Shown here piece after piece: positions 1 through 64,000 of a stretch of DNA of 64,000 nucleotides (positions are counted from its first letter, which is position 1; every line of letters begins with the position of its first letter). Source of the stretch: Trichoplax adhaerens (taxonomy: Eukaryota; Animalia; Placozoa). The stretch lies in contig NW_002060953.1 of NCBI RefSeq assembly GCF_000150275.1, forward strand, positions 1,907,723-1,971,722. The letters run 5' to 3'. Under the pieces are notes generated by a model that was not told the DNA's origin, searched no databases, and saw nothing but the letters and a program-made list of their open reading frames with translations. The position numbers and the translations under genes were made by a program.

Positions 1-1475
1 AAGATTAATACTAATTTGCCTACAATATAGCAGGATATGAAAAATTTTCTGATTGTCAACTAAAATGTACCGCTTACTAAATATTTAATTATGAAACTAA
101 ATTATAAGTTATTACCGATACCCAAATGTAAAAGTGATTACCGGAGGATTTAGAATCGTACTGAAACGTAGACCAATTTGGCTAAACTAGATTACAGGTC
201 GTAGGATAAGAAAGCAATTATCAATTACGAACTGAAATAATATTCTGGGGATGCATCATGAACGATCTTATTTGAATAGCTACTGCTATGATATTCTAAT
301 AATCTGTTATATTGTATTAGAGGTTATTTAAAGATAATACGTATCAGCAACACATATTCTTGCTTGTAGAAACACAATTCATTCATGGATTGATTTCTAT
401 TTTGTATGTCCTACGAGGACAAAAATAATAATGTCTAGTATAGGCTGACAAATGTCATGTAGTAAGATGTTTTAACCTAGAAATAGATTTTCAACTGATG
501 ATATCGTCCTAGGTGCTTTCTATGATTTGATAATTGGAGTTCTGATAAATTTCCGTTAGCTAGTTTCAAGTGTAATGAAATATCTTCTAAGTATATGCTA
601 GTTCGATTGAGTATGATCTCAATAGCTACTTATGATTAATTAGTAATGATAAAATCTTTACAAAGTTAAGCTTAATGTACACAAATTCAGGTGTCATAAA
701 TAAAGCTAATTTCTTTCTTGAATAATCCGACAATTCAATACTTATGCACGCATCGACATTAAACAAATAATCTTTCTTATTTAAAACTCGATCAATTTGG
801 CATACTTTCTATTAGGTATTATGCTACAACGATAACTGATTAATATCTTTACATTCATTTACAATACCGTGTCATAAAATCTAGTAAATTTCAATAATAC
901 AACTGTTAAACTAGCCAAGATAGCGTTAAAATAATCTATGCTTTCAAGTTATAATTTACATATTTCCTGCGGACCAGTTCGAAGTGATGATATATCTTAT
1001 CGAGATGTTTCAAAGTAATAGATTTGATGTTGTTACTAGTCATCGCTAATAACGATAGATTGCGTTAAGAAGCTCTGTTCAGCATACGAGTAGTGCTAAA
1101 CAACGTCGATTTAATCGACATGGGAAATTCATATTTTAAACTGGATCATAAATTAAATGCATCGTTCTTAAGTAGCTTGTTACGAATGATATCATTAATT
1201 TTGGAATCTGAATTAAAGGACTCATTTCTTGTTTTTAACCGAATGAAATTTTTGGAAGTCCCTACTAATAACAAACGACTGTTTGCATTCATATTTCCTC
1301 CTATTATACTTTTCATATAAATACTGTATGCTCCTTTATGCGTACAGGCGAATTCAGAAATTGTTTGATGATGCAAATAATAGCATAGGCTCCGACATTG
1401 TAACGTTTCCTTTCGATTGATTTTGAGGTAAATGCATACATTATCCACATCTAAAGATTGATTCTTTTCTTCCAT
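1..1475 (-). pseudogene. Highly decayed leucine-rich-repeat gene relic (runs off the window start)
   Basis: Minus-strand fragments in shifting frames with many stops: KNDAFNL*SSLKY, RNLSLLAMTSNNIKSI, VENLFLG*NIL, SLLHLGIGNN. These resemble the LxxLxLxxNxI LRR consensus. Boundaries approximate. Confidence 0.3.
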
Positions 1476-4400
1476 TTTCTCTATTTATATTGCGTATATT
1501 TTATTGCTATATAACAGCATGAATCAATTTGACTTTCACAAGAGCAGTTAAACCGAGTGTAGCCATCTTGAGATATTTGTATATTTATTTCTATAAATTT
1601 CATGCGTGAGCTTTTTTGATTTATTTATAAAAATGGTGGTTACGCGAAGTATAAAAAAATCAATTCTAAATAGCAAAATACTAATTAAAATTAACCGATA
1701 ATAATAAAGCAAGATATTGATTTTGCAATTTTAGTTCTATGCCAGCTACTATAAATTAATATATATTACATCATATGATTCAAGTTTTACGTTTAAGATA
1801 GTAGGTATTTCTAATAATAAGTAAAGTATTGGTTATTTTATATAATCGTTTTTGATATTTATGGCATATGCTGTACTAATACTATTAAGTGCGAAAGTAA
1901 ACATTCTAGCTGATATAATAACATTATGCACTATCAGATCTTTTTAGCTTTCATAGATCATGCAATCTTTTCGAACGGATTACTTCATGTAAATTTAAGA
2001 ATTTACTCACTACTGAAAGTTTTAGTTAAGATATTTCTATTCACCTTTTTCCATACTTTATTAGCACTAACGATGGATACTAGTTGAACAGTGGTTAAGA
2101 ATAAATTATTTAATTTAAATCACTTTTTTAAAACTGACATCAAGTTTTAAGTGTTTTTTTTCTATCATAAGTTGAGAGAGATAAACGCCTCGTATATTGT
2201 ACGGATGAACACGTTAATTTCTACAAGTTTCAGTGTACCTGAAAATTCATAATCAGATTTTTGAATATTAATCTTGATAAATGCTTATAGCAACCTGGAG
2301 GATTACAAATTTTTATCAGTCAGTTTCAGTACTAATTGAGGATTAAAAGCAGAATAATATGTACTAGAGTATATATATAATTCCTTACATTAATTTTCCA
2401 AACCGATTCTACTCAATAAAATAATAAAGACCAATGAAAGAAGGATAGTACCGTATATCATTTCCATCGGAGTATCGCACGAAGAAAGCAATTTTATTCT
2501 ATTATACAGCTGTCAAAGATATTGTATTGCAACCATAGTCCATCGCAATGACGTCGCTAATTCGCTTTGGATTCTTTCTCATAATCCTTTATTCTTGCTC
2601 AACAATCATTAACTTATAAAATATACATACCTAAAAATAGGATAAATCAATTATGCCGTTCGGTAAAAGACTCTATATTCTCTATAAGATATCGATCTAT
2701 TGATCCATAATAACAATAGTGAGGGTTATGCCTGAAATTATAGCATTGTTAACAAATAGCCATATTATTATGGATTTGATGAACAAAAAGTGATCGATAA
2801 AGGTTACAGGACAGGATCTTCTTTATATCTGATATTTATTAATCACGCTATGATTACGAGTAAAGCGATATATTATAATTGAAAGCGTAATGCGTTGATC
2901 ATTTCTAAAAATGAAATTTCACGAATTATCAAGAGTATATTAATAATTATAACTTAGGGTTAAAATTCATATGAATATAATCTATCCAATAAATGTTAGT
3001 GCATTATCAATTACTCTCAGCCGGAATTTGATGGACATTTCCTAAACTGCATGCCGAACTTGCATAGGCAGAACAAATAAAGGTCTATATATATTTACTT
3101 ATAGTATTGTGTCATAATTTATATTATATAATTAACTCCTCGGCTGTCATCAAACACAAGACGAGCCCTGTATTATTCATATTTCATTACTCATTACTAA
3201 TCCATCATTTAATTAAGTACTCTGGTCGTAGTTTTTGCTCCCTAAAATAACTTGGCTATATTCTTAGGACCTTTTCTTTGATTTTATGTACAATCAGGCA
3301 GCCAAGGTGAAAATAAATGTCCTTCAAAGATCGTCTCTAACGTACCATGATATAGCAGTAAAATTGCTTATTCGAGCATAGCATAGATTTACAATCTAAC
3401 TTATGTCTTGTTCTTACGGTGTTGCCTTGTCATTAGGATAGTTTAATAAGAACAGTAGTAGCTGGTATAGAGAATATCCATAGTTGTAGTACTAGGTAAG
3501 ATAAGTAATGCCTTAACGTGAATGTTGTTTGTAATAGTTCATTACATATTTGATATTGATTGTTATTGTGTGAAAGTTAGCAATATGATGATTGAAGTTC
3601 TAGTTGATGATAGTTGAATTAGACAACCTACGAGCTTAGATTAAGATTAAGTATGAGTAAGAGATTTAAAATATTTACTGATAGAAAAGCTATGTAAGGA
3701 ACATCTCAGTTCGAGATGTTTCTCCTAGTATGGTATAATAATAATACTGTTGTTGTTTACAAATTAGAGAAACGGGAACATTTGAGTTGAGTGGTGTGGT
3801 AAAAAGTTGTAGATGTATCTTTGCTGATAAAAGTTTCATCTTGACTGTATTTTGCTGTGTGTGTTTAACGCTAACTAAAAGGGCGTTTAAGTCAGTAGCT
3901 ACTTATAGACTTTTGCTGTACGTTACCTTGCCGTAGAAGTGAAATTGTGACACTTGTCCGCTATGCAATATATCAACCATATGATTGGCGCATTACTTTC
4001 AATGTTATTTCAGAATGTACTAATGCGTCTTATATAAGATCATGAACTTATGTATACCTGTTGTTGAAAAAACAGGAATATGCATTTTAAGCTACTTCTG
4101 GTAATCTTCCGAAAGAAGAGATCATACTAAAGATAAACTCCGTTTCATTTACTTAGATGACAATATTTCATATATGGCTATCTTATATTTGACTAATGTC
4201 CTTGCAGTAAATATCTAATTGTATTTTTAAGCAGATATTCAAGTCAATCACTATCCATAAGATACAATAATGATTTTGCACTCTAAAATTAGCTTGATTC
4301 AACTATAGATCATCTTTACATACATTTCATTGATTTCCTTTGAACATGAAATAAATTATTATCATGTTTACGCAATCGATTAATGTAAATATTATTCCAG

Positions 4401-5249
4401 TCTATCAATGCTAAAATATACTTAACTGTAAATAACTTTCTAGTAAATACTTCTATTCATCGCTGATATAATTCAATAGCTCTCTTTGCTACAATTTTAT
4501 TTATTTTCATCCACCACTGGCTAGATCAACTATGTTCTTCACCTGATCAGCCCCCTAAAATATATGCCTATTTTCGAGTATAAAAGTAATTACTTCAGCT
4601 TCGAGAGTATTTTTAAATCTGTTAACGAGGTTTATCTTGCTTTATTATTCACTCTATAGCTCTTACGTACCGCTCTAATGAAATTATATAAATGTAATAT
4701 TATCTCGTCTTTTGTAATTATTTTACTTTAAGCATATTTGTTATTTTCTGAAATTAATCAGCTATGCTCGTATGCTATTGAACTTAGGCTTTTCGCTTCG
4801 CTATATGCGTGCTATTCATTCATTAACAATAGTAAGTTATTAAGGATGATATGTTGCGTTGCTCTTAGATATGGAGACTATCGACTAAGCTACTAAGATT
4901 TCGGATGAGTGAGGGGGTACTGTATCTAGTAATATATAGCAACCATAAATTCATACAGCACGGTAGTATTCTCTAAGGTTTCTCAGTAAGAATTAGAAAT
5001 AAAGTTAGTCATTCAGTACACTCTTATATTGTAATGGAAATTATGCTGACAGCATCCTGTTTTTAGACATTATATTATTACATGATCATGATATAAGGCA
5101 TATACTCAATTGCTCACGAAGTCGCGATCAAGCAATAAAGTTCAAAGCAATGTTCACAGGTCATTATGTCGGTATTACTTGTCTTTTACAAAAATCTCAT
5201 AACTCACAGCATTGATAAAACCTATCATGGTCTCAATGAAATTCTCTGT

Positions 5250-6200
5250 TTTCTGAGAAAAAATATTCCAACAGGTATTTTTACATTACGAGTCATATGT
5301 TCATAATTTCGTATTTCTATACATTAAATGTTAAGGGTGCTATTCATTCGTTGATGGATGGGTAGTAATCGATTCGATCTGATATTATAAAATTCTCCGC
5401 TCAAAATTGAATGATAACATTATCAAAGGTACCGTTAAATAGGTTATATTAACGATTGGATTTACCATTTCGCTTACTGTGTTAATAAATACTTGTTCAA
5501 ATCTATCAATATTGATATGATGATAAGACCTAAAAACTGTAACAAAGCGTTTTTGCATTTATTTAGTGATAGTGATACATTGACTTATCTTTAGCCATTC
5601 CACACACAAGAAATTAATATACTCCAATATACCCGATGTTGACTGACTATTTATATTTTAATTGTTATACAGATAATTCCCCTTCATTATAATTATTGCA
5701 TATACATGTTCAATAAAACCCATAGAAGCGAAAAAAGTTCTTTCTTTTTACCTCTAAAGATGAAACGATGTCTTGGAATATTTTAAGTAAACCTCAGCTC
5801 ATAATGCTTCATTTATAATTTATGATAAATTGAGGTCATGTGCTTCATCTCTTGCATTTTCCATAATATATTTCTTGATCTATCAATATTGGTTTGTCGA
5901 GAAAGAAAGAAACGGATGTGACTATTTACCCGATGTTAGATAATAATATTAATTCAGATAATAGCAAATACGTGACTCAAGGAACTTATTATTCCTCACA
6001 ATATTCCTGGATTTGTCCATGCACTCTCTTTGATGTAATATGGGAAGAGTCCTACGCTATTTAACACCAATGTTAGCTAATAAGTTCAATACTCGTTTAA
6101 GGAAATGATAAGGAATGGTAACTTGGGATTTATGCGTATACGCTAATCTTAGCTAATGATATTTATTCGTTGCGATTATAACTATGTGAGGGATGAATAA
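5250..6200 (-). pseudogene. Decayed rhodopsin-class GPCR relic
   Basis: Fragments in 7TM order: AWTNPGIL*GIISSLSHVFAII*INIII (ECL1 Trp and TM3, with TGA where the TM3 Cys is expected), then MNSTLNI*CIEIRN (resembles TM7 NSxLNPxIYxxRN). Many stops. Boundaries approximate. Confidence 0.35.
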
Positions 6201-6269
6201 TTTATTCTATGAGATATTCCTTGCTCTGTTAACGCTTATTTGATGAAATAACAAGTGATAGAAACTAAT

Positions 6270-6995
6270 CCTTTTAAATTAAGCTTGCTCATACTAATAT
6301 GCCCACTAGTGCTGTTTAATCTCTATGGTAGAGGAAGTTTTGAATTTCTTTCTGGACTAGGATTGCAGAATGCTAACGTAATATTTTGTGAAGCTTGCAA
6401 ATTATGCTTATTCGCGCTTGGTATGCTTACTAATACTATTAATCTATAGCGTAAAGAAGTTCTTATAATTCCTTTCTAGACTGGGATAGTAGAATGTTGA
6501 CGTAACATTGTGTAAGTCCCATTAAATTAAGCTGATTCACCTTTATATACAAACTAATGCCGTTTAATTATTAGAGTATAAGAGGTCTTTCTAGACTAGT
6601 ACAGCAGAATGCTAACATAATATTGTGTGAATCCAATTAAATTAAGCTGATTCACCTTGATATGCAAACTTATGCCGTTCAATTACTAAAGTATAAGGAG
6701 TCTTTCTAGACTAGCACGGGCAAAATGCTAACTTAATATTGTATGAATCCCATTAAATTAAGTTGTCCTCGTTGATATGCACACCTCTACTGTTCAAATC
6801 ACTCTCTGGAGTAAAGGAGTTTTTCAATTTCTTTCTAGACTAAGAGAGAGGAACGCTAAAGTAAAATTATGTGAAGCCCATTAAATGAAGCTTATTCACC
6901 CTAATAGGTCCACAAACGCATTTTAATTACCAGAGCAAATCATTTTTTCAATTCCCTCTTAAACTAGGAGAGCCGAATGCTAAAGTAATACCGTA
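6270..6995. repeat. Degenerate tandem repeat, ~115-125 bp unit, ~6 copies
   Basis: Recurring TTAAATTAAGCT...TCTTTCTAGACTAG...AGAATGCTAAC...ATATTGTGTGAA near 6275, 6400, 6522, 6636, 6753 and 6880. Confidence 0.85.
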
Positions 6996-9003
6996 TAAAA
7001 ATCGGATTGTCCAATCTGTGTACGAATGTTAATCAGCAACCATCGATTAATTTGATGAATCGATTTTGACGAGTGCTAGCCTGTTTTTATATACATAGCT
7101 GTCAAAATAGCATGCCTACCAATCTGATAATAGTGATTACAAAAAGAAATCAATCCATTCAGTACTGCTGTACTAGTTATCTACTCTGTCTTTTCTTAAT
7201 TCACTACTTTGTACATTGCCTACCTTTTCTCTTGGATCAGGAAGGCTATTATTTGAATATTAATACGTTATTGATTTCCTCAAGCGTCCTTTTATCCCAT
7301 TTTAACCCGTAATAGTATAGATAAGCGATTGCCACAAGCTGTCCAGAATATTCAATCTTTCTTTATTAGCCACTGATCCAAATAGGAAGCGCCATTTTCT
7401 ATGATGTTTCTGTAAGCCAGGGATGGCCTACAATATTCTCCTCCACGATGCATTCTTCTTCCTAGTGCCTCTTTTCAACCAATTTCAGTCATCTTTATCC
7501 ACACTTTTCTCCTCTTCAAGTATTTTTAACTAGCTACTGCCTCCAGTATTGATAATATGCATTTATTTTAAATCAGGCCAAACCTAGCTAGAAAAAGCAT
7601 TTCGTCAGTTCTTCTAAACTATCCAAATGGCTTCATTGATTTCCCATTTGCCGGTTTCTGAGTATCGTTAAACTGGCGTCATCAAAACCCTTTGCTATTG
7701 GTTCGCTAATTGATTTTATGATGTTAATTCCTATTTTCGTAATCCCTCCTATTCCTATTTTCCAATAGGAATGCTGTTCTAATTTCAGGAAGACAAATTA
7801 TTGTCCATTTAAGTGACGTTATTGTGATGTCATGATGATAGACGTAATCGTAATATTGGCATGATAGAAATTAAATGGAGTTGCTCTTGCATCATTGCCA
7901 ACCTATACTAAATTAGCATCATGGAGTAGTCGCGACAATATTGAATATATTCTCACCTATTACTATGACCAAATATGATAACTGTCAATTTATTAAGTAT
8001 ACATATAGATATTACTCGAATAATATTCAATAACGTGAGCTTTTATAAATAGCTACTATAATTGGAATTGAGTATTGAAAAAAATCGTATTTAAATAAAT
8101 ACTTTAGCAGCTAATCAAATCGTTGGATGATTTTGCAGGGGAGCAGTTTGGAGGTAGGAATGACTAGAGTAGATTGGTTCTAGGTCAACGCTATTTCAAT
8201 TGATTGCAGTCATTGCAAGTATTGCTTACGCCATTTTCTTCGATCCGATAGGGCATACAGTTTTTAATTCTACTTATATAATTAATTGACTTGCACTACC
8301 GTCTGTAGCTAGCTTTTAAATACTGTCGATCAGAAGAATTGTTTTGTTAATGAGATTGTGCATAGCCAATGGGCTAGCCGATGTTGGTCTAATGGACTAG
8401 AATAATTGCAATTAGTATGGATACTATTAATTGAAGACAAATATTGCCGATAGAGTTATTAATAGCTTGTTCTCATCCTCTAGCTGATCCAACAAGAAGA
8501 ACTATCCGCCCACCTCAATCTATCCAATCCTTAGCTAGAAAACGGAAGATACAATCTAAGACAGATTTCCCTCTCGCTGGTTTTTGAGAAATTGAAGAGA
8601 GATTACGCTGTTGCAATGAAGTATGCTTATTAAGTTCGATGCAATCTTGTCTATTGATAGTATCTTGAGTCCTTAAATTTTCATATCGAGCCATTAAAAT
8701 AATGAATAATATGCACTAGAATGGCCAATTGATGCTTATGATTCTTAAATTATACTGTTAATTTATGGAAAAAAATATTTGCATAGTTGTAAAAATCACT
8801 ATCTCGGGCATATTTGATTTTATTCTCAACTGCATGACTTTCTTTCCCTTGAATGTTCACTTTTTCGCATATTTTTGAATTGAAATACTCTAAGGGAACA
8901 AGTCCAGATAATTTGCAGGGTGATGCTTGTCAATTTATATTCCATATTCATTATAACTATTAAATAAAAATCAATGCCATTCAATTTTAGATTGTCTTTC
9001 GGA

Positions 9004-10664
9004 ATGGCTTCGCAAAACTGGATAGCGGTTATTTTAATAGCGACATTATTCTTCAGCAGCATTAAAGGGCAAATTGGCCACCCCTCAACTATCTTAAGCA
9101 GTCATTTCAATTTGCTGGATAATACAGTTCATTTAATGATGCAACAACCAGTCGCTTCTAATTTTACCATGGAAAAACGCTCTTTAGAGGTAAGATTGAG
9201 TCTCAACCTTAAAAGTTGATTACCCATGTTGACAGCTTGACGAATGATTTACGATTCCTTATTGATTAGCATGCTGCTTGATTCTAAGGTTGGTAACTCA
9301 AGTTTAGAGCTTTGATGGATAATTTATGATAGTTTATTGATGGGCAGGCTGCTTGACTCTTAGATTAGCTGCTCATGTTTAGAGCAATAACGAATAATTT
9401 AGGATACATAATTGATTAGCAGGCTGCTTAATTCTACTTTTCTATAGATCTCTTTTTTCATACAAACAGTTTTGATTCTTTCACTTTTATGTAACTAGCA
9501 GCAATGAAAGGATTGCATGACAAATTATAAATCAACTAAGATACTAAATGTATATAGTTAGATGAGCTACTAGAATTGCAATTCAAAACTCGTATAATCT
9601 CAAATACCAAAATAGCTGGAAAACAGAATTTTCAATACATGAATACATTCATTTTAACTTTGTTTCTTTGTAGCAAACAAGAGAAATCGCCAAGCCAAAT
9701 GTCACTGTCTGGATTGCTGGCGATATCGATTCATGCAGCCTACCTGATGAGAACATCAGATCCTTTTGCAAGATCGAATATAAAGTTCCCACAGTCATAG
9801 CCAAGAGGACTTCTCGACTTTTTCAGTTTATTATCAAAAATTTCAAGATTCTAAAATCGCAAATGTTGACTGATTGTCTGTACAGCTTGAAGGAAGTGCT
9901 CTGCAAAGGAACCCTACCTCAATGTTCTAAAGATACTGTAACCGCTTCCTATTCAAATATTCAACAAGCTTGTGCACAAGTGCGTTGGTGTACATCGTCT
10001 TTTACTAGTCTTACAGATCAAAGTTGGATGCAATCTTGTCAAGTTTCTGGTCAAACATTTGATTTAAAAGTATGTAAGAAAGCTAATGTAACCTCTATTA
10101 ACCTACAAAATTGCGGTCCATTACCCAAGCAAATTACATTTCCTACATGGATTATTCCAAATATTGAGCAGAAATCAAAAAGCAAAGCTCTAATTCGAAG
10201 AAGCTATAGTCATGAAGGCGTAAATTCGCGTTGCATTGATAAATGGGTTAATATGTATTGCTTAAGTGCTCCATTTTGTAGCAGCCATCACAATAAAATT
10301 GTAAGTGGAATTACGCAACAGCAATGCCAGTCGGCATTAAACTGGTAAGGGATACGACAAACTAATTTCTACTTTCTGACAATCTTTCTGCTGTTGACAG
10401 TTTTCCCCTTTACCCTTAAATATCTATCATGACAGCATTCTAATTCCTGCACTTCCATGACAACATTTTAGCTTACCTGATCGAATTCGAAAATTTCTAC
10501 TCTTAACGGTCGATTGCAATGCGTATCCAGACGAAAATTCCGAAAAAGAAATTATGTCAAGTGAATGTGCTTATTCAAATGGTACAGAATCGATCGAAGG
10601 CGATAACTTGCGATGGCTTCTTTTATATTTTACAATCGTTTTATTAACCTATATAATTTTGTAA
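9004..10664 (+). CDS. Paralog A: 349-aa secreted/GPI-anchored protein with two tandem 8-Cys Frizzled-CRD-like domains (exons 9004-9189, 9674-10344, 10472-10664)
   Basis: Signal peptide MASQNWIAVILIATLFFSSIKG. GT-AG introns in phase 0 and phase 2 (the second splits a TG/C Cys codon) join an uninterrupted frame. Two repeats of C..C....C-x8-C-x5/6-PxC...C..C....C. The C-terminus AYSNG...LRWLLLYFTIVLLTYIIL* looks like a GPI-addition signal. Confidence 0.85.
9211..9435. repeat. ~75 bp tandem repeat x3 in intron 1 of paralog A
   Basis: Three copies ending in ATTGATTAGCA(T/G)GCTGCTTGATTCT-like sequence. Confidence 0.8.
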
Positions 10665-11339
10665 AGGGAAGCTCTTTCGTGTAGCAGCTTACGCGTAGAA
10701 TTAATTATTTTTCATCACTTAAAAAGATAAAATTAAAGTAATCGCATATAGGAGAGAGAAAGTAGCATAGTATTTTTATAAAATAGAGTAGGTCTCGTTG
10801 TTATTTCTACTGAGATGTGACATGAAATATTTAAGCTAATACTCAACTGTTCACACTATTAGTCAGCTAGGAATCGTAGCTATCAATATCTAAATTCGTC
10901 GTAGACATCCATTTAGAGTCAACTTATTGTCGTAATTTTCCTCTATATGGAAAAAATTACGAAAAAAATAATCTAGTGAATTTTATCAGATACATTTGAT
11001 CTATTGGAGAATAATTTTGAACTAAATTAAAGTAAAGTTATTTAAAAAAAGTAAATGTTTACTCTAAATGCACTTAAATCATATCTTTGAATATTGAAAT
11101 AGATTCTGTTTTATATCGAATTTACTTTGCGTTTGCCCTTAGTTAAATTAATACTCTTGACAGTCGCTATGATAGCATTTTCTTGGCTTCTGCAAATGCA
11201 TTAATTGACAAGATATCTATTATATTAATAGCTATAAGATGTAGACATATCTTAATGGATGAATCTTATTTATTAATTTCCTATTAGTGACTTACTTAAC
11301 GTAATAGTCTGATGTATTGATAGATGAATAAATGACATA

Positions 11340-12130
11340 GACAACTTCTATCTGATTTTAAAGGGCATTGGATGAGCAAGGAATATTGTAGACTTCCATA
11401 CTCTACTCTTATTTAACAAAATGTGCTACTTATATGCTAGTTTCCATTATCGTTCAATGCGAACAGTATAGCATAGTCTAAAACGTGAGAGAAATATTCA
11501 TGAACTAAGGGAGAATAAAAATATCTATAGGATTAGCTATTGCATGAGAAACTAGTAGTTTATCATAGGAAGATTAGTATAGGTGCGAATTACAAATCTT
11601 TGAACACCCGGAAAACGATAGCCTGATTAATTTGCTCCGTATATCGCATGAGTTGATCCTTTTGCTAGAATAACTATCTATCATTACTAACTTATAGTGA
11701 TAATTTCCAGTTGTATGGATATTCTACGCCATCATCATATCAGTTACTGTTTCAGGATATTCAACTATCTGAACATAAGAATACTTCAAAATAACACTGT
11801 CTACATTTTATTCCTTTCCGAGTAGCTTTATTACTTTACCAACAACATTTATAAATATCCGGCATTGAAAGACAATCTATAATATTTTTTTGCAGCGAAA
11901 GAATCTGGCTGAAATAAATTGTACACATGGCATTGCAATTAAGCAAGTACCCAATATTATGCCTCGTAATATTGATAGCTCCCTAATGAAATTAGTTGTG
12001 GCCTTTAAATCGATTCAGTATAGAAAATACAGGCTAAATGGGCATCCATGAATGTAGGCGTTTCGGAGCATGAATATTTACACTGCTCTAATCTTAGATG
12101 CTTTTGCAATATTAATCAAACCTTGAGTAT
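11340..12130 (+). pseudogene. Decayed LRR gene relic
   Basis: SSFITLPTTFINIRH*KTIYNIFLQRKNLAEI followed by RLNGHP*M*, which resembles the LRR-CT motif LxGNPWxC with TGG changed to TGA. Boundaries approximate. Confidence 0.3.
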
Positions 12131-12581
12131 TAGTTATAGCAAGTTTTCTTTTTCATTAAAGTAAGTGAGGATATTAGTATTCTAAAATCATAGCAATACT
12201 TATCGATAGAAAAGACTTAGGCAATAAGAACGATACGGTAGCTTGAACGATCATTCACGAAATAATGTCAATGTTGCCGGCTAGAGTTTGTCCGAATGCT
12301 TATTCTTAAAAAACATGGATTGAGAGTAGCACTAACTTCTCGGAATGTGGATTGTAGAGGCAATATCTCATAAATTAGGAGTAATACAAATCATGAGGTA
12401 AATTGAACAAGATATTAAAAAAATACCATGCCTCTGTTACCAATTAACATTGAATTAGCCAACTAACGTGCAATATACCTAAAAAATATGCTCTACTAAA
12501 TAAATTAATAACATGGGTACCATCGTAAATTATATCTATTGCGAAGAAACTTAAAGCATATGGAAAGATTTCACCTAGAAT

Positions 12582-15257
12582 CTATAAAGAAGTGGAGATA
12601 AAATACCCTGCAAATAGTAACAGCAAATTCATCATAACTCTGAGAGCACTATTTGTTGCTGAGTAAGCCTGTTGGCTAGACATCATTAACTTTGTGGACT
12701 CTGCTTCAGGAAAGTGAGCACAGCTAAATGATTGCTCAAACCCTTTTCGAAAGACCGCTGGCAAGCCAATGCAAGAGAAGGAATTGTCGTCAAGAACCAA
12801 AACCTTAACAGTTGATAAATACTACTTCGTGTTTCAACTAGAATAAAAATAATAATCATTTACCATTTTATGCCTTCTTGGCTTTGCTCTTTGGTGACTC
12901 TACCAACAATCTTCGAGCCATCAGCGCTACAAAACGGAACAACATTACAAGTAATGTCAAGCCACTTTGTCGTACAACTTTTGCTTATAATGGCTTGCAT
13001 GAAACCGGTCTTTAGGGTAGCAATATTTAGTCTTTGGTAGGGTATATTAGTTAACATCCAAGTAGGAAATTGAATATCTTGAGGTAAATGACCTCAGGAT
13101 TGAGCTTCGATGGCTTTTTCTTGTGTAGGTACACATTTAGCCAAATCGTAGCGCTGATCGGCATCAAAACTTAATGTTCCAGTGTAACTTTTAGAGTTGT
13201 AGCCAAAAAATGGCCAGCAAGAGCCGACTGTCGTGCAGTCTGTGGTATAATTCTGATAGGTAAAGGATGTTGCATCAGCAGAACATTGAGGTAAAGCGGA
13301 TTTGCACATCATATTCTTGACGGCTTCAGCACAAGCCTTGGGTAACTGAGCCTGGATCATGACATAGCTGTTCATTGCAAACATTAAAAATCGCGATATT
13401 CGATTAAGGATAATGGTGGGAACTTTATAACTGATACCACAGAATGTTTGGATGTTACTGCCAGGTAAACTGCAAGAGTTTAAATCAGTTGCTACCCAAA
13501 CTGTCACTTCATGAGAATGTCGTTTAGCCATCGATCGAGTGGTCTAAATAAGTAATAGTTGAATTCTTTAAGGAAGTTTAATGTAGCCAACATTGACGAG
13601 AAGTCGAGATTTAATGAAATTAAACGTGTAACCCTCTACTTTACCCTATTTTTTAATGCACATCTGCAGATTAAGGTTGTAAAATTGTATAAATCGAATT
13701 TTTGCCGAAAAGACACTATATCAGTAAGGCAATGTTGTAGTCGGCTTAAAGTCGAAATTATCTACGAGAATGAGTTATAATTTGACACTGCTTGACCACA
13801 GTAAAACTATGAAATTATTGGGTCAAGGATACAAGTTTTGGCATAGGAAAATAGACTTGGCTGAATATTAGATTTACACTTTGCAGTAGTACTTTTAATT
13901 TTGGAATGTTAAGATTTGGATTTGTTTTACAGAGGTCGAAACGATCATTTTCTTCCACTTAATCATCCCAGTCCTTCATTGTCATGCATAACTATCAACT
14001 TCTAAATTGATAATCCTCGAAAGATTATAGCTAAGACTTTCATCGATTTCAAGGATTATCAACGATGTTGATGAATAATGCTCATTTTACATTTATTACA
14101 ATTTTACGAGCATGTCAAAATTACGGAAGGAATACACGTAATCATTGAATAAACTGTAAGTGATTGGTAGACTCGTTCTGAGAGGTCTAGATCGATTTAG
14201 CATTGCACGCCTCAAAGATGAAGTAGAGAATAGATTACTTTAAATGACATGAATGGAATGTATAGCGAGTAGTTTCTGATATATTAAGAAATGGATTATT
14301 TTAACCTATGAGGATGAATTATGCTCAGTTTGGATCTATTAAACTTTGACATGTAGACATGAAGATTACCGAAGGAAAAGAAGAAATCATTGAATAAAAT
14401 GCATGCGATTTGGAAACTCGTTACGGAGTAATCTCAATGAATTTAGATTCCATGTTTCATTGAGAAAGCTACCTCTGCTTTGCAAAAGATATAAATGGAA
14501 AGAGATAATTTGAGCCGATGTTGATGGATGATGCTCTGCTTGGATTCATTAAAACTTTTACGAACACATGAGGATTACGGAAGGAAATAAATGAAAGAAT
14601 TCAATGTAGTAAAATGCTTTCGATCTCAAGACTTGTCGTTGAGTAGCCTCGATCAATTTCGATGTGATGCTTAGCTGAGAAGTTAGCTATACACTCGTTA
14701 TAGACGAAATAGATTATTTGAATGAAATTTAGTTAAATGGGAGTTAGAGAAATTTTTAGTGTATGTTTAACCTGCAGTATCGATCCCATTTCAATTTTAT
14801 GATTATATCAAGAGTGTGTAAGATAGACTGAAATGAGTTCTTCTCTCTTGTGCAAAAATCATCTTTGTTAATCGGTACAACTTGACTAGTCTCTTTGCAA
14901 ATAGTTTTGAGAAAATTAATCTGTTATTGCACCTAGAAATATTCGCACTGGAATAATATAAAGTAAAATAGCACCATTTCATACTAATTAGAATGGTGGC
15001 TGCAGTGGTAATTCTTGGCTTTAGAATGAGACTTTATAGGTAGTACGTAAAACTAGCAGTTTGCTTGTCATATAGACTGCCATCACTTAGCAGACTTTAC
15101 CTAAAATGATTACTTTGCTCTTCAACAGAACATCCTTGACTGAATTTAATAACATAGAACCGCCATCTTGGAAATGATCCTGACTGGAAGCACGGGCAGG
15201 ATGGCTGCCAAATAAATTAGATATGACTAGAACAGAATGAAGTATTGACTTGAACAT
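12582..15257 (-). pseudogene. Paralog B: tandem CRD-like GPI protein, recently disabled (exons 15257-15114, 13543-12864, 12765-12582)
   Basis: Colinear with paralog A (VTVWVATDLNSCSLP..FC..YKVPT vs VTVWIAGDIDSCSLP..FC..YKVPT), with the same intron phases, a signal-peptide exon and a GPI-like tail. Lesions: in-frame TGA at 13096-13094 at a conserved Cys, last acceptor reads GG rather than AG (12767-12766), and two other Cys positions are Ser codons. Confidence 0.8.
14060..14700. repeat. Degenerate ~210-245 bp tandem repeat x3 in intron 1 of paralog B
   Basis: GATGAATxATGCTC...ATTACGGAAGGAA...AATCATTGAATAAA...ACTCGTT recurs near 14070, 14313 and 14523. Confidence 0.75.
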
Positions 15258-16559
15258 GTTAGTCAATTGGTTTCTTCTCTTAAAGCTTTCCTCCTGCTAG
15301 TCAATAAAAATCACAGAGGTAAGGACTTAAATGAATACGCTGTGAAATGGTTTAAAAAGGACTTCTATGCTACCTTGGGTCACCGAATATCTTTTAATGG
15401 GTCAGAATCTTCTTTCGCGGCCGTTAGATTACAGAGGATGCAAACTAGAAATTGATGCTTGTAACCATTTCATGGATTGAATGGTTACCAGTTATTATTG
15501 GATATCAAGTTTTTGTTTATGTCTGTTTAGCAAGCCTCTGTTTATTTATTTGATCTTTCCGATATTGCTTGAGAAAAAGTGTGCTCAACTTTTCAATGAT
15601 TGGGTCGTAGCTCTGTCACAATAAGACACCGATTTACTTTAGATTAATAGTCTAGGATTATGAAGCAGAGAACTGTGCTATCAACTTTGTTATAGAGGCA
15701 TTATTGGTATTTTTCGCTCGTCACTATTCGTTATTATAAAATGTTAGAGCAGAAATTATTCATAATACTTGTTATACTGCGCAATTTGGAGGCCAAAATA
15801 TATCTAATTCAAGGTTTTAGCGAGTGTATGCTTTTCTGTTCATCATTTAAATTTTAGGTTATACTCTGCTATATTGACATGTAAAGCTAGACAGGAGGCT
15901 TTGCCTTTGTGAACAATTTTATATTATGATAACGAGGAGTGTGAAAAATTTCGATCATATCTTGTTAGATCAAGCTATACCCTAACGTTATCATTAGGTA
16001 AGAAATAATCGCGGCATCCGTAATTTTGGTGTTACTATGCCGAACTCATAATAAGAGAATTCTACGTAGTTGACAACTTCGTGTTTAAATTAAAATTTGA
16101 AGAAAGCTTAGAATATCATTGCAGAATTCATATCCACCTTGCCATACCCGCCGTAGCATATCGAGTTATGCCATGCAAATAAGAGCTAATGGGAAATTTT
16201 TGTGTAGTCAACAAATTGGATAAATCAAATTCTGTAATATAAATCTTGTAATAAAGTGTCTTCTCAAAAATACAGCATGAACTACAGTTTCTTATAAATT
16301 TCACTTTATTACATAAGATTAGGTTCGTCCCCTAACTACCAAGGACTATCTAGTTTCAATAGGACTATCTTTTACAGCGAAAGTTCGCGGTTTATATACT
16401 CTTTATTACAGAATGAATTTTACACATTGCAATCATATCTTGCTAATTAAGTCGCAAGATAGCAGTCTTTCATCGCGCAAGCTATTCATTATTCACGCGT
16501 CTAATTAAAGCGCCACAAAACAACTCTCTGAGCACTTACATAATTTGCACTATCTATTA

Positions 16560-17590
16560 TTATCATGAAATCTTAATATAAACATTTCAATAGTATCAAG
16601 GTGATACGCATGTAAACCTTTGCTACAAATAGATATCTTCAAAATCATACTGTCTAACAAATGAGTACTACTACTCTCGTAGAGTCTTACAATCATATTC
16701 CAAGCAATATTTGGGGATGCACGATAAATTTAAAGAAATACCGGTGGCGGTCAACAATTGAGATAGTATACTCGTTCTTCTAATAGTTTTACCCTTTTAT
16801 GGCCTCTATGCATTGCTTTTTACTGGCTACGTTAACTATTCTTTTCTAGTCATGGCCGCAAAATGAAAAGTTTCAGACAAGTGCAAATAGCCCAAATACT
16901 TTTGCAACGTTGAGAAGGTCCAACAAGATTTGCTATGTTGTGAACTCTATTCTATACATTTATGATGTGATCTAGAATAGTGGGAAAAATCCAGGTAGGA
17001 AATGTGACATTCTTGGAAATTGCTTGCATGTCTGATGTAGGACTGGCGAATTTAATGAAAGACAGTAGCTATAATTATATTGTCGGCTTGTAGTCGCTAG
17101 ACAACTATTCTCGTAGCCAGCTAAATAACCTTCCCCTTGATGGAGGTATTTCTTCAACTCGACGCAAGTTTTGGTCATATTTTGGTAAGCAAAGGCTGAA
17201 GAGTCAGCTGAGCATGAAGGTAGATAACTTTGGCAAAGGCAGTTTTGAGTAGTTTTTTTATACTATGGTGATAGTTTTCGAATCACCATCAATTCATATG
17301 TGCTTTTAACAAATGAATAAATATCGTTCAAAGCTTAAAAGGTTGCAACACTGTATGTTTTAGGTAGATTACAATGTAGCCGGAGGATAGCTTCTGGTCG
17401 AACACAAGATTCCCATTTCTCCAAAGACCAATATACTAATGTTATATTCAGTTCGTATATTATACTTGCGAAGAGGCTACATTGAGGCAATTGAGAGCAA
17501 AAGGTAGCATTAATACTATCTTTAAATTCAAAGTACACGGCAAGGAATAAAAAATATACAAAGCCAAAGAATTTTTGATTTAGAATGATT
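16560..17590 (-). pseudogene. Paralog C: degraded tandem CRD-like gene
   Basis: ESCVRPEAILRLHC...LCQSYLPSCSADSSAFAYQNMTKTC...NVTFPTWIFP...FCGHD*KRIVNVASKKQCIEAIK, followed by a GT donor (16792) at the same position as in A and B. At least four stops and two frameshifts. A hydrophobic signal-like stretch KFFGFVYFLFLAVYF has no ATG. Confidence 0.8.
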
Positions 17591-17649
17591 TTAATTAATT
17601 ATTTAACTATCACATACAAGTAATATCTTTGATGATAATATTGATACTC

Positions 17650-19000
17650 TGCTTTTACGTGAAGCAAATTAATTACTTAAACTAAACCCGCTCATACCAC
17701 TTTGCCAACATATTAATTTCTGATGTCCAGGAAATGAACTATTGCAATCAAATTATGATCATAATACAGCAATGTAAATAATTTCAGTGGATGCAGCATT
17801 CGTAGGATGAGTCTTCATGATAAACACCTAGCTATTATTTATGTTTTACTATAATTAGTGATGACTTTGTAAACATAGCACATACACACCAGTGCCCACT
17901 AAAACGAGCATTTTCCCTCCTTATGATAGTAAGGAACAGTAAAACAAGATAGAAAAATTGAGGGAACAAGAACTGCTATTTTTAAAGATGGGCCAATCGA
18001 TACCAACCAAGATTATGTACTCATTTGCCACGTGGAAAAACTGCTCAAATAGGAATACCGGTTGTAATCAATTTTATATTTCAAATTTCCTAATCCCAAC
18101 ACGATCATATCCTTGTAAGAGTGGATTAAGGAGGAGAATAGAAAATGTTTCAATAATGAGAAATGGCGATACTACCTTCAGCCATCAAAGAAAGAAGTAT
18201 TGATAGCCAGATGAGCTGCTAATAAATAAATCCTTGCTGTTGGAGAAGAATACCTTAATTGGATGTACAAAATTATTATCGTGAAATTGAGCAATAAACT
18301 TGCTAATATTCTAAGGTCAATCCTAATGTAATAAAAGTGTCTCACAATAATGGTCTTAGTCAAATGGCGTTTTCTAAAAGGCTTTTACTACAAGGTTTTT
18401 AAGAATAGTAGAGCAATAATCAACCACAGCAAAAATCTAATCTAAAATTTAAAATATTCCGAGCTCAAAGTGAAGTGAAGCCTCTCTTTCCTATGTAAGC
18501 TCATCTCCACAGTTCCTAAATGCATTTCCATCCTTGTCAGCAATATTGCTTATAGGATTCTCAACTTCTTTAGAAGCTGTAAACTACTTTTCAAATCTAC
18601 TATTATGCAAACTGTAAGTTCTTTCAATAGAATAAGAAATTCAATTTAATGACTGATTTCAAGCTGAGCTACAGTCTACATTTCGCATGCAGGTGTGCAA
18701 TTCAATCAAGAAATTCTGATCTGTTTAATAATCAATTTTAGACCAAAATAGGACCGATTTAAGTCTGGGCATAAATAGCGCTTTTAAAAGCAGTGTTATC
18801 ACTTAGAAATGAACCATTATAACTGTAAAACTTATAATTTATTCAATCCCTGATATTTCGTTGGATAACCTTCAAGCTTCTTCGATATCTTTGTAAAGTA
18901 TCGGCCTTAAGGCTTTGAATAATGTCGATATATTTTTCATCATCAATCGCGTCTAAATTTCCATCGGTAAACTAAACGATTCTATGATAGCAGTTAAAAT
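17650..19000 (-). pseudogene. Decayed LRR-GPCR (LGR/RXFP-like) relic
   Basis: DFCCG*...KPCSKSLLENAI*LRPLL*DTFITLGL resembles the LGR hinge-to-TM1 signature. It is followed by TM2-like IYLLAAHLAIN. Many stops and frameshifts. Confidence 0.4.
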
Positions 19001-19770
19001 TAAAATTATCTTTATAGATACCATTTATCTATAGACAGTATGAATGCCTTCGGATTAACGCTAAATAGTGTCAATTTGAGCTAGATATAGAATTTTCTCT
19101 AAGGTTAAAGTGCTTTTGGGCTTGAGTTTTTAATTATGAACATTATTCAATATCCGATTAAAAGTAACCAACAAAAATAAGTTGCAATCGTAAAATTGTA
19201 TTTAATTTTGAATACTTTCGAAATTGAAGATGTATTGATGTAATGATATAAGGTTGACAAAGAATTTCAGCAAATTCCTTAAATTAAAGGCCTTGTATTT
19301 TCATAGAAAAGACTTCAGTATTTTATAAAAAGTAAAGTGTATGTAGAAGAGTAGGCCACAGCTTGATAATAAAACGGTTATTCAACCCTAAACAGGCTTA
19401 AAAATTTTAGCAGATTACTTAGAATTCCATAGTGTTTATTTTTCTGGCAAATAATTTATAACTTATATTTATATTTGTATTTGTATTTATATTTATATTT
19501 ATAATTGCATGGAACATAATTTTTATGTTGCCTATTGGCCTGTGGTTTGATTATGAATAATTTATTAGATAAATGGATTACGAAAAAATTATAATCGATA
19601 CTTTTGAATTGCGTAGTATTTATTTTTCTTTACTGATTAAAAATCGATTCACATTCTGATGCTGAAAATACTTATACCCAATTAAATTCAACTGATCTCA
19701 TTCCCTACTGGTAAAGTAAATAGGAGTCAGTTGATGTAATCTCATTAAGTATAGCACGATACAATTTGGC

Positions 19771-21000
19771 TCATTTTGCATCAATTCCAAGTTTTAATCG
19801 CTTCTTTCCATGATAACTATTACGGTAAGAAAATATTATGGGTAATAAGAACTCACACATCAGTGATGGAATCGTCTCATCATAGAATATCCATAAATAT
19901 TTTTTAGACTTTAGCATACTTGTAAGTGTAAATAATAAGTAAGTAATAGCTATTCCATTATTGTACTTATAATGGCATTGAAAATAAGGTAAGTTCAATT
20001 TCAGGAATGAAATAAGACATACTATTGACAAGTCATTGCAGCGATAGAGATGCAGACATGAATTGGGCCTTAGTAGCGGAAAAATATGAGATGGTAAATA
20101 AGTATATGTTGCCTTTTCCAATGCGATATTCATTATGGCACAGTATTCAATTTCAGTACTAATACAATAAAGGATCAAATGGACAAATTATTACAAAAAT
20201 AAAGGTGTGGATGTATATTGCTTATAGTAGCGTAAAATATGGGATTATCAATAAAAAGTATAATTATACATATTCAATTCTCTATTACTGTAGTTTTATT
20301 GATATTACATCTAAGTAGTAGAAATATAAGAGATCATCTGTACAAGTTACTACAAAGATATAGATGAAGATGATTGTCCTTGATAACCTAAAAATATCGT
20401 AAATAATGTAAAGATACATATTAGGTACTCCAATATACTATACTACACGTGTAATAGTATTAAATCTCGCTGATAATATGTGTATCCAAGGACAAGCTAC
20501 TATAGAGAAAGAGTTGTAGATTTCGACTGTTATAAGTAGTATAAAGATATAGCTATCAAATAAAATGTATATGATAGGTATTTCTGTATTAAACCTAAGA
20601 AATAATAAGAAATCAAGTAGTAATGGACGAGAAACTATTGAAAAAATGAATACCTTTGAAATCGAACTTATATTGGGTTTAGGGTAGAACACTAGTTTAT
20701 TATAATTTGTAACACCCAGTTTATCTTTATTACCATGTTTAAAAGTATTATAAAAGGGTAGACTACGAATTTGACCAACTAAACTATTTAACTCGAAGGA
20801 GACTATTCTTAAATCCCAAAAATGGCTTAATTCTAAGTCTTCTTACTTCATACTTTCTTGAGCTACTTGACTACTGAGCCACATTTTCTTGTAAATGCTG
20901 CTCAAGCATTTAGTGATATCAGATATTAAATTTATTACTTTAATTACTCTAAATCAACCAAGCTATTAAATAAGTAGGATTAGATAAATGATATCCTAAA
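19771..21000 (-). pseudogene. Second decayed LRR-GPCR (LGR/RXFP-like) relic
   Basis: In gene order: LRR-like QIRSLPFYNTF, hinge-like YPKPNISS, hydrophobic segments (ORF 20438-20692), IMNIALEK (DRY-region like), and FLLPIIFSYRN (TM7-like, ORF 19771-20178). Confidence 0.4.
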
Positions 21001-22259
21001 TATGCGAAAAGACATATGCGAGAAGACCTAATTAATGAAAATCTTTATTGAACTTTAAATTGTAACTTTTTGCTGTTTATAACAACTATCTATAAGAAAA
21101 ATAAGACAGAATCATAATTTCTTCGATATGATACTCGGATCAAAATTTTCGGGTTTATACTACTTTCAATAGCAAAATAGTGTAATTCGTACTGCACTTT
21201 AGAATCAAAATTAGCTTCCAGTTTTATCAAAATTGTAGCGTATATGCTATGCAGATTAAATACACATATATTCCTTCAATTACAAACTTACATTACATCC
21301 TTTTTACCAAAATGAATCTGCTGATTGTTCGGCAGATCCACGCGAATAAAGTAGAAGTTAAGTTTGTAATATACTAAGATATCAAGTAAAATCGAATGCA
21401 ATCAAATCAAATTAGCTATTTTAAAGATATGATACTTATTATAACGCTAAAGCTTAAAGAAGTATTCTAAAAATTAAACCTTCATTACGATGCTATGGAA
21501 AATTTATGACTGAAATAGAGATGTTGGTATAGACTATCCTTACTGAAGTAAGAATACGGATAAATATTATAAAGACGAAATTGAACGACGAACAAATCTA
21601 TTTCTCAGGTAATTTTTCAAATCTGTAGCGAAGTTATCTTTTAATTTCCAGTACAATTTATAAGAAGATGTATTAATTGATGTGGTACTAAGAATAACAA
21701 AATCAAAGCGGTAGCATTGATTAACCCGATTTGGAAGGATAACGAAGATGTTCCATTGGTTTCAGAAGTTACATTTGGATAGTAATTGCAGAATTGACGT
21801 TTACGTAAATTGATTCTTGTCTTTTCTGGCAGACTAATGATTAAAAAAGCAAGATTAGATCAATAGCTAGAGTCTAAGGAATGATTGGAATACACATAGT
21901 ATGAGTTTACAGTATTTTATCATCTAGAGTTATTGCCATGACATTGAATGTGGCGACTTAAGTAGGAAGTAGTTGAATAGCAAAATAAGGATAAAAGAAT
22001 TTCATACGTAATCAATTTAGAAATGATGAATTTTTGCAGTTCTATACGATGAAGTCAAATCCATACTGTGGTTTACGAAACGTTATAAAGCTGGAGAAAA
22101 AAATTATAAGTCAACATTGAATTTGGTTTCTTTCACTTTCTTATAACCACCAGTATTTTCTGAATAATCAACTAGCTTCCATGAAAGCTACCCGAGGTAT
22201 TACAATTGGGGTTGCTCGTGATAGCTTATAGTTTTTAAGCTTAATGGCGGTCTTACTAT

Positions 22260-22750
22260 TTAATGATATTCAATATAATCAATGCAATCCACAATGATCA
22301 ATTGGCTTTCATTCAAACCGTCTGATAGGGTGCAATTGAATTTTATTTCGATAGCTTTTAATTGTTAATTTAATGACAGCAATATCGATCGGAATGTTCA
22401 TGCAACTTGTTCACTAATATTCAATATAATCAATGTTATTTAGAAGGCTCAACTTGCTTGCATTAGAGATATCTGATATACTAATATTGAACTTTATCTT
22501 GATTACTTTTAATTTTAAAGCCCATTAACAGTCCCTATTGATCGGTAAGCTCTTGCAATTTGTTAGCTAAGGTAATATTCGACATATTTAATGCGATCCA
22601 GAATGATTAAGATGCTTCCAGTTAAGCTATCGGATATACTACAATTGGGCTTCATCTTGATATCTTTCAGTTTCAAAGCTTAATAGCAGTTCTATCGAAC
22701 GGCATTTCAAAGTAACTTATTTACGAATATTCAATACGATAACGCAATCC
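22260..22750. repeat. Degenerate ~155 bp tandem repeat, 3-4 copies
   Basis: AATATTCAATATAATCAATGC(A/G)ATCC-like motif at ~22265, 22416, 22574 and 22727, each followed by related ATCGATCGG...GCAACTTGTT sequence. Confidence 0.7.
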
Positions 22751-22910
22751 TGTAAAGAGGGGATCTATGGAATACCCTAGAAAAGGCTATTATTAAGGTA
22801 AGGCATTGCTAATAGAAAGGCTTTGGTTAGTATGAGTAATCATAATGGAGTTGATGAATTCTTCTACACTATTAATGACTTCATTTCGCTAGTTGCACAA
22901 GTATTTTACA

Positions 22911-25601
22911 TTAAATATAAATAAGTTTATGATGCCTGCATAAGCTATAAGAAGCTTAAATTAATTTTTTTAAACTTTACATGCCTAAAACGTCTCATTT
23001 TCTTGATAACTAGCAAATTGTTTCAATTTTGGATCAATTACTCCATCTTTAGTTATTAGCGCCAGAATATGTTTTAGTCACCATCAACTTGATTCATATT
23101 CAATTTATCACTGCGACAACTAGTAGAAATGGAATATGAAGTTATTCACTTACCAAGCAACAGCATTTTGACATTGCTGCCAGTCAAAAAATACTTTAAT
23201 ATGTTTTCGATCCTGATCACATACTGGAAATCGATGGCAGAAGAACTGGGCTGCCGTATCCATACATCTTTGGGTGATACCATTGGATTGGGATATTATA
23301 CTCAAGAACTCTTCTGTATTATCAAGTAGTTCTGGCATCTTCTTAGCCAATGCAACAGGAAAAAGGAATCCATCTGGATATGGACTGCAATAATGATGCT
23401 GGATATTGGTTCGATTATAAGCAGTACAATAATCAACTACCACGTATCTGTGACGTGTTGATTGGCAGGCAGCGATTAGATCAGCAAAAGGCAGATTAAT
23501 TTCATTAGAACATTGAATCAATTCATGGCATTGATCTCGTAAATCGAACGTTATGTAATGGGATAAATCATGAGAGCATTTTGGAAACGAAAATCGACAC
23601 CAAATTTTACGAATGATAGAGAAACATCGGCCTAAAATTGGTTTTTGATAATTTAATGTTCGTATGAAGTCATACACATAATGTTTTTTGTAAAAAGAAA
23701 GTAATACATTAGGAACATAATAATGTAGTGAGCAAAATTGTTGTATATTATTATCCGGTTTGCTACATCCTTCTGTTTCGCCAATTACCCATTCTTGTGT
23801 TTTATTTTGAAATAGCTCGTTGTCTTTATTAGCCTAAAAAAAAGAATTGTCAATTTTTATGCCTATATTTTGTCAATGATTAAGGTTATCTAGTTATATC
23901 ATCATAGTCTATTCCAAGTATTGTTGTCTTGGATAGCGATCATTACTGTTGCATTTCATTACCACTTCTAGTTCATTTTAGAATGAATAAGCAAATAACA
24001 AGAATTCTATTACGCCAACGGACGATTTTATTTTAAAGACATTGAGGAAAATAAGCTCGATTCGATATCAAGTATACCATAAATGGGATTAATCTTCAGT
24101 GTGAAGAGTTTTCAAATGCATGTGGAGATACATGAAGGAAATGATATTGTTCTTTTCTAACATTAAATTTGGCAATATGTTTAAAAACGAGCTAGTAGTC
24201 AGAATATATTTCGTTTGCCGCTTAGATTCTTTTGCCAATAGGTAAATACATACTGTAATATCGCAGAATATTGGGTGCATGTATTAAAATGCTAGTACCT
24301 GTAGTATCCGAAATATTTACAAATCCATGGATTTCCAGTTGGCTAAATCTAATCACCCTGGCCTTTTCGATTTTGATTCTTGACTAGATACTACCTCGAT
24401 AACTACCGTATAAGGAATACTCAAATAAAACCTATGAACTATTAAACTTGAGCCTTCATATTACAGTAACTAGATAGTTATTACTAGATAGATGATAGAT
24501 CCCTTTACATAACCCTTATTTTACTGCAAAGTAGCCTATTGGATAACTATTGAGAATTGGATTGGTATAGTTCAAAATTGCCTAGACAAAATATAATCAC
24601 GCTGTTATACAGACTAAGCGCAAATGCATTAACATCAACTATTGTAAGCTGGTATTAGATTTAAAATCAATTTGTTTACAAATCGCAATAGCCATTTTAT
24701 AAGAACGTTTTGTAATTTACATGTGATTAGCTAATTGAATCTCTATGAATTGGATTAATATAATTTAAAATCGAGAGAGATAAAATGGGATGTTGTCCTT
24801 TCAAGAGCAAATGCAATAACTGTTGTAAATTGGTATTTGGCACTTTCCACTAGTGATAAAGTAAGTCTGCACACGTCAACGCTTACGAAGAACGCATCTT
24901 ACTGACTTATAGAGACGAGATGAGCTATATCAACAAATAGTTCAGTTATAACGAACGAATACTGTAGTCTACGTAATAGTATTACATCAAAATCAATTTT
25001 TACGTGGATCACAACTAGGCTTATTATAAAATAGTTTTGTAATTTACCACTAATGAGGTCATTGGATATTAATTAAAAATTAAATATGATTAAGGACTAA
25101 AGAGAAAGAGAGAAATAAGATCTAACGTTCAATGGACTAAGCGCAAACAGGATAATTATTGTAGATTGGTTTTGGATTCAAAATCAATTTCATCGTGGAT
25201 TACCATTAGCCTTTTCGATATTATGGATAAGGTACTTGATTTGATTTATCTAAACCATTAATAATAATAATTATCACTAATAACTAAATGTAAATAATGA
25301 ACTGAAGATACCCCTAACAAAATCGTTGAATACCGAAATTAAAAATTTTTTTTTAATTGTTATAGATTTTAAATACGAAAAGTCAACTAACGTGATTGTA
25401 AATGTGCAGACTTTCATTGATATTTTTCATTATATTAAAAGTTGCTTCTGCAAAGTCTCCATGGTGGTCGCCTTTCTTCAGCATAGAAGTAGAACCAGCG
25501 ACAAATGGAGCCATGTTTAACCCTTGATAGCTGATCGAAGATGGTATCAATAAGGTCAAGTTGACGAAAGTGATGGTCATCAGTCGTACAAGGGACATCA
25601 T
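22911..25601 (-). CDS. Paralog D: tandem CRD-like protein (exons 25601-25392, 23833-23154, probable short last exon 22944-22911); GPI exon apparently disrupted
   Basis: Signal peptide MMSLVRLMTITFVNLTLLIPSSIS, phase-0 intron, then an open 680-nt exon 2 retaining all 14 expected Cys (WVIGETEGCSKPDNNIQQFCSLHYYVP...), then the conserved phase-2 donor. The best downstream acceptor gives CLCRHHKLIYI*. The 3' end is uncertain. Confidence 0.7.
24600..25210. repeat. Degenerate ~190 bp repeats in intron 1 of paralog D
   Basis: ACTAAGCGCAAA...ATTGTA...TGG...AAAATCAATTT...GTTTTGTAATTTAC recurs about 3 times. Confidence 0.65.
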
Positions 25602-25679
25602 CTTAGGCAGCTATACAATTTAAGGCAATGCTTTGTCGAAATATTTTCTTGAATGAAATATTTCAATCTTGACTCAGGT

Positions 25680-27420
25680 ATTTATTTATTGCAGCGATTT
25701 AATGTAGCCCATCTTGCATCATTGGAGCTGTTGATTCTGTAAATAAATATGTAATGATGACTATTGGAATCCAATTAGAATATTTATTTAATCATTGAAG
25801 GGTAAAATGTGTTTGTCATCTTTGATTGTATCTTAACATCATTGGCTTAATCTTTAGACGCTAATCAAAATGTCGTAATTATTTCTTATAATTAATTTAG
25901 CATCAGTCGAATTGTTGATTCTATGAATAACACTGTACTGATGACTGTTAAAGTCCAATTAGAATATTTATTTAGCCATCGAAAGGTGAAAATATTTTTA
26001 CTCATTTTTGACTGAGTCTTCTAAACATTGATATTCCAATCTTCATAACTTACGAAAATAGATAGACTCTGAAGATGCAGTAGCTATTTTCTGAAGTCAA
26101 TGGTGCATCAATTAAGTCATCGATTCTATGAATAACATTGCACCAATGACTTTTGAAATCCAGTTAGAGTATGAAATCGTTGAAGGGTAAAACGGTGTTT
26201 CTGATCATCGACTTTATCTGATAACTTCAGCATTCTAATCTTCATACATTAATTATGAAGAATGAAAAAGCTATTTCCAACCCTTATCCCTTACTTTCAG
26301 TATTGCAATCTCCACACATTTACTTAAATGTTGAAGCTATTTTCTCTAGTTAATCTAGGATTAATGATGTAATCGTTTATTATCTATAGTATTATTGTTT
26401 ATTTTATCATTGATCGCTAAAATAGTGTTTCTTAATATCAATATTCTAGTTTTCATACATAAATGTAAGCCTGACTGTCGCAGCGATTTCACTTACATCA
26501 ATGTTGTATCAATCGAGCAATCAATTTTCTAAATAAGATTGATGAATGGATGTTAAATTTTTAAATCTAAATAAAATATTTATTGAATCATTCAAGGGTT
26601 AGATGTCTATCTCATATTTGATTCCATCAACTTCTTAATATTAATAATCCAATCTTCTGAAACTAACCAAAATGTAGCAGCTATTTCCTATAATCGGTCT
26701 TACATTCATGCTATTGATTCTATAAATAACACTATGCTGCTAAATTTACGTAGAATGTTTATTAAGTCATTGATGGGCAAAACTTTTTTTCTCATCTGGA
26801 CTATATCTTCATAACATCAATATTTCAATTTTCATACTAATCAAAGCGTAGTAATTACTTGTTGTAGTCAATCACATATCAATCGAGCTATTGATTCTAT
26901 AAATACCATTACATCGATGACCATTGAGATCCAATTAGAGTATTTATTGAATTGTGGAAGGGTAAAATGATGTTCCTCGTCATCAACTTTATTATTTCCC
27001 TTGAATATTCTAATCTTCATACATTAATCATTGAGGGTGAAATGTGCTTTTAATCCTTGACTTTATTTTTGACCTTCAATATTCCAATCTTAAGATATTA
27101 ATCGAAACGTCGCAGCTATTTCCTCTAGTCAATCTAGTATTAATCGAGCTATTGATTCTATAAATAATATTTTTGTTTATTGAATCGTGAATGGGTAAAG
27201 TGATGTTTATCATCTTGGACTCATCTCTTAACGTCAATATTCTAATTTTCACTCATATACGTAAGCCTGACTATCGCAGCAATTTCCTGTAAATCAATGC
27301 TGCGTCAATCCTGCTATTAACTCTATAAATGATATTATGTTAGTGACCGTTGGAATGTGGTTAGAGTATTTATTTAATTATTGAAGAGTAAACAGTGATT
27401 TTCGTGTTTGTTTGTATACT
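25680..27420. repeat. Degenerate ~180-200 bp tandem array, ~8-9 copies, immediately upstream of paralog D
   Basis: GCTATTGATTCTATAAATAA...CCAATTAGAGTATTTATT...TTGAAGGGTAAAA...AATATTCTAATCTTCATAC...GCAGCTATTTC repeats throughout the interval. Confidence 0.85.
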
Positions 27421-27549
27421 GACAGTAGATGATAGCAGTCAGAACTTTATATATAACTACAAATGTCGGATAATTTGGTGCTCTTGCTAATATTAATCAT
27501 GTTGATGATGCTGTTATCGACGTTTTGTTACAAGATTTCGGACTTCATT

Positions 27550-28900
27550 GCTCAATAGTGATTGATCTCGGTTGATGATGCTAGATAGCTACATGAATTT
27601 TGTTCGACAAGACTATCGAAGTCTGCTTCTTGAAATTCCAATCTTCCTTGATAATGGTTTCTATTCCATTGCAGGAATAATCTGCTATAAACATGAGAGT
27701 TATTTTCGATTAACTTGTTGCCATAGTTTCATCTTGACAAATCATCTCCAATTTAATTCGTAATCGATCAACAACTCCTTACCCTAGCAAAAGATGGTGA
27801 GTTAGCTTAATCAATCCCATTCTACTGTATTACAGTAATCACTTGCAAGAATTTGTATACAGGTAGATAGATTGACGTTGACCATAGATGAATTAGAGCT
27901 GCTGATCAAAAAAGTAGGGAAATCGTAAATACTAATTTTGCTTTACTTGATGCTATTAGTAATTCAGTAGAGTAATAATTTAAAGACGTGATTAATGAAG
28001 TAATAAATACAGCCAGCGGTTTGAGGAAATATTCCAATCTACGATGATTGCTTAAATTATTTATACTTTACATATCGTCAATTATCCTAGAAGCCCAATG
28101 ACTATCGATTCATTTTAAAGAAACATCAAAGATCCCATGTTACCTTTGGTATCAAGTATTTTGTATTGATAATAGCTTATAATAGTCTATAAGTAGCAAA
28201 AAAATGTTGCTATTGAGATAGTAAATGGAATTTTCTAACGGTATGCTTTCAAGAAGATATCATTTCCTCTACTAGCTACTCTAGCCTTTTTCATCATTTC
28301 TAAATTATTGTATACCATTTTGATCTTTTATTAATTATTTCATAATTATAGACTATAATTCATAGTGCATCGTAGGATGAATTCAAATCTTCCCTACTTT
28401 TGTCTAAACTTTAAAAAATAAACTTCCCTATCTTCAAATTAACATGGTAGAAGTAGCTGTAAAATTCCCTTATACGGTAAATAAACTGAAACAGCATGGC
28501 ATCATAGGTTGGAATAAACAGCTACGGCAATATAGTTTTTTTAATTTTCAACTTACTGGTTGATGATAATTAGCGGTTGGGAATTATGTCAATATTATCA
28601 TTATCATCTTGATCGTAAAATAGATTGGGTATCGCGCGAGCAATCATAGCTTTAGGTGCACCCTTCATTATCATTTCTTTAATCACAGATTTAATTAAAT
28701 GAAAGACTATTCCTTCAAATGTACCTCCAAAAATGACATATGAGCCGTTGGTATATTTAGTACAGTGTAAGGTTGATAGATCAAGAATCTTCAAGACTTT
28801 AGAAAATTAAGATTTATTGAGCAAAACCTCGTTTACAAAGATACAACATAATCGATCAGCCGAAGACCTCTATCAACAAAGAACTATTTTATTGTACTAA
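27550..28900 (-). pseudogene. Decayed LRR gene fragments
   Basis: FSKVLKILDLS, DNIDIIPNR*LSSTSKLK, GLIKLTH and LFLQWNRNH...EADFDSL are LRR-like pieces with stops, some flanked by splice-like signals. Confidence 0.3.
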
Positions 28901-29199
28901 ACTATTCGCTTATATACTGAAAATTTCCACGTTAACAATCTTAGCACCTTACTTACTACACTCTTCAGTATTAGCATCTCAAATACAGGATAGTTTACAC
29001 CTTTCATGTGAATCTCTAGTGAGAGCACTGTAACACTCCTCTTCAAAAGGATACATTTACTAAGCTAGCTATATTCAATACTTAAGCCTCTAATGGAATA
29101 TCTATCGTACATTGAACACGATAATTACAGTAGACATTACTAAATATGTTATCAGCTTAGAATACAATAGTACAGTGTTTTACATACAAGGAAAGGAAA

Positions 29200-30450
29200 C
29201 TATTCATATGCGAATATATATAATGAAAAATATCAAGCACGATGGAAGTAAGCTTCTCTTAAACTAAAACAATTTGCGTTCATAAACGCAGTATAAGTAA
29301 TTCCAATTGTATTTTTAAATGATAACTACAAATTCAATTTTATACGTAAATCTGCTAAATAATATCTATCGTGATGGGAAGTAAATTAATCTTCTATCAA
29401 GACAATATCCGTTCATAGAGGCAACATCAATGCCACAAGTTGTATCGGAATAATATTTAATGGATAAATTTTATAAGTATAGATGCCGAATAATTTCTAG
29501 CATAATAGGAATTAAATTACTCTTCAGCAAAACCTACATGCATTCATAGCTGCAACATAAATAATATGAGTTGTATCTAAATGGCATTCAATATTAAAAT
29601 TAAACGAGTATGTTTGCTGAATAATATTGAACATGACAGAAAGAGTGTGACTGTTACATTAAAATTGCATGAAGTTTATAGTCGGAGCATATTTATCAAT
29701 TTGAAACATGATGGAAAGTGAATTACTCTTCAACCAAAGAAATTTAACAAAAGTATTATACCTACACAGATACAGTATAATCTACTGTAGCTGTATCTAA
29801 GTGATTGATGTTTAATGATTTAAATTGGACGAATACACAAACTGAATAATATTTAACACGATGGGAAATGAAAAACCAAAACGAAAAGTACTCAGCTCTT
29901 CATAGACGTTGTTGAATCACTCTTACTCTTGTAGGGTTTAAATGTTCACTTCTAAAATTGTACCTTCATTTTCTTCACTGGCACTCCCTATAGATTGAAC
30001 ACTGGAAGCTTCAAGCTTAGGAAATTTAAGCAATATTGCCTTTTAATCAAATCGTTTTGCGTGTGCTTTGGTAAGCTAATTATAGAGAAAAGAGTGCTGA
30101 TTAAGTAATGTTGTGATTGACATAATAAATTCTTCTCGTTCAAGAGTTCGAGTAATAAACGATGCTGTTGAGATTAAAAACGGTGTTGATCTGATTGTAT
30201 CACGTTAGAGATTTGCTCAACTTTAATAACTCTAATTTAGACTGTAAGTTCCTCTCCGATAAGAGTCTACTAAATAACCAATGCTGTTAAGGTTAAAAGA
30301 TGTGATGACCTAATTAAAGCATGTCACGTTAAAGACTTGCTCAACTTTAATAACATTGATTTCGGATACAAGTTCTTCTCTAATTAATTTCAGATTAATA
30401 CCTAATTTTGTCACGTAAGAGATTTACACGACTTTAATAACTCTAATTTC
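29200..30450. repeat. Two degenerate tandem repeat tracts (~120 bp units)
   Basis: CTGAATAATAT...ATGATGG(G)AAAG..AATTACTCTTC occurs ~6 times in 29200-29880. TCACGTTAGAGATTTGCTCAACTTTAATAAC-like sequence occurs 3 times in 30200-30450. Confidence 0.7.
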
Positions 30451-32208
30451 AAGTTATTCAATTGCGAGCCTTAGGGATATGAAATCAATTTACTACAGAT
30501 AGCTAATTTAACTAGACAAGACCCTAATTAAATACACCATTGTAATAGCATAGCAGGTTTCCATAGAGAACTTAAATTGCAAATTCTTAATCGAAACAGA
30601 ACAGTACACTGTTATTTTGGATTTTCAAAGCTATGAAAGATTATAATAATTGGGCAACGATGGCATCAGTTTTAGTTACTTATAGTCTATCACACAGATC
30701 TTTTGCTACAGCATTGATTCTATGCAATATTTTTTTTAATACCCAGTTCAGATGTTAATATTTTTCTTCAAAAGGAATCAGAATTTCGAACCATTTCAAT
30801 ATGATCTATAAACCTGCATTTCTAATGCTACACAAACATAGCATTAGTATGGTAGATACGTAGAAGATGATGATATATAATTCTGCATTGAGAAATTTTA
30901 ATGTTTGCAGTAATTCATTGCCCGCCAATGCGTTAAATAAATTGAATGTATTTTTACGCTCAAGCAAAAATGGCCTACTATTATCATTAAGCCAACCTTG
31001 TTTGCAACGTTTCAACTATAAAATAACCTGATGTTGTTCATTTTTAACATTAAAAAAGAATGCTTATTTTAATATCTACGGATGAAAAACTTTATTTCCT
31101 GTTCTTTATTTTTACATAGAGTAATTTTGCATTCAATACCACCCCTATAATTCATTACATCGAATAATTCTGTGCGGTAAGGAACCTTATTTTGCGGCTA
31201 TTACTTTTCCTATTAAATCCTTATCATAGATTTCTGACAGAATCGCCTAACGGCGGATTACCTTGCTTATTGATTTTAAATGGCCAAATGAATGCAGTGG
31301 TTGTAACAAAACTGCCTCACAAACATTCCATCAAATCTAGTCTAATTCTCGTATAATAATAGTCTCAAGCGGATAGACTTAACATAAAAGGTTTTACTAT
31401 GACAGAGTTAAGAATAGTGGAGTGAGGCAGAATGGGCTAAGGTAAAATGAATAGTTCCCAATTCGATAGACATCATCGAAAACAAATATCAATTGGATTG
31501 AAAGGCTGATGGGTAGTATTTATCGACAGATCAGCAACAATTAACAGAATGCAAGCTTTAAAGCCATCAATAATTGTAATTGAAGTTAAGCTTTTATTTT
31601 TTAAAACCTGACTTGAATAAACGGCCACAATATCATTTTAGGTTCTAAATCTAGGATTACGATTAAAATATTTTATAAAATGCTAACATTAAAGGAGGAA
31701 TGGGTAAAAAATGATGGATTAATAATCAGTAGGAACTGAAGCTGTAAAAGCATCAACAACTGAAATTCAGCTTTTCGATTTTACTTTAACGCATGACTCG
31801 GATAAAAGGCCACATCATCATTTTTCGAGATTATATATTTCCAATCACCAGTAAACTACTTCGAATAGGTTACCATTAAAGGGAATAGGCAAATAATAGA
31901 CCGTCAGAGTAATTATTTTAATTCGTCGTCTGTAACAATAAACTTTTAATATGACGATTAGAATAAGAAGGTCTTTGGAAGCTGGTAAACTATCTAAAAT
32001 TAGTCAAAGCCGAAAGGCCAAGTCTCGATTTAAGTTCTATTTGGAAAGTAATCCAGCATTTTTTACGTTTACCTTTATTAGAACTACTTTATGATGGAGT
32101 AGACAGCAAAGAAATGAAAAAAGAAGTAGGGTTGCACACACTAGTATCTAGTTCGAATTCTACTATCATGATGATGTAAATTGAAATCAAGAGCAATTCT
32201 AAGTTCAT

Positions 32209-33687
32209 CTACTTCCTGTCTTTGAGAGTAAGATAGATTCCTCCTTTATTTTTTAATACCCCAGCAGGAATATGCTGATACGTTGGATTGTCTGTTGATA
32301 GCTCAAATCGTTGTAATATTTTTGCTGCGATGGCCTTAAGTTCCTGCAAGGCAAAATTTTGTCCAATGCAATTTCTTGTGCCAACGGCAAATGGAAGATA
32401 ACAGAATGGATCGCGATCTTGACTATTATCTGGTGTAAATCGTGAAGGGTCAAAATCCCATGGATTCTTCCACCATCTTGAATCATGATGATAATGATAA
32501 ATGGGTAGCTCAAGGTCCATTCCTTTAGGAAATGTATAGCCGTTGACCGTCGTCTCCTCACCTAATGTCCTCCCAATAAAGGGGACAGTAGTATGCAATC
32601 GTTGTGATTCTTTCACACATAATGTCGTGTAAGAGAGGGCGGATAAATCATCCCATCGGATATCATTCCTATCTTCAGTTACTTTTCGGATTTCTTCTTG
32701 ACATTGTCGTTGACATTGAGGGTTACAAGCTAAGCTGAATAAAAGCCATGACAGCGATGTTGATGTGGTATCATGGCCAGCAAAGAGGAAAGTAATCACC
32801 TCATGGACAATTTCATCGACAGACATGCCTGTACCATCGCTATCTTTTGCTTTTAACATAATATCCAAGAAATCATAATGCTTCTTATTCTCATTGTCTT
32901 CTTGACTGTCTAATTCAGCTTTACGTCGCAGTATAATATCACGAGCAAACTGCCGACAATAAGCGACATTACGATGAAATTTTCTTCCATTTTGGCTTAA
33001 CTTATATAGAAAACTACTATGATGGAATAGATTAAATATCCTCGATTCTCCTAGGTAAGTATTTTCTCGACAAGCAATTAAGAATTGATGACGAGATCCA
33101 TGAGTTTGTGTATTTAATTCGGTAGAGCAAGTACAACGTATAATAGCATCAAAAGCACATAAACTCATATCGTCTAGGATTTCAATAGGTTTGCCATCTT
33201 TGGCTTTATCCACCCATTTGTTGATTAAAATGTCGGCGCATTCATTAAAGACTTTCATATAAGATTTTAAAACATCGAAATGGAATGCAGGTGTTAATAA
33301 TCTTCGATTCCTTGACCATTGCGGCCCATTAGCTTGTAAGATTCCTGGGCCAACCCATTCCTCAAAGAAGCTATGGATAATTGTTTCTTTACTGATACTA
33401 GGCTTGAGAAATTGCTTAAGTAAGATAGGATTACTGATGCATAACTGGAAATTAGCTACGTTATAAAACATGGGAAACATATCTTGATATTTTTCGCATA
33501 GTTTGGAATGAGCAGGGATAAACGTTTCCAATGTGCCAATATAAGTGCCAGTCAGCCAGTGTGCATAAGGACCGGGAACTTTGCCTAAAGCCTTCCATAC
33601 GTTGGAAATACGTGAAAAGAAGCTATAGGCAGATTTAAGTAGGAAGGCAACTGCAATAGCAATAAGTACTAAGACCAATGTATTCAT
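32209..33687 (-). CDS. Cytochrome P450, clan 4, intronless, 492 aa (copy 1)
   Basis: N-terminal anchor plus PGP hinge, WSRNRRLLTPAFHF, I-helix FLFAGHDTT, KESQR (ExxR), DPSRF, heme motif PFAVGTRNCIG. Confidence 0.97.
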   Translation of the reverse strand: MNTLVLVLIAIAVAFLLKSAYSFFSRISNVWKALGKVPGPYAHWLTGTYIGTLETFIPAHSKLCEKYQDMFPMFYNVANFQLCISNPILLKQFLKPSISKETIIHSFFEEWVGPGILQANGPQWSRNRRLLTPAFHFDVLKSYMKVFNECADILINKWVDKAKDGKPIEILDDMSLCAFDAIIRCTCSTELNTQTHGSRHQFLIACRENTYLGESRIFNLFHHSSFLYKLSQNGRKFHRNVAYCRQFARDIILRRKAELDSQEDNENKKHYDFLDIMLKAKDSDGTGMSVDEIVHEVITFLFAGHDTTSTSLSWLLFSLACNPQCQRQCQEEIRKVTEDRNDIRWDDLSALSYTTLCVKESQRLHTTVPFIGRTLGEETTVNGYTFPKGMDLELPIYHYHHDSRWWKNPWDFDPSRFTPDNSQDRDPFCYLPFAVGTRNCIGQNFALQELKAIAAKILQRFELSTDNPTYQHIPAGVLKNKGGIYLTLKDRK

Positions 33688-35699
33688 GATAGTATCAATA
33701 AATTTGGGTAACAGTCGGTTAGTGTTGTTTCCTTTCCAATCAAATTACAAGCTGATCTCGTAAATAGACGACAATCTTCCTCACCAATTAGTATCAAACT
33801 ACCATAAAATCTTGGCTTTCTGGATCACCAACTACCAGCATCGATTATGGTGTTGATAGGACGATTGCAGGGTACTTTCCATATGTCGCATGCTTAAATA
33901 AGCGATTATGGCGTAATTCTACTGTACAATTGCAGTCAATCAAATTGTCCATCTCTCAACTTGTCAGTTGCCTATTCTTTATTTGCCTAACCAAATAAAG
34001 GTTACGATAGACAAAGACATTTATTCACGTCCTCGGTAGGCCATTTAATTTATTGACCAGTAGGAGATTGCTCCCACCTAGAGGATGCACTTTTTCTCTG
34101 TCGTGTTAATGGAGGAAGTGGCTCTTCTTCTGTTATGTAAATTCCTATCCTTGATCAGTGTAATTGGCTTCCATTTGTTATCATTGCCGAATACAATCAT
34201 AAGGAAATATTGCATATCAGGAAGAAGGATGATACGCCTTAGTAGCTGGGAATGACGTTTAATGATGGAAATGCACTTTACTTTGTTCAAATGAAGGATA
34301 ACACTAAGAGGAGCTTTGTGTCATGAATAACCTTATGAGAATCGATATCGACGTAATTCATGGGTGATTATGTAGTCATATACACTGCTAGGATTTGGGT
34401 GCAATGAGTTTCATAGTACTTTGATGGTTAATTAAATACGAGTTCAGTAGAAGTTTTGTGAATACATAATCAATAGCCGATTAATTTTTGTTTACAGATT
34501 AATTAGGTTATGCTCATTATTATGCTGATTCTTATTATTAGGTAATGCTTCCCGATCAAATCACACATAAGTAGATTAATATAGTAGATATGCGCTTATA
34601 ATAGAACATATTGGTTATGGTAAAATGAAATACTTATTCGCAATGGATCCGAGAAATCACTAATACCCATATATGGAAGCTTATAATAGAGAATTAATTA
34701 CAAGATAACCGTCAGCAAGACCAATTTAAATTAATGTATGCTTATAAATTGACATATTCAATAATTAAGCCAGTTTGCATTAACAAACTAAAAGCATAGA
34801 ATGGTAGATTGATGAACTGCGTCTTGCTGCAGCATCGCAAGCAGTTACAATAGAGTTGCAATTGAAATGCTATAAGCATATAGCAGAAATAGAGATACAA
34901 AAATCGGGTTGAGCGTCATTTAACGAAAATTGCATTTCTTTATTCTTATGCTAAGAACCAGAATAATTTTCAAAGTTAACTTTATTCTATTACTTAATGG
35001 GGTCAAAATATATCACAGAGTATCAATTTCTTAAAAGCATTATAACGAATATGGACTGTAGTTAACGGCTCGTATATATAGCAAAAAATTTATTTCCACC
35101 TTAATAGCAAATTGAACATTTTAAATAACTACGCTAATTATTCTTGTCAAATAATGAAAAATAGGCACAGCTACAGAATGACATTTACCTTCTCAATTGG
35201 AATCTGAGAAGATATCGTAATAAGTATTTCAACTACTGTATCCAATAAATGCCATCGATTAATTTTCAATCGTATTTAAAGGTCCTTAACCAAACTTACA
35301 GTGGCATAAATATCAATCTTTTGCGATTAAATAATTTGGATAACACTACAGTTTCCATCTTCTTCTTGGCACATCAACATAGTTTCAAGCTGATTCATTT
35401 TTACAGCTATAATCTTCTTCAGTAATTTAGGGGATCGAAGTTGTAAATGTGGAATAAGCGTATTGAATTTGTAAAGGTCAATTTGAGACTTATGTTCGTC
35501 ATTAACATAAGGAAAGTACTTTTTAGGCCAAAATAAATCTTTTTCTAGTATAGAGTCGTCGCTGCCTTCTATGAGCTTGCCTTGAGAGTGATCATATCCA
35601 GTGAGCTGTTCACAGTATTAAAGATGATGAATCAGTTAAGCACAATCATGGCACAAATGTTGTATTGTACACTACAGCAACTTGTCTTATTTAATGTAA

Positions 35700-38600
35700 G
35701 CATTATTGCGTATATGGCTTCGTTACCAGATAATGATCTCTTTCCCTCAATAAAACAAAATAATGATACTTGCTCTTGACCTCCTAAAGCAAATGGTATA
35801 TAAAATTATTTACGGAATAACATTGTACATGCGATAAAATGACTGATTTGAATTCTTACGTAATTTTCTTTGAATGCCTTTCGTAGAGCCTCCAGTGATC
35901 TACTAATGTCATATTCATCTATGTAATATCGTTCCAGTACAAATTCATCTCTACATGCCACTACGCGTTCCTGGCGTATGGTACTCTCACCTATACTTAC
36001 TGTATTTTCATATTGTAAAGCATCGTTGATTTCTTTAATTTCATCACCTTCTAATTGGTAAATCTATTAAAATAATTAAAATATTAATATCATGCTTTAG
36101 CACGTTCCAGCCGTTACTATAAATAGATTAATGTTATCTATTTGTAAACTGTACCAATATAAATTAAATATCTAAACCCAGTCTACATAATTATACATTA
36201 GTAGCTATAAAGCGGGATCTTATACTTAATCTTCTTTTATAATCGTACAGTATAGTAAGTTAGGCAAATTATAACATATCACTAGGATATATTGTTAAAC
36301 GTTCTGACGTGTCTTCAGAACGATCTTAGCAGTTCATTGGGCTTGTCGCAGCTTGCTAAAGTCTATCTGTATCTTTACCTGAATATAGGCGGATAATTTA
36401 ATAGGCAAATTAACTACAGTACTTTACTTTGCAACAAATATTTTGATAATTACGAAACTTTCTTTTTGTTAATGGTTCGAAACGAATGAACACCAGAAAC
36501 TACGTTTATTTCGTAGCAGCACCACTACAAGGCTTTCATACTTATTCAAATGAGCTTCAACACTCTATTTTAGTTATTACAGTACATGGCCAAAATTTCA
36601 TGCAAAAAGATCAAAGTAATAAATAGCGAGTAATTAATACTAAATATGAGCAACCTTTCAATCTGTATATAAATGTTGAATTCTGTGATCGTAAGATTAC
36701 AGCATCCTTAAAATAACCGAGTACAATTCAAAGTATACCTTTTTAAATATAATTTGTAATGTTATTATAAAGTCGAGATGATTTATTACCGCAGTAGGAG
36801 TTGTCCTTAGGTTGAACCCATAGTGATAGCAAACTATAAATTCTTCACTTAGTAAGTACAAGAGAGTTCTAGAATACCGTTCTTTACTGCAATATCGAGT
36901 CGTTATGCATCCGGTATTTGGGTCCATTGCTATGACTTTAAAATGATGGCTATCATACTAGTCAATCATAAGAAGAGAAATTTAATTACAGCAAACAATC
37001 CAATTTTGTCATAGAATACAAAAAGATAAATTAAATGTTTAAGGCTACATCAATACCATAACAAGAAATCATTATATGTTATCGTAGCTAAGTTTACAGA
37101 CTTGAAATTTATCTTATACTTTCATTTACCTTCCCATACTGAATAAAAATCAGTCGATTTCCGCTTTTACGATAGAACGATTGAAGATTGAGGTATCGAA
37201 AATCGTCATTATCTACTATTTCTTCGGTAGTCCAGAGGACTTTACAAGGACTGCCTAATCCTATAAGCTTAAATCCAGTAACAAGATCGTATTTGAACTG
37301 TCAATTGAACGTTGCATGACTATAAATATTTATATCTAAGATCGTCACTGCTAAAATAATAGCCTGAACCGTATATCAATCAACATATTGTCATTTTGTT
37401 GCATAAATATCATGACCATCATTTTTTCTTGTTATACCGCAAATGTAATTAAAATATATGCAACTGAAACAAAAAATCTGACTAAATATTTTTCTGTCAA
37501 TTGCCAAAATATGGACTAAATTTTACTGTAATTTATGATGATCAGTAGTCTTGGTCACGTTGATGATTGCTGAACAAAAATTAAGATATAGCTAGTATGC
37601 TTTAGTACAACTTTGATGGATAGTGGCTAGTAGATAAAAGTAATCGGTTACGATATGATATAAATCATGGCAAAAATTTATGTTCATTTACTTAAAATAT
37701 GAACTATGAGTAGCATTACGTAATATTTGATGAAAATACAGTAGTTTAATATGTTTCCATTACTTTATAGATCAATAATGTTCGTCTCTTTTATCAATAT
37801 ATAAGTTCTCAATTAAAGAAGTGTGCTAACTTTTAGTTATAAATAAGTCATAGCTATGACGGTGTCTTTGCGTATTAAATATGAGTATACCTAACGAATA
37901 GATATTATCCTATACTAATATTCAATTATATTACTACCTGTGTAACTACATGATAATGGGTCCGTATGCGACTCGGTACACAACTTCCATTTATGCAGGT
38001 ATAATTATCTATGTAGACCACAGCACCTAAGTGTTCATATACGTAAATCTTTTGTCTGTTACATACGCCAGATAAATGATTTTTAGTGTATTTTCCCAGG
38101 TTTATGAAGGACGTTTGATCAAGCTGACGGCCATAACTAATCTGAATTAGAATCAAGTCAACAATGTTCATATTATAGAAATCACGAAATCATTCCAACT
38201 GATTAAATGCAACTTCGTAAAATAAAGGTCTCATCAACATAGAGTTACTAACTACTGTATATCATTACCTTTAAGTAAGCTGTTCCTTCAGCTGTGATGT
38301 GCCTTACAACAACAGGAATACCATTAACAATGCCAAATTCACAGCTAATGACTTCACTAGATGGAGATAAATGATCTGTGCAAGGAGCTACAGAATTCAA
38401 TTAATAATATTTACTGTTAATTCTCAGAAGATAATATTATTAGTTTATATAATAATGTTTCTTGATATTAAATGCTAACATTATCGATTATTGCTGTATG
38501 TCTTACCCGGTAAGACCATATGATAGATATTGTTACCATCATAACTGAGTAAGCCATGACCTTGATCGCAAAATTTAATTTCCTTTGTTGTTTGAACTCC

Positions 38601-41600
38601 CGCCACTTTGGAGATTAATTCAAATCCATTGAAATTCCGTTGGTGCAGCTAGTAAAATAAACAAAATATATGTTTGTAGTTTAAATTAAAACGTAAAGTT
38701 TGCTTTAAATTCGATTTTTATCTAAAAAGCAATTAAATGATTAGCTAACAAATTGTGGTAAATTTTAACATACCAAGACGTTGCATGATTTTGTCAGTGA
38801 CACCAGTAATTGTCCGTCCTCCGAAACATCAAATGATTGAACACTATCATCACTTAATTGAATAAACATTTCGGACCATTGCTCATAAAATTCCTTCGAA
38901 GTTTTACCAGTGCAGAATTTCGTTTTTAGAACACCAAATATACATTTAACACAGGTAGATTCGTAACTGACTGCAAAATAATCGTCATTAACATAACGTA
39001 TGGCGGTTATAACACAGTCGTTGGAGCTAGAACTATCTTGAATAGGTAAGTAAGTTCCGCTTGCAAGTCGTCCTGGTACTTTAATACTACTTTGACAACT
39101 TAGATCTGGTACGTTCCATATCTAATAATTTATTGGAGTATTAATAGGCAATTAGATATAGGGAGTAAACTGACGAAATGATTTGCACAATTCAGAACTT
39201 ATAAATTACAGATACGTAACCATCTCGATATTGACGGTAATAATCCGATCATAAAAATGTTATTTCTATACAATAGTGAATAGCACAGAGAATAACGCTA
39301 TATTCATATATCAATCTTGCTGGACTAATACTTACCCATTCTACTTATTTCTAAGATTTATTTAGGTTCTTTTGGTAATGTAAATACTGTTATTATTATA
39401 ATATTGCGTATTTGCATCTTTTCAACACAGATCTATGTTCTGATATACTTCTATTGCAATCTACATGATCCAACGTTTGAGTATAATCAAATTATAATAA
39501 TTTTAAAGAGTTACTTTACTAGCGTGACCTACTTCGTAAGTAGATTATACTTTTAAAAGAAATAAATTCACCTGTAGTTGACAAACATTATAGTTTTCAT
39601 CGCCTCCAAAACATTTTGGTTTGTAGTAGGTATTTATACCTACAATCATGCTAGATGTCATAGGTATGAAATTGCAGTAATGAAGATGATCTTCTTTAAA
39701 CGTTGCAGTCTTAAGACATTGGAAAATATCACCTTGTATTTCCCATAGCTATCACGATCAAATTCAAAATGAAGGTAAGCTTAGCTTTTACAAAAGAAAT
39801 CTAAAATTATTCCATTTAAGCCTAAAAGTTTTAAGGAATGGAAAGAGGATAGGAACGGAAGAAGAAATTGTTCATCTAGAGATACTTTAAACTGATTGTG
39901 AAATATTTACTTCCATTTGGTATTTCTATAATAGTATACTGGATACCAATATTTCAATTCAACAGTCATCTTTCAGTTTTACAGGCGCCTACTTTAAAAT
40001 TTGCTATCAGCTACCTTTAAATAATGAAATTATAACTTCAACACAGCCAAACTGTAGCTGACTACATAACTGTTAAACAATAACTACCATTTATTTCGTA
40101 TATTTTATGCACTTTTTTCCAGAAATTATTTTCATAACAATATAATTTAACTTAAACTTTGATTTTACTTCCCATGTCACGATTTCTATCAATGATTAGA
40201 ACTAAATAATTCACTCTCCTATACATGTAGATATAATTTTAACGAATAACATTATACCTATTACAATAATTGTGCTCGATGTTAATCTTATTGCTACGTA
40301 CTTACATATAAAACTTCAAAATTAGAAGAGATGCCAGCACATAATTTTAGGTTAAAGTTTGAAAATTCTAACCGAATGCCATCAAAAGACGAAGAAATTT
40401 TGTTATTTTGATCTCTGAACCGCATTTGAAATTTCATTTCAATATTCCATACATGAAATATTCTTGATAGATATTCACTGTCACGTCTCTTTATGCGTAT
40501 AAAGAAATAAAATTGCATGAATTGAATTTCTTCCGCCAGTACTGCAGTGTAATCTTTCAATTTATTTTATATGAGCATAAGCTAAAGCTTAGTTAGTATG
40601 AAAGAGAAACCAATGGAATGCTCTTTTATTCACTAATTAGGTATGATAGTATAACGTCAAGCAATGGGAACCACACTCAAAAATTGCATTGTTGCTTATA
40701 CTTAAGAATTAATAATAACTTACTGGATTGTTACCGAAACCCATATATTTTCCGTCAGCCGAAGTCACTACACATTCACCACAGGCTGCTGTAGAAAACA
40801 ACACTTTTGTTGTAGCGTAGTCACAAACCTGTTAGAAAACAAGTCTTAAAATTTACTCCTAATGCTAATCGTAACAAAGCAGCTCGGCACGCTGTTCGAA
40901 TATTGACATTGTTACGGATAGATCAAATTTTAATAGTAAAAAATAAAAAAACGTTTGTATGTCGCATTCCTTTTCAAAATAAGATCACCGCGTAGAAAAT
41001 ATCTTATCGAAGGATGATAATTTTCTATAATTTTAGATATTCTTACTTTACTTATTCAGTAAGAAAATAAGATGGAACCTACCGTTGGGGATCCATAAGA
41101 CTTCATAAATGCCACCCTTATGGGCCCATAAATAGGATTAGATAGAGCCAGATTACACGATTCCTTTTCATCGCCAAGTTGTAATGTATTTTGCCATTTA
41201 CCCATGTTTTCAGTAAAACTAAATTGATAAAAATACAGTTGAATCCAGTATCTTAAATTGCAGTAATCAAAGCATGTCCATCCCGGGGACCTTGCGGATA
41301 AAGTAAACAGTTATAGTACTATACCTTAAGTTTACATACGCTTTTCCTTCGTATTCGACTTGTTTTTGAGCTATATCGGTGACCAGTTTATATAGCTGAT
41401 TATTTGGATGCGTACAAATTAACAAAGACTGGAGTAGCTGATCAGGTTTCTTTGATAGAAATACCTCGTTCTTTCTGATCGTCTCATACAATTCCATTTT
41501 AGGAAAGATGCCCTGAAAATGATTATTTGTTCAATTTGGAATAAAATGGACTATGAATCTTAACAAAGAAATGTCTTCCTATCCCCACTTACTGTTCAAA

Positions 41601-44600
41601 GTAATAAGCCATAAATTGGATAATGTATTAATTAATACTTGACTGTTAATAAATCAATTACATCGTACGATTGCTTTCTAGTTATTAATAGGCATAACAG
41701 ACTAATCTAAGTCACACAGTACTCTCTTCAAATAATGTAAACTTTCAGCATACACTTCTACCTTAGTACTATAAGTTAAAATTACTAGAACACCTTGGAA
41801 TGTAAATATTCTTGGCATCGCTGCAAATCTTGGAGTAAGTCTGTTAGAGATTGTCTTATTTTTAAGTTTACTTCTGCCCATAAAATATCCATCGTTAGCT
41901 TAGAGATTAACTCGCCTTCTGATGCTTCCACTAAATGATAAATTAAGTGCTCTTGTATATATTGATCGTGGATACGCCACCAACAATTACCCCATCGAAT
42001 GCGATATAGATTTAATAGTGTATTATGCAAACTCTGTCGATACTGTTTACTGGCGCCTACAGATTGTTGCCCTTTATCTGGATTCTGAAGAAGCAGGTCT
42101 GACAGAGTCCCATGTATCTGGCAATAGCTCCTATACATAATAGGCGATGTTGGTAATGTTTAAGATATGAGATAATCAAGCTGTTAATTTACCAAGATTT
42201 ACTACATGTATTTACTACTGATTCACGACAAATATCCAATAGCTTGCTATTTTTATATAGATTAAAATTTGGACTTACTTTGCATTGTCTTTATCTCGGT
42301 GATATACTATTAGAGATCTACTGTGCAAATCTTTCAATATACTTTCAAGCTGCTGCGATTGATCCCATAACGTTGCTATTGCTGCAACCGGAATCTTTAC
42401 GCTTTTTTTAAATGCTCCTAACAGTCTATAGTAGGCTCCGACCGGAGAAGGGAGTCGATTGATAACAAACTGAAAAACGCGGCATAAACTCGCTGGATAG
42501 TTCTCTGAGGGACCATGGCTATCTTCCTTATTCTGCTGAATAAATACTAGTGCTTCTTTCCATTCCTCCTCCGATTGTAATCGTGCTCCGCCTAAAAGAG
42601 TAATCGCTAAAGGATAGCAGCGGCAATATTCAATGACAGAAGCAATAACTTGATTTGCTGTAATTGTTGACAAGCCAATATTAGGTTGAAAGGAGGCTAA
42701 CAACTGCCAAGATTGCTGGAGTTCAAACTGACCCTTAGCAAGAAAGGAGATTACAAACAAAAAATATTAAACATCGACTTCTAATTGTAAGTTTTCTATA
42801 AGTAATCTAAGCATACAGTAGAGGTAAAAAATTACGAAAATAGCTTTTACTTACAGGAGCTTCAGTTACATAATCAAACTGATGCAATCTTTCACTTAAA
42901 GTAAGTGGAGATGTTATCACCACATTTTTTGCAAATTGAAGATAATCTAGATATGATTCATTTCTAACGTCTTCAAATACAAAGAGTATAAATTTTCTTT
43001 CCATATGATCTGCTTAAAGTAAACCACGTATAATTAATTATAAATGAAAAGCATTGATACATCAAGTGCATTGTGTTAACATTTTATTATTTTGGATCTG
43101 TAATCATGCTGTAGAAGCTACCTTGAATAATTTGGGACTTTTAAAATTATATACTGAATGGAAGCTATAGTCTTTCATATCAGTATCAACGAGCATCTAG
43201 ATTTGTAGTAGATATATAATGTTACACTGTTTATGTGGTAAGGGCTTTACCTGAAAAATACTGTTTTAATGTAAGGCTAATGCAGTCTAAATCTCCATAT
43301 GCTTGTTGATCATCATTGCTTACAGTACGGCATAATTTCCTTAATTTCATCGCTAGATCATCCTTGTTGATGTCACCTTTTGACGAACATGATGTTTAAT
43401 GGAATCGTTAGTGGAGTCAGTAATTGAATAAAATATTATATTAAGCAGTACTTTAAGAAATTTAACTTGACTATATTATTGTCTCTGTTCTTTTAATTAT
43501 TATGATCACTGTAAAAATATGACTACCATATTTTCGATCGCTTAAAGAAACTTAGTATTAAAGGATAATATGCGTATGTCAATTTTTTCTATTTTCAGTG
43601 TAACATTACCATCATAGTTACAGTTCATATATCATAGATTAAACCATTATTTTATATCCAATAGATTCCAACAAAATCTATGCACACTATTTCTAATACT
43701 AAATTAAAGATTGGAGATTGAGTATTCTTTTCATTGTAAATTTTAAGGACACTTCATTATTCATATTAATTCGGACTGATCGAATGGAAGTACAGCTAGG
43801 TAAAATATATTAAGGTCTCACTCAGTACCTGTAATTTATTTTTAAGCTCACCGATTTTAGTCCAAAAAATACCATTAGGAGTAAAGAGATCATTTGCTTT
43901 CACCATGTGTCTTATAGAATTGGCAACTGCCATGGTTTTTCCGCTTCCTGGGATGCCATGAACCAGTAATCGACCTTGACTGAAATTCATTTTCATCAGA
44001 GCCGTTGCTGTAGTGTTAACAAATGAATCACGTACAATAAGATGATGGCTTGGCAATTCTGGAACATCATGGAGGATATCTAGCAAACATGAAATGGCAT
44101 GTTGATGTAATCCATTACAATTCGTATTTACGTGGAGCAAACTTTTGCCCTAAATAACTCGGCCTTGATTGATATAAGACTTTAAATTGATCTTTTCGGC
44201 TAGCTTGAAATATATAATTTTTGATATTTATTTTGGTAACCTCATTTTTAATCTATATGACACTACTTTAAGTTGCTAAACTAACGTACTGACGCTTCTG
44301 GTCAGTTTAGTTGCTGCATCGCAATTGCTTTGCTCAGGTAATCTATAAGTCAATTTTATAGGCATGGGTTTATGGCAGTAAATTGACAGCATATCTACGA
44401 ATTCAAACTAAATCCTGATTAGATGCAGCATAATTTGATGGCTAATATAACTACATTGTATAAAGTGTGTCTACAGCAGCGGTCCAGAAAAGAATCATGG
44501 CTGTAAACAAGGCGGTATTTATAACGAGGAATCACCTAGATTTTCAGGTGCTTCCATATCCTTCCTTAATTTATTGCCCAGAGTTTGCAATGCTGGATTT

Positions 44601-44990
44601 GGATGGTTCTTTAAAATGTTACAGAAGATATAAAACGAACGATCTGTTCGGGTTTTTACAATTTCTATTATATCCTTCTTTATATCTTGGATACTTTCTT
44701 GTTGACGAAACGAATTCACTTCGTCAGCTGTTAAAACTTGAGCCGCTTGCAGCTTTTCGACAACACTATCATCAAGCCAATCCATCTCTTCAATTAATTC
44801 AGTATAATTCTTGGAGATGGCATCCAGAATCGGAGAACTACATTCAAATTCAGGACGACGACGCTAACAGAAAAGTATTGAAAACGTTCGTTTAGCCTTG
44901 ACGCTTATATTGAAATCTACGAACCAATTTTTGCGTATTGCAATCAGAAAATCAATGGCTTACCCCATAGCTAACGAAACCAGGAAGCAT
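35700..44990 (-). CDS. Apaf-1-like STAND protein: CARD, NB-ARC, helical domain, WD40-like repeats (~20 exons; 3' end uncertain)
   Basis: Exons 44990-44964, 44863-44536 (CARD-like), 44394-44290, 44203-44132 and 44079-43852 (P-loop GIPGSGKT) join in phase. Further exons give DLAMKLRKLC, FILFVFEDV, YCRCYPLAITLLG, IHG, YIQEHLIYHLVEA...WAEVNL and QLYKLV...AYVNL, colinear with Apaf-1. WD40-like exons follow (VTSADGKYM, FHVWNI, LWEI, IWNV, FDVSEDGQLLVS) down to ~35860. Confidence 0.88.
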
Positions 44991-47850
44991 TACTTAACGT
45001 TCTTCTTCTATTTCCAAAGGTGAAAAAGACAGTAATCCGATTTACCTTTGGTTACGAAGGCAGATAAACAGATTCAGTACTTTTGTAGACCAACATGAAA
45101 AGAAAGAACAAGCTGACATGAGCTAGTGTAGAGCTACAACTTGACTACCACAGATCCAATTCGCAGGTTAGCTAGCAAGATTGCACTCAATATAAAGGGG
45201 ATCTTACTCATGAAAGAGATTGCACCTTAAGACGTCAATAATTATATTTTGGCCGTAATGCGCATTAGAATATTATCAAAACGTAGAGATGTAAGCAACA
45301 AGCCTTTGGCTACAGAACTACTATACTTCATAGAATAATCTTTTGTGCGTAATAAAATTAATGCCAATGATAGCTGGTAAGACGAAACGGCATTCTTGCA
45401 TTCTTCATAATTCATGGCGTCTAGTCATCAAGGTTTTTTTTCCTATGATATTTTTGTAGTCATTATGCGTTATAAATTGTTTACAACGACACTGTAGGAT
45501 AGTTCGAAGCATGTTGTCATCATGCTGGCAAGACTTGTTTACAAATCTCCAAGGTTCTGTAGCATGAAAAGAAAACAGTTGAAGAGATATTTTATGGGAA
45601 CTTAGATAGGTTAATCCCTCTTGCCATGTTAGTAGTATGAAGAACAGCATTGGTTCAATCAGATTATTTCATTCAAATCTAAGTCGTTTTGCATTGGATT
45701 GAAGGTAAGAACAAATGGTTTGGATATGGACCGCATACGTAGCAAAATGATAGACTCCTTCCTAGATGTGCAACCCGCTGGATTCTATCATCGATCGCTT
45801 TATGCTATGCATCGTTATCCAATCCAATCAACCCTATGGAAAATGGCTTCTGATTGGGCATCACAACAACGACTTTAGGGAATTAGATTCTCATTCACTT
45901 TTTGTCCGTTTTACAATGGTCATCTACTGAGCTTAGGATCATGCCCAAGTCTGCTCGATTACTTGATGCAATATTTATTATACCTGTACGACAACAGGAA
46001 CTTGAGTCTAGGGTGGATTGGCAAGGCCTTGCTTGGCGTTGTATTCACCTTAAGAACGAAAAGAAGACACTTATTATCAAGGCTGTTCACTTCTAAATTA
46101 GCAAATCTTCACTTTTGGATGCAGATAGAAGGCTATTAAGTAGTATCAGTTGATCATTATCCATCCTACCTTGTTCAAGTTGCCACTAGATCTAACCTAC
46201 GCAGTGTGCATGTGTTGCTTTTTAATCCACTCAAAAACAAACAGTACGCAAATTGCAAGGCTACGTCATAACTACACCAGTAAAGTAATTGGCTTAAGCT
46301 CCATAAATTTGCATCCAGTTTAAAATAGCATCCAATAAAACAATCATTGTACTATAACGTGACGAAAAATATGTTATGATTTGGAGTAGAGAAAGAATTT
46401 AAATTAGATTCTACTATGTACTTAACACCACACCCTCTACTTTCTGTCCAAATTAGAGCGATTTGCATACGATAATATATGTGTATAATTATTGCAGCGG
46501 AGCTACGGATTAGATTTAGGATTGCGTTTAAATCATATTTAGTTTTCCATTTTCTGGCCCAGTTAGAGCTGACCTGAAATGATTTAGGATCAATTCGACT
46601 AGGCGTCAAAATTCAATGCTGTTTCTGAGCCAGATCTGGCGAATTACAATAAAATTTAGTGGCTCTACCTATTCGGACTGATTCATGATTTGCATATCCT
46701 AGGAAATGAATGACTGCAGCCTAGCTAAAGATTGCAATTAGGATTATGTTTCAACTATAATTACTTTTCCTATTATCTGGCCAAATTAGAGCTGGCCTGG
46801 AGTGATTTGCATACGATAGGAAACGAATTACTTCGGCGAAGCGAAGGATTAAATTTGTGGATTACTAGTAGATTATACGTTCTAAACTATACTCAATATC
46901 TCATATGCGATTGGCTACTGAAGTACACTCATATGACATGCATCATCCTATGATTCCAAGTTAAGACTGGTAGAAACTATTTTAATTATCTTTAGATAGT
47001 GTTATTCATGGACTAAAATTTTAAAGTATGAGTTACCAAGCCTGTCTTTCTCTACTTTTAAAATTCATTCATGAAATGTACTTGAAAACATATTTATATC
47101 GCGTTGGCTGCAAGATTGCTGAGATGATGATCATACATGACTTATAAAACACATTAACAGTCTTGTATCACGAACTACTTCCTGACAAATATAATCGTCT
47201 AACGGAAAGCACTTACTTTGAGCTGCTTTTATAGATTACTACCCTCATCGGCCGAAAGATCTAAGAACAACACTTTTAGAAGGCTCACAATCAGTAAATA
47301 CTCTGTACTATAATCTACAAAACAGCTTTATACTATAGCACTAAAACATTGTTAGTAACAATACTTTCTTAAGTTTTATAAATTTAGGCAACGTAGTAGC
47401 GTAATAGCCTGTAATATAATCACTGATTATGATTATGATTGCATTGCGTAACACTTAGAATCTGAGATGATATGAAATCAACAATCTCAATGTCCTTCTA
47501 TCAGCCTCTGGTAAGCTTGGACGTGAAATTAGTCATCGTAACTAGTTAGAAAGTTAGAATGCTTGTTTTCTTTTTTAAGAATAACTCTCACTACATCTGA
47601 GATTGATAATATCCATTAGCAATACTGCCTTGTTGACATTAATCAATGTCAGCAGAATGCTTCTGACACTAAATAAATAGGATGGAAATCATGTATAATA
47701 GCAGTAGACAACTGACGAAAGAATGGTAATGTACACTACTGACATAGGTATTCTTGATCTTAAGCAATGAAAATATTAACCTCAACTATAAGTACTTATA
47801 ATCTTGTTGTTGTTTTTGCTAATTGTAAAGGTGTAATAGATTCCAGTATG
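43936..47850. repeat. Source segment of the segmental duplication at 61849-64000
   Basis: 43936-44735 matches 61849-62648 and 46502-47850 matches 62649-64000, with only scattered differences. Confidence 0.97.
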
Positions 47851-49330
47851 AGCTTAACCCAGGCCTAAATTCAACCTAAAGTTATTTTAGCCAATCTATC
47901 TGGAAAGGGATAAATTCTAAACTTTTTTCAATCATGTTGTACAGGCCATAAGTTGAATGCGTAAGACTAGCTCAAAGATTGATTCTTTCCATTTACGAGT
48001 ATCATAAAATAAAATACCATTACAACTAGCAACAAGCACAATTTTTGATGTTTATTTCTGCAGTCCAAAAGTAAAGTTTCAACTGAAAATAATCCATATT
48101 CAAGTGGTTATAGAACTGCATGTTTATCTAACCATAATAATTAGGAATGCTAATTTGTGTAACATTTAAGAAGTCACGTTTTCAATCACTGCAAAACTAG
48201 ACACAATTTTTAATATGCATATAGTTCGAAAATTTTACCGAAAGGCAACTTTGCTTCTTAATTAGAAAATATGCATGAAGATGTAATTTATTGTTTGTGT
48301 CTTTATTAAAAAGTGATATTGTATTTAAAAATGTGGAATAAAGACTGAGCAGTAAATATAGATCTACTAATAGCGACCATCATTTAATTTGAATGTATAG
48401 CTTGTTTGCAGTAATTAAGGTCTTTCAGCTCAAGTTATGCCTTAGATCTCTGTTATTATTTCAGTTGTTTTGCCATGGGATTTATAAAATGTACTTGTAA
48501 AAAGAGGCGCGCAAAGGATGTATCAAGTCTTGTTTGCATGGAAGAATGCATGTGATTGCTAGGATTTTAGTAGTAATGTATTCAATGCTAAAAGTAAGTT
48601 ATTTTCTATTGCTCTCGATCAAGCGATCTCAGCTGTTCAGCTCGATTTACTCTTAGGAGATTGTAATTCCTGAGTCATCAGTCTACAATCTAGGATCTAC
48701 GTGTACCACGAAATTTCAAAGTTTCGATTAAGTTCAGTGCAGCAAGTTAGTAAATCGAGTATTAGTTAACCTAAGGTCAGTAAGTTGTTATGTAAATTAG
48801 TGAAGTAATTATCGCACATAGGTTACTAAGTTAGTCAACGAATTAGTGGAATAATTATCGTAGATTATCTGATAGTCGGATTAAATTGTGAGCTATCCTA
48901 GCTCCGCATGGTCGATATACTGAACAGTAACAATCTTAATGACAACGAAAATAATTGTAATTAAATCGTAGCAAAAGAAAGATTCTAAAACATGGATAGT
49001 CGTAAACACTTATTAAAAAATCTTCATATATTCAACCCATGAACAATATTTGTGAAATCTTTTAAATCCGCAGTTTATTAAATATGCAATAATAATTCTG
49101 ACATATTGCAAATCTGGATAGGACTGTAAAATTGAATAAGCAAACAAAGTCTTGCTGTTGCAACGCTAGTCTGTAGGATAATATTGCGCGGTCTCATTTC
49201 TTTACTAATGGAATTAATCGACTTATAAGGTGATTAATACTACTTTTAGTTTTGAAACAACTGAAGAATCTTATAATTTATTGAATATCCGATACGACTT
49301 GTAAATGAATCTAATGTTGCTTAGAAGTTG

Positions 49331-50818
49331 TTACTTGCGCTCCTTGAGAGATATCCATATTCCATTTTGGCTTTTCAAAACTCCACCTGGAATGTGCTTA
49401 AAGGTTGTCTGATTGGTAGCTATATCAAAACGTTGCAAGATTCTAGCCGCTACCGCTTTCACTTCTTGGAAGGCAAAATTTTGTCCAATACAGTTTCGAC
49501 TTCCTATAGCAAAGGGTATATAAACATAGGCATCTCGACTGTTAGAATTCTCAGGTGTAAAACGTAGTGGATCATAGGTCCATGGATCTTTCCACCATCT
49601 CGAATCATGATGATAGACGTAAGCTGGAACTTCAATATCCATTCCTTTAGGAAATTTGACTCCACCAACAGTCATACCTTCTGCTAACGTATATCCAAGA
49701 AGCGGAACTGTCGTATGCAATCGTTGTGATTCTTTAATACATAACGTTAAATAGGGTAGAGACGACAAGTCCTCCCATGCTATTTCAGTTCTGTCACCAA
49801 GAACGTTGTCTATCTCCTCTTGACATTTCTTTTGATAATCTGGATTACTCGCTAAACTATAGAGTAACCAGGATATTGATGTGGATGTTGTATCGTGTCC
49901 TGCAAATAAAAATGTTATCACTTCATCAGCCATCTCATCGAGTGTCATTCCTACACCATCGCTATCCTTGGCTGTGAGTAAAATATCTAGAAAGTCCAAG
50001 TGTTTCCTTTCTTCGTTAATGCCATCTTGATTTTCCAAATCAGCTTGACGTTCAAGTATAATTTCCTTAGCGAATTGTTTACAATAATGAACATTGGAGT
50101 AAAATTTTTTCCCCTCTGTAGTTAATTTATAAATCAACTTGCTGACATAGAGTGGATTTTGCGCTCTAGCTTCCACAAAGAGAGAGTTTTCGTGGCATGC
50201 TGTTAAGAATCGATGCCTAAAACCTTCTGCTTGCGGATTTAACTTTGTAGAGCAAGCACACTGTAAGATAATATCAAAAGTGCATAAGCTCATATCTTCT
50301 CGAACTTCGAAAGGTTTACTTTCTACAGCTAGTTTTGACCATTTATTCATTAAGATATCGATACATTCATTATAGACAACCAGATAGGTCTTCAAAATAT
50401 CAAAGTGAAATCCAGGTGTTAATAATTTTCGATTTCTTGACCACTGCTTTCCATTAGTGAATAAAAGTCCAGACCCAGTCCACTCCTTATAAATTCGTTG
50501 AACGACTGTTTCTTTCGTATTACATGGTTTGATAAATTTTTTGGCCACAAGAGGGCTGCTCAATACTAATGTAGGATTGGTAATACCATACCAAATAGGA
50601 AACATATTAGGATAAGCTTGGCACAATTTAGTAAGACCTTCTAGGTAATCTTCCAATGTGCCCACATCATCTAGATTTCCAAGTAGCCAGTGCGCTTTGG
50701 GGCCAGGAACCTTTCTTAGGGCTACCCATATGCGATTAGTTTCCATCAACCAAGGAAGGGTTGATTTTAGAAAAATGAGCGCCGTTGCTAAAATGATTGA
50801 TATTAAAATAATGTCCAT
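49331..50818 (-). CDS. Cytochrome P450, clan 4, intronless, 495 aa (copy 2)
   Basis: WSRNRKLLTPGFHF, FLFAGHDTT, KESQR, DPLRF, PFAIGSRNCIG. Confidence 0.97.
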   Translation of the reverse strand: MDIILISIILATALIFLKSTLPWLMETNRIWVALRKVPGPKAHWLLGNLDDVGTLEDYLEGLTKLCQAYPNMFPIWYGITNPTLVLSSPLVAKKFIKPCNTKETVVQRIYKEWTGSGLLFTNGKQWSRNRKLLTPGFHFDILKTYLVVYNECIDILMNKWSKLAVESKPFEVREDMSLCTFDIILQCACSTKLNPQAEGFRHRFLTACHENSLFVEARAQNPLYVSKLIYKLTTEGKKFYSNVHYCKQFAKEIILERQADLENQDGINEERKHLDFLDILLTAKDSDGVGMTLDEMADEVITFLFAGHDTTSTSISWLLYSLASNPDYQKKCQEEIDNVLGDRTEIAWEDLSSLPYLTLCIKESQRLHTTVPLLGYTLAEGMTVGGVKFPKGMDIEVPAYVYHHDSRWWKDPWTYDPLRFTPENSNSRDAYVYIPFAIGSRNCIGQNFAFQEVKAVAARILQRFDIATNQTTFKHIPGGVLKSQNGIWISLKERK

Positions 50819-53666
50819 AGTGGCTTAGTTCAACCTTGAAGGATGGCGTAAAGTGTAAAAGAATACAATTTTGTCAAGTAAATCAAAAATTTAGCACTCA
50901 TTAAAAAATAATCATGCCGGAGGATTAACTTAATAATGACTGTCGATAATGACAATCTCCTCTCGTATAATAGCGTTATTAATAATTATCACTCTGCAGC
51001 AGTTGCTAATTTTATATTGTTTTTATGCAGTTTTTCTATTGAATACGCAGGCTCGACTTACTATATAGTCTGTACATTAATATCTAATATTGCTGTGGCT
51101 AATATTGATTAAAGACAACAATGATATACTGCATATTTCGTTAAATATAGTAAGTCATAGTTAAGTGATCTTAACTACAGCAAGGTAGAAGTGATAGTCT
51201 GATAATATATTTCATTGGAATTGTCGATAGTATTAATTAATATCTACTTATGCTAAGACTAATAAAATATCAACACATCTCTTAGCCCGTATGAAATCTT
51301 GCTCTTATTTAAGCAAGAATAAGGAAGAAAAGGCGATATTTATAATTTTGATGATAATGTTAGACACTTAATATCGGAAGAGTTTAAGAACAGTTAATAA
51401 TTTAATATAAACATATACAACTACGGGTACAGTTAAGCGATTTCAAGCCAGTTTCTAACTGATTATAAGAATATCGTATATATGAAATTATCCAACATTA
51501 TAAATATTACTTTATTCAGACAAGAGAAAAATTTTATGGACATAGAATTCTTATGCATACTGAAAACGTTTCGGTAAAAGTTTTATTAACATCATGCTTA
51601 AATTTTGTTCGTAAATCACTTTCTATTGCTCATTATCGCTAGTTTCAATAAATCATATAAAGCTAATGGGACCGTATGGTATGTAACGTTGCTAGTTAGA
51701 TTAATGTTTGATTTTAGCTTAATATTGAACCAAATAACGTCGTTAGGATAAAATTTCCGTACAAAGATTAAAAGAGCCGTAAAATTCTGTGCTAAAGTAT
51801 TCTTCCAAAATATTATTGATATATATGAATAAGATAGAGCCAAGAAAAATCTGTTACGAAATAGCCTTTTCAAGAATGTGCCGGTACCACTAGATTTCTT
51901 ACACTAATTTAATGTGTTTATTAAGACATTTTTCAATTAAAGTATACATGTTGCTTATAATATTCTATTTTTAGTGATCTAATATTTAATGATCATGTAT
52001 TAGAGTTGCTTGCTCTTAGTAGAAAGCCAAATCGGTTACGACCACAAACACCTGTCGAATTTTATAATAAGAAACGTTAACATCAATTAATAATTTATTA
52101 TAATAAGGTAGAGGAGATAATTTATTGATACTTTAGTTTAGATTATTAATAAATTAATAAAAATTATTGGCATACATAGTTTACTGTAATTAAGGCTGCG
52201 TTCATTCGCTATCTATTACATCTAGTTTAATGATTTTGCAATCTTTTACTTCTATCTCGGCATTTGATTGTCATTTGTAGTACAAATATTAGCATACTGT
52301 ATATAATTTGGATACAGACACGGGCTATAGATGATGGCGGAGTGGGCGGGTTTAGAATAAATTCCCCCATTGAGATAAGTTTCTAACATTTGGCGATAAT
52401 AATTAGTACAAAAGCCTTCATAGAATAGGCCAAATTATTCTTTACTGTAATTGTCTTATAAAGAATAGTTTAAAGCTGTTGTGAAGACATTAGTGCCTTT
52501 GGGACTACTAATTGACTATCGTTTAATAGAAAAATGCTTTTCAAGATAAAGTTGCAACTCCAATCATCTATTTTAGTGTATGGCGGTAACAGTAGGTGGA
52601 GTAATGACTATTTCACTGAACTACTTCCGCTATTCTTTAGGCTAGTCCATATCAACGTTAACCTTTACCCTATATCGTACTGATTTCTTTATTCTCTAGG
52701 GTCATTTGCTTGCTATGGAGACAATTGTATAATATAACATGATTTATAATTAATCTTTTACCGGTCATGCCGTAAACTAAGTATATAATATAAATATTGA
52801 ATTCTTTTTCCGTTGCTAAGTAGGGGTGAACTTTTCTCCCATCTAAAATCTTTCTATCCATCGCCAAATTTATTAGCTGATAGAAAAAGTAGCTAGTAAA
52901 AATATTCCGCTTCTATCTTTGATTTGACAATCGAAATGCTTTATTGATCACTGAAAAATCCAGATTTAAAATAGGGTTGAACTGAAGACTTCTCAAGCTA
53001 TAAGAAGTAAAACTATAATGACTATGTCTAGATTTTGATGAAGATCGAATTGCATTACTTTATTCATGATTTCAGTTAATAAATTAAACATAGAAAATAT
53101 GGAGAAAACTTCCTATGAGCAAGACCGTCGTAAAAACAAAGTAATAATTATATAGAAATAAGAATGGAATCTTGAGCTGCACTAGCCACGCCAACGATTG
53201 ATTATAACCATAAAAAAAGTGAAAGTAAACCTTGTTCTAGTACAACCTTTAGAATTAGTAAAACGTAAAAATGTTATCAAGAAACGTGGATTACAGCAGT
53301 CATAGCCTATAGTTAATAAATGTCTTCCACATTAGCAATAAACACAAAAAGTGTTCTTTCTCAAGATTATATAAAAGAGTAAGCCTGCATAACTGAACCA
53401 TTACATAGGGTGAAGGGAGTAGCTATAACGCTATCTAAAGGAAACTATCCGGCTATTTCTAGCGAAAAGCCAGCATGTTACCAAGTCTAACTTTGATCTA
53501 TTAATGAATTGATATATATGGTAAAAAAATAAGAAATCACATAGTGATGGTGAGTGCTTGCAAAACGATTTACATTGAAAATCATTCAAAGCAACTTCTA
53601 AGGTGTGATAGGGCGCATTGCTTTTAGACAGAATGGTAGAGTGTCATCTAAACCAACCAAAGCAAT

Positions 53667-55154
53667 TTAACATCTCTCCTTCAGAGATATCCATATTCCA
53701 TCCTTGTTTTTTAAAACCAATGAAGGAATATGATGAAACGATGAGTTAGGTGTAAATAGCTCGAAACGCTGTAATATTTTAGCAGCTACTGATTTTAGTT
53801 CTTGCAAGGCAAAATTTTGTCCAATACAATTTCTAGCTCCGACCGCAAAAGGTATGAAAGCGTAGGGATCTCGACCTTTTGAGTTTTCTGCGGTAAATCG
53901 TTCTGGACTAAATTTCCACGGTTCTTCCCACCAATTTGGATCGTGATGAAAGACATAAGAAGGAAATTCAATATCCATGCCTTTAGGGAATGTATATCCT
54001 TCAACCGTCATTTCTTCGCCAAGTGTATATCCTAGAATGGGTACTGTTGGATGTAAACGTTGCGATTCTTTAATGCATAAGGTTAAGTACTTGAGCTGTG
54101 CTAAATCTTGCCATTCTAAATTTGTTCTACTTCCAAGTACGTTATCCACTTCTTCTCGACATTTCTTTTGACATTCAGGATTAGCAGCTAAGCTGTGCAA
54201 CAACCATGACAGGGAGGAAGATGTTGTATCGTGTCCTGCAAATAAAAAGGTTATGACTTGATAGACAATTTCATCAACAGTCATACCTACACCTTCGCTA
54301 TCTTGAGCAGTCAACATAATGTCGAGGAAATCAAGATGTTTTCTGTGTTCATTGACATTATCTTGATTTTCTAAAGCAGCTTTACGTTGAATTATAATCT
54401 CTTTAGCAAACTGTCTAGAATAAGCAACATTGGAGTAAAATTTCTTGCCACTAGAAGATAATCCATAGATAAAACTGCTAGCATAGAGTGGATTATACAA
54501 TCTGGCTTCAGTCAAGGTGGTATTTTCACGAGATGCAACTAAAAACGGATGCTTGGAGCCATGTGTTTGAGGATTTAACTGAGTTGAACAAGCACATTGC
54601 ACAATAATATCGAAAGCCAATAAGCACATATCTTCTAAAACTTCGAATGGTTTGCCGACTTCAGCAAGTTTGACCCATTTATCGATTAAAATATCGGTAC
54701 ATTCATTATAGACAACCATGTAAGGTTTCAAGACATCAAAATGAAATCCAGGCGTTAATAATTTCCTGTTTCTTGCCCACAGTTCTCCATTGGAATAGAG
54801 TAGCCCGGGTCCAGTCCATTCGCGGGTAAATCGATGGACTAATATCTCTTTAGTATTAGCAGATTTATTAAATTGTCGTGCTACAACGGGACTGCTAATC
54901 ATCAAGACCGGATTAGTGGGGCCATACCATAGCGGAAACATTTTAGGATATTTCTGGCACAAGTTAGTAACAGCACTAAGGTATTTTTCTAGCGAACCGA
55001 TTTCATCCAGATTTCCACTTAGCCAATTTGCTTTAGGGCCAGATACCTTTTTTAAAGCTGACCATATACGATTAACGCCCATCCATGTTGAAATGATGGT
55101 TTTAAGAAAAATACACCCGATAGCAATAATGATCGATAACACGATTGGCCCCAT
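53667..55154 (-). CDS. Cytochrome P450, clan 4, intronless, 495 aa (copy 3)
   Basis: WARNRKLLTPGFHF, FLFAGHDTT, KESQR, SPERF, PFAVGARNCIG. Confidence 0.97.
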   Translation of the reverse strand: MGPIVLSIIIAIGCIFLKTIISTWMGVNRIWSALKKVSGPKANWLSGNLDEIGSLEKYLSAVTNLCQKYPKMFPLWYGPTNPVLMISSPVVARQFNKSANTKEILVHRFTREWTGPGLLYSNGELWARNRKLLTPGFHFDVLKPYMVVYNECTDILIDKWVKLAEVGKPFEVLEDMCLLAFDIIVQCACSTQLNPQTHGSKHPFLVASRENTTLTEARLYNPLYASSFIYGLSSSGKKFYSNVAYSRQFAKEIIIQRKAALENQDNVNEHRKHLDFLDIMLTAQDSEGVGMTVDEIVYQVITFLFAGHDTTSSSLSWLLHSLAANPECQKKCREEVDNVLGSRTNLEWQDLAQLKYLTLCIKESQRLHPTVPILGYTLGEEMTVEGYTFPKGMDIEFPSYVFHHDPNWWEEPWKFSPERFTAENSKGRDPYAFIPFAVGARNCIGQNFALQELKSVAAKILQRFELFTPNSSFHHIPSLVLKNKDGIWISLKERC

Positions 55155-55159
55155 GGCTA

Positions 55160-55380
55160 ATTAGTTTTATCTCTCTTCAATCCTCCACTTCTAAATGCAA
55201 ATCAAAGTTAGTCAGTCCAAAACTACACGTACGTCGTGAAAAAATGAACTATCAATCAAGCACTTTGTAAACGCTTATACTATGGCAGTCTGTTATGGCT
55301 AATTAATGATTTGCCGCTGTATTTATACTTTATTCTTATAGAGGCAACTCCTCTCTAAGTATGAACATACGGTTTCTAAG
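55160..55380 (-). promoter_or_regulatory. Upstream region of P450 copy 3, conserved with the upstream region of copy 4
   Basis: Shared blocks on the + strand: TCTCTTCAATC, GAAAAAATGAACTATC and AAACGCTTAT...GGCAGTCTGTT, also present at 59470-59710. Confidence 0.5.
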
Positions 55381-56139
55381 TATAAGTAGCTTTATACTCA
55401 TAGAAAAGCGTAGACGCAAAGCCTCATTATTCCAGTAGGCCGCTGTTCTGTACACTGTATAAATATCGAGTACTCGATTTGGTGTCGTAATCTAGTTTTT
55501 ATAGTCTAACTGTTAACATTTCCTGCTGTATCCAGCACACGTCAGTAAATTATATGGAGATGCCTTTGAAAAGACCAGTTAAGAATATTCAAGATAGCGC
55601 ATACTACCTTATGTAGCATATTAATACTACTCTACTGCGTTGTGTTCAGGCTACTGTATGGCGAAAAAATTGCCATAGAATCCTTCTACAAGTTGTTACT
55701 CTGTAGGTACTACACTAATCATCAAGCAATTTTTCGATAGTAATAAAGACATACCGTTATTAAAGCCTACCGTATTTTCCAGCTCTTATCAATTTTGCTT
55801 TGGGTGCGCTTAAGCAAACCAATAGATCCAACCAAATGGTGAATAACGGACATATAGTAGTGTTGACATATGCAGTGATGAAGATAATGCTGCAATTTAT
55901 CCTAAGCAATTTCTCAATAGATGCAACTTCGTTGGCACTGCCTCCGCATTCATTGATATTCAAAAAAAGGTGGTATACACGTAGTTATACTCCTCCGTAA
56001 TTTAAACAAAGCTAGCGGGTTATATAAATAACATTATTCCAAAATTGCATACGAGGATGAAACTTAATCTAATAGAACGTGCAATATCGGAACCTGGATA
56101 ATAGTTCTGCTAGAAAGTAATAAGCATCGACTTGTTTAA

Positions 56140-56600
56140 AATGATCACTGACTGACTCAACCATATGTGATATGGAATTTAAATGTATGCAAATTTATAC
56201 TGAATTTAATATTATTTTTTAGTGCATATAATGATAAACGGAACTGTAGAAGCACAATTTGCTTCTCGATTCATACATATGGCGTATGATAATTTACTAA
56301 ATAGCAGATATGCGCTTTAATTGCTAGTGTTATTCTTATAATATATTCTTATAATATTCTATTTCATTTTAATGATCACTGATTGACTCAATCATACGAT
56401 TCAAATGTATATACATATTAATACTGTAGTTAATATTACTTTGTAGTGGTTTACTTATACTTATACATATTCAATCTCACTAAATAAATAGGTATATATA
56501 ATTATAAATGGAACTATAGAAGTACAATTCACTTCTCGGTTCATTTATATGGCGAATAATAATTTGCTAAATAGCTGATATGCTGCTTAAATCATCGGTG
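56140..56600. repeat. ~230 bp direct repeat x2
   Basis: AATGATCACTGA(C/T)TGACTCAA...GGAACT(G/A)TAGAAG...ATATGGCG...TAAATAGC at ~56140 and ~56371. Confidence 0.8.
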
Positions 56601-57972
56601 ATGATCATCTTAATGTAATTTATTTCGTTTTTACATAAACAAGCAATTACAAATTCAATACAAAATATAGAATTGCCAACCGAATGACATATCAGGAGGT
56701 AAGAGAAATCTCGACTTGCCAAATGTTACTACAAAATTATTTATGATACCCCAGTAATAAGCTAATAGCGTTCAAAGTAGAGACACTTATTTCCAGTAAA
56801 ATTAGATTTTATGAATAGTACTAAACATAAAGTATCACCATCAAGTGTTACACTAGCAATTTGTAGCATTCCTTCAGAGCACATCTATAGCATATCTATA
56901 TAATGACACGAAGAATAGAATGTAGATATAAAAGAAAAAATCGTTTCTGCGTTTTTGCATAGAACATATATTGCATATCACTAAAAGCGGTATGTCTTAC
57001 TAAACTATTGCAATAATCTACAGCAGGATAGAACAGTCGATGAAATCATGACGATGAAACTTTGTTGTTCTCCTATAATCTTTACCCTATTCAAAATCTA
57101 TTCTAACTTTTGCCATTGGCGTGATTAATCCCTTTATTAAATATGCTAATTCATATAAAATTAAGGCAACTATAAGTTGGATCGTCCACTCGTGATATTT
57201 CATATACTTGTGCACCCCATAGAATATTTCAGAATGCTCATATAGTACTACCAATATAGAGTTTACAGTGCTTTACCGGAGCATTTCTGAGTAGTTGTGT
57301 AGCTAAAGGGCTCAATTTTCGCTAAAGCAATTGATTGTTATGCAATTTAGGATAAGTCACAACGTTTAGCAGGTTGGGCCATATTCACGTAAAATGTTAT
57401 CGCTGATAGTTAATTACGACCATCATGCATACTAAACTTTCTTTCAATTAAAAGACCAAAAAATCCTGTAAAGTAACATTGAGGAACCTGCGTCCTTCTT
57501 GGTTTCAACGACAGAGTCTCTTTATTTATAATGAAAGATAAAATGATCTACGTTTTAAAATAAATTACGAGCAAAACGTTAGTGCAGCTATGTTGTGCAA
57601 AAGTGAATTTCCTCAATGAATTATGGCTACTTTACGTCTAAAAGCGCTACTTTAGTTGTATCTTCAACATTGAAATAGAAACAGAGGAATAATTTTAGTG
57701 AAGATAAGGTTTGTAAAGACAACACTTGTATGTCAAGGTTTAAACGCAATGACACATCAAGGGATTAGACTTTAACAAACCGATCAGATAGGAATAATAT
57801 TCTAATTCAATATTAATTAATGGTAAAAAAACCGCCTATTATAGAATCATTGTGGTTGTAAATAAAATGCAAAGACATCATCTTCTCCTTGGCAGGAAGT
57901 AGAATACAAGACTGTATTATATTATTTATGTTGCAGACTAATTAGCATTGACAGAAAGTGTATTGTCGAAAT

Positions 57973-59460
57973 CTACCTGCGCTCTTTCAAAGATAGCCAT
58001 ATACCGCCCTTGTTTTTCAAAATGACTGAGGGAATGTGATGATACGATGTATCATTGGTGAATATCTCGAAGCGCTGTATTATTTTAGCAGAAACTGCTT
58101 TTAGTTCTTGCAAGGCAAAATTTTGCCCAATACAATTTCTAGCTCCAATTGCAAATGGAATGTAAGCATAGGGATCTCGACCTTTGGAGTTTTCCGCTGT
58201 AAATCGTTCTGGATTGAATTTATCGGGATCTTTATACCATTTTAGATCGTGATGAAAGACATAAGAAGGAAATTCAATATCCATACCTTTAGGGAATGTG
58301 TATCCTTCAACTGTGGTATCTTCTCCTAACGTATAAGCTAGTATCGGCACTGTCGTATGTAAACGTTGCGATTCTTTAATACATAGTGTCAAGTACTTGA
58401 GCTTGGCTAAATCTTCCCATACCAAATCTGTTCTACTTCCAAGCACGTTATCTACTTCTTCTCGACATTTCTTTTGACATTCAGGATTACAAGCTAAACT
58501 AAACATCAACCATGACAAGGAGGAAGATGTCGTATCGTGCCCTGCATATAAAAATGAGATTACTTGATAGACAATTTCATCAACACTCATGCCCACACCT
58601 TCGCTATCCTGAGCAGTCAGCATAATATCGAGGAAATCAAGATGTTTTCTGCTTTCATTGATATTGTCTTGATTTTCTAAAGCAGCTTTACGTTGAAGTA
58701 CAATTTCTTTAGCAAACTGTCTAGAGTAAGCGACATTAGAGTAAAATTTCTTGCCGCTCGAGGATAGTCCATATATAAAACTGTTAGAAAAGAGTGGATT
58801 ATATAGTCTAGCCTCAACCAACGCGGTATTTTCACGAGATGCAGCTAAAAATGGATGCTTGGAGCCGTGCGTTTGAGGATTTAACTGTGTTGAACACGCA
58901 CACTGTACAATAATATCGAAAGCCAATAGGCAAAAATCTTCTAAAACTTCAAATGGTTTACCTTGCTCGGCATGATTGACCCATTTCTCTAATAGAATAT
59001 CGGTACATTCGTTATAGACAATCATGTACGGTTTCAAGACATCAAAGTGAAATCCAGGTGTTAATAATTTTCGATTTCTTGCCCATAATTCTCCGTTCGA
59101 GTACAACAGCCCCGGTCCAGTCCATTCGCGAAGAAATCGATGTGCGTGTGTCTCTTTGGTATTAGCAGATTTGTTAAATTCTCGAGCGATAACAGGATCG
59201 CTAACCATTAAGACCGGATTGGTGGGGCCATACCATAACGGAAACATTTTAGGATATTGTTCACACAATTTCTTCACGCTAGGTAAATAGTCATCGATTG
59301 AACCGATGATATCTAGATTTCCATTCAGTAAATGGGCTTTAGGTCCAGGCACCTTCTTTAAAGCTGACCATATCCGATTTGAACTCAACCAAGCCGAGAG
59401 AACAAGCTTTAAAAGAATACACGAGACGGCAACAATGATAGACGGTACTAATAAGCTCAT
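57973..59460 (-). CDS. Cytochrome P450, clan 4, intronless, 495 aa (copy 4; closest to copy 3)
   Basis: WARNRKLLTPGFHF, FLYAGHDTT, KESQR, NPERF, PFAIGARNCIG. Confidence 0.97.
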   Translation of the reverse strand: MSLLVPSIIVAVSCILLKLVLSAWLSSNRIWSALKKVPGPKAHLLNGNLDIIGSIDDYLPSVKKLCEQYPKMFPLWYGPTNPVLMVSDPVIAREFNKSANTKETHAHRFLREWTGPGLLYSNGELWARNRKLLTPGFHFDVLKPYMIVYNECTDILLEKWVNHAEQGKPFEVLEDFCLLAFDIIVQCACSTQLNPQTHGSKHPFLAASRENTALVEARLYNPLFSNSFIYGLSSSGKKFYSNVAYSRQFAKEIVLQRKAALENQDNINESRKHLDFLDIMLTAQDSEGVGMSVDEIVYQVISFLYAGHDTTSSSLSWLMFSLACNPECQKKCREEVDNVLGSRTDLVWEDLAKLKYLTLCIKESQRLHTTVPILAYTLGEDTTVEGYTFPKGMDIEFPSYVFHHDLKWYKDPDKFNPERFTAENSKGRDPYAYIPFAIGARNCIGQNFALQELKAVSAKIIQRFEIFTNDTSYHHIPSVILKNKGGIWLSLKERR

Positions 59461-59469
59461 CGTGAAGAA

Positions 59470-59710
59470 CTTTATTTCTCTTCAATCACCACCTTCCCAA
59501 AGCGTAAATAATTTCGGCCACTAAGTCAATAATTCACGTATATAGAGAAAAAATGAACTATCTGTGAAGCTACTCTTTGGCCGTTAGACAAGCAACTAGC
59601 ATGAAAAACGCTTATGATATAGGCAGTCTGTTCGAGCTCATTACTTTCTATCCAATTGATGTCTCTTCTTGGACAGACAATTCCTCTGTCAATACGAGCA
59701 TACGCTCTCT
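59470..59710 (-). promoter_or_regulatory. Upstream region of P450 copy 4, conserved with that of copy 3
   Basis: Same blocks, in the same order, as at 55160-55380. Confidence 0.5.
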
Positions 59711-61843
59711 AATTAGTGATTAAAATACCTCTTGAGAAGACTTTATATCTTGTCTCCTGGTTGAATTCATTTCAAATCATTAGCATTAGTCAATCCGTCC
59801 GTCTATAGAGGTCAAAACTATATTGAATTGGCAGTTAATTGCATTACTTTAAGGGGAGGTCGCTTTTATTTGCATTTACTTACAGTATGTTAAGATAAAT
59901 TTATGTCCATTAATGGCTGATATAAGAGCCTACAGTCGTAGTGGAATGGTAGATTGTAGTTTGACTAATTAGTCATGCAAGAACTTGTATCAAATCAGGC
60001 AAAGGAGAATAAAATACGCTATACAGAAGCTTGCGATTAAGACGATATCAGTCATTGAACAGAAGGCGATTTGCTAGAGGATAACAGCTATGTCTATTTA
60101 TAAATCGATTAAAATTCAAATCGGAGTAAATCTAGGGCTAATTTCATTTCACTTACAGCATGAGAGGACAAAGTTTAAAGTTATACATCTTTATCAGCAC
60201 AATTTATTGCACGGCCCTAATCATTTTCTTTCAATTGCGGTAATAGCTAAAATTAAGTATGGAGACTGAATTCACACTTAAATGTGGGGAAAGCTTAAAA
60301 TCATAAGAAATTTACAGTAGAATGTACGTTTATTCGGTAATAATGGATCTGCTGAAAAGCATTACATGGCTTTAGCAATAATGATAACCAGACTATATAG
60401 GCCAAGAAAACCTCTTCAACCTCTTATATCTCTATAAAACCAATGGGCAGGATAATGTAAAGGTGACTAAATCAAAATGAACAGTTTAAAACCTTGCAGA
60501 CTTTATTAACAGTATGCAACTTCAGTTACTGCGGCGATATTTTCGGAATTGAATAGATAACTTGTTAAGCCTAGAATAAATAAGAATATGCTAATACTGA
60601 TTGAAAATAATTTATAAGAATTGAACGGAATATTTGAAATCGCTTATGCTTACAGTTAGCTGTATAAACAGTCCAAATGTAAAGTACAGAAAGGATTGGT
60701 TTCTGAGAGATATCTGCCCGAAATTTCCAGAAATAATGCAAAAAAAAACAAAAGAAAAGTGTCCAGCAAAATTTTTGCAAAAAATTTTATACTAGTAAAT
60801 GTAAATATAGGTAAGGAAAGAAAAATTTACACCTACAGATATCACCTCATCAGATTGCAGCTAAGCACAATATTGTACATATAAATTCTCAGCAGGAGTA
60901 GATATCCATTTGTGCAACTGCTCTTTTTGCCGAAGAAGCTCATCAATCTTTTGCTTGACTGGGCTCACTTTAGTTTTTTAATTTTCTTAATGAGCAATTT
61001 TCTTTACTGGGACTGATATCGATGCTCGAGTAAGCACAGATAATTTTGAAACTACTGGCTTGCATTTTGATCTTATTTGCAATGGTTGGTTTTTGGTGCT
61101 GCTTATTTCTGCTACTATGTATCAACTATTTTTTCTAAAAAATAGGTATGAAATTGTTTTAATTAGTATTCTACGCTTTTTATCTCCTGTGCAGACTACT
61201 ATCAAAACAGTTTTTAAACCACGATCCTGTTTGGATATCAAACAGTATGAAGTTAAAGCTAAAAAAGGCTATTTTACTTTATTTAACGAAGTTGGTAGTT
61301 AGGGGTCCATTACTTCATTCTATGGTTTTATATCAGATCTTGGCTTTGCTTGAACAGTGATTAAATCATTTTCAAAAAAAAAATGTCAAACAGAAGAACT
61401 ATGGCACAAGTTTTAATTATGATTCCCTAATAAACGAGTGTAATCCCTCTAAAACATCCCACTTTCAATTATCCAAAGAAAGAATGGTAAGTCTACATTA
61501 CGCACCAACCACGATTTTTATCCGAGCTACATGTAATTTCAGTTTTCAGGATTCTGATGCAACGTATAAGGAATGTGCATAATATTCTAAATATTGGATT
61601 AGGATGATAACTTCCGCCTATTCAGATTGTATCGAAGTTGACAGCATCAAAATGTTTAACTTTTATTGATGCAGCATCCCCCTCTATTTCAAGGCCTAAT
61701 AAACTACCCACTCTTATTTCCAGAAAAATTCTAGCAAACCGACCGTATCACCAACAGTGGATGTACCGTTTCCTAAGGATGCAAGATTGCAGTATTTTGG
61801 AAGCAATCAAAAATACACTGCAAACAGTAGCTGTTTTGGAACT

Positions 61844-62648
61844 TCAGCTTTTTCCGCTTCCTGGGATGCCATGAACCAGTAATCGACCTTGACTGAAATT
61901 CATTTTCATCAGAGCCGTTGCTGTAGTGTTAACAAATGAATCACGTACAATAAGATGATGGCTTGGCAATTCTGGAACATCATGGAGGATATCTAGCAAA
62001 CATGAAATGGCATGTTGATGTAATCCATTACAATTCGTATTTACGTGGAGCAAACTTTTGCCCTAAATAACTCGGCCTTGATTGATATAAGACTTTAAAT
62101 TGATCTTATCGACTAGCTTGAAATATATAATTTTTGATATTTATTTTGGTAACCTCATTTTTAATCTATAAGACACTACTTTAAGTTGCTAAACTAACGT
62201 ACTGACGCTTCTGGTCAGTTTAGTTGCTGCATCGCAATTGCTTTGCTCAGGTAATCTATAGGTCAATTTTATAGGCATGGGTTTATGGCAGTAAATTGAC
62301 AGCATATCAACGAATTCAAACTAAATCCTGATTAGATGCAGCATGAGTTGATGGCTAATACAACTACATTGTATAAAGTGTGTCTACAGCAGCGGTCCAG
62401 AAAAGAATCATGGCTGTAAACAAGGCGGTATTTATAACGAGTACTCACCAAGATCTTCAGGTGCTTCCACATCCTTTCTTAATTTATTGCCCAGAGTTTG
62501 CAATGCTGGATTTGGATGGTTCTTTAAAATGTTACAGAAGATATAAAACGAACGATCTGTTCGGGTTTTTACAATTTCTATTATATCCTTCTTTATATCT
62601 TGGATATTTTCTTGTTGACGAAACGAATTCACTTCGTCAGCTGTTAAA
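61844..62648 (-). pseudogene. Truncated duplicate of the Apaf-1-like gene (3' part of CARD to P-loop)
   Basis: Lacks exon 1 and the first part of the CARD. The exon-3 acceptor is TAG>TTG, there is an AAA>TAA nonsense at 62108-62106, and it ends GIPGSGKS* at the breakpoint. Confidence 0.9.
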
Positions 62649-64000
62649 GCTACGGATTAGATTTAGGATTGCGTTTAAATCATATTTAGTTTTCCATTTT
62701 CTAGCCCAGTTAGAGCTGACCTGAAATGATTTAGGATCAATTCGACTAGACGAAGTCAAAATTCAATGCTGTTTCTGATCCAGATCTGGCGAATTACAAT
62801 AAAATTTAGTGGCTTTGCCTATTCGGATTGATTCATGATTTGCATATCCTAGGAAATGAATGACTGCAGCCTAGCTAAAGATTGCAATTAGGATTATGTT
62901 TCTACTATAATTACTTTTCCTATTATCTGGCCAAATTAGAGCTGGTCTGGAGTGATTTGCATACGATAGGAAACGAATTACTTCAGCGAAGCGAAGGATT
63001 AAATTTGTGGATTACTAGTAGATTATACAATCTAAACTATACTCAATATCTCATATGCGATTGGCTACTGAAGTACACTCATATGACATGCATCATCCTA
63101 TGATTCCAAGTTAAGACTGGTAGAAACTATTTTAATTATCTTTAGACAGTGTCGCACATGAACTAAAATTTTAAAGTATGAGTTACCAAGCCTGTCTTTC
63201 TCTACTTTTAAAATTCATTCATGAAATGTGCTTAAAAACATATTTATATCACGTTGGCTGCAAGATTGCTGAGATGATGATCATACATGACTTATAAAAC
63301 ACATTAACAGTCTTGTATCACGAATTACTTCCTGACAAATATAATCGTCTAACGGAAAGCACTTACTTTGAGCTGCTTTTATAGATTACTACCCTCATCG
63401 GCCGAAAGATCTAAGAACAACACTTTTAGAAGGCTCACAATCAGTAAATACTCTGTACTATAATCTACAAAACAGCTTTATACTATAGCACTAAAACATT
63501 GTTAGTAACAATACTTTCTTAAGTTTTATAAATTTAGGCAACGTAGTAGCGTAATAGCCTGTAATATAATCACTGATTATGATTATGATTGCATTGCGTA
63601 ACACTTAGAATCTGAGATGATATGGAATCAACAATCTCAATGTCCTTCTATCAGCCTCTGGTAAGCTTGGACGTGAAAGTAGTCATCGTAACTAGTTAGA
63701 AAGTTAGAATGCTTGTTTTCTTTTTTAAGAATAACTCTCACTACATCTGAGATTGATAATATCCATTAGCAATACTGCCTTGTTGACATTAATCAATGTC
63801 AGCAGAATGCTTCTGACACTAAATAAATAGGATGGAAATCATGTATAATAGCAGTAGACAACTGACGAAAGAATGGTAATGTACACTACTGACATAGGTA
63901 TTCTTGATCTTAAGCAATGAAAATATTAACCTCAACTATAAGTACTTATAATCTTGCTGTTGCTTTTGCTAACTGTAAAGGTGTAATAGATTCCAGTATG
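61849..64000. repeat. Recent direct segmental duplication of 43936-47850 with a ~1.77 kb internal deletion; continues beyond the window
   Basis: Junction CTGTTAAA|GCTACGGATT at 62648/62649 joins source 44735 to 46502. Confidence 0.97.

What the first reader, a model, noticed from the sequence alone, without database searches (positions are those of the whole stretch)
9004..25601. Clustered family of GPI-anchored proteins made only of two tandem 8-cysteine Frizzled-CRD-like domains
Seen: four paralogs (A 9004-10664 +, B 15257-12582, C ~17590-16560, D 25601-22911). They share a signal peptide or signal-like stretch, two Cys-rich repeats, a conserved linker (FPTW in A, B and C; FPVA in D), and a phase-2 intron at the same position (inside a Cys codon in A, B and D). 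A and B also carry a GPI-type tail. The ORF track shows only fragments of these genes. Established: Frizzled CRDs have 10 Cys paired 1-5, 2-4, 3-8, 6-10, 7-9, and CRD-fold proteins (Frizzled, Smoothened, NPC1 NTD, folate receptor) bind lipids or small hydrophobic ligands. Inference: these domains keep 8 Cys and lack exactly the 6-10 pair. With no 7TM, netrin, kinase or protease partner, this architecture matches no family I recognise. It could be a lineage-specific, fast-turnover family of surface ligand-capture proteins or co-receptors, and is the best candidate for an undescribed system here.
Basis: partly seen in the sequence, partly recalled or inferred. Interest (0 to 1): 0.8.

Follow-up and report, generated by a model that had tools for sequence, protein, structure and literature searches.

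The report
Placozoan GPI-type double Frizzled-CRD genes
This stretch of the Trichoplax genome holds four copies (two intact, two decayed) of an unnamed gene family whose small cell-surface proteins consist of two stripped-down Frizzled-type cysteine-rich domains on a probable lipid anchor; the family also occurs in sponges and cnidarians, and what it binds is unknown.

Summary
The window is Trichoplax adhaerens. Gene A (9004-10664, +) is TRIADDRAFT_59591, 349 aa, which UniProt names only "FZ domain-containing protein". B, C and D are paralogs.

Each protein has a signal peptide, two homologous 8-Cys domains and a GPI-type tail. An AlphaFold model built on a 105-sequence alignment (pLDDT 82.8) matches only Frizzled-class CRDs at the top of the lists, for both domains (Z 4-6.3). 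Pfam Fz matches 19 of 22 paralogs.

Corrections:
- The family is not lineage-specific. Trichoplax has about 26 loci. Relatives with the same architecture occur in octocorals, Hydractinia, Rhopilema, Oscarella and Ephydatia.
- B carries an in-frame TGA and has lost a splice acceptor. C is a wreck.
- D's last exon lies at 21833-21641 and also encodes a GPI-type tail.
- "FPTW" belongs to domain 2 and is not a linker.

Function is untested. The most likely role is surface capture of hydrophobic or lipid-modified ligands.

The scan had already noted this family at two other places in the same genome (s1-769141, s1-756270).

The parts
9004..9189 (+). Gene A (TRIADDRAFT_59591), exon 1: signal peptide plus a low-confidence N-terminal segment
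   Evidence: Identical to residues 1-62 of P0001. The hydrophobic h-region IAVILIATLF scores KD 3.1.
9674..10344 (+). Gene A, exon 2: CRD1 (8 Cys) and most of CRD2. It ends with TG of a split Cys codon.
   Evidence: 100% match to P0001 residues 63-285. The family profile hits it at E 1e-73.
10472..10664 (+). Gene A, exon 3 (193 nt): Cys7 and Cys8 of CRD2, a short stalk, a putative omega region (S-N-G) and a hydrophobic GPI-type tail
   Evidence: P0001 residues 286-349. The tail has KD 2.54, with 1 residue after it and no charge.
15114..15257 (-). Gene B, exon 1 (signal-like MFKSILHSVLVISNLFG...)
   Evidence: Read from the sequence: phase-0 donor AAA|gtaatc.
12864..13543 (-). Gene B, large exon, interrupted by an in-frame TGA at 13096-13094 where the family has Cys2 of CRD2. 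Cys6 of CRD2 is changed to Ser.
   Evidence: The same stop ends P0033, a 98.6%-identical protein from another source. No SECIS-like RNA lies downstream.
12582..12773 (-). Gene B, exon-3 homolog with a GPI-type tail. The expected acceptor AG reads TG.
   Evidence: The exon-3 profile hits it at E 1.3e-5.
16955..17598 (-). Copy C: a decayed pseudogene (frameshifts, at least 8 stops; the CRD2 core is largely gone)
   Evidence: E 1.4e-4; 1 TGA, 4 TAG, 3 TAA; fragments in three frames.
25392..25601 (-). Gene D, exon 1 (signal-like N-terminus). The public model P0013 starts at an internal Met.
23154..23833 (-). Gene D, large exon: CRD1 and most of CRD2, open, with all expected Cys. It ends with TG of a split Cys codon.
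   Evidence: 100% match to P0013 residues 42-267. The family profile hits it at E 4e-59.
21641..21833 (-). Gene D, newly placed exon 3 (193 nt): T completes the Cys codon, then LPEKTRINLRKRQFC-NYYPN..., then a hydrophobic tail
   Evidence: Exon-3 profile E 0.0087 within the window. Sequence and acceptor cattag|T. BLASTP to P0001 residues 287-316 gives 40% identity, E 0.002. The joined D model was not assembled or searched.

Best explanation
The window holds four members of a six-gene cluster on this scaffold. The cluster belongs to a Trichoplax family of about 26 loci.

Shown:
- Each intact gene has three exons and encodes a protein of about 320-360 aa.
- The protein has a signal peptide, a short disordered stretch and two homologous Frizzled-type cysteine-rich domains. 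Each domain keeps only the four core disulfides (Fz 1-5, 2-4, 3-8, 7-9).
- It ends in a C-terminal hydrophobic tail of the GPI-signal type.
- A and D are intact. B and C are decaying.

Inferred:
- The proteins sit on the outer face of the plasma membrane. They use the helical groove typical of Fz-like CRDs to capture small hydrophobic or lipid-modified ligands, such as free lipids or sterols, or the acyl group of a secreted protein such as Wnt.
- With no cytoplasmic part, they would act as capture, presentation or decoy co-receptors rather than as signal transducers.
- The many diverged, tandemly duplicated copies suggest a range of ligands rather than a single one.
For: Identity and gene models.

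Family size and clustering: one search gave 33 matches. About 26 loci carry the large exon, in clusters on C1412, C1409 and C1404.

Fz assignment:
- Pfam Fz matches 19 of 22 paralogs, best E 1.1e-8.
- Two relatives score above the gathering cut-off: P0010 (38.1 bits, both domains) and P0073 (34.3 bits).
- A profile search of PDB sequences returns only Ror2, Smoothened and FZD3 CRDs.
- The AF2 model has pLDDT 82.8, with nearly all of residues 70-320 above 90.
- In VIA-align the top 12 of 48,161 chains are all Fz-class CRDs (Smo Z 6.3, ROR2 6.3, FZD4 6.0, MuSK 5.5, sFRP3 5.5, and others). The next, unrelated hit has Z 3.7. Domain 1 and domain 2 are hit separately.

Tandem repeat: hhalign of domain 1 against domain 2 gives 97.8%, E 1e-12.

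Disulfide pattern:
- 16 Cys are conserved.
- Cys are co-lost in pairs: family C6 with C8, C209 with C258, and C196 with C264.
- The alignment to a canonical 10-Cys Fz protein shows Fz C6 absent.

Anchor: tails are hydrophobic, have 0-6 residues after them and carry almost no charge (none in 13 of 15 tails, one charged residue in P0074 and P0107). This holds in placozoan, octocoral and demosponge members. Oscarella members instead have a TM helix plus a basic tail, which places the CRDs outside the cell either way.

Expression and splicing: an RNA-derived contig of a paralog lacks both introns. Two Trichoplax members are named 'expressed protein'.

Argument for several ligands: about 26 genes, against two Frizzleds and one sFRP in Trichoplax (PMC13128682).
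Against: - No ligand, anchor or localisation has been tested.
- A itself gets no Pfam hit on its own.
- The structural Z-scores are modest (6.3 or less), and Foldseek E-values are not significant.
- I could not inspect model coordinates, so neither the groove nor the disulfide geometry was examined.
- GPI anchoring rests on a simple tail heuristic, not on a trained predictor.
- No RNA evidence was found for A, B or D themselves.
- MuSK and ROR CRDs show that Fz-type CRDs can also serve protein-protein roles.
Confidence: 0.5

Rival explanations
1. These are dedicated Wnt modulators: membrane-tethered, sFRP-like decoys or co-receptors that bind the palmitoleate of Trichoplax Wnts and shape the central-peripheral Wnt field.
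For: The fold and sequence matches are to Wnt-binding CRDs (FZD4/5/7/8, sFRP3, Sizzled, ROR2). Trichoplax lacks Dkk, WIF-1 and Cerberus (PMC13128682), which leaves room for other antagonists. GPI-anchored Wnt-binding proteins exist elsewhere (RECK, PMC6338448; glypicans, from my own knowledge).
Against: About 26 diverged paralogs (20-46% identity), plus pseudogenes, far outnumber the Wnt, Frizzled and sFRP genes. The recent Trichoplax Wnt study does not mention them. Nothing here separates Wnt binding from any other lipid binding.
Confidence: 0.2
2. They are recognition or adhesion molecules. The CRDs would serve as disulfide-stabilised scaffolds for protein-protein or glycan contacts (self/non-self, cell-cell, prey or microbe recognition), not for lipid binding.
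For: The families are tandemly duplicated, fast-diverging and rich in pseudogenes, and they are multi-copy in Trichoplax, Xenia and Ephydatia. This pattern is typical of recognition genes. Domain 2 matches best the MuSK and ROR2 CRDs, whose roles are not simple lipid capture. The proteins carry several N-glycosylation sequons.
Against: There is no direct evidence. The family does conserve the helices and the core disulfides that build the Fz-type groove. No polymorphism data were available.
Confidence: 0.2
3. The copies in this window are non-functional relics of a decaying family.
For: B (in-frame TGA, lost acceptor, lost Cys) and C (many stops) are broken.
Against: A and D keep open frames, every conserved Cys, canonical splice sites and tails. 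22 large exons in the genome are open. A paralog is transcribed and spliced. The family is conserved across three phyla.
Confidence: 0.05

Closest known systems
Frizzled-type CRD (Pfam PF01392 Fz), as in Frizzled, sFRP, ROR, MuSK
   Same: Same helical CRD fold, and the same C3-x8-C4-x6-C5 'LC...P.C' core. Pfam Fz hits occur in most members. The four core disulfides are retained.
   Different: Each domain has eight Cys rather than ten, because the Fz C6-C10 pair is absent. There is no 7TM, NTR, kinase, Ig or kringle partner. Two CRDs sit in tandem on a GPI-type tail.
Smoothened CRD
   Same: It is among the top structural and sequence matches (5kzv Z 6.3; 2mah and 5kzv in the PDB profile search). 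It shares the four core disulfides and binds sterols in the groove.
   Different: Smoothened's CRD is fused to a 7TM receptor and has its own extra N/C-terminal disulfide. No Hedgehog-pathway context is known for the placozoan genes.
Secreted Frizzled-related proteins (sFRP, Sizzled)
   Same: They are extracellular, have no signalling part of their own, and present a CRD as the ligand-binding unit.
   Different: sFRPs have one 10-Cys CRD plus a netrin (NTR) domain and are soluble. The proteins here have two 8-Cys CRDs, no NTR and a membrane anchor.
Corin and multi-Fz proteins (e.g. Oculina P0053 with six Fz domains, Branchiostoma 'CORIN')
   Same: They carry more than one Fz domain in a single membrane protein.
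   Different: Those have canonical 10-Cys Fz domains (Pfam E 3e-78 for P0053) together with other modules or a TM helix. They are not the compact two-domain GPI-type unit.
RECK and glypicans (GPI-anchored Wnt-binding proteins with Fz-related Cys-rich modules)
   Same: The proposed logic is the same: a lipid-anchored surface protein that captures a lipidated morphogen for, or away from, a receptor.
   Different: No sequence or fold match was found here. They are much larger and have different domain sets. The resemblance is functional analogy only.
GAS1 / GFR-alpha
   Same: GAS1 is also about 345 aa, GPI-anchored, and built of two helical Cys-rich domains that act as a co-receptor (from my own knowledge).
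   Different: There is no Pfam GDNF-domain hit, and no GFR-alpha or GAS1 structure appears among the fold matches. The Cys pattern is different.

Membership tests
Fz domain (PF01392, Frizzled-type CRD) | Significant match to the Fz sequence profile | tested here: met
   19 of 22 Trichoplax paralogs match at E<=1, best 1.1e-8. P0010 scores 38.1 bits (both domains) and P0073 34.3 bits, against a cut-off of 32.1. A alone has no hit, so its membership is carried by the family profile.
Fz domain (PF01392, Frizzled-type CRD) | Helical CRD fold shared by Fz, Smo, sFRP, ROR and MuSK | tested here: met
   The model has pLDDT 82.8. The top 12 (wide search) and top 19 (second look) matches are all Fz-class CRDs, Z 4.1-6.3, rmsd 3.0-4.5 over 97-119 residues, for both domains. 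Unrelated hits start at Z 3.7.
Fz domain (PF01392, Frizzled-type CRD) | Ten Cys forming 1-5, 2-4, 3-8, 6-10 and 7-9 | tested here: not met
   Each domain has eight conserved Cys. Fz C6 is absent in the alignment to a canonical Fz protein. Co-loss supports family C6-C8 (= Fz 7-9), and C1-C5 and C2-C4 in domain 2.
Fz domain (PF01392, Frizzled-type CRD) | [quoted passage not shown] | tested here: met
   Cys positions and spacing are 10,35,8,6,15,5,15 in domain 1 and 12,39,8,5,15,5,14 in domain 2. Further support comes from co-loss pairs, the profile alignment and the paper. The pairing is inferred from sequence and was not seen in coordinates.
Fz domain (PF01392, Frizzled-type CRD) | Hydrophobic ligand groove that binds a lipid or sterol | not testable with these tools
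   Model coordinates could not be inspected, and there is no binding assay.
Frizzled/Smoothened receptors (class F GPCR) | Seven-transmembrane domain after the CRD | tested here: not met
   The 349-aa protein has only the N-terminal signal and one C-terminal hydrophobic stretch. There is no Frizzled 7TM Pfam hit.
Secreted Frizzled-related proteins | Netrin-like (NTR) domain after a single CRD | tested here: not met
   No NTR hit occurs in any member scanned. The second half of the protein is another CRD.
Folate receptor / NPC1-NTD / HHIP type CRDs | Folate_rec or NPC1_N profile match and the larger 16-18-Cys fold | tested here: not met
   There is no Pfam hit. NPC1 NTD and NCR1 NTD reach only Z 3.0 and 2.9. 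The only other sign is a 0.81 feature lead in the ESM Atlas.
GPI-anchored proteins | Cleavable N-terminal signal plus a C-terminal signal: small omega residues, a polar spacer, and a hydrophobic tail ending the protein | tested here: inconclusive
   The heuristic is met in A and in 14 other full-length members. A ends ...SNGTESIEGDNLR-WLLLYFTIVLLTYIIL. No GPI predictor and no PI-PLC test was available. Oscarella members use a TM helix instead.
GAS1 / GFR-alpha | GDNF/GAS1 domain profile and fold | tested here: not met
   There is no Pfam hit, and no such structure appears among the fold matches.

The most novel reading that the evidence does not exclude
This is an ancient animal family of membrane-tethered double minimal CRDs. 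It is present and independently expanded in sponges, placozoans and cnidarians, and apparently missing from bilaterians. It would capture hydrophobic ligands other than Wnt, for example dietary or microbial sterols and lipids, at the cell surface. That would be a pre-bilaterian surface lipid-sensing or uptake system, and possibly a free-standing relative of the CRD that Frizzled and Smoothened carry.
Probability: 0.25. Interest if true: 0.7.

Novelty: new variant of a known kind. Interest (0 to 1): 0.5.

Why it matters
Frizzled-type CRDs are the lipid-reading heads of the Wnt and Hedgehog receptors. This family shows the same domain in its most reduced form: four disulfides, doubled, and hung on a lipid anchor. 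It is multiplied to dozens of copies in the simplest animals, yet it has no name, no paper and no known ligand.

If the proteins bind lipids or Wnts, they would add an unrecognised layer to cell-surface signalling or nutrient capture in sponges, placozoans and cnidarians. They would also bear on how the CRD was recruited to 7TM receptors.

For annotation, this work corrects the public model of gene D and flags B and C as pseudogenes.

Tried and rejected
- Single-sequence AlphaFold of A gave pLDDT 40 and was useless.
- Foldseek against PDB gave no significant E-value. Fz CRDs appeared only at E 1-5.
- The ESM Atlas gave only leads below 0.9.
- Pfam on A alone, and on single exons, gave nothing, or Fz at E 0.017.
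- A word search with A's large exon found only A itself.
- A full-text search for six family gene ids found no paper. General searches for Trichoplax, Frizzled, CRD and GPI found no description of the family.
- An exact look-up of A's protein in assemblies found no record, so there is no RNA evidence for A.
- hhalign of D's exon 3 against A2 failed because those columns are mostly gaps. It was replaced by an exon-3 profile and BLASTP.
- I considered reading B's TGA as selenocysteine, because it sits at a Cys position. No SECIS-like RNA lies downstream, and B has two further defects, so I rejected it.
- GAS1/GFR-alpha, folate-receptor/NPC1 and FAM155A/Mid1 (6xiw_B, Z 3.4) were considered as homes for the domain and rejected on fold and profile evidence.
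- One unknown-taxon hit was traced only to an ENA metagenome contig, so its organism stays unknown.


Full report
**What the window is**

The sequence is AT-rich (about 32% GC) and its genes have introns. The large exon of gene A is 100% identical to the 349-aa protein TRIADDRAFT_59591 of Trichoplax adhaerens. UniProt names that protein only "FZ domain-containing protein". The window is G000:C1404:1907723-1971722.

**Checking the observation**

- **Gene A.** Its exons are 9004-9189, 9674-10344 and 10472-10664. Translated separately, they reproduce P0001 exactly. The second intron is phase 2 and splits a Cys codon (AAC TG|gtaagg ... ttag|C).
- **All four copies.** A profile of the family's large exon finds all four in the window. 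A scores E 1e-73 and D 4e-59. B comes in two pieces at 4e-29 and 5e-20. C is in fragments, the best at 1.5e-8.
- **Gene B.** Its phase-0 first intron matches A's. It carries an in-frame TGA (13096-13094) exactly where the family has a conserved Cys, and a Cys-to-Ser change later. At the exon-3 boundary it reads TG where the acceptor AG should be. A 98.6%-identical protein from another source (P0033) ends at the same stop, so the stop is not a sequencing error. No SECIS-like RNA lies downstream. B is most likely a pseudogene.
- **Copy C.** It has frameshifts and at least eight stops.
- **Gene D.** The large exon is open, with every expected Cys. P0013 uses a 34-nt intron and ends ...CCRSDKLNMNQVDGD. 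At 21833-21641(-), an acceptor cattag|T completes the split Cys codon. It is followed by LPEKTRINLRKRQFC-NYYPN... and a hydrophobic tail. This exon is 193 nt, the same length as A's. It aligns to P0001 residues 287-316, the residues that follow the split Cys at the start of A's exon 3 (40% identity, E 0.002). With it, the three D exons add up to 1083 nt, which is in frame.

**Family size**

A six-frame search of the whole genome with P0001 gave 33 matches. They correspond to about 26 loci with the large exon, of which 22 are open.

- The loci lie in tandem clusters on C1412 (6.69-6.74 Mb, about 9 loci) and C1409 (4.68-4.70 Mb, 5 loci).
- The cluster on C1404 has the four copies here plus two more, 9 and 45 kb upstream of the window.
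- Nearly every large exon ends at the same point, the phase-2 intron.
- A Logan contig (L031, run SRR27607497) encodes a paralog without either intron. It aligns to genomic L003 in three blocks, so these junctions are used in RNA.

**What the protein is**

- **Sequence.** Pfam Fz matches 19 of 22 paralogs at E<=1, best 1.1e-8. It passes the gathering score in P0010 (38.1 bits, both domains) and in Hydractinia P0073 (34.3 bits). A profile search of PDB sequences returns only Ror2, Smoothened and FZD3 CRDs.
- **Fold.** With a 105-sequence alignment (A2), AlphaFold gives pLDDT 82.8 and pTM 0.72, with nearly all of residues 70-320 above 90. In an exhaustive VIA-align search the top 12 of 48,161 chains are all Frizzled-class CRDs. 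They include Smoothened (Z 6.3), ROR2 (6.3), FZD4 (6.0), Drosophila Ror2 (6.0), MuSK (5.5), sFRP3 (5.5), FZD2 (5.2) and Sizzled (5.1). Unrelated chains start at Z 3.7. Domain 1 (about 79-190) and domain 2 (about 191-330) are each matched, and the second look agrees. The Z-scores are modest on their own. The exclusive Fz list plus the sequence hits make the assignment safe.

**The cysteine pattern**

- A has 17 Cys. Across 105 relatives 16 are conserved, and A's C318 is private to A.
- Rare losses come in pairs. Family C6 is lost with C8 in four sequences, C209 with C258 in one, and C196 with C264 in one.
- C196 and C209 therefore belong to domain 2. Each domain then has eight Cys with nearly identical spacing: 10,35,8,6,15,5,15 in domain 1 and 12,39,8,5,15,5,14 in domain 2.
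- hhalign of domain 1 against domain 2 gives 97.8% probability (E 1e-12) and aligns Cys 1-7 pairwise. The conserved "FPTW" aligns with the Y-x-V-P segment after Cys2 of domain 1, so it is part of domain 2 and not a linker.
- The alignment to a canonical six-Fz protein (Oculina P0053) puts family C6, C7 and C8 on Fz C7, C8 and C9, with nothing at Fz C6.

**Anchoring**

A and 14 other full-length members start with a signal-type hydrophobic stretch. These members come from placozoans, octocorals, demosponges and unnamed sources. They end in a hydrophobic tail with 0-6 residues after it; 13 of these tails carry no charge there, and two (P0074, P0107) carry one charged residue. The tail is preceded by small residues (S-N-G in A). 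Oscarella members and P0068 instead have a TM helix and a basic cytoplasmic tail. Either way the CRDs face outward. The GPI reading rests on a heuristic only.

**Taxonomic range**

A profile search of 1.84 billion representatives found 190 proteins at E<=1e-3. The named hits are:

- Trichoplax adhaerens and T. sp. H2;
- the octocorals Xenia and Dendronephthya;
- Hydractinia;
- the jellyfish Rhopilema;
- the sponges Oscarella pearsei, O. lobularis and Ephydatia muelleri.

All are "uncharacterized" or "hypothetical". Xenia has at least eight paralogs, several with adjacent locus numbers. Ephydatia has at least two on one scaffold. Many genome-derived hits stop at the same Trp/Cys codon, which suggests the intron is old. 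In a quick tree the placozoan sequences cluster, next to an octocoral group and an Oscarella group. A large clade, mostly of unnamed sources, holds the sequences whose named relatives are Ephydatia (demosponge) proteins, and stands apart. The only bilaterian hit I saw was a multi-Fz Branchiostoma "CORIN", which is a generic Fz match. Absence from bilaterians is suggested but not shown.

**Literature**

I found no paper naming any of six family gene ids, and none describing the architecture. The 2026 study of Trichoplax Wnt signalling lists two Frizzleds and one sFRP. It reports no Dkk, WIF-1 or Cerberus, and it does not mention these genes.

**How it probably works**

Shown: these are outward-facing, membrane-tethered tandem CRDs without any signalling part, in many diverged tandem copies that turn over.

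Inferred: they capture hydrophobic or lipid-modified ligands in the CRD groove and act as presenters, decoys or uptake aids. The groove is the feature common to Fz-like CRDs. The number of paralogs, compared with the handful of Wnt-pathway genes, argues against a role dedicated to Wnt for all of them. Some members may still bind Wnt. A recognition or adhesion role is a real alternative.

**Earlier notes of this scan**

Two earlier findings on other pieces of this genome (s1-769141, s1-756270) describe the same family and reach the same reading. I read them after my own searches, and they agree with my results.

**Verdict**

This is a real, correctly observed gene family. The domain is a known kind (Fz CRD) in an unnamed, minimal, doubled and lipid-anchored form. 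It is not placozoan-specific, and its function is unknown.

Noticed in passing
window 32209-33687, 49331-50818, 53667-55154, 57973-59460 (all -): Four tandem cytochrome P450 genes, each a single open frame of 492-495 aa with no intron (Pfam p450, E about 1e-97 to 1e-103).
   Followed up: partly
window 41785-44140 (-): Fragments of an APAF-1-like NB-ARC gene (NB-ARC E 7e-5, APAF-1-like winged helix E 5e-5, P-loop region).
   Followed up: partly
window 44467-44895 (+) and 62380-62724 (+): Two ORFs begin with nearly the same 90 or so residues (MSTAAVQKRIMAVNKAVFIT...). This looks like a repeated segment on either side of part of the P450 array. There is no Pfam hit.
   Followed up: no
window 13096-13094 (-): B's in-frame TGA replaces a conserved disulfide Cys codon, and it also ends a 98.6%-identical protein from another source (P0033). 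The lesion is therefore shared between sources rather than an assembly error.
   Followed up: partly
window 23154-21641 (-); proteins P0013, P0004, P0007: Public T. adhaerens models of family members are often truncated. P0013 (gene D) lacks the signal peptide and the true last exon. P0004 and P0007 lack the tails that their T. sp. H2 counterparts (P0154, P0155) have.
   Followed up: partly
P0001 residue 318 (window about 10567-10569): A has a 17th cysteine two to three residues before the presumed GPI omega site. It is absent from all 104 relatives aligned, so it could be a free thiol or an intermolecular bond.
   Followed up: no
P0053 / P0157 (Oculina patagonica): A coral membrane protein of about 860 aa has six canonical 10-Cys Fz domains in a row (Pfam Fz E 3e-78). 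It is another unnamed multi-CRD architecture.
   Followed up: no
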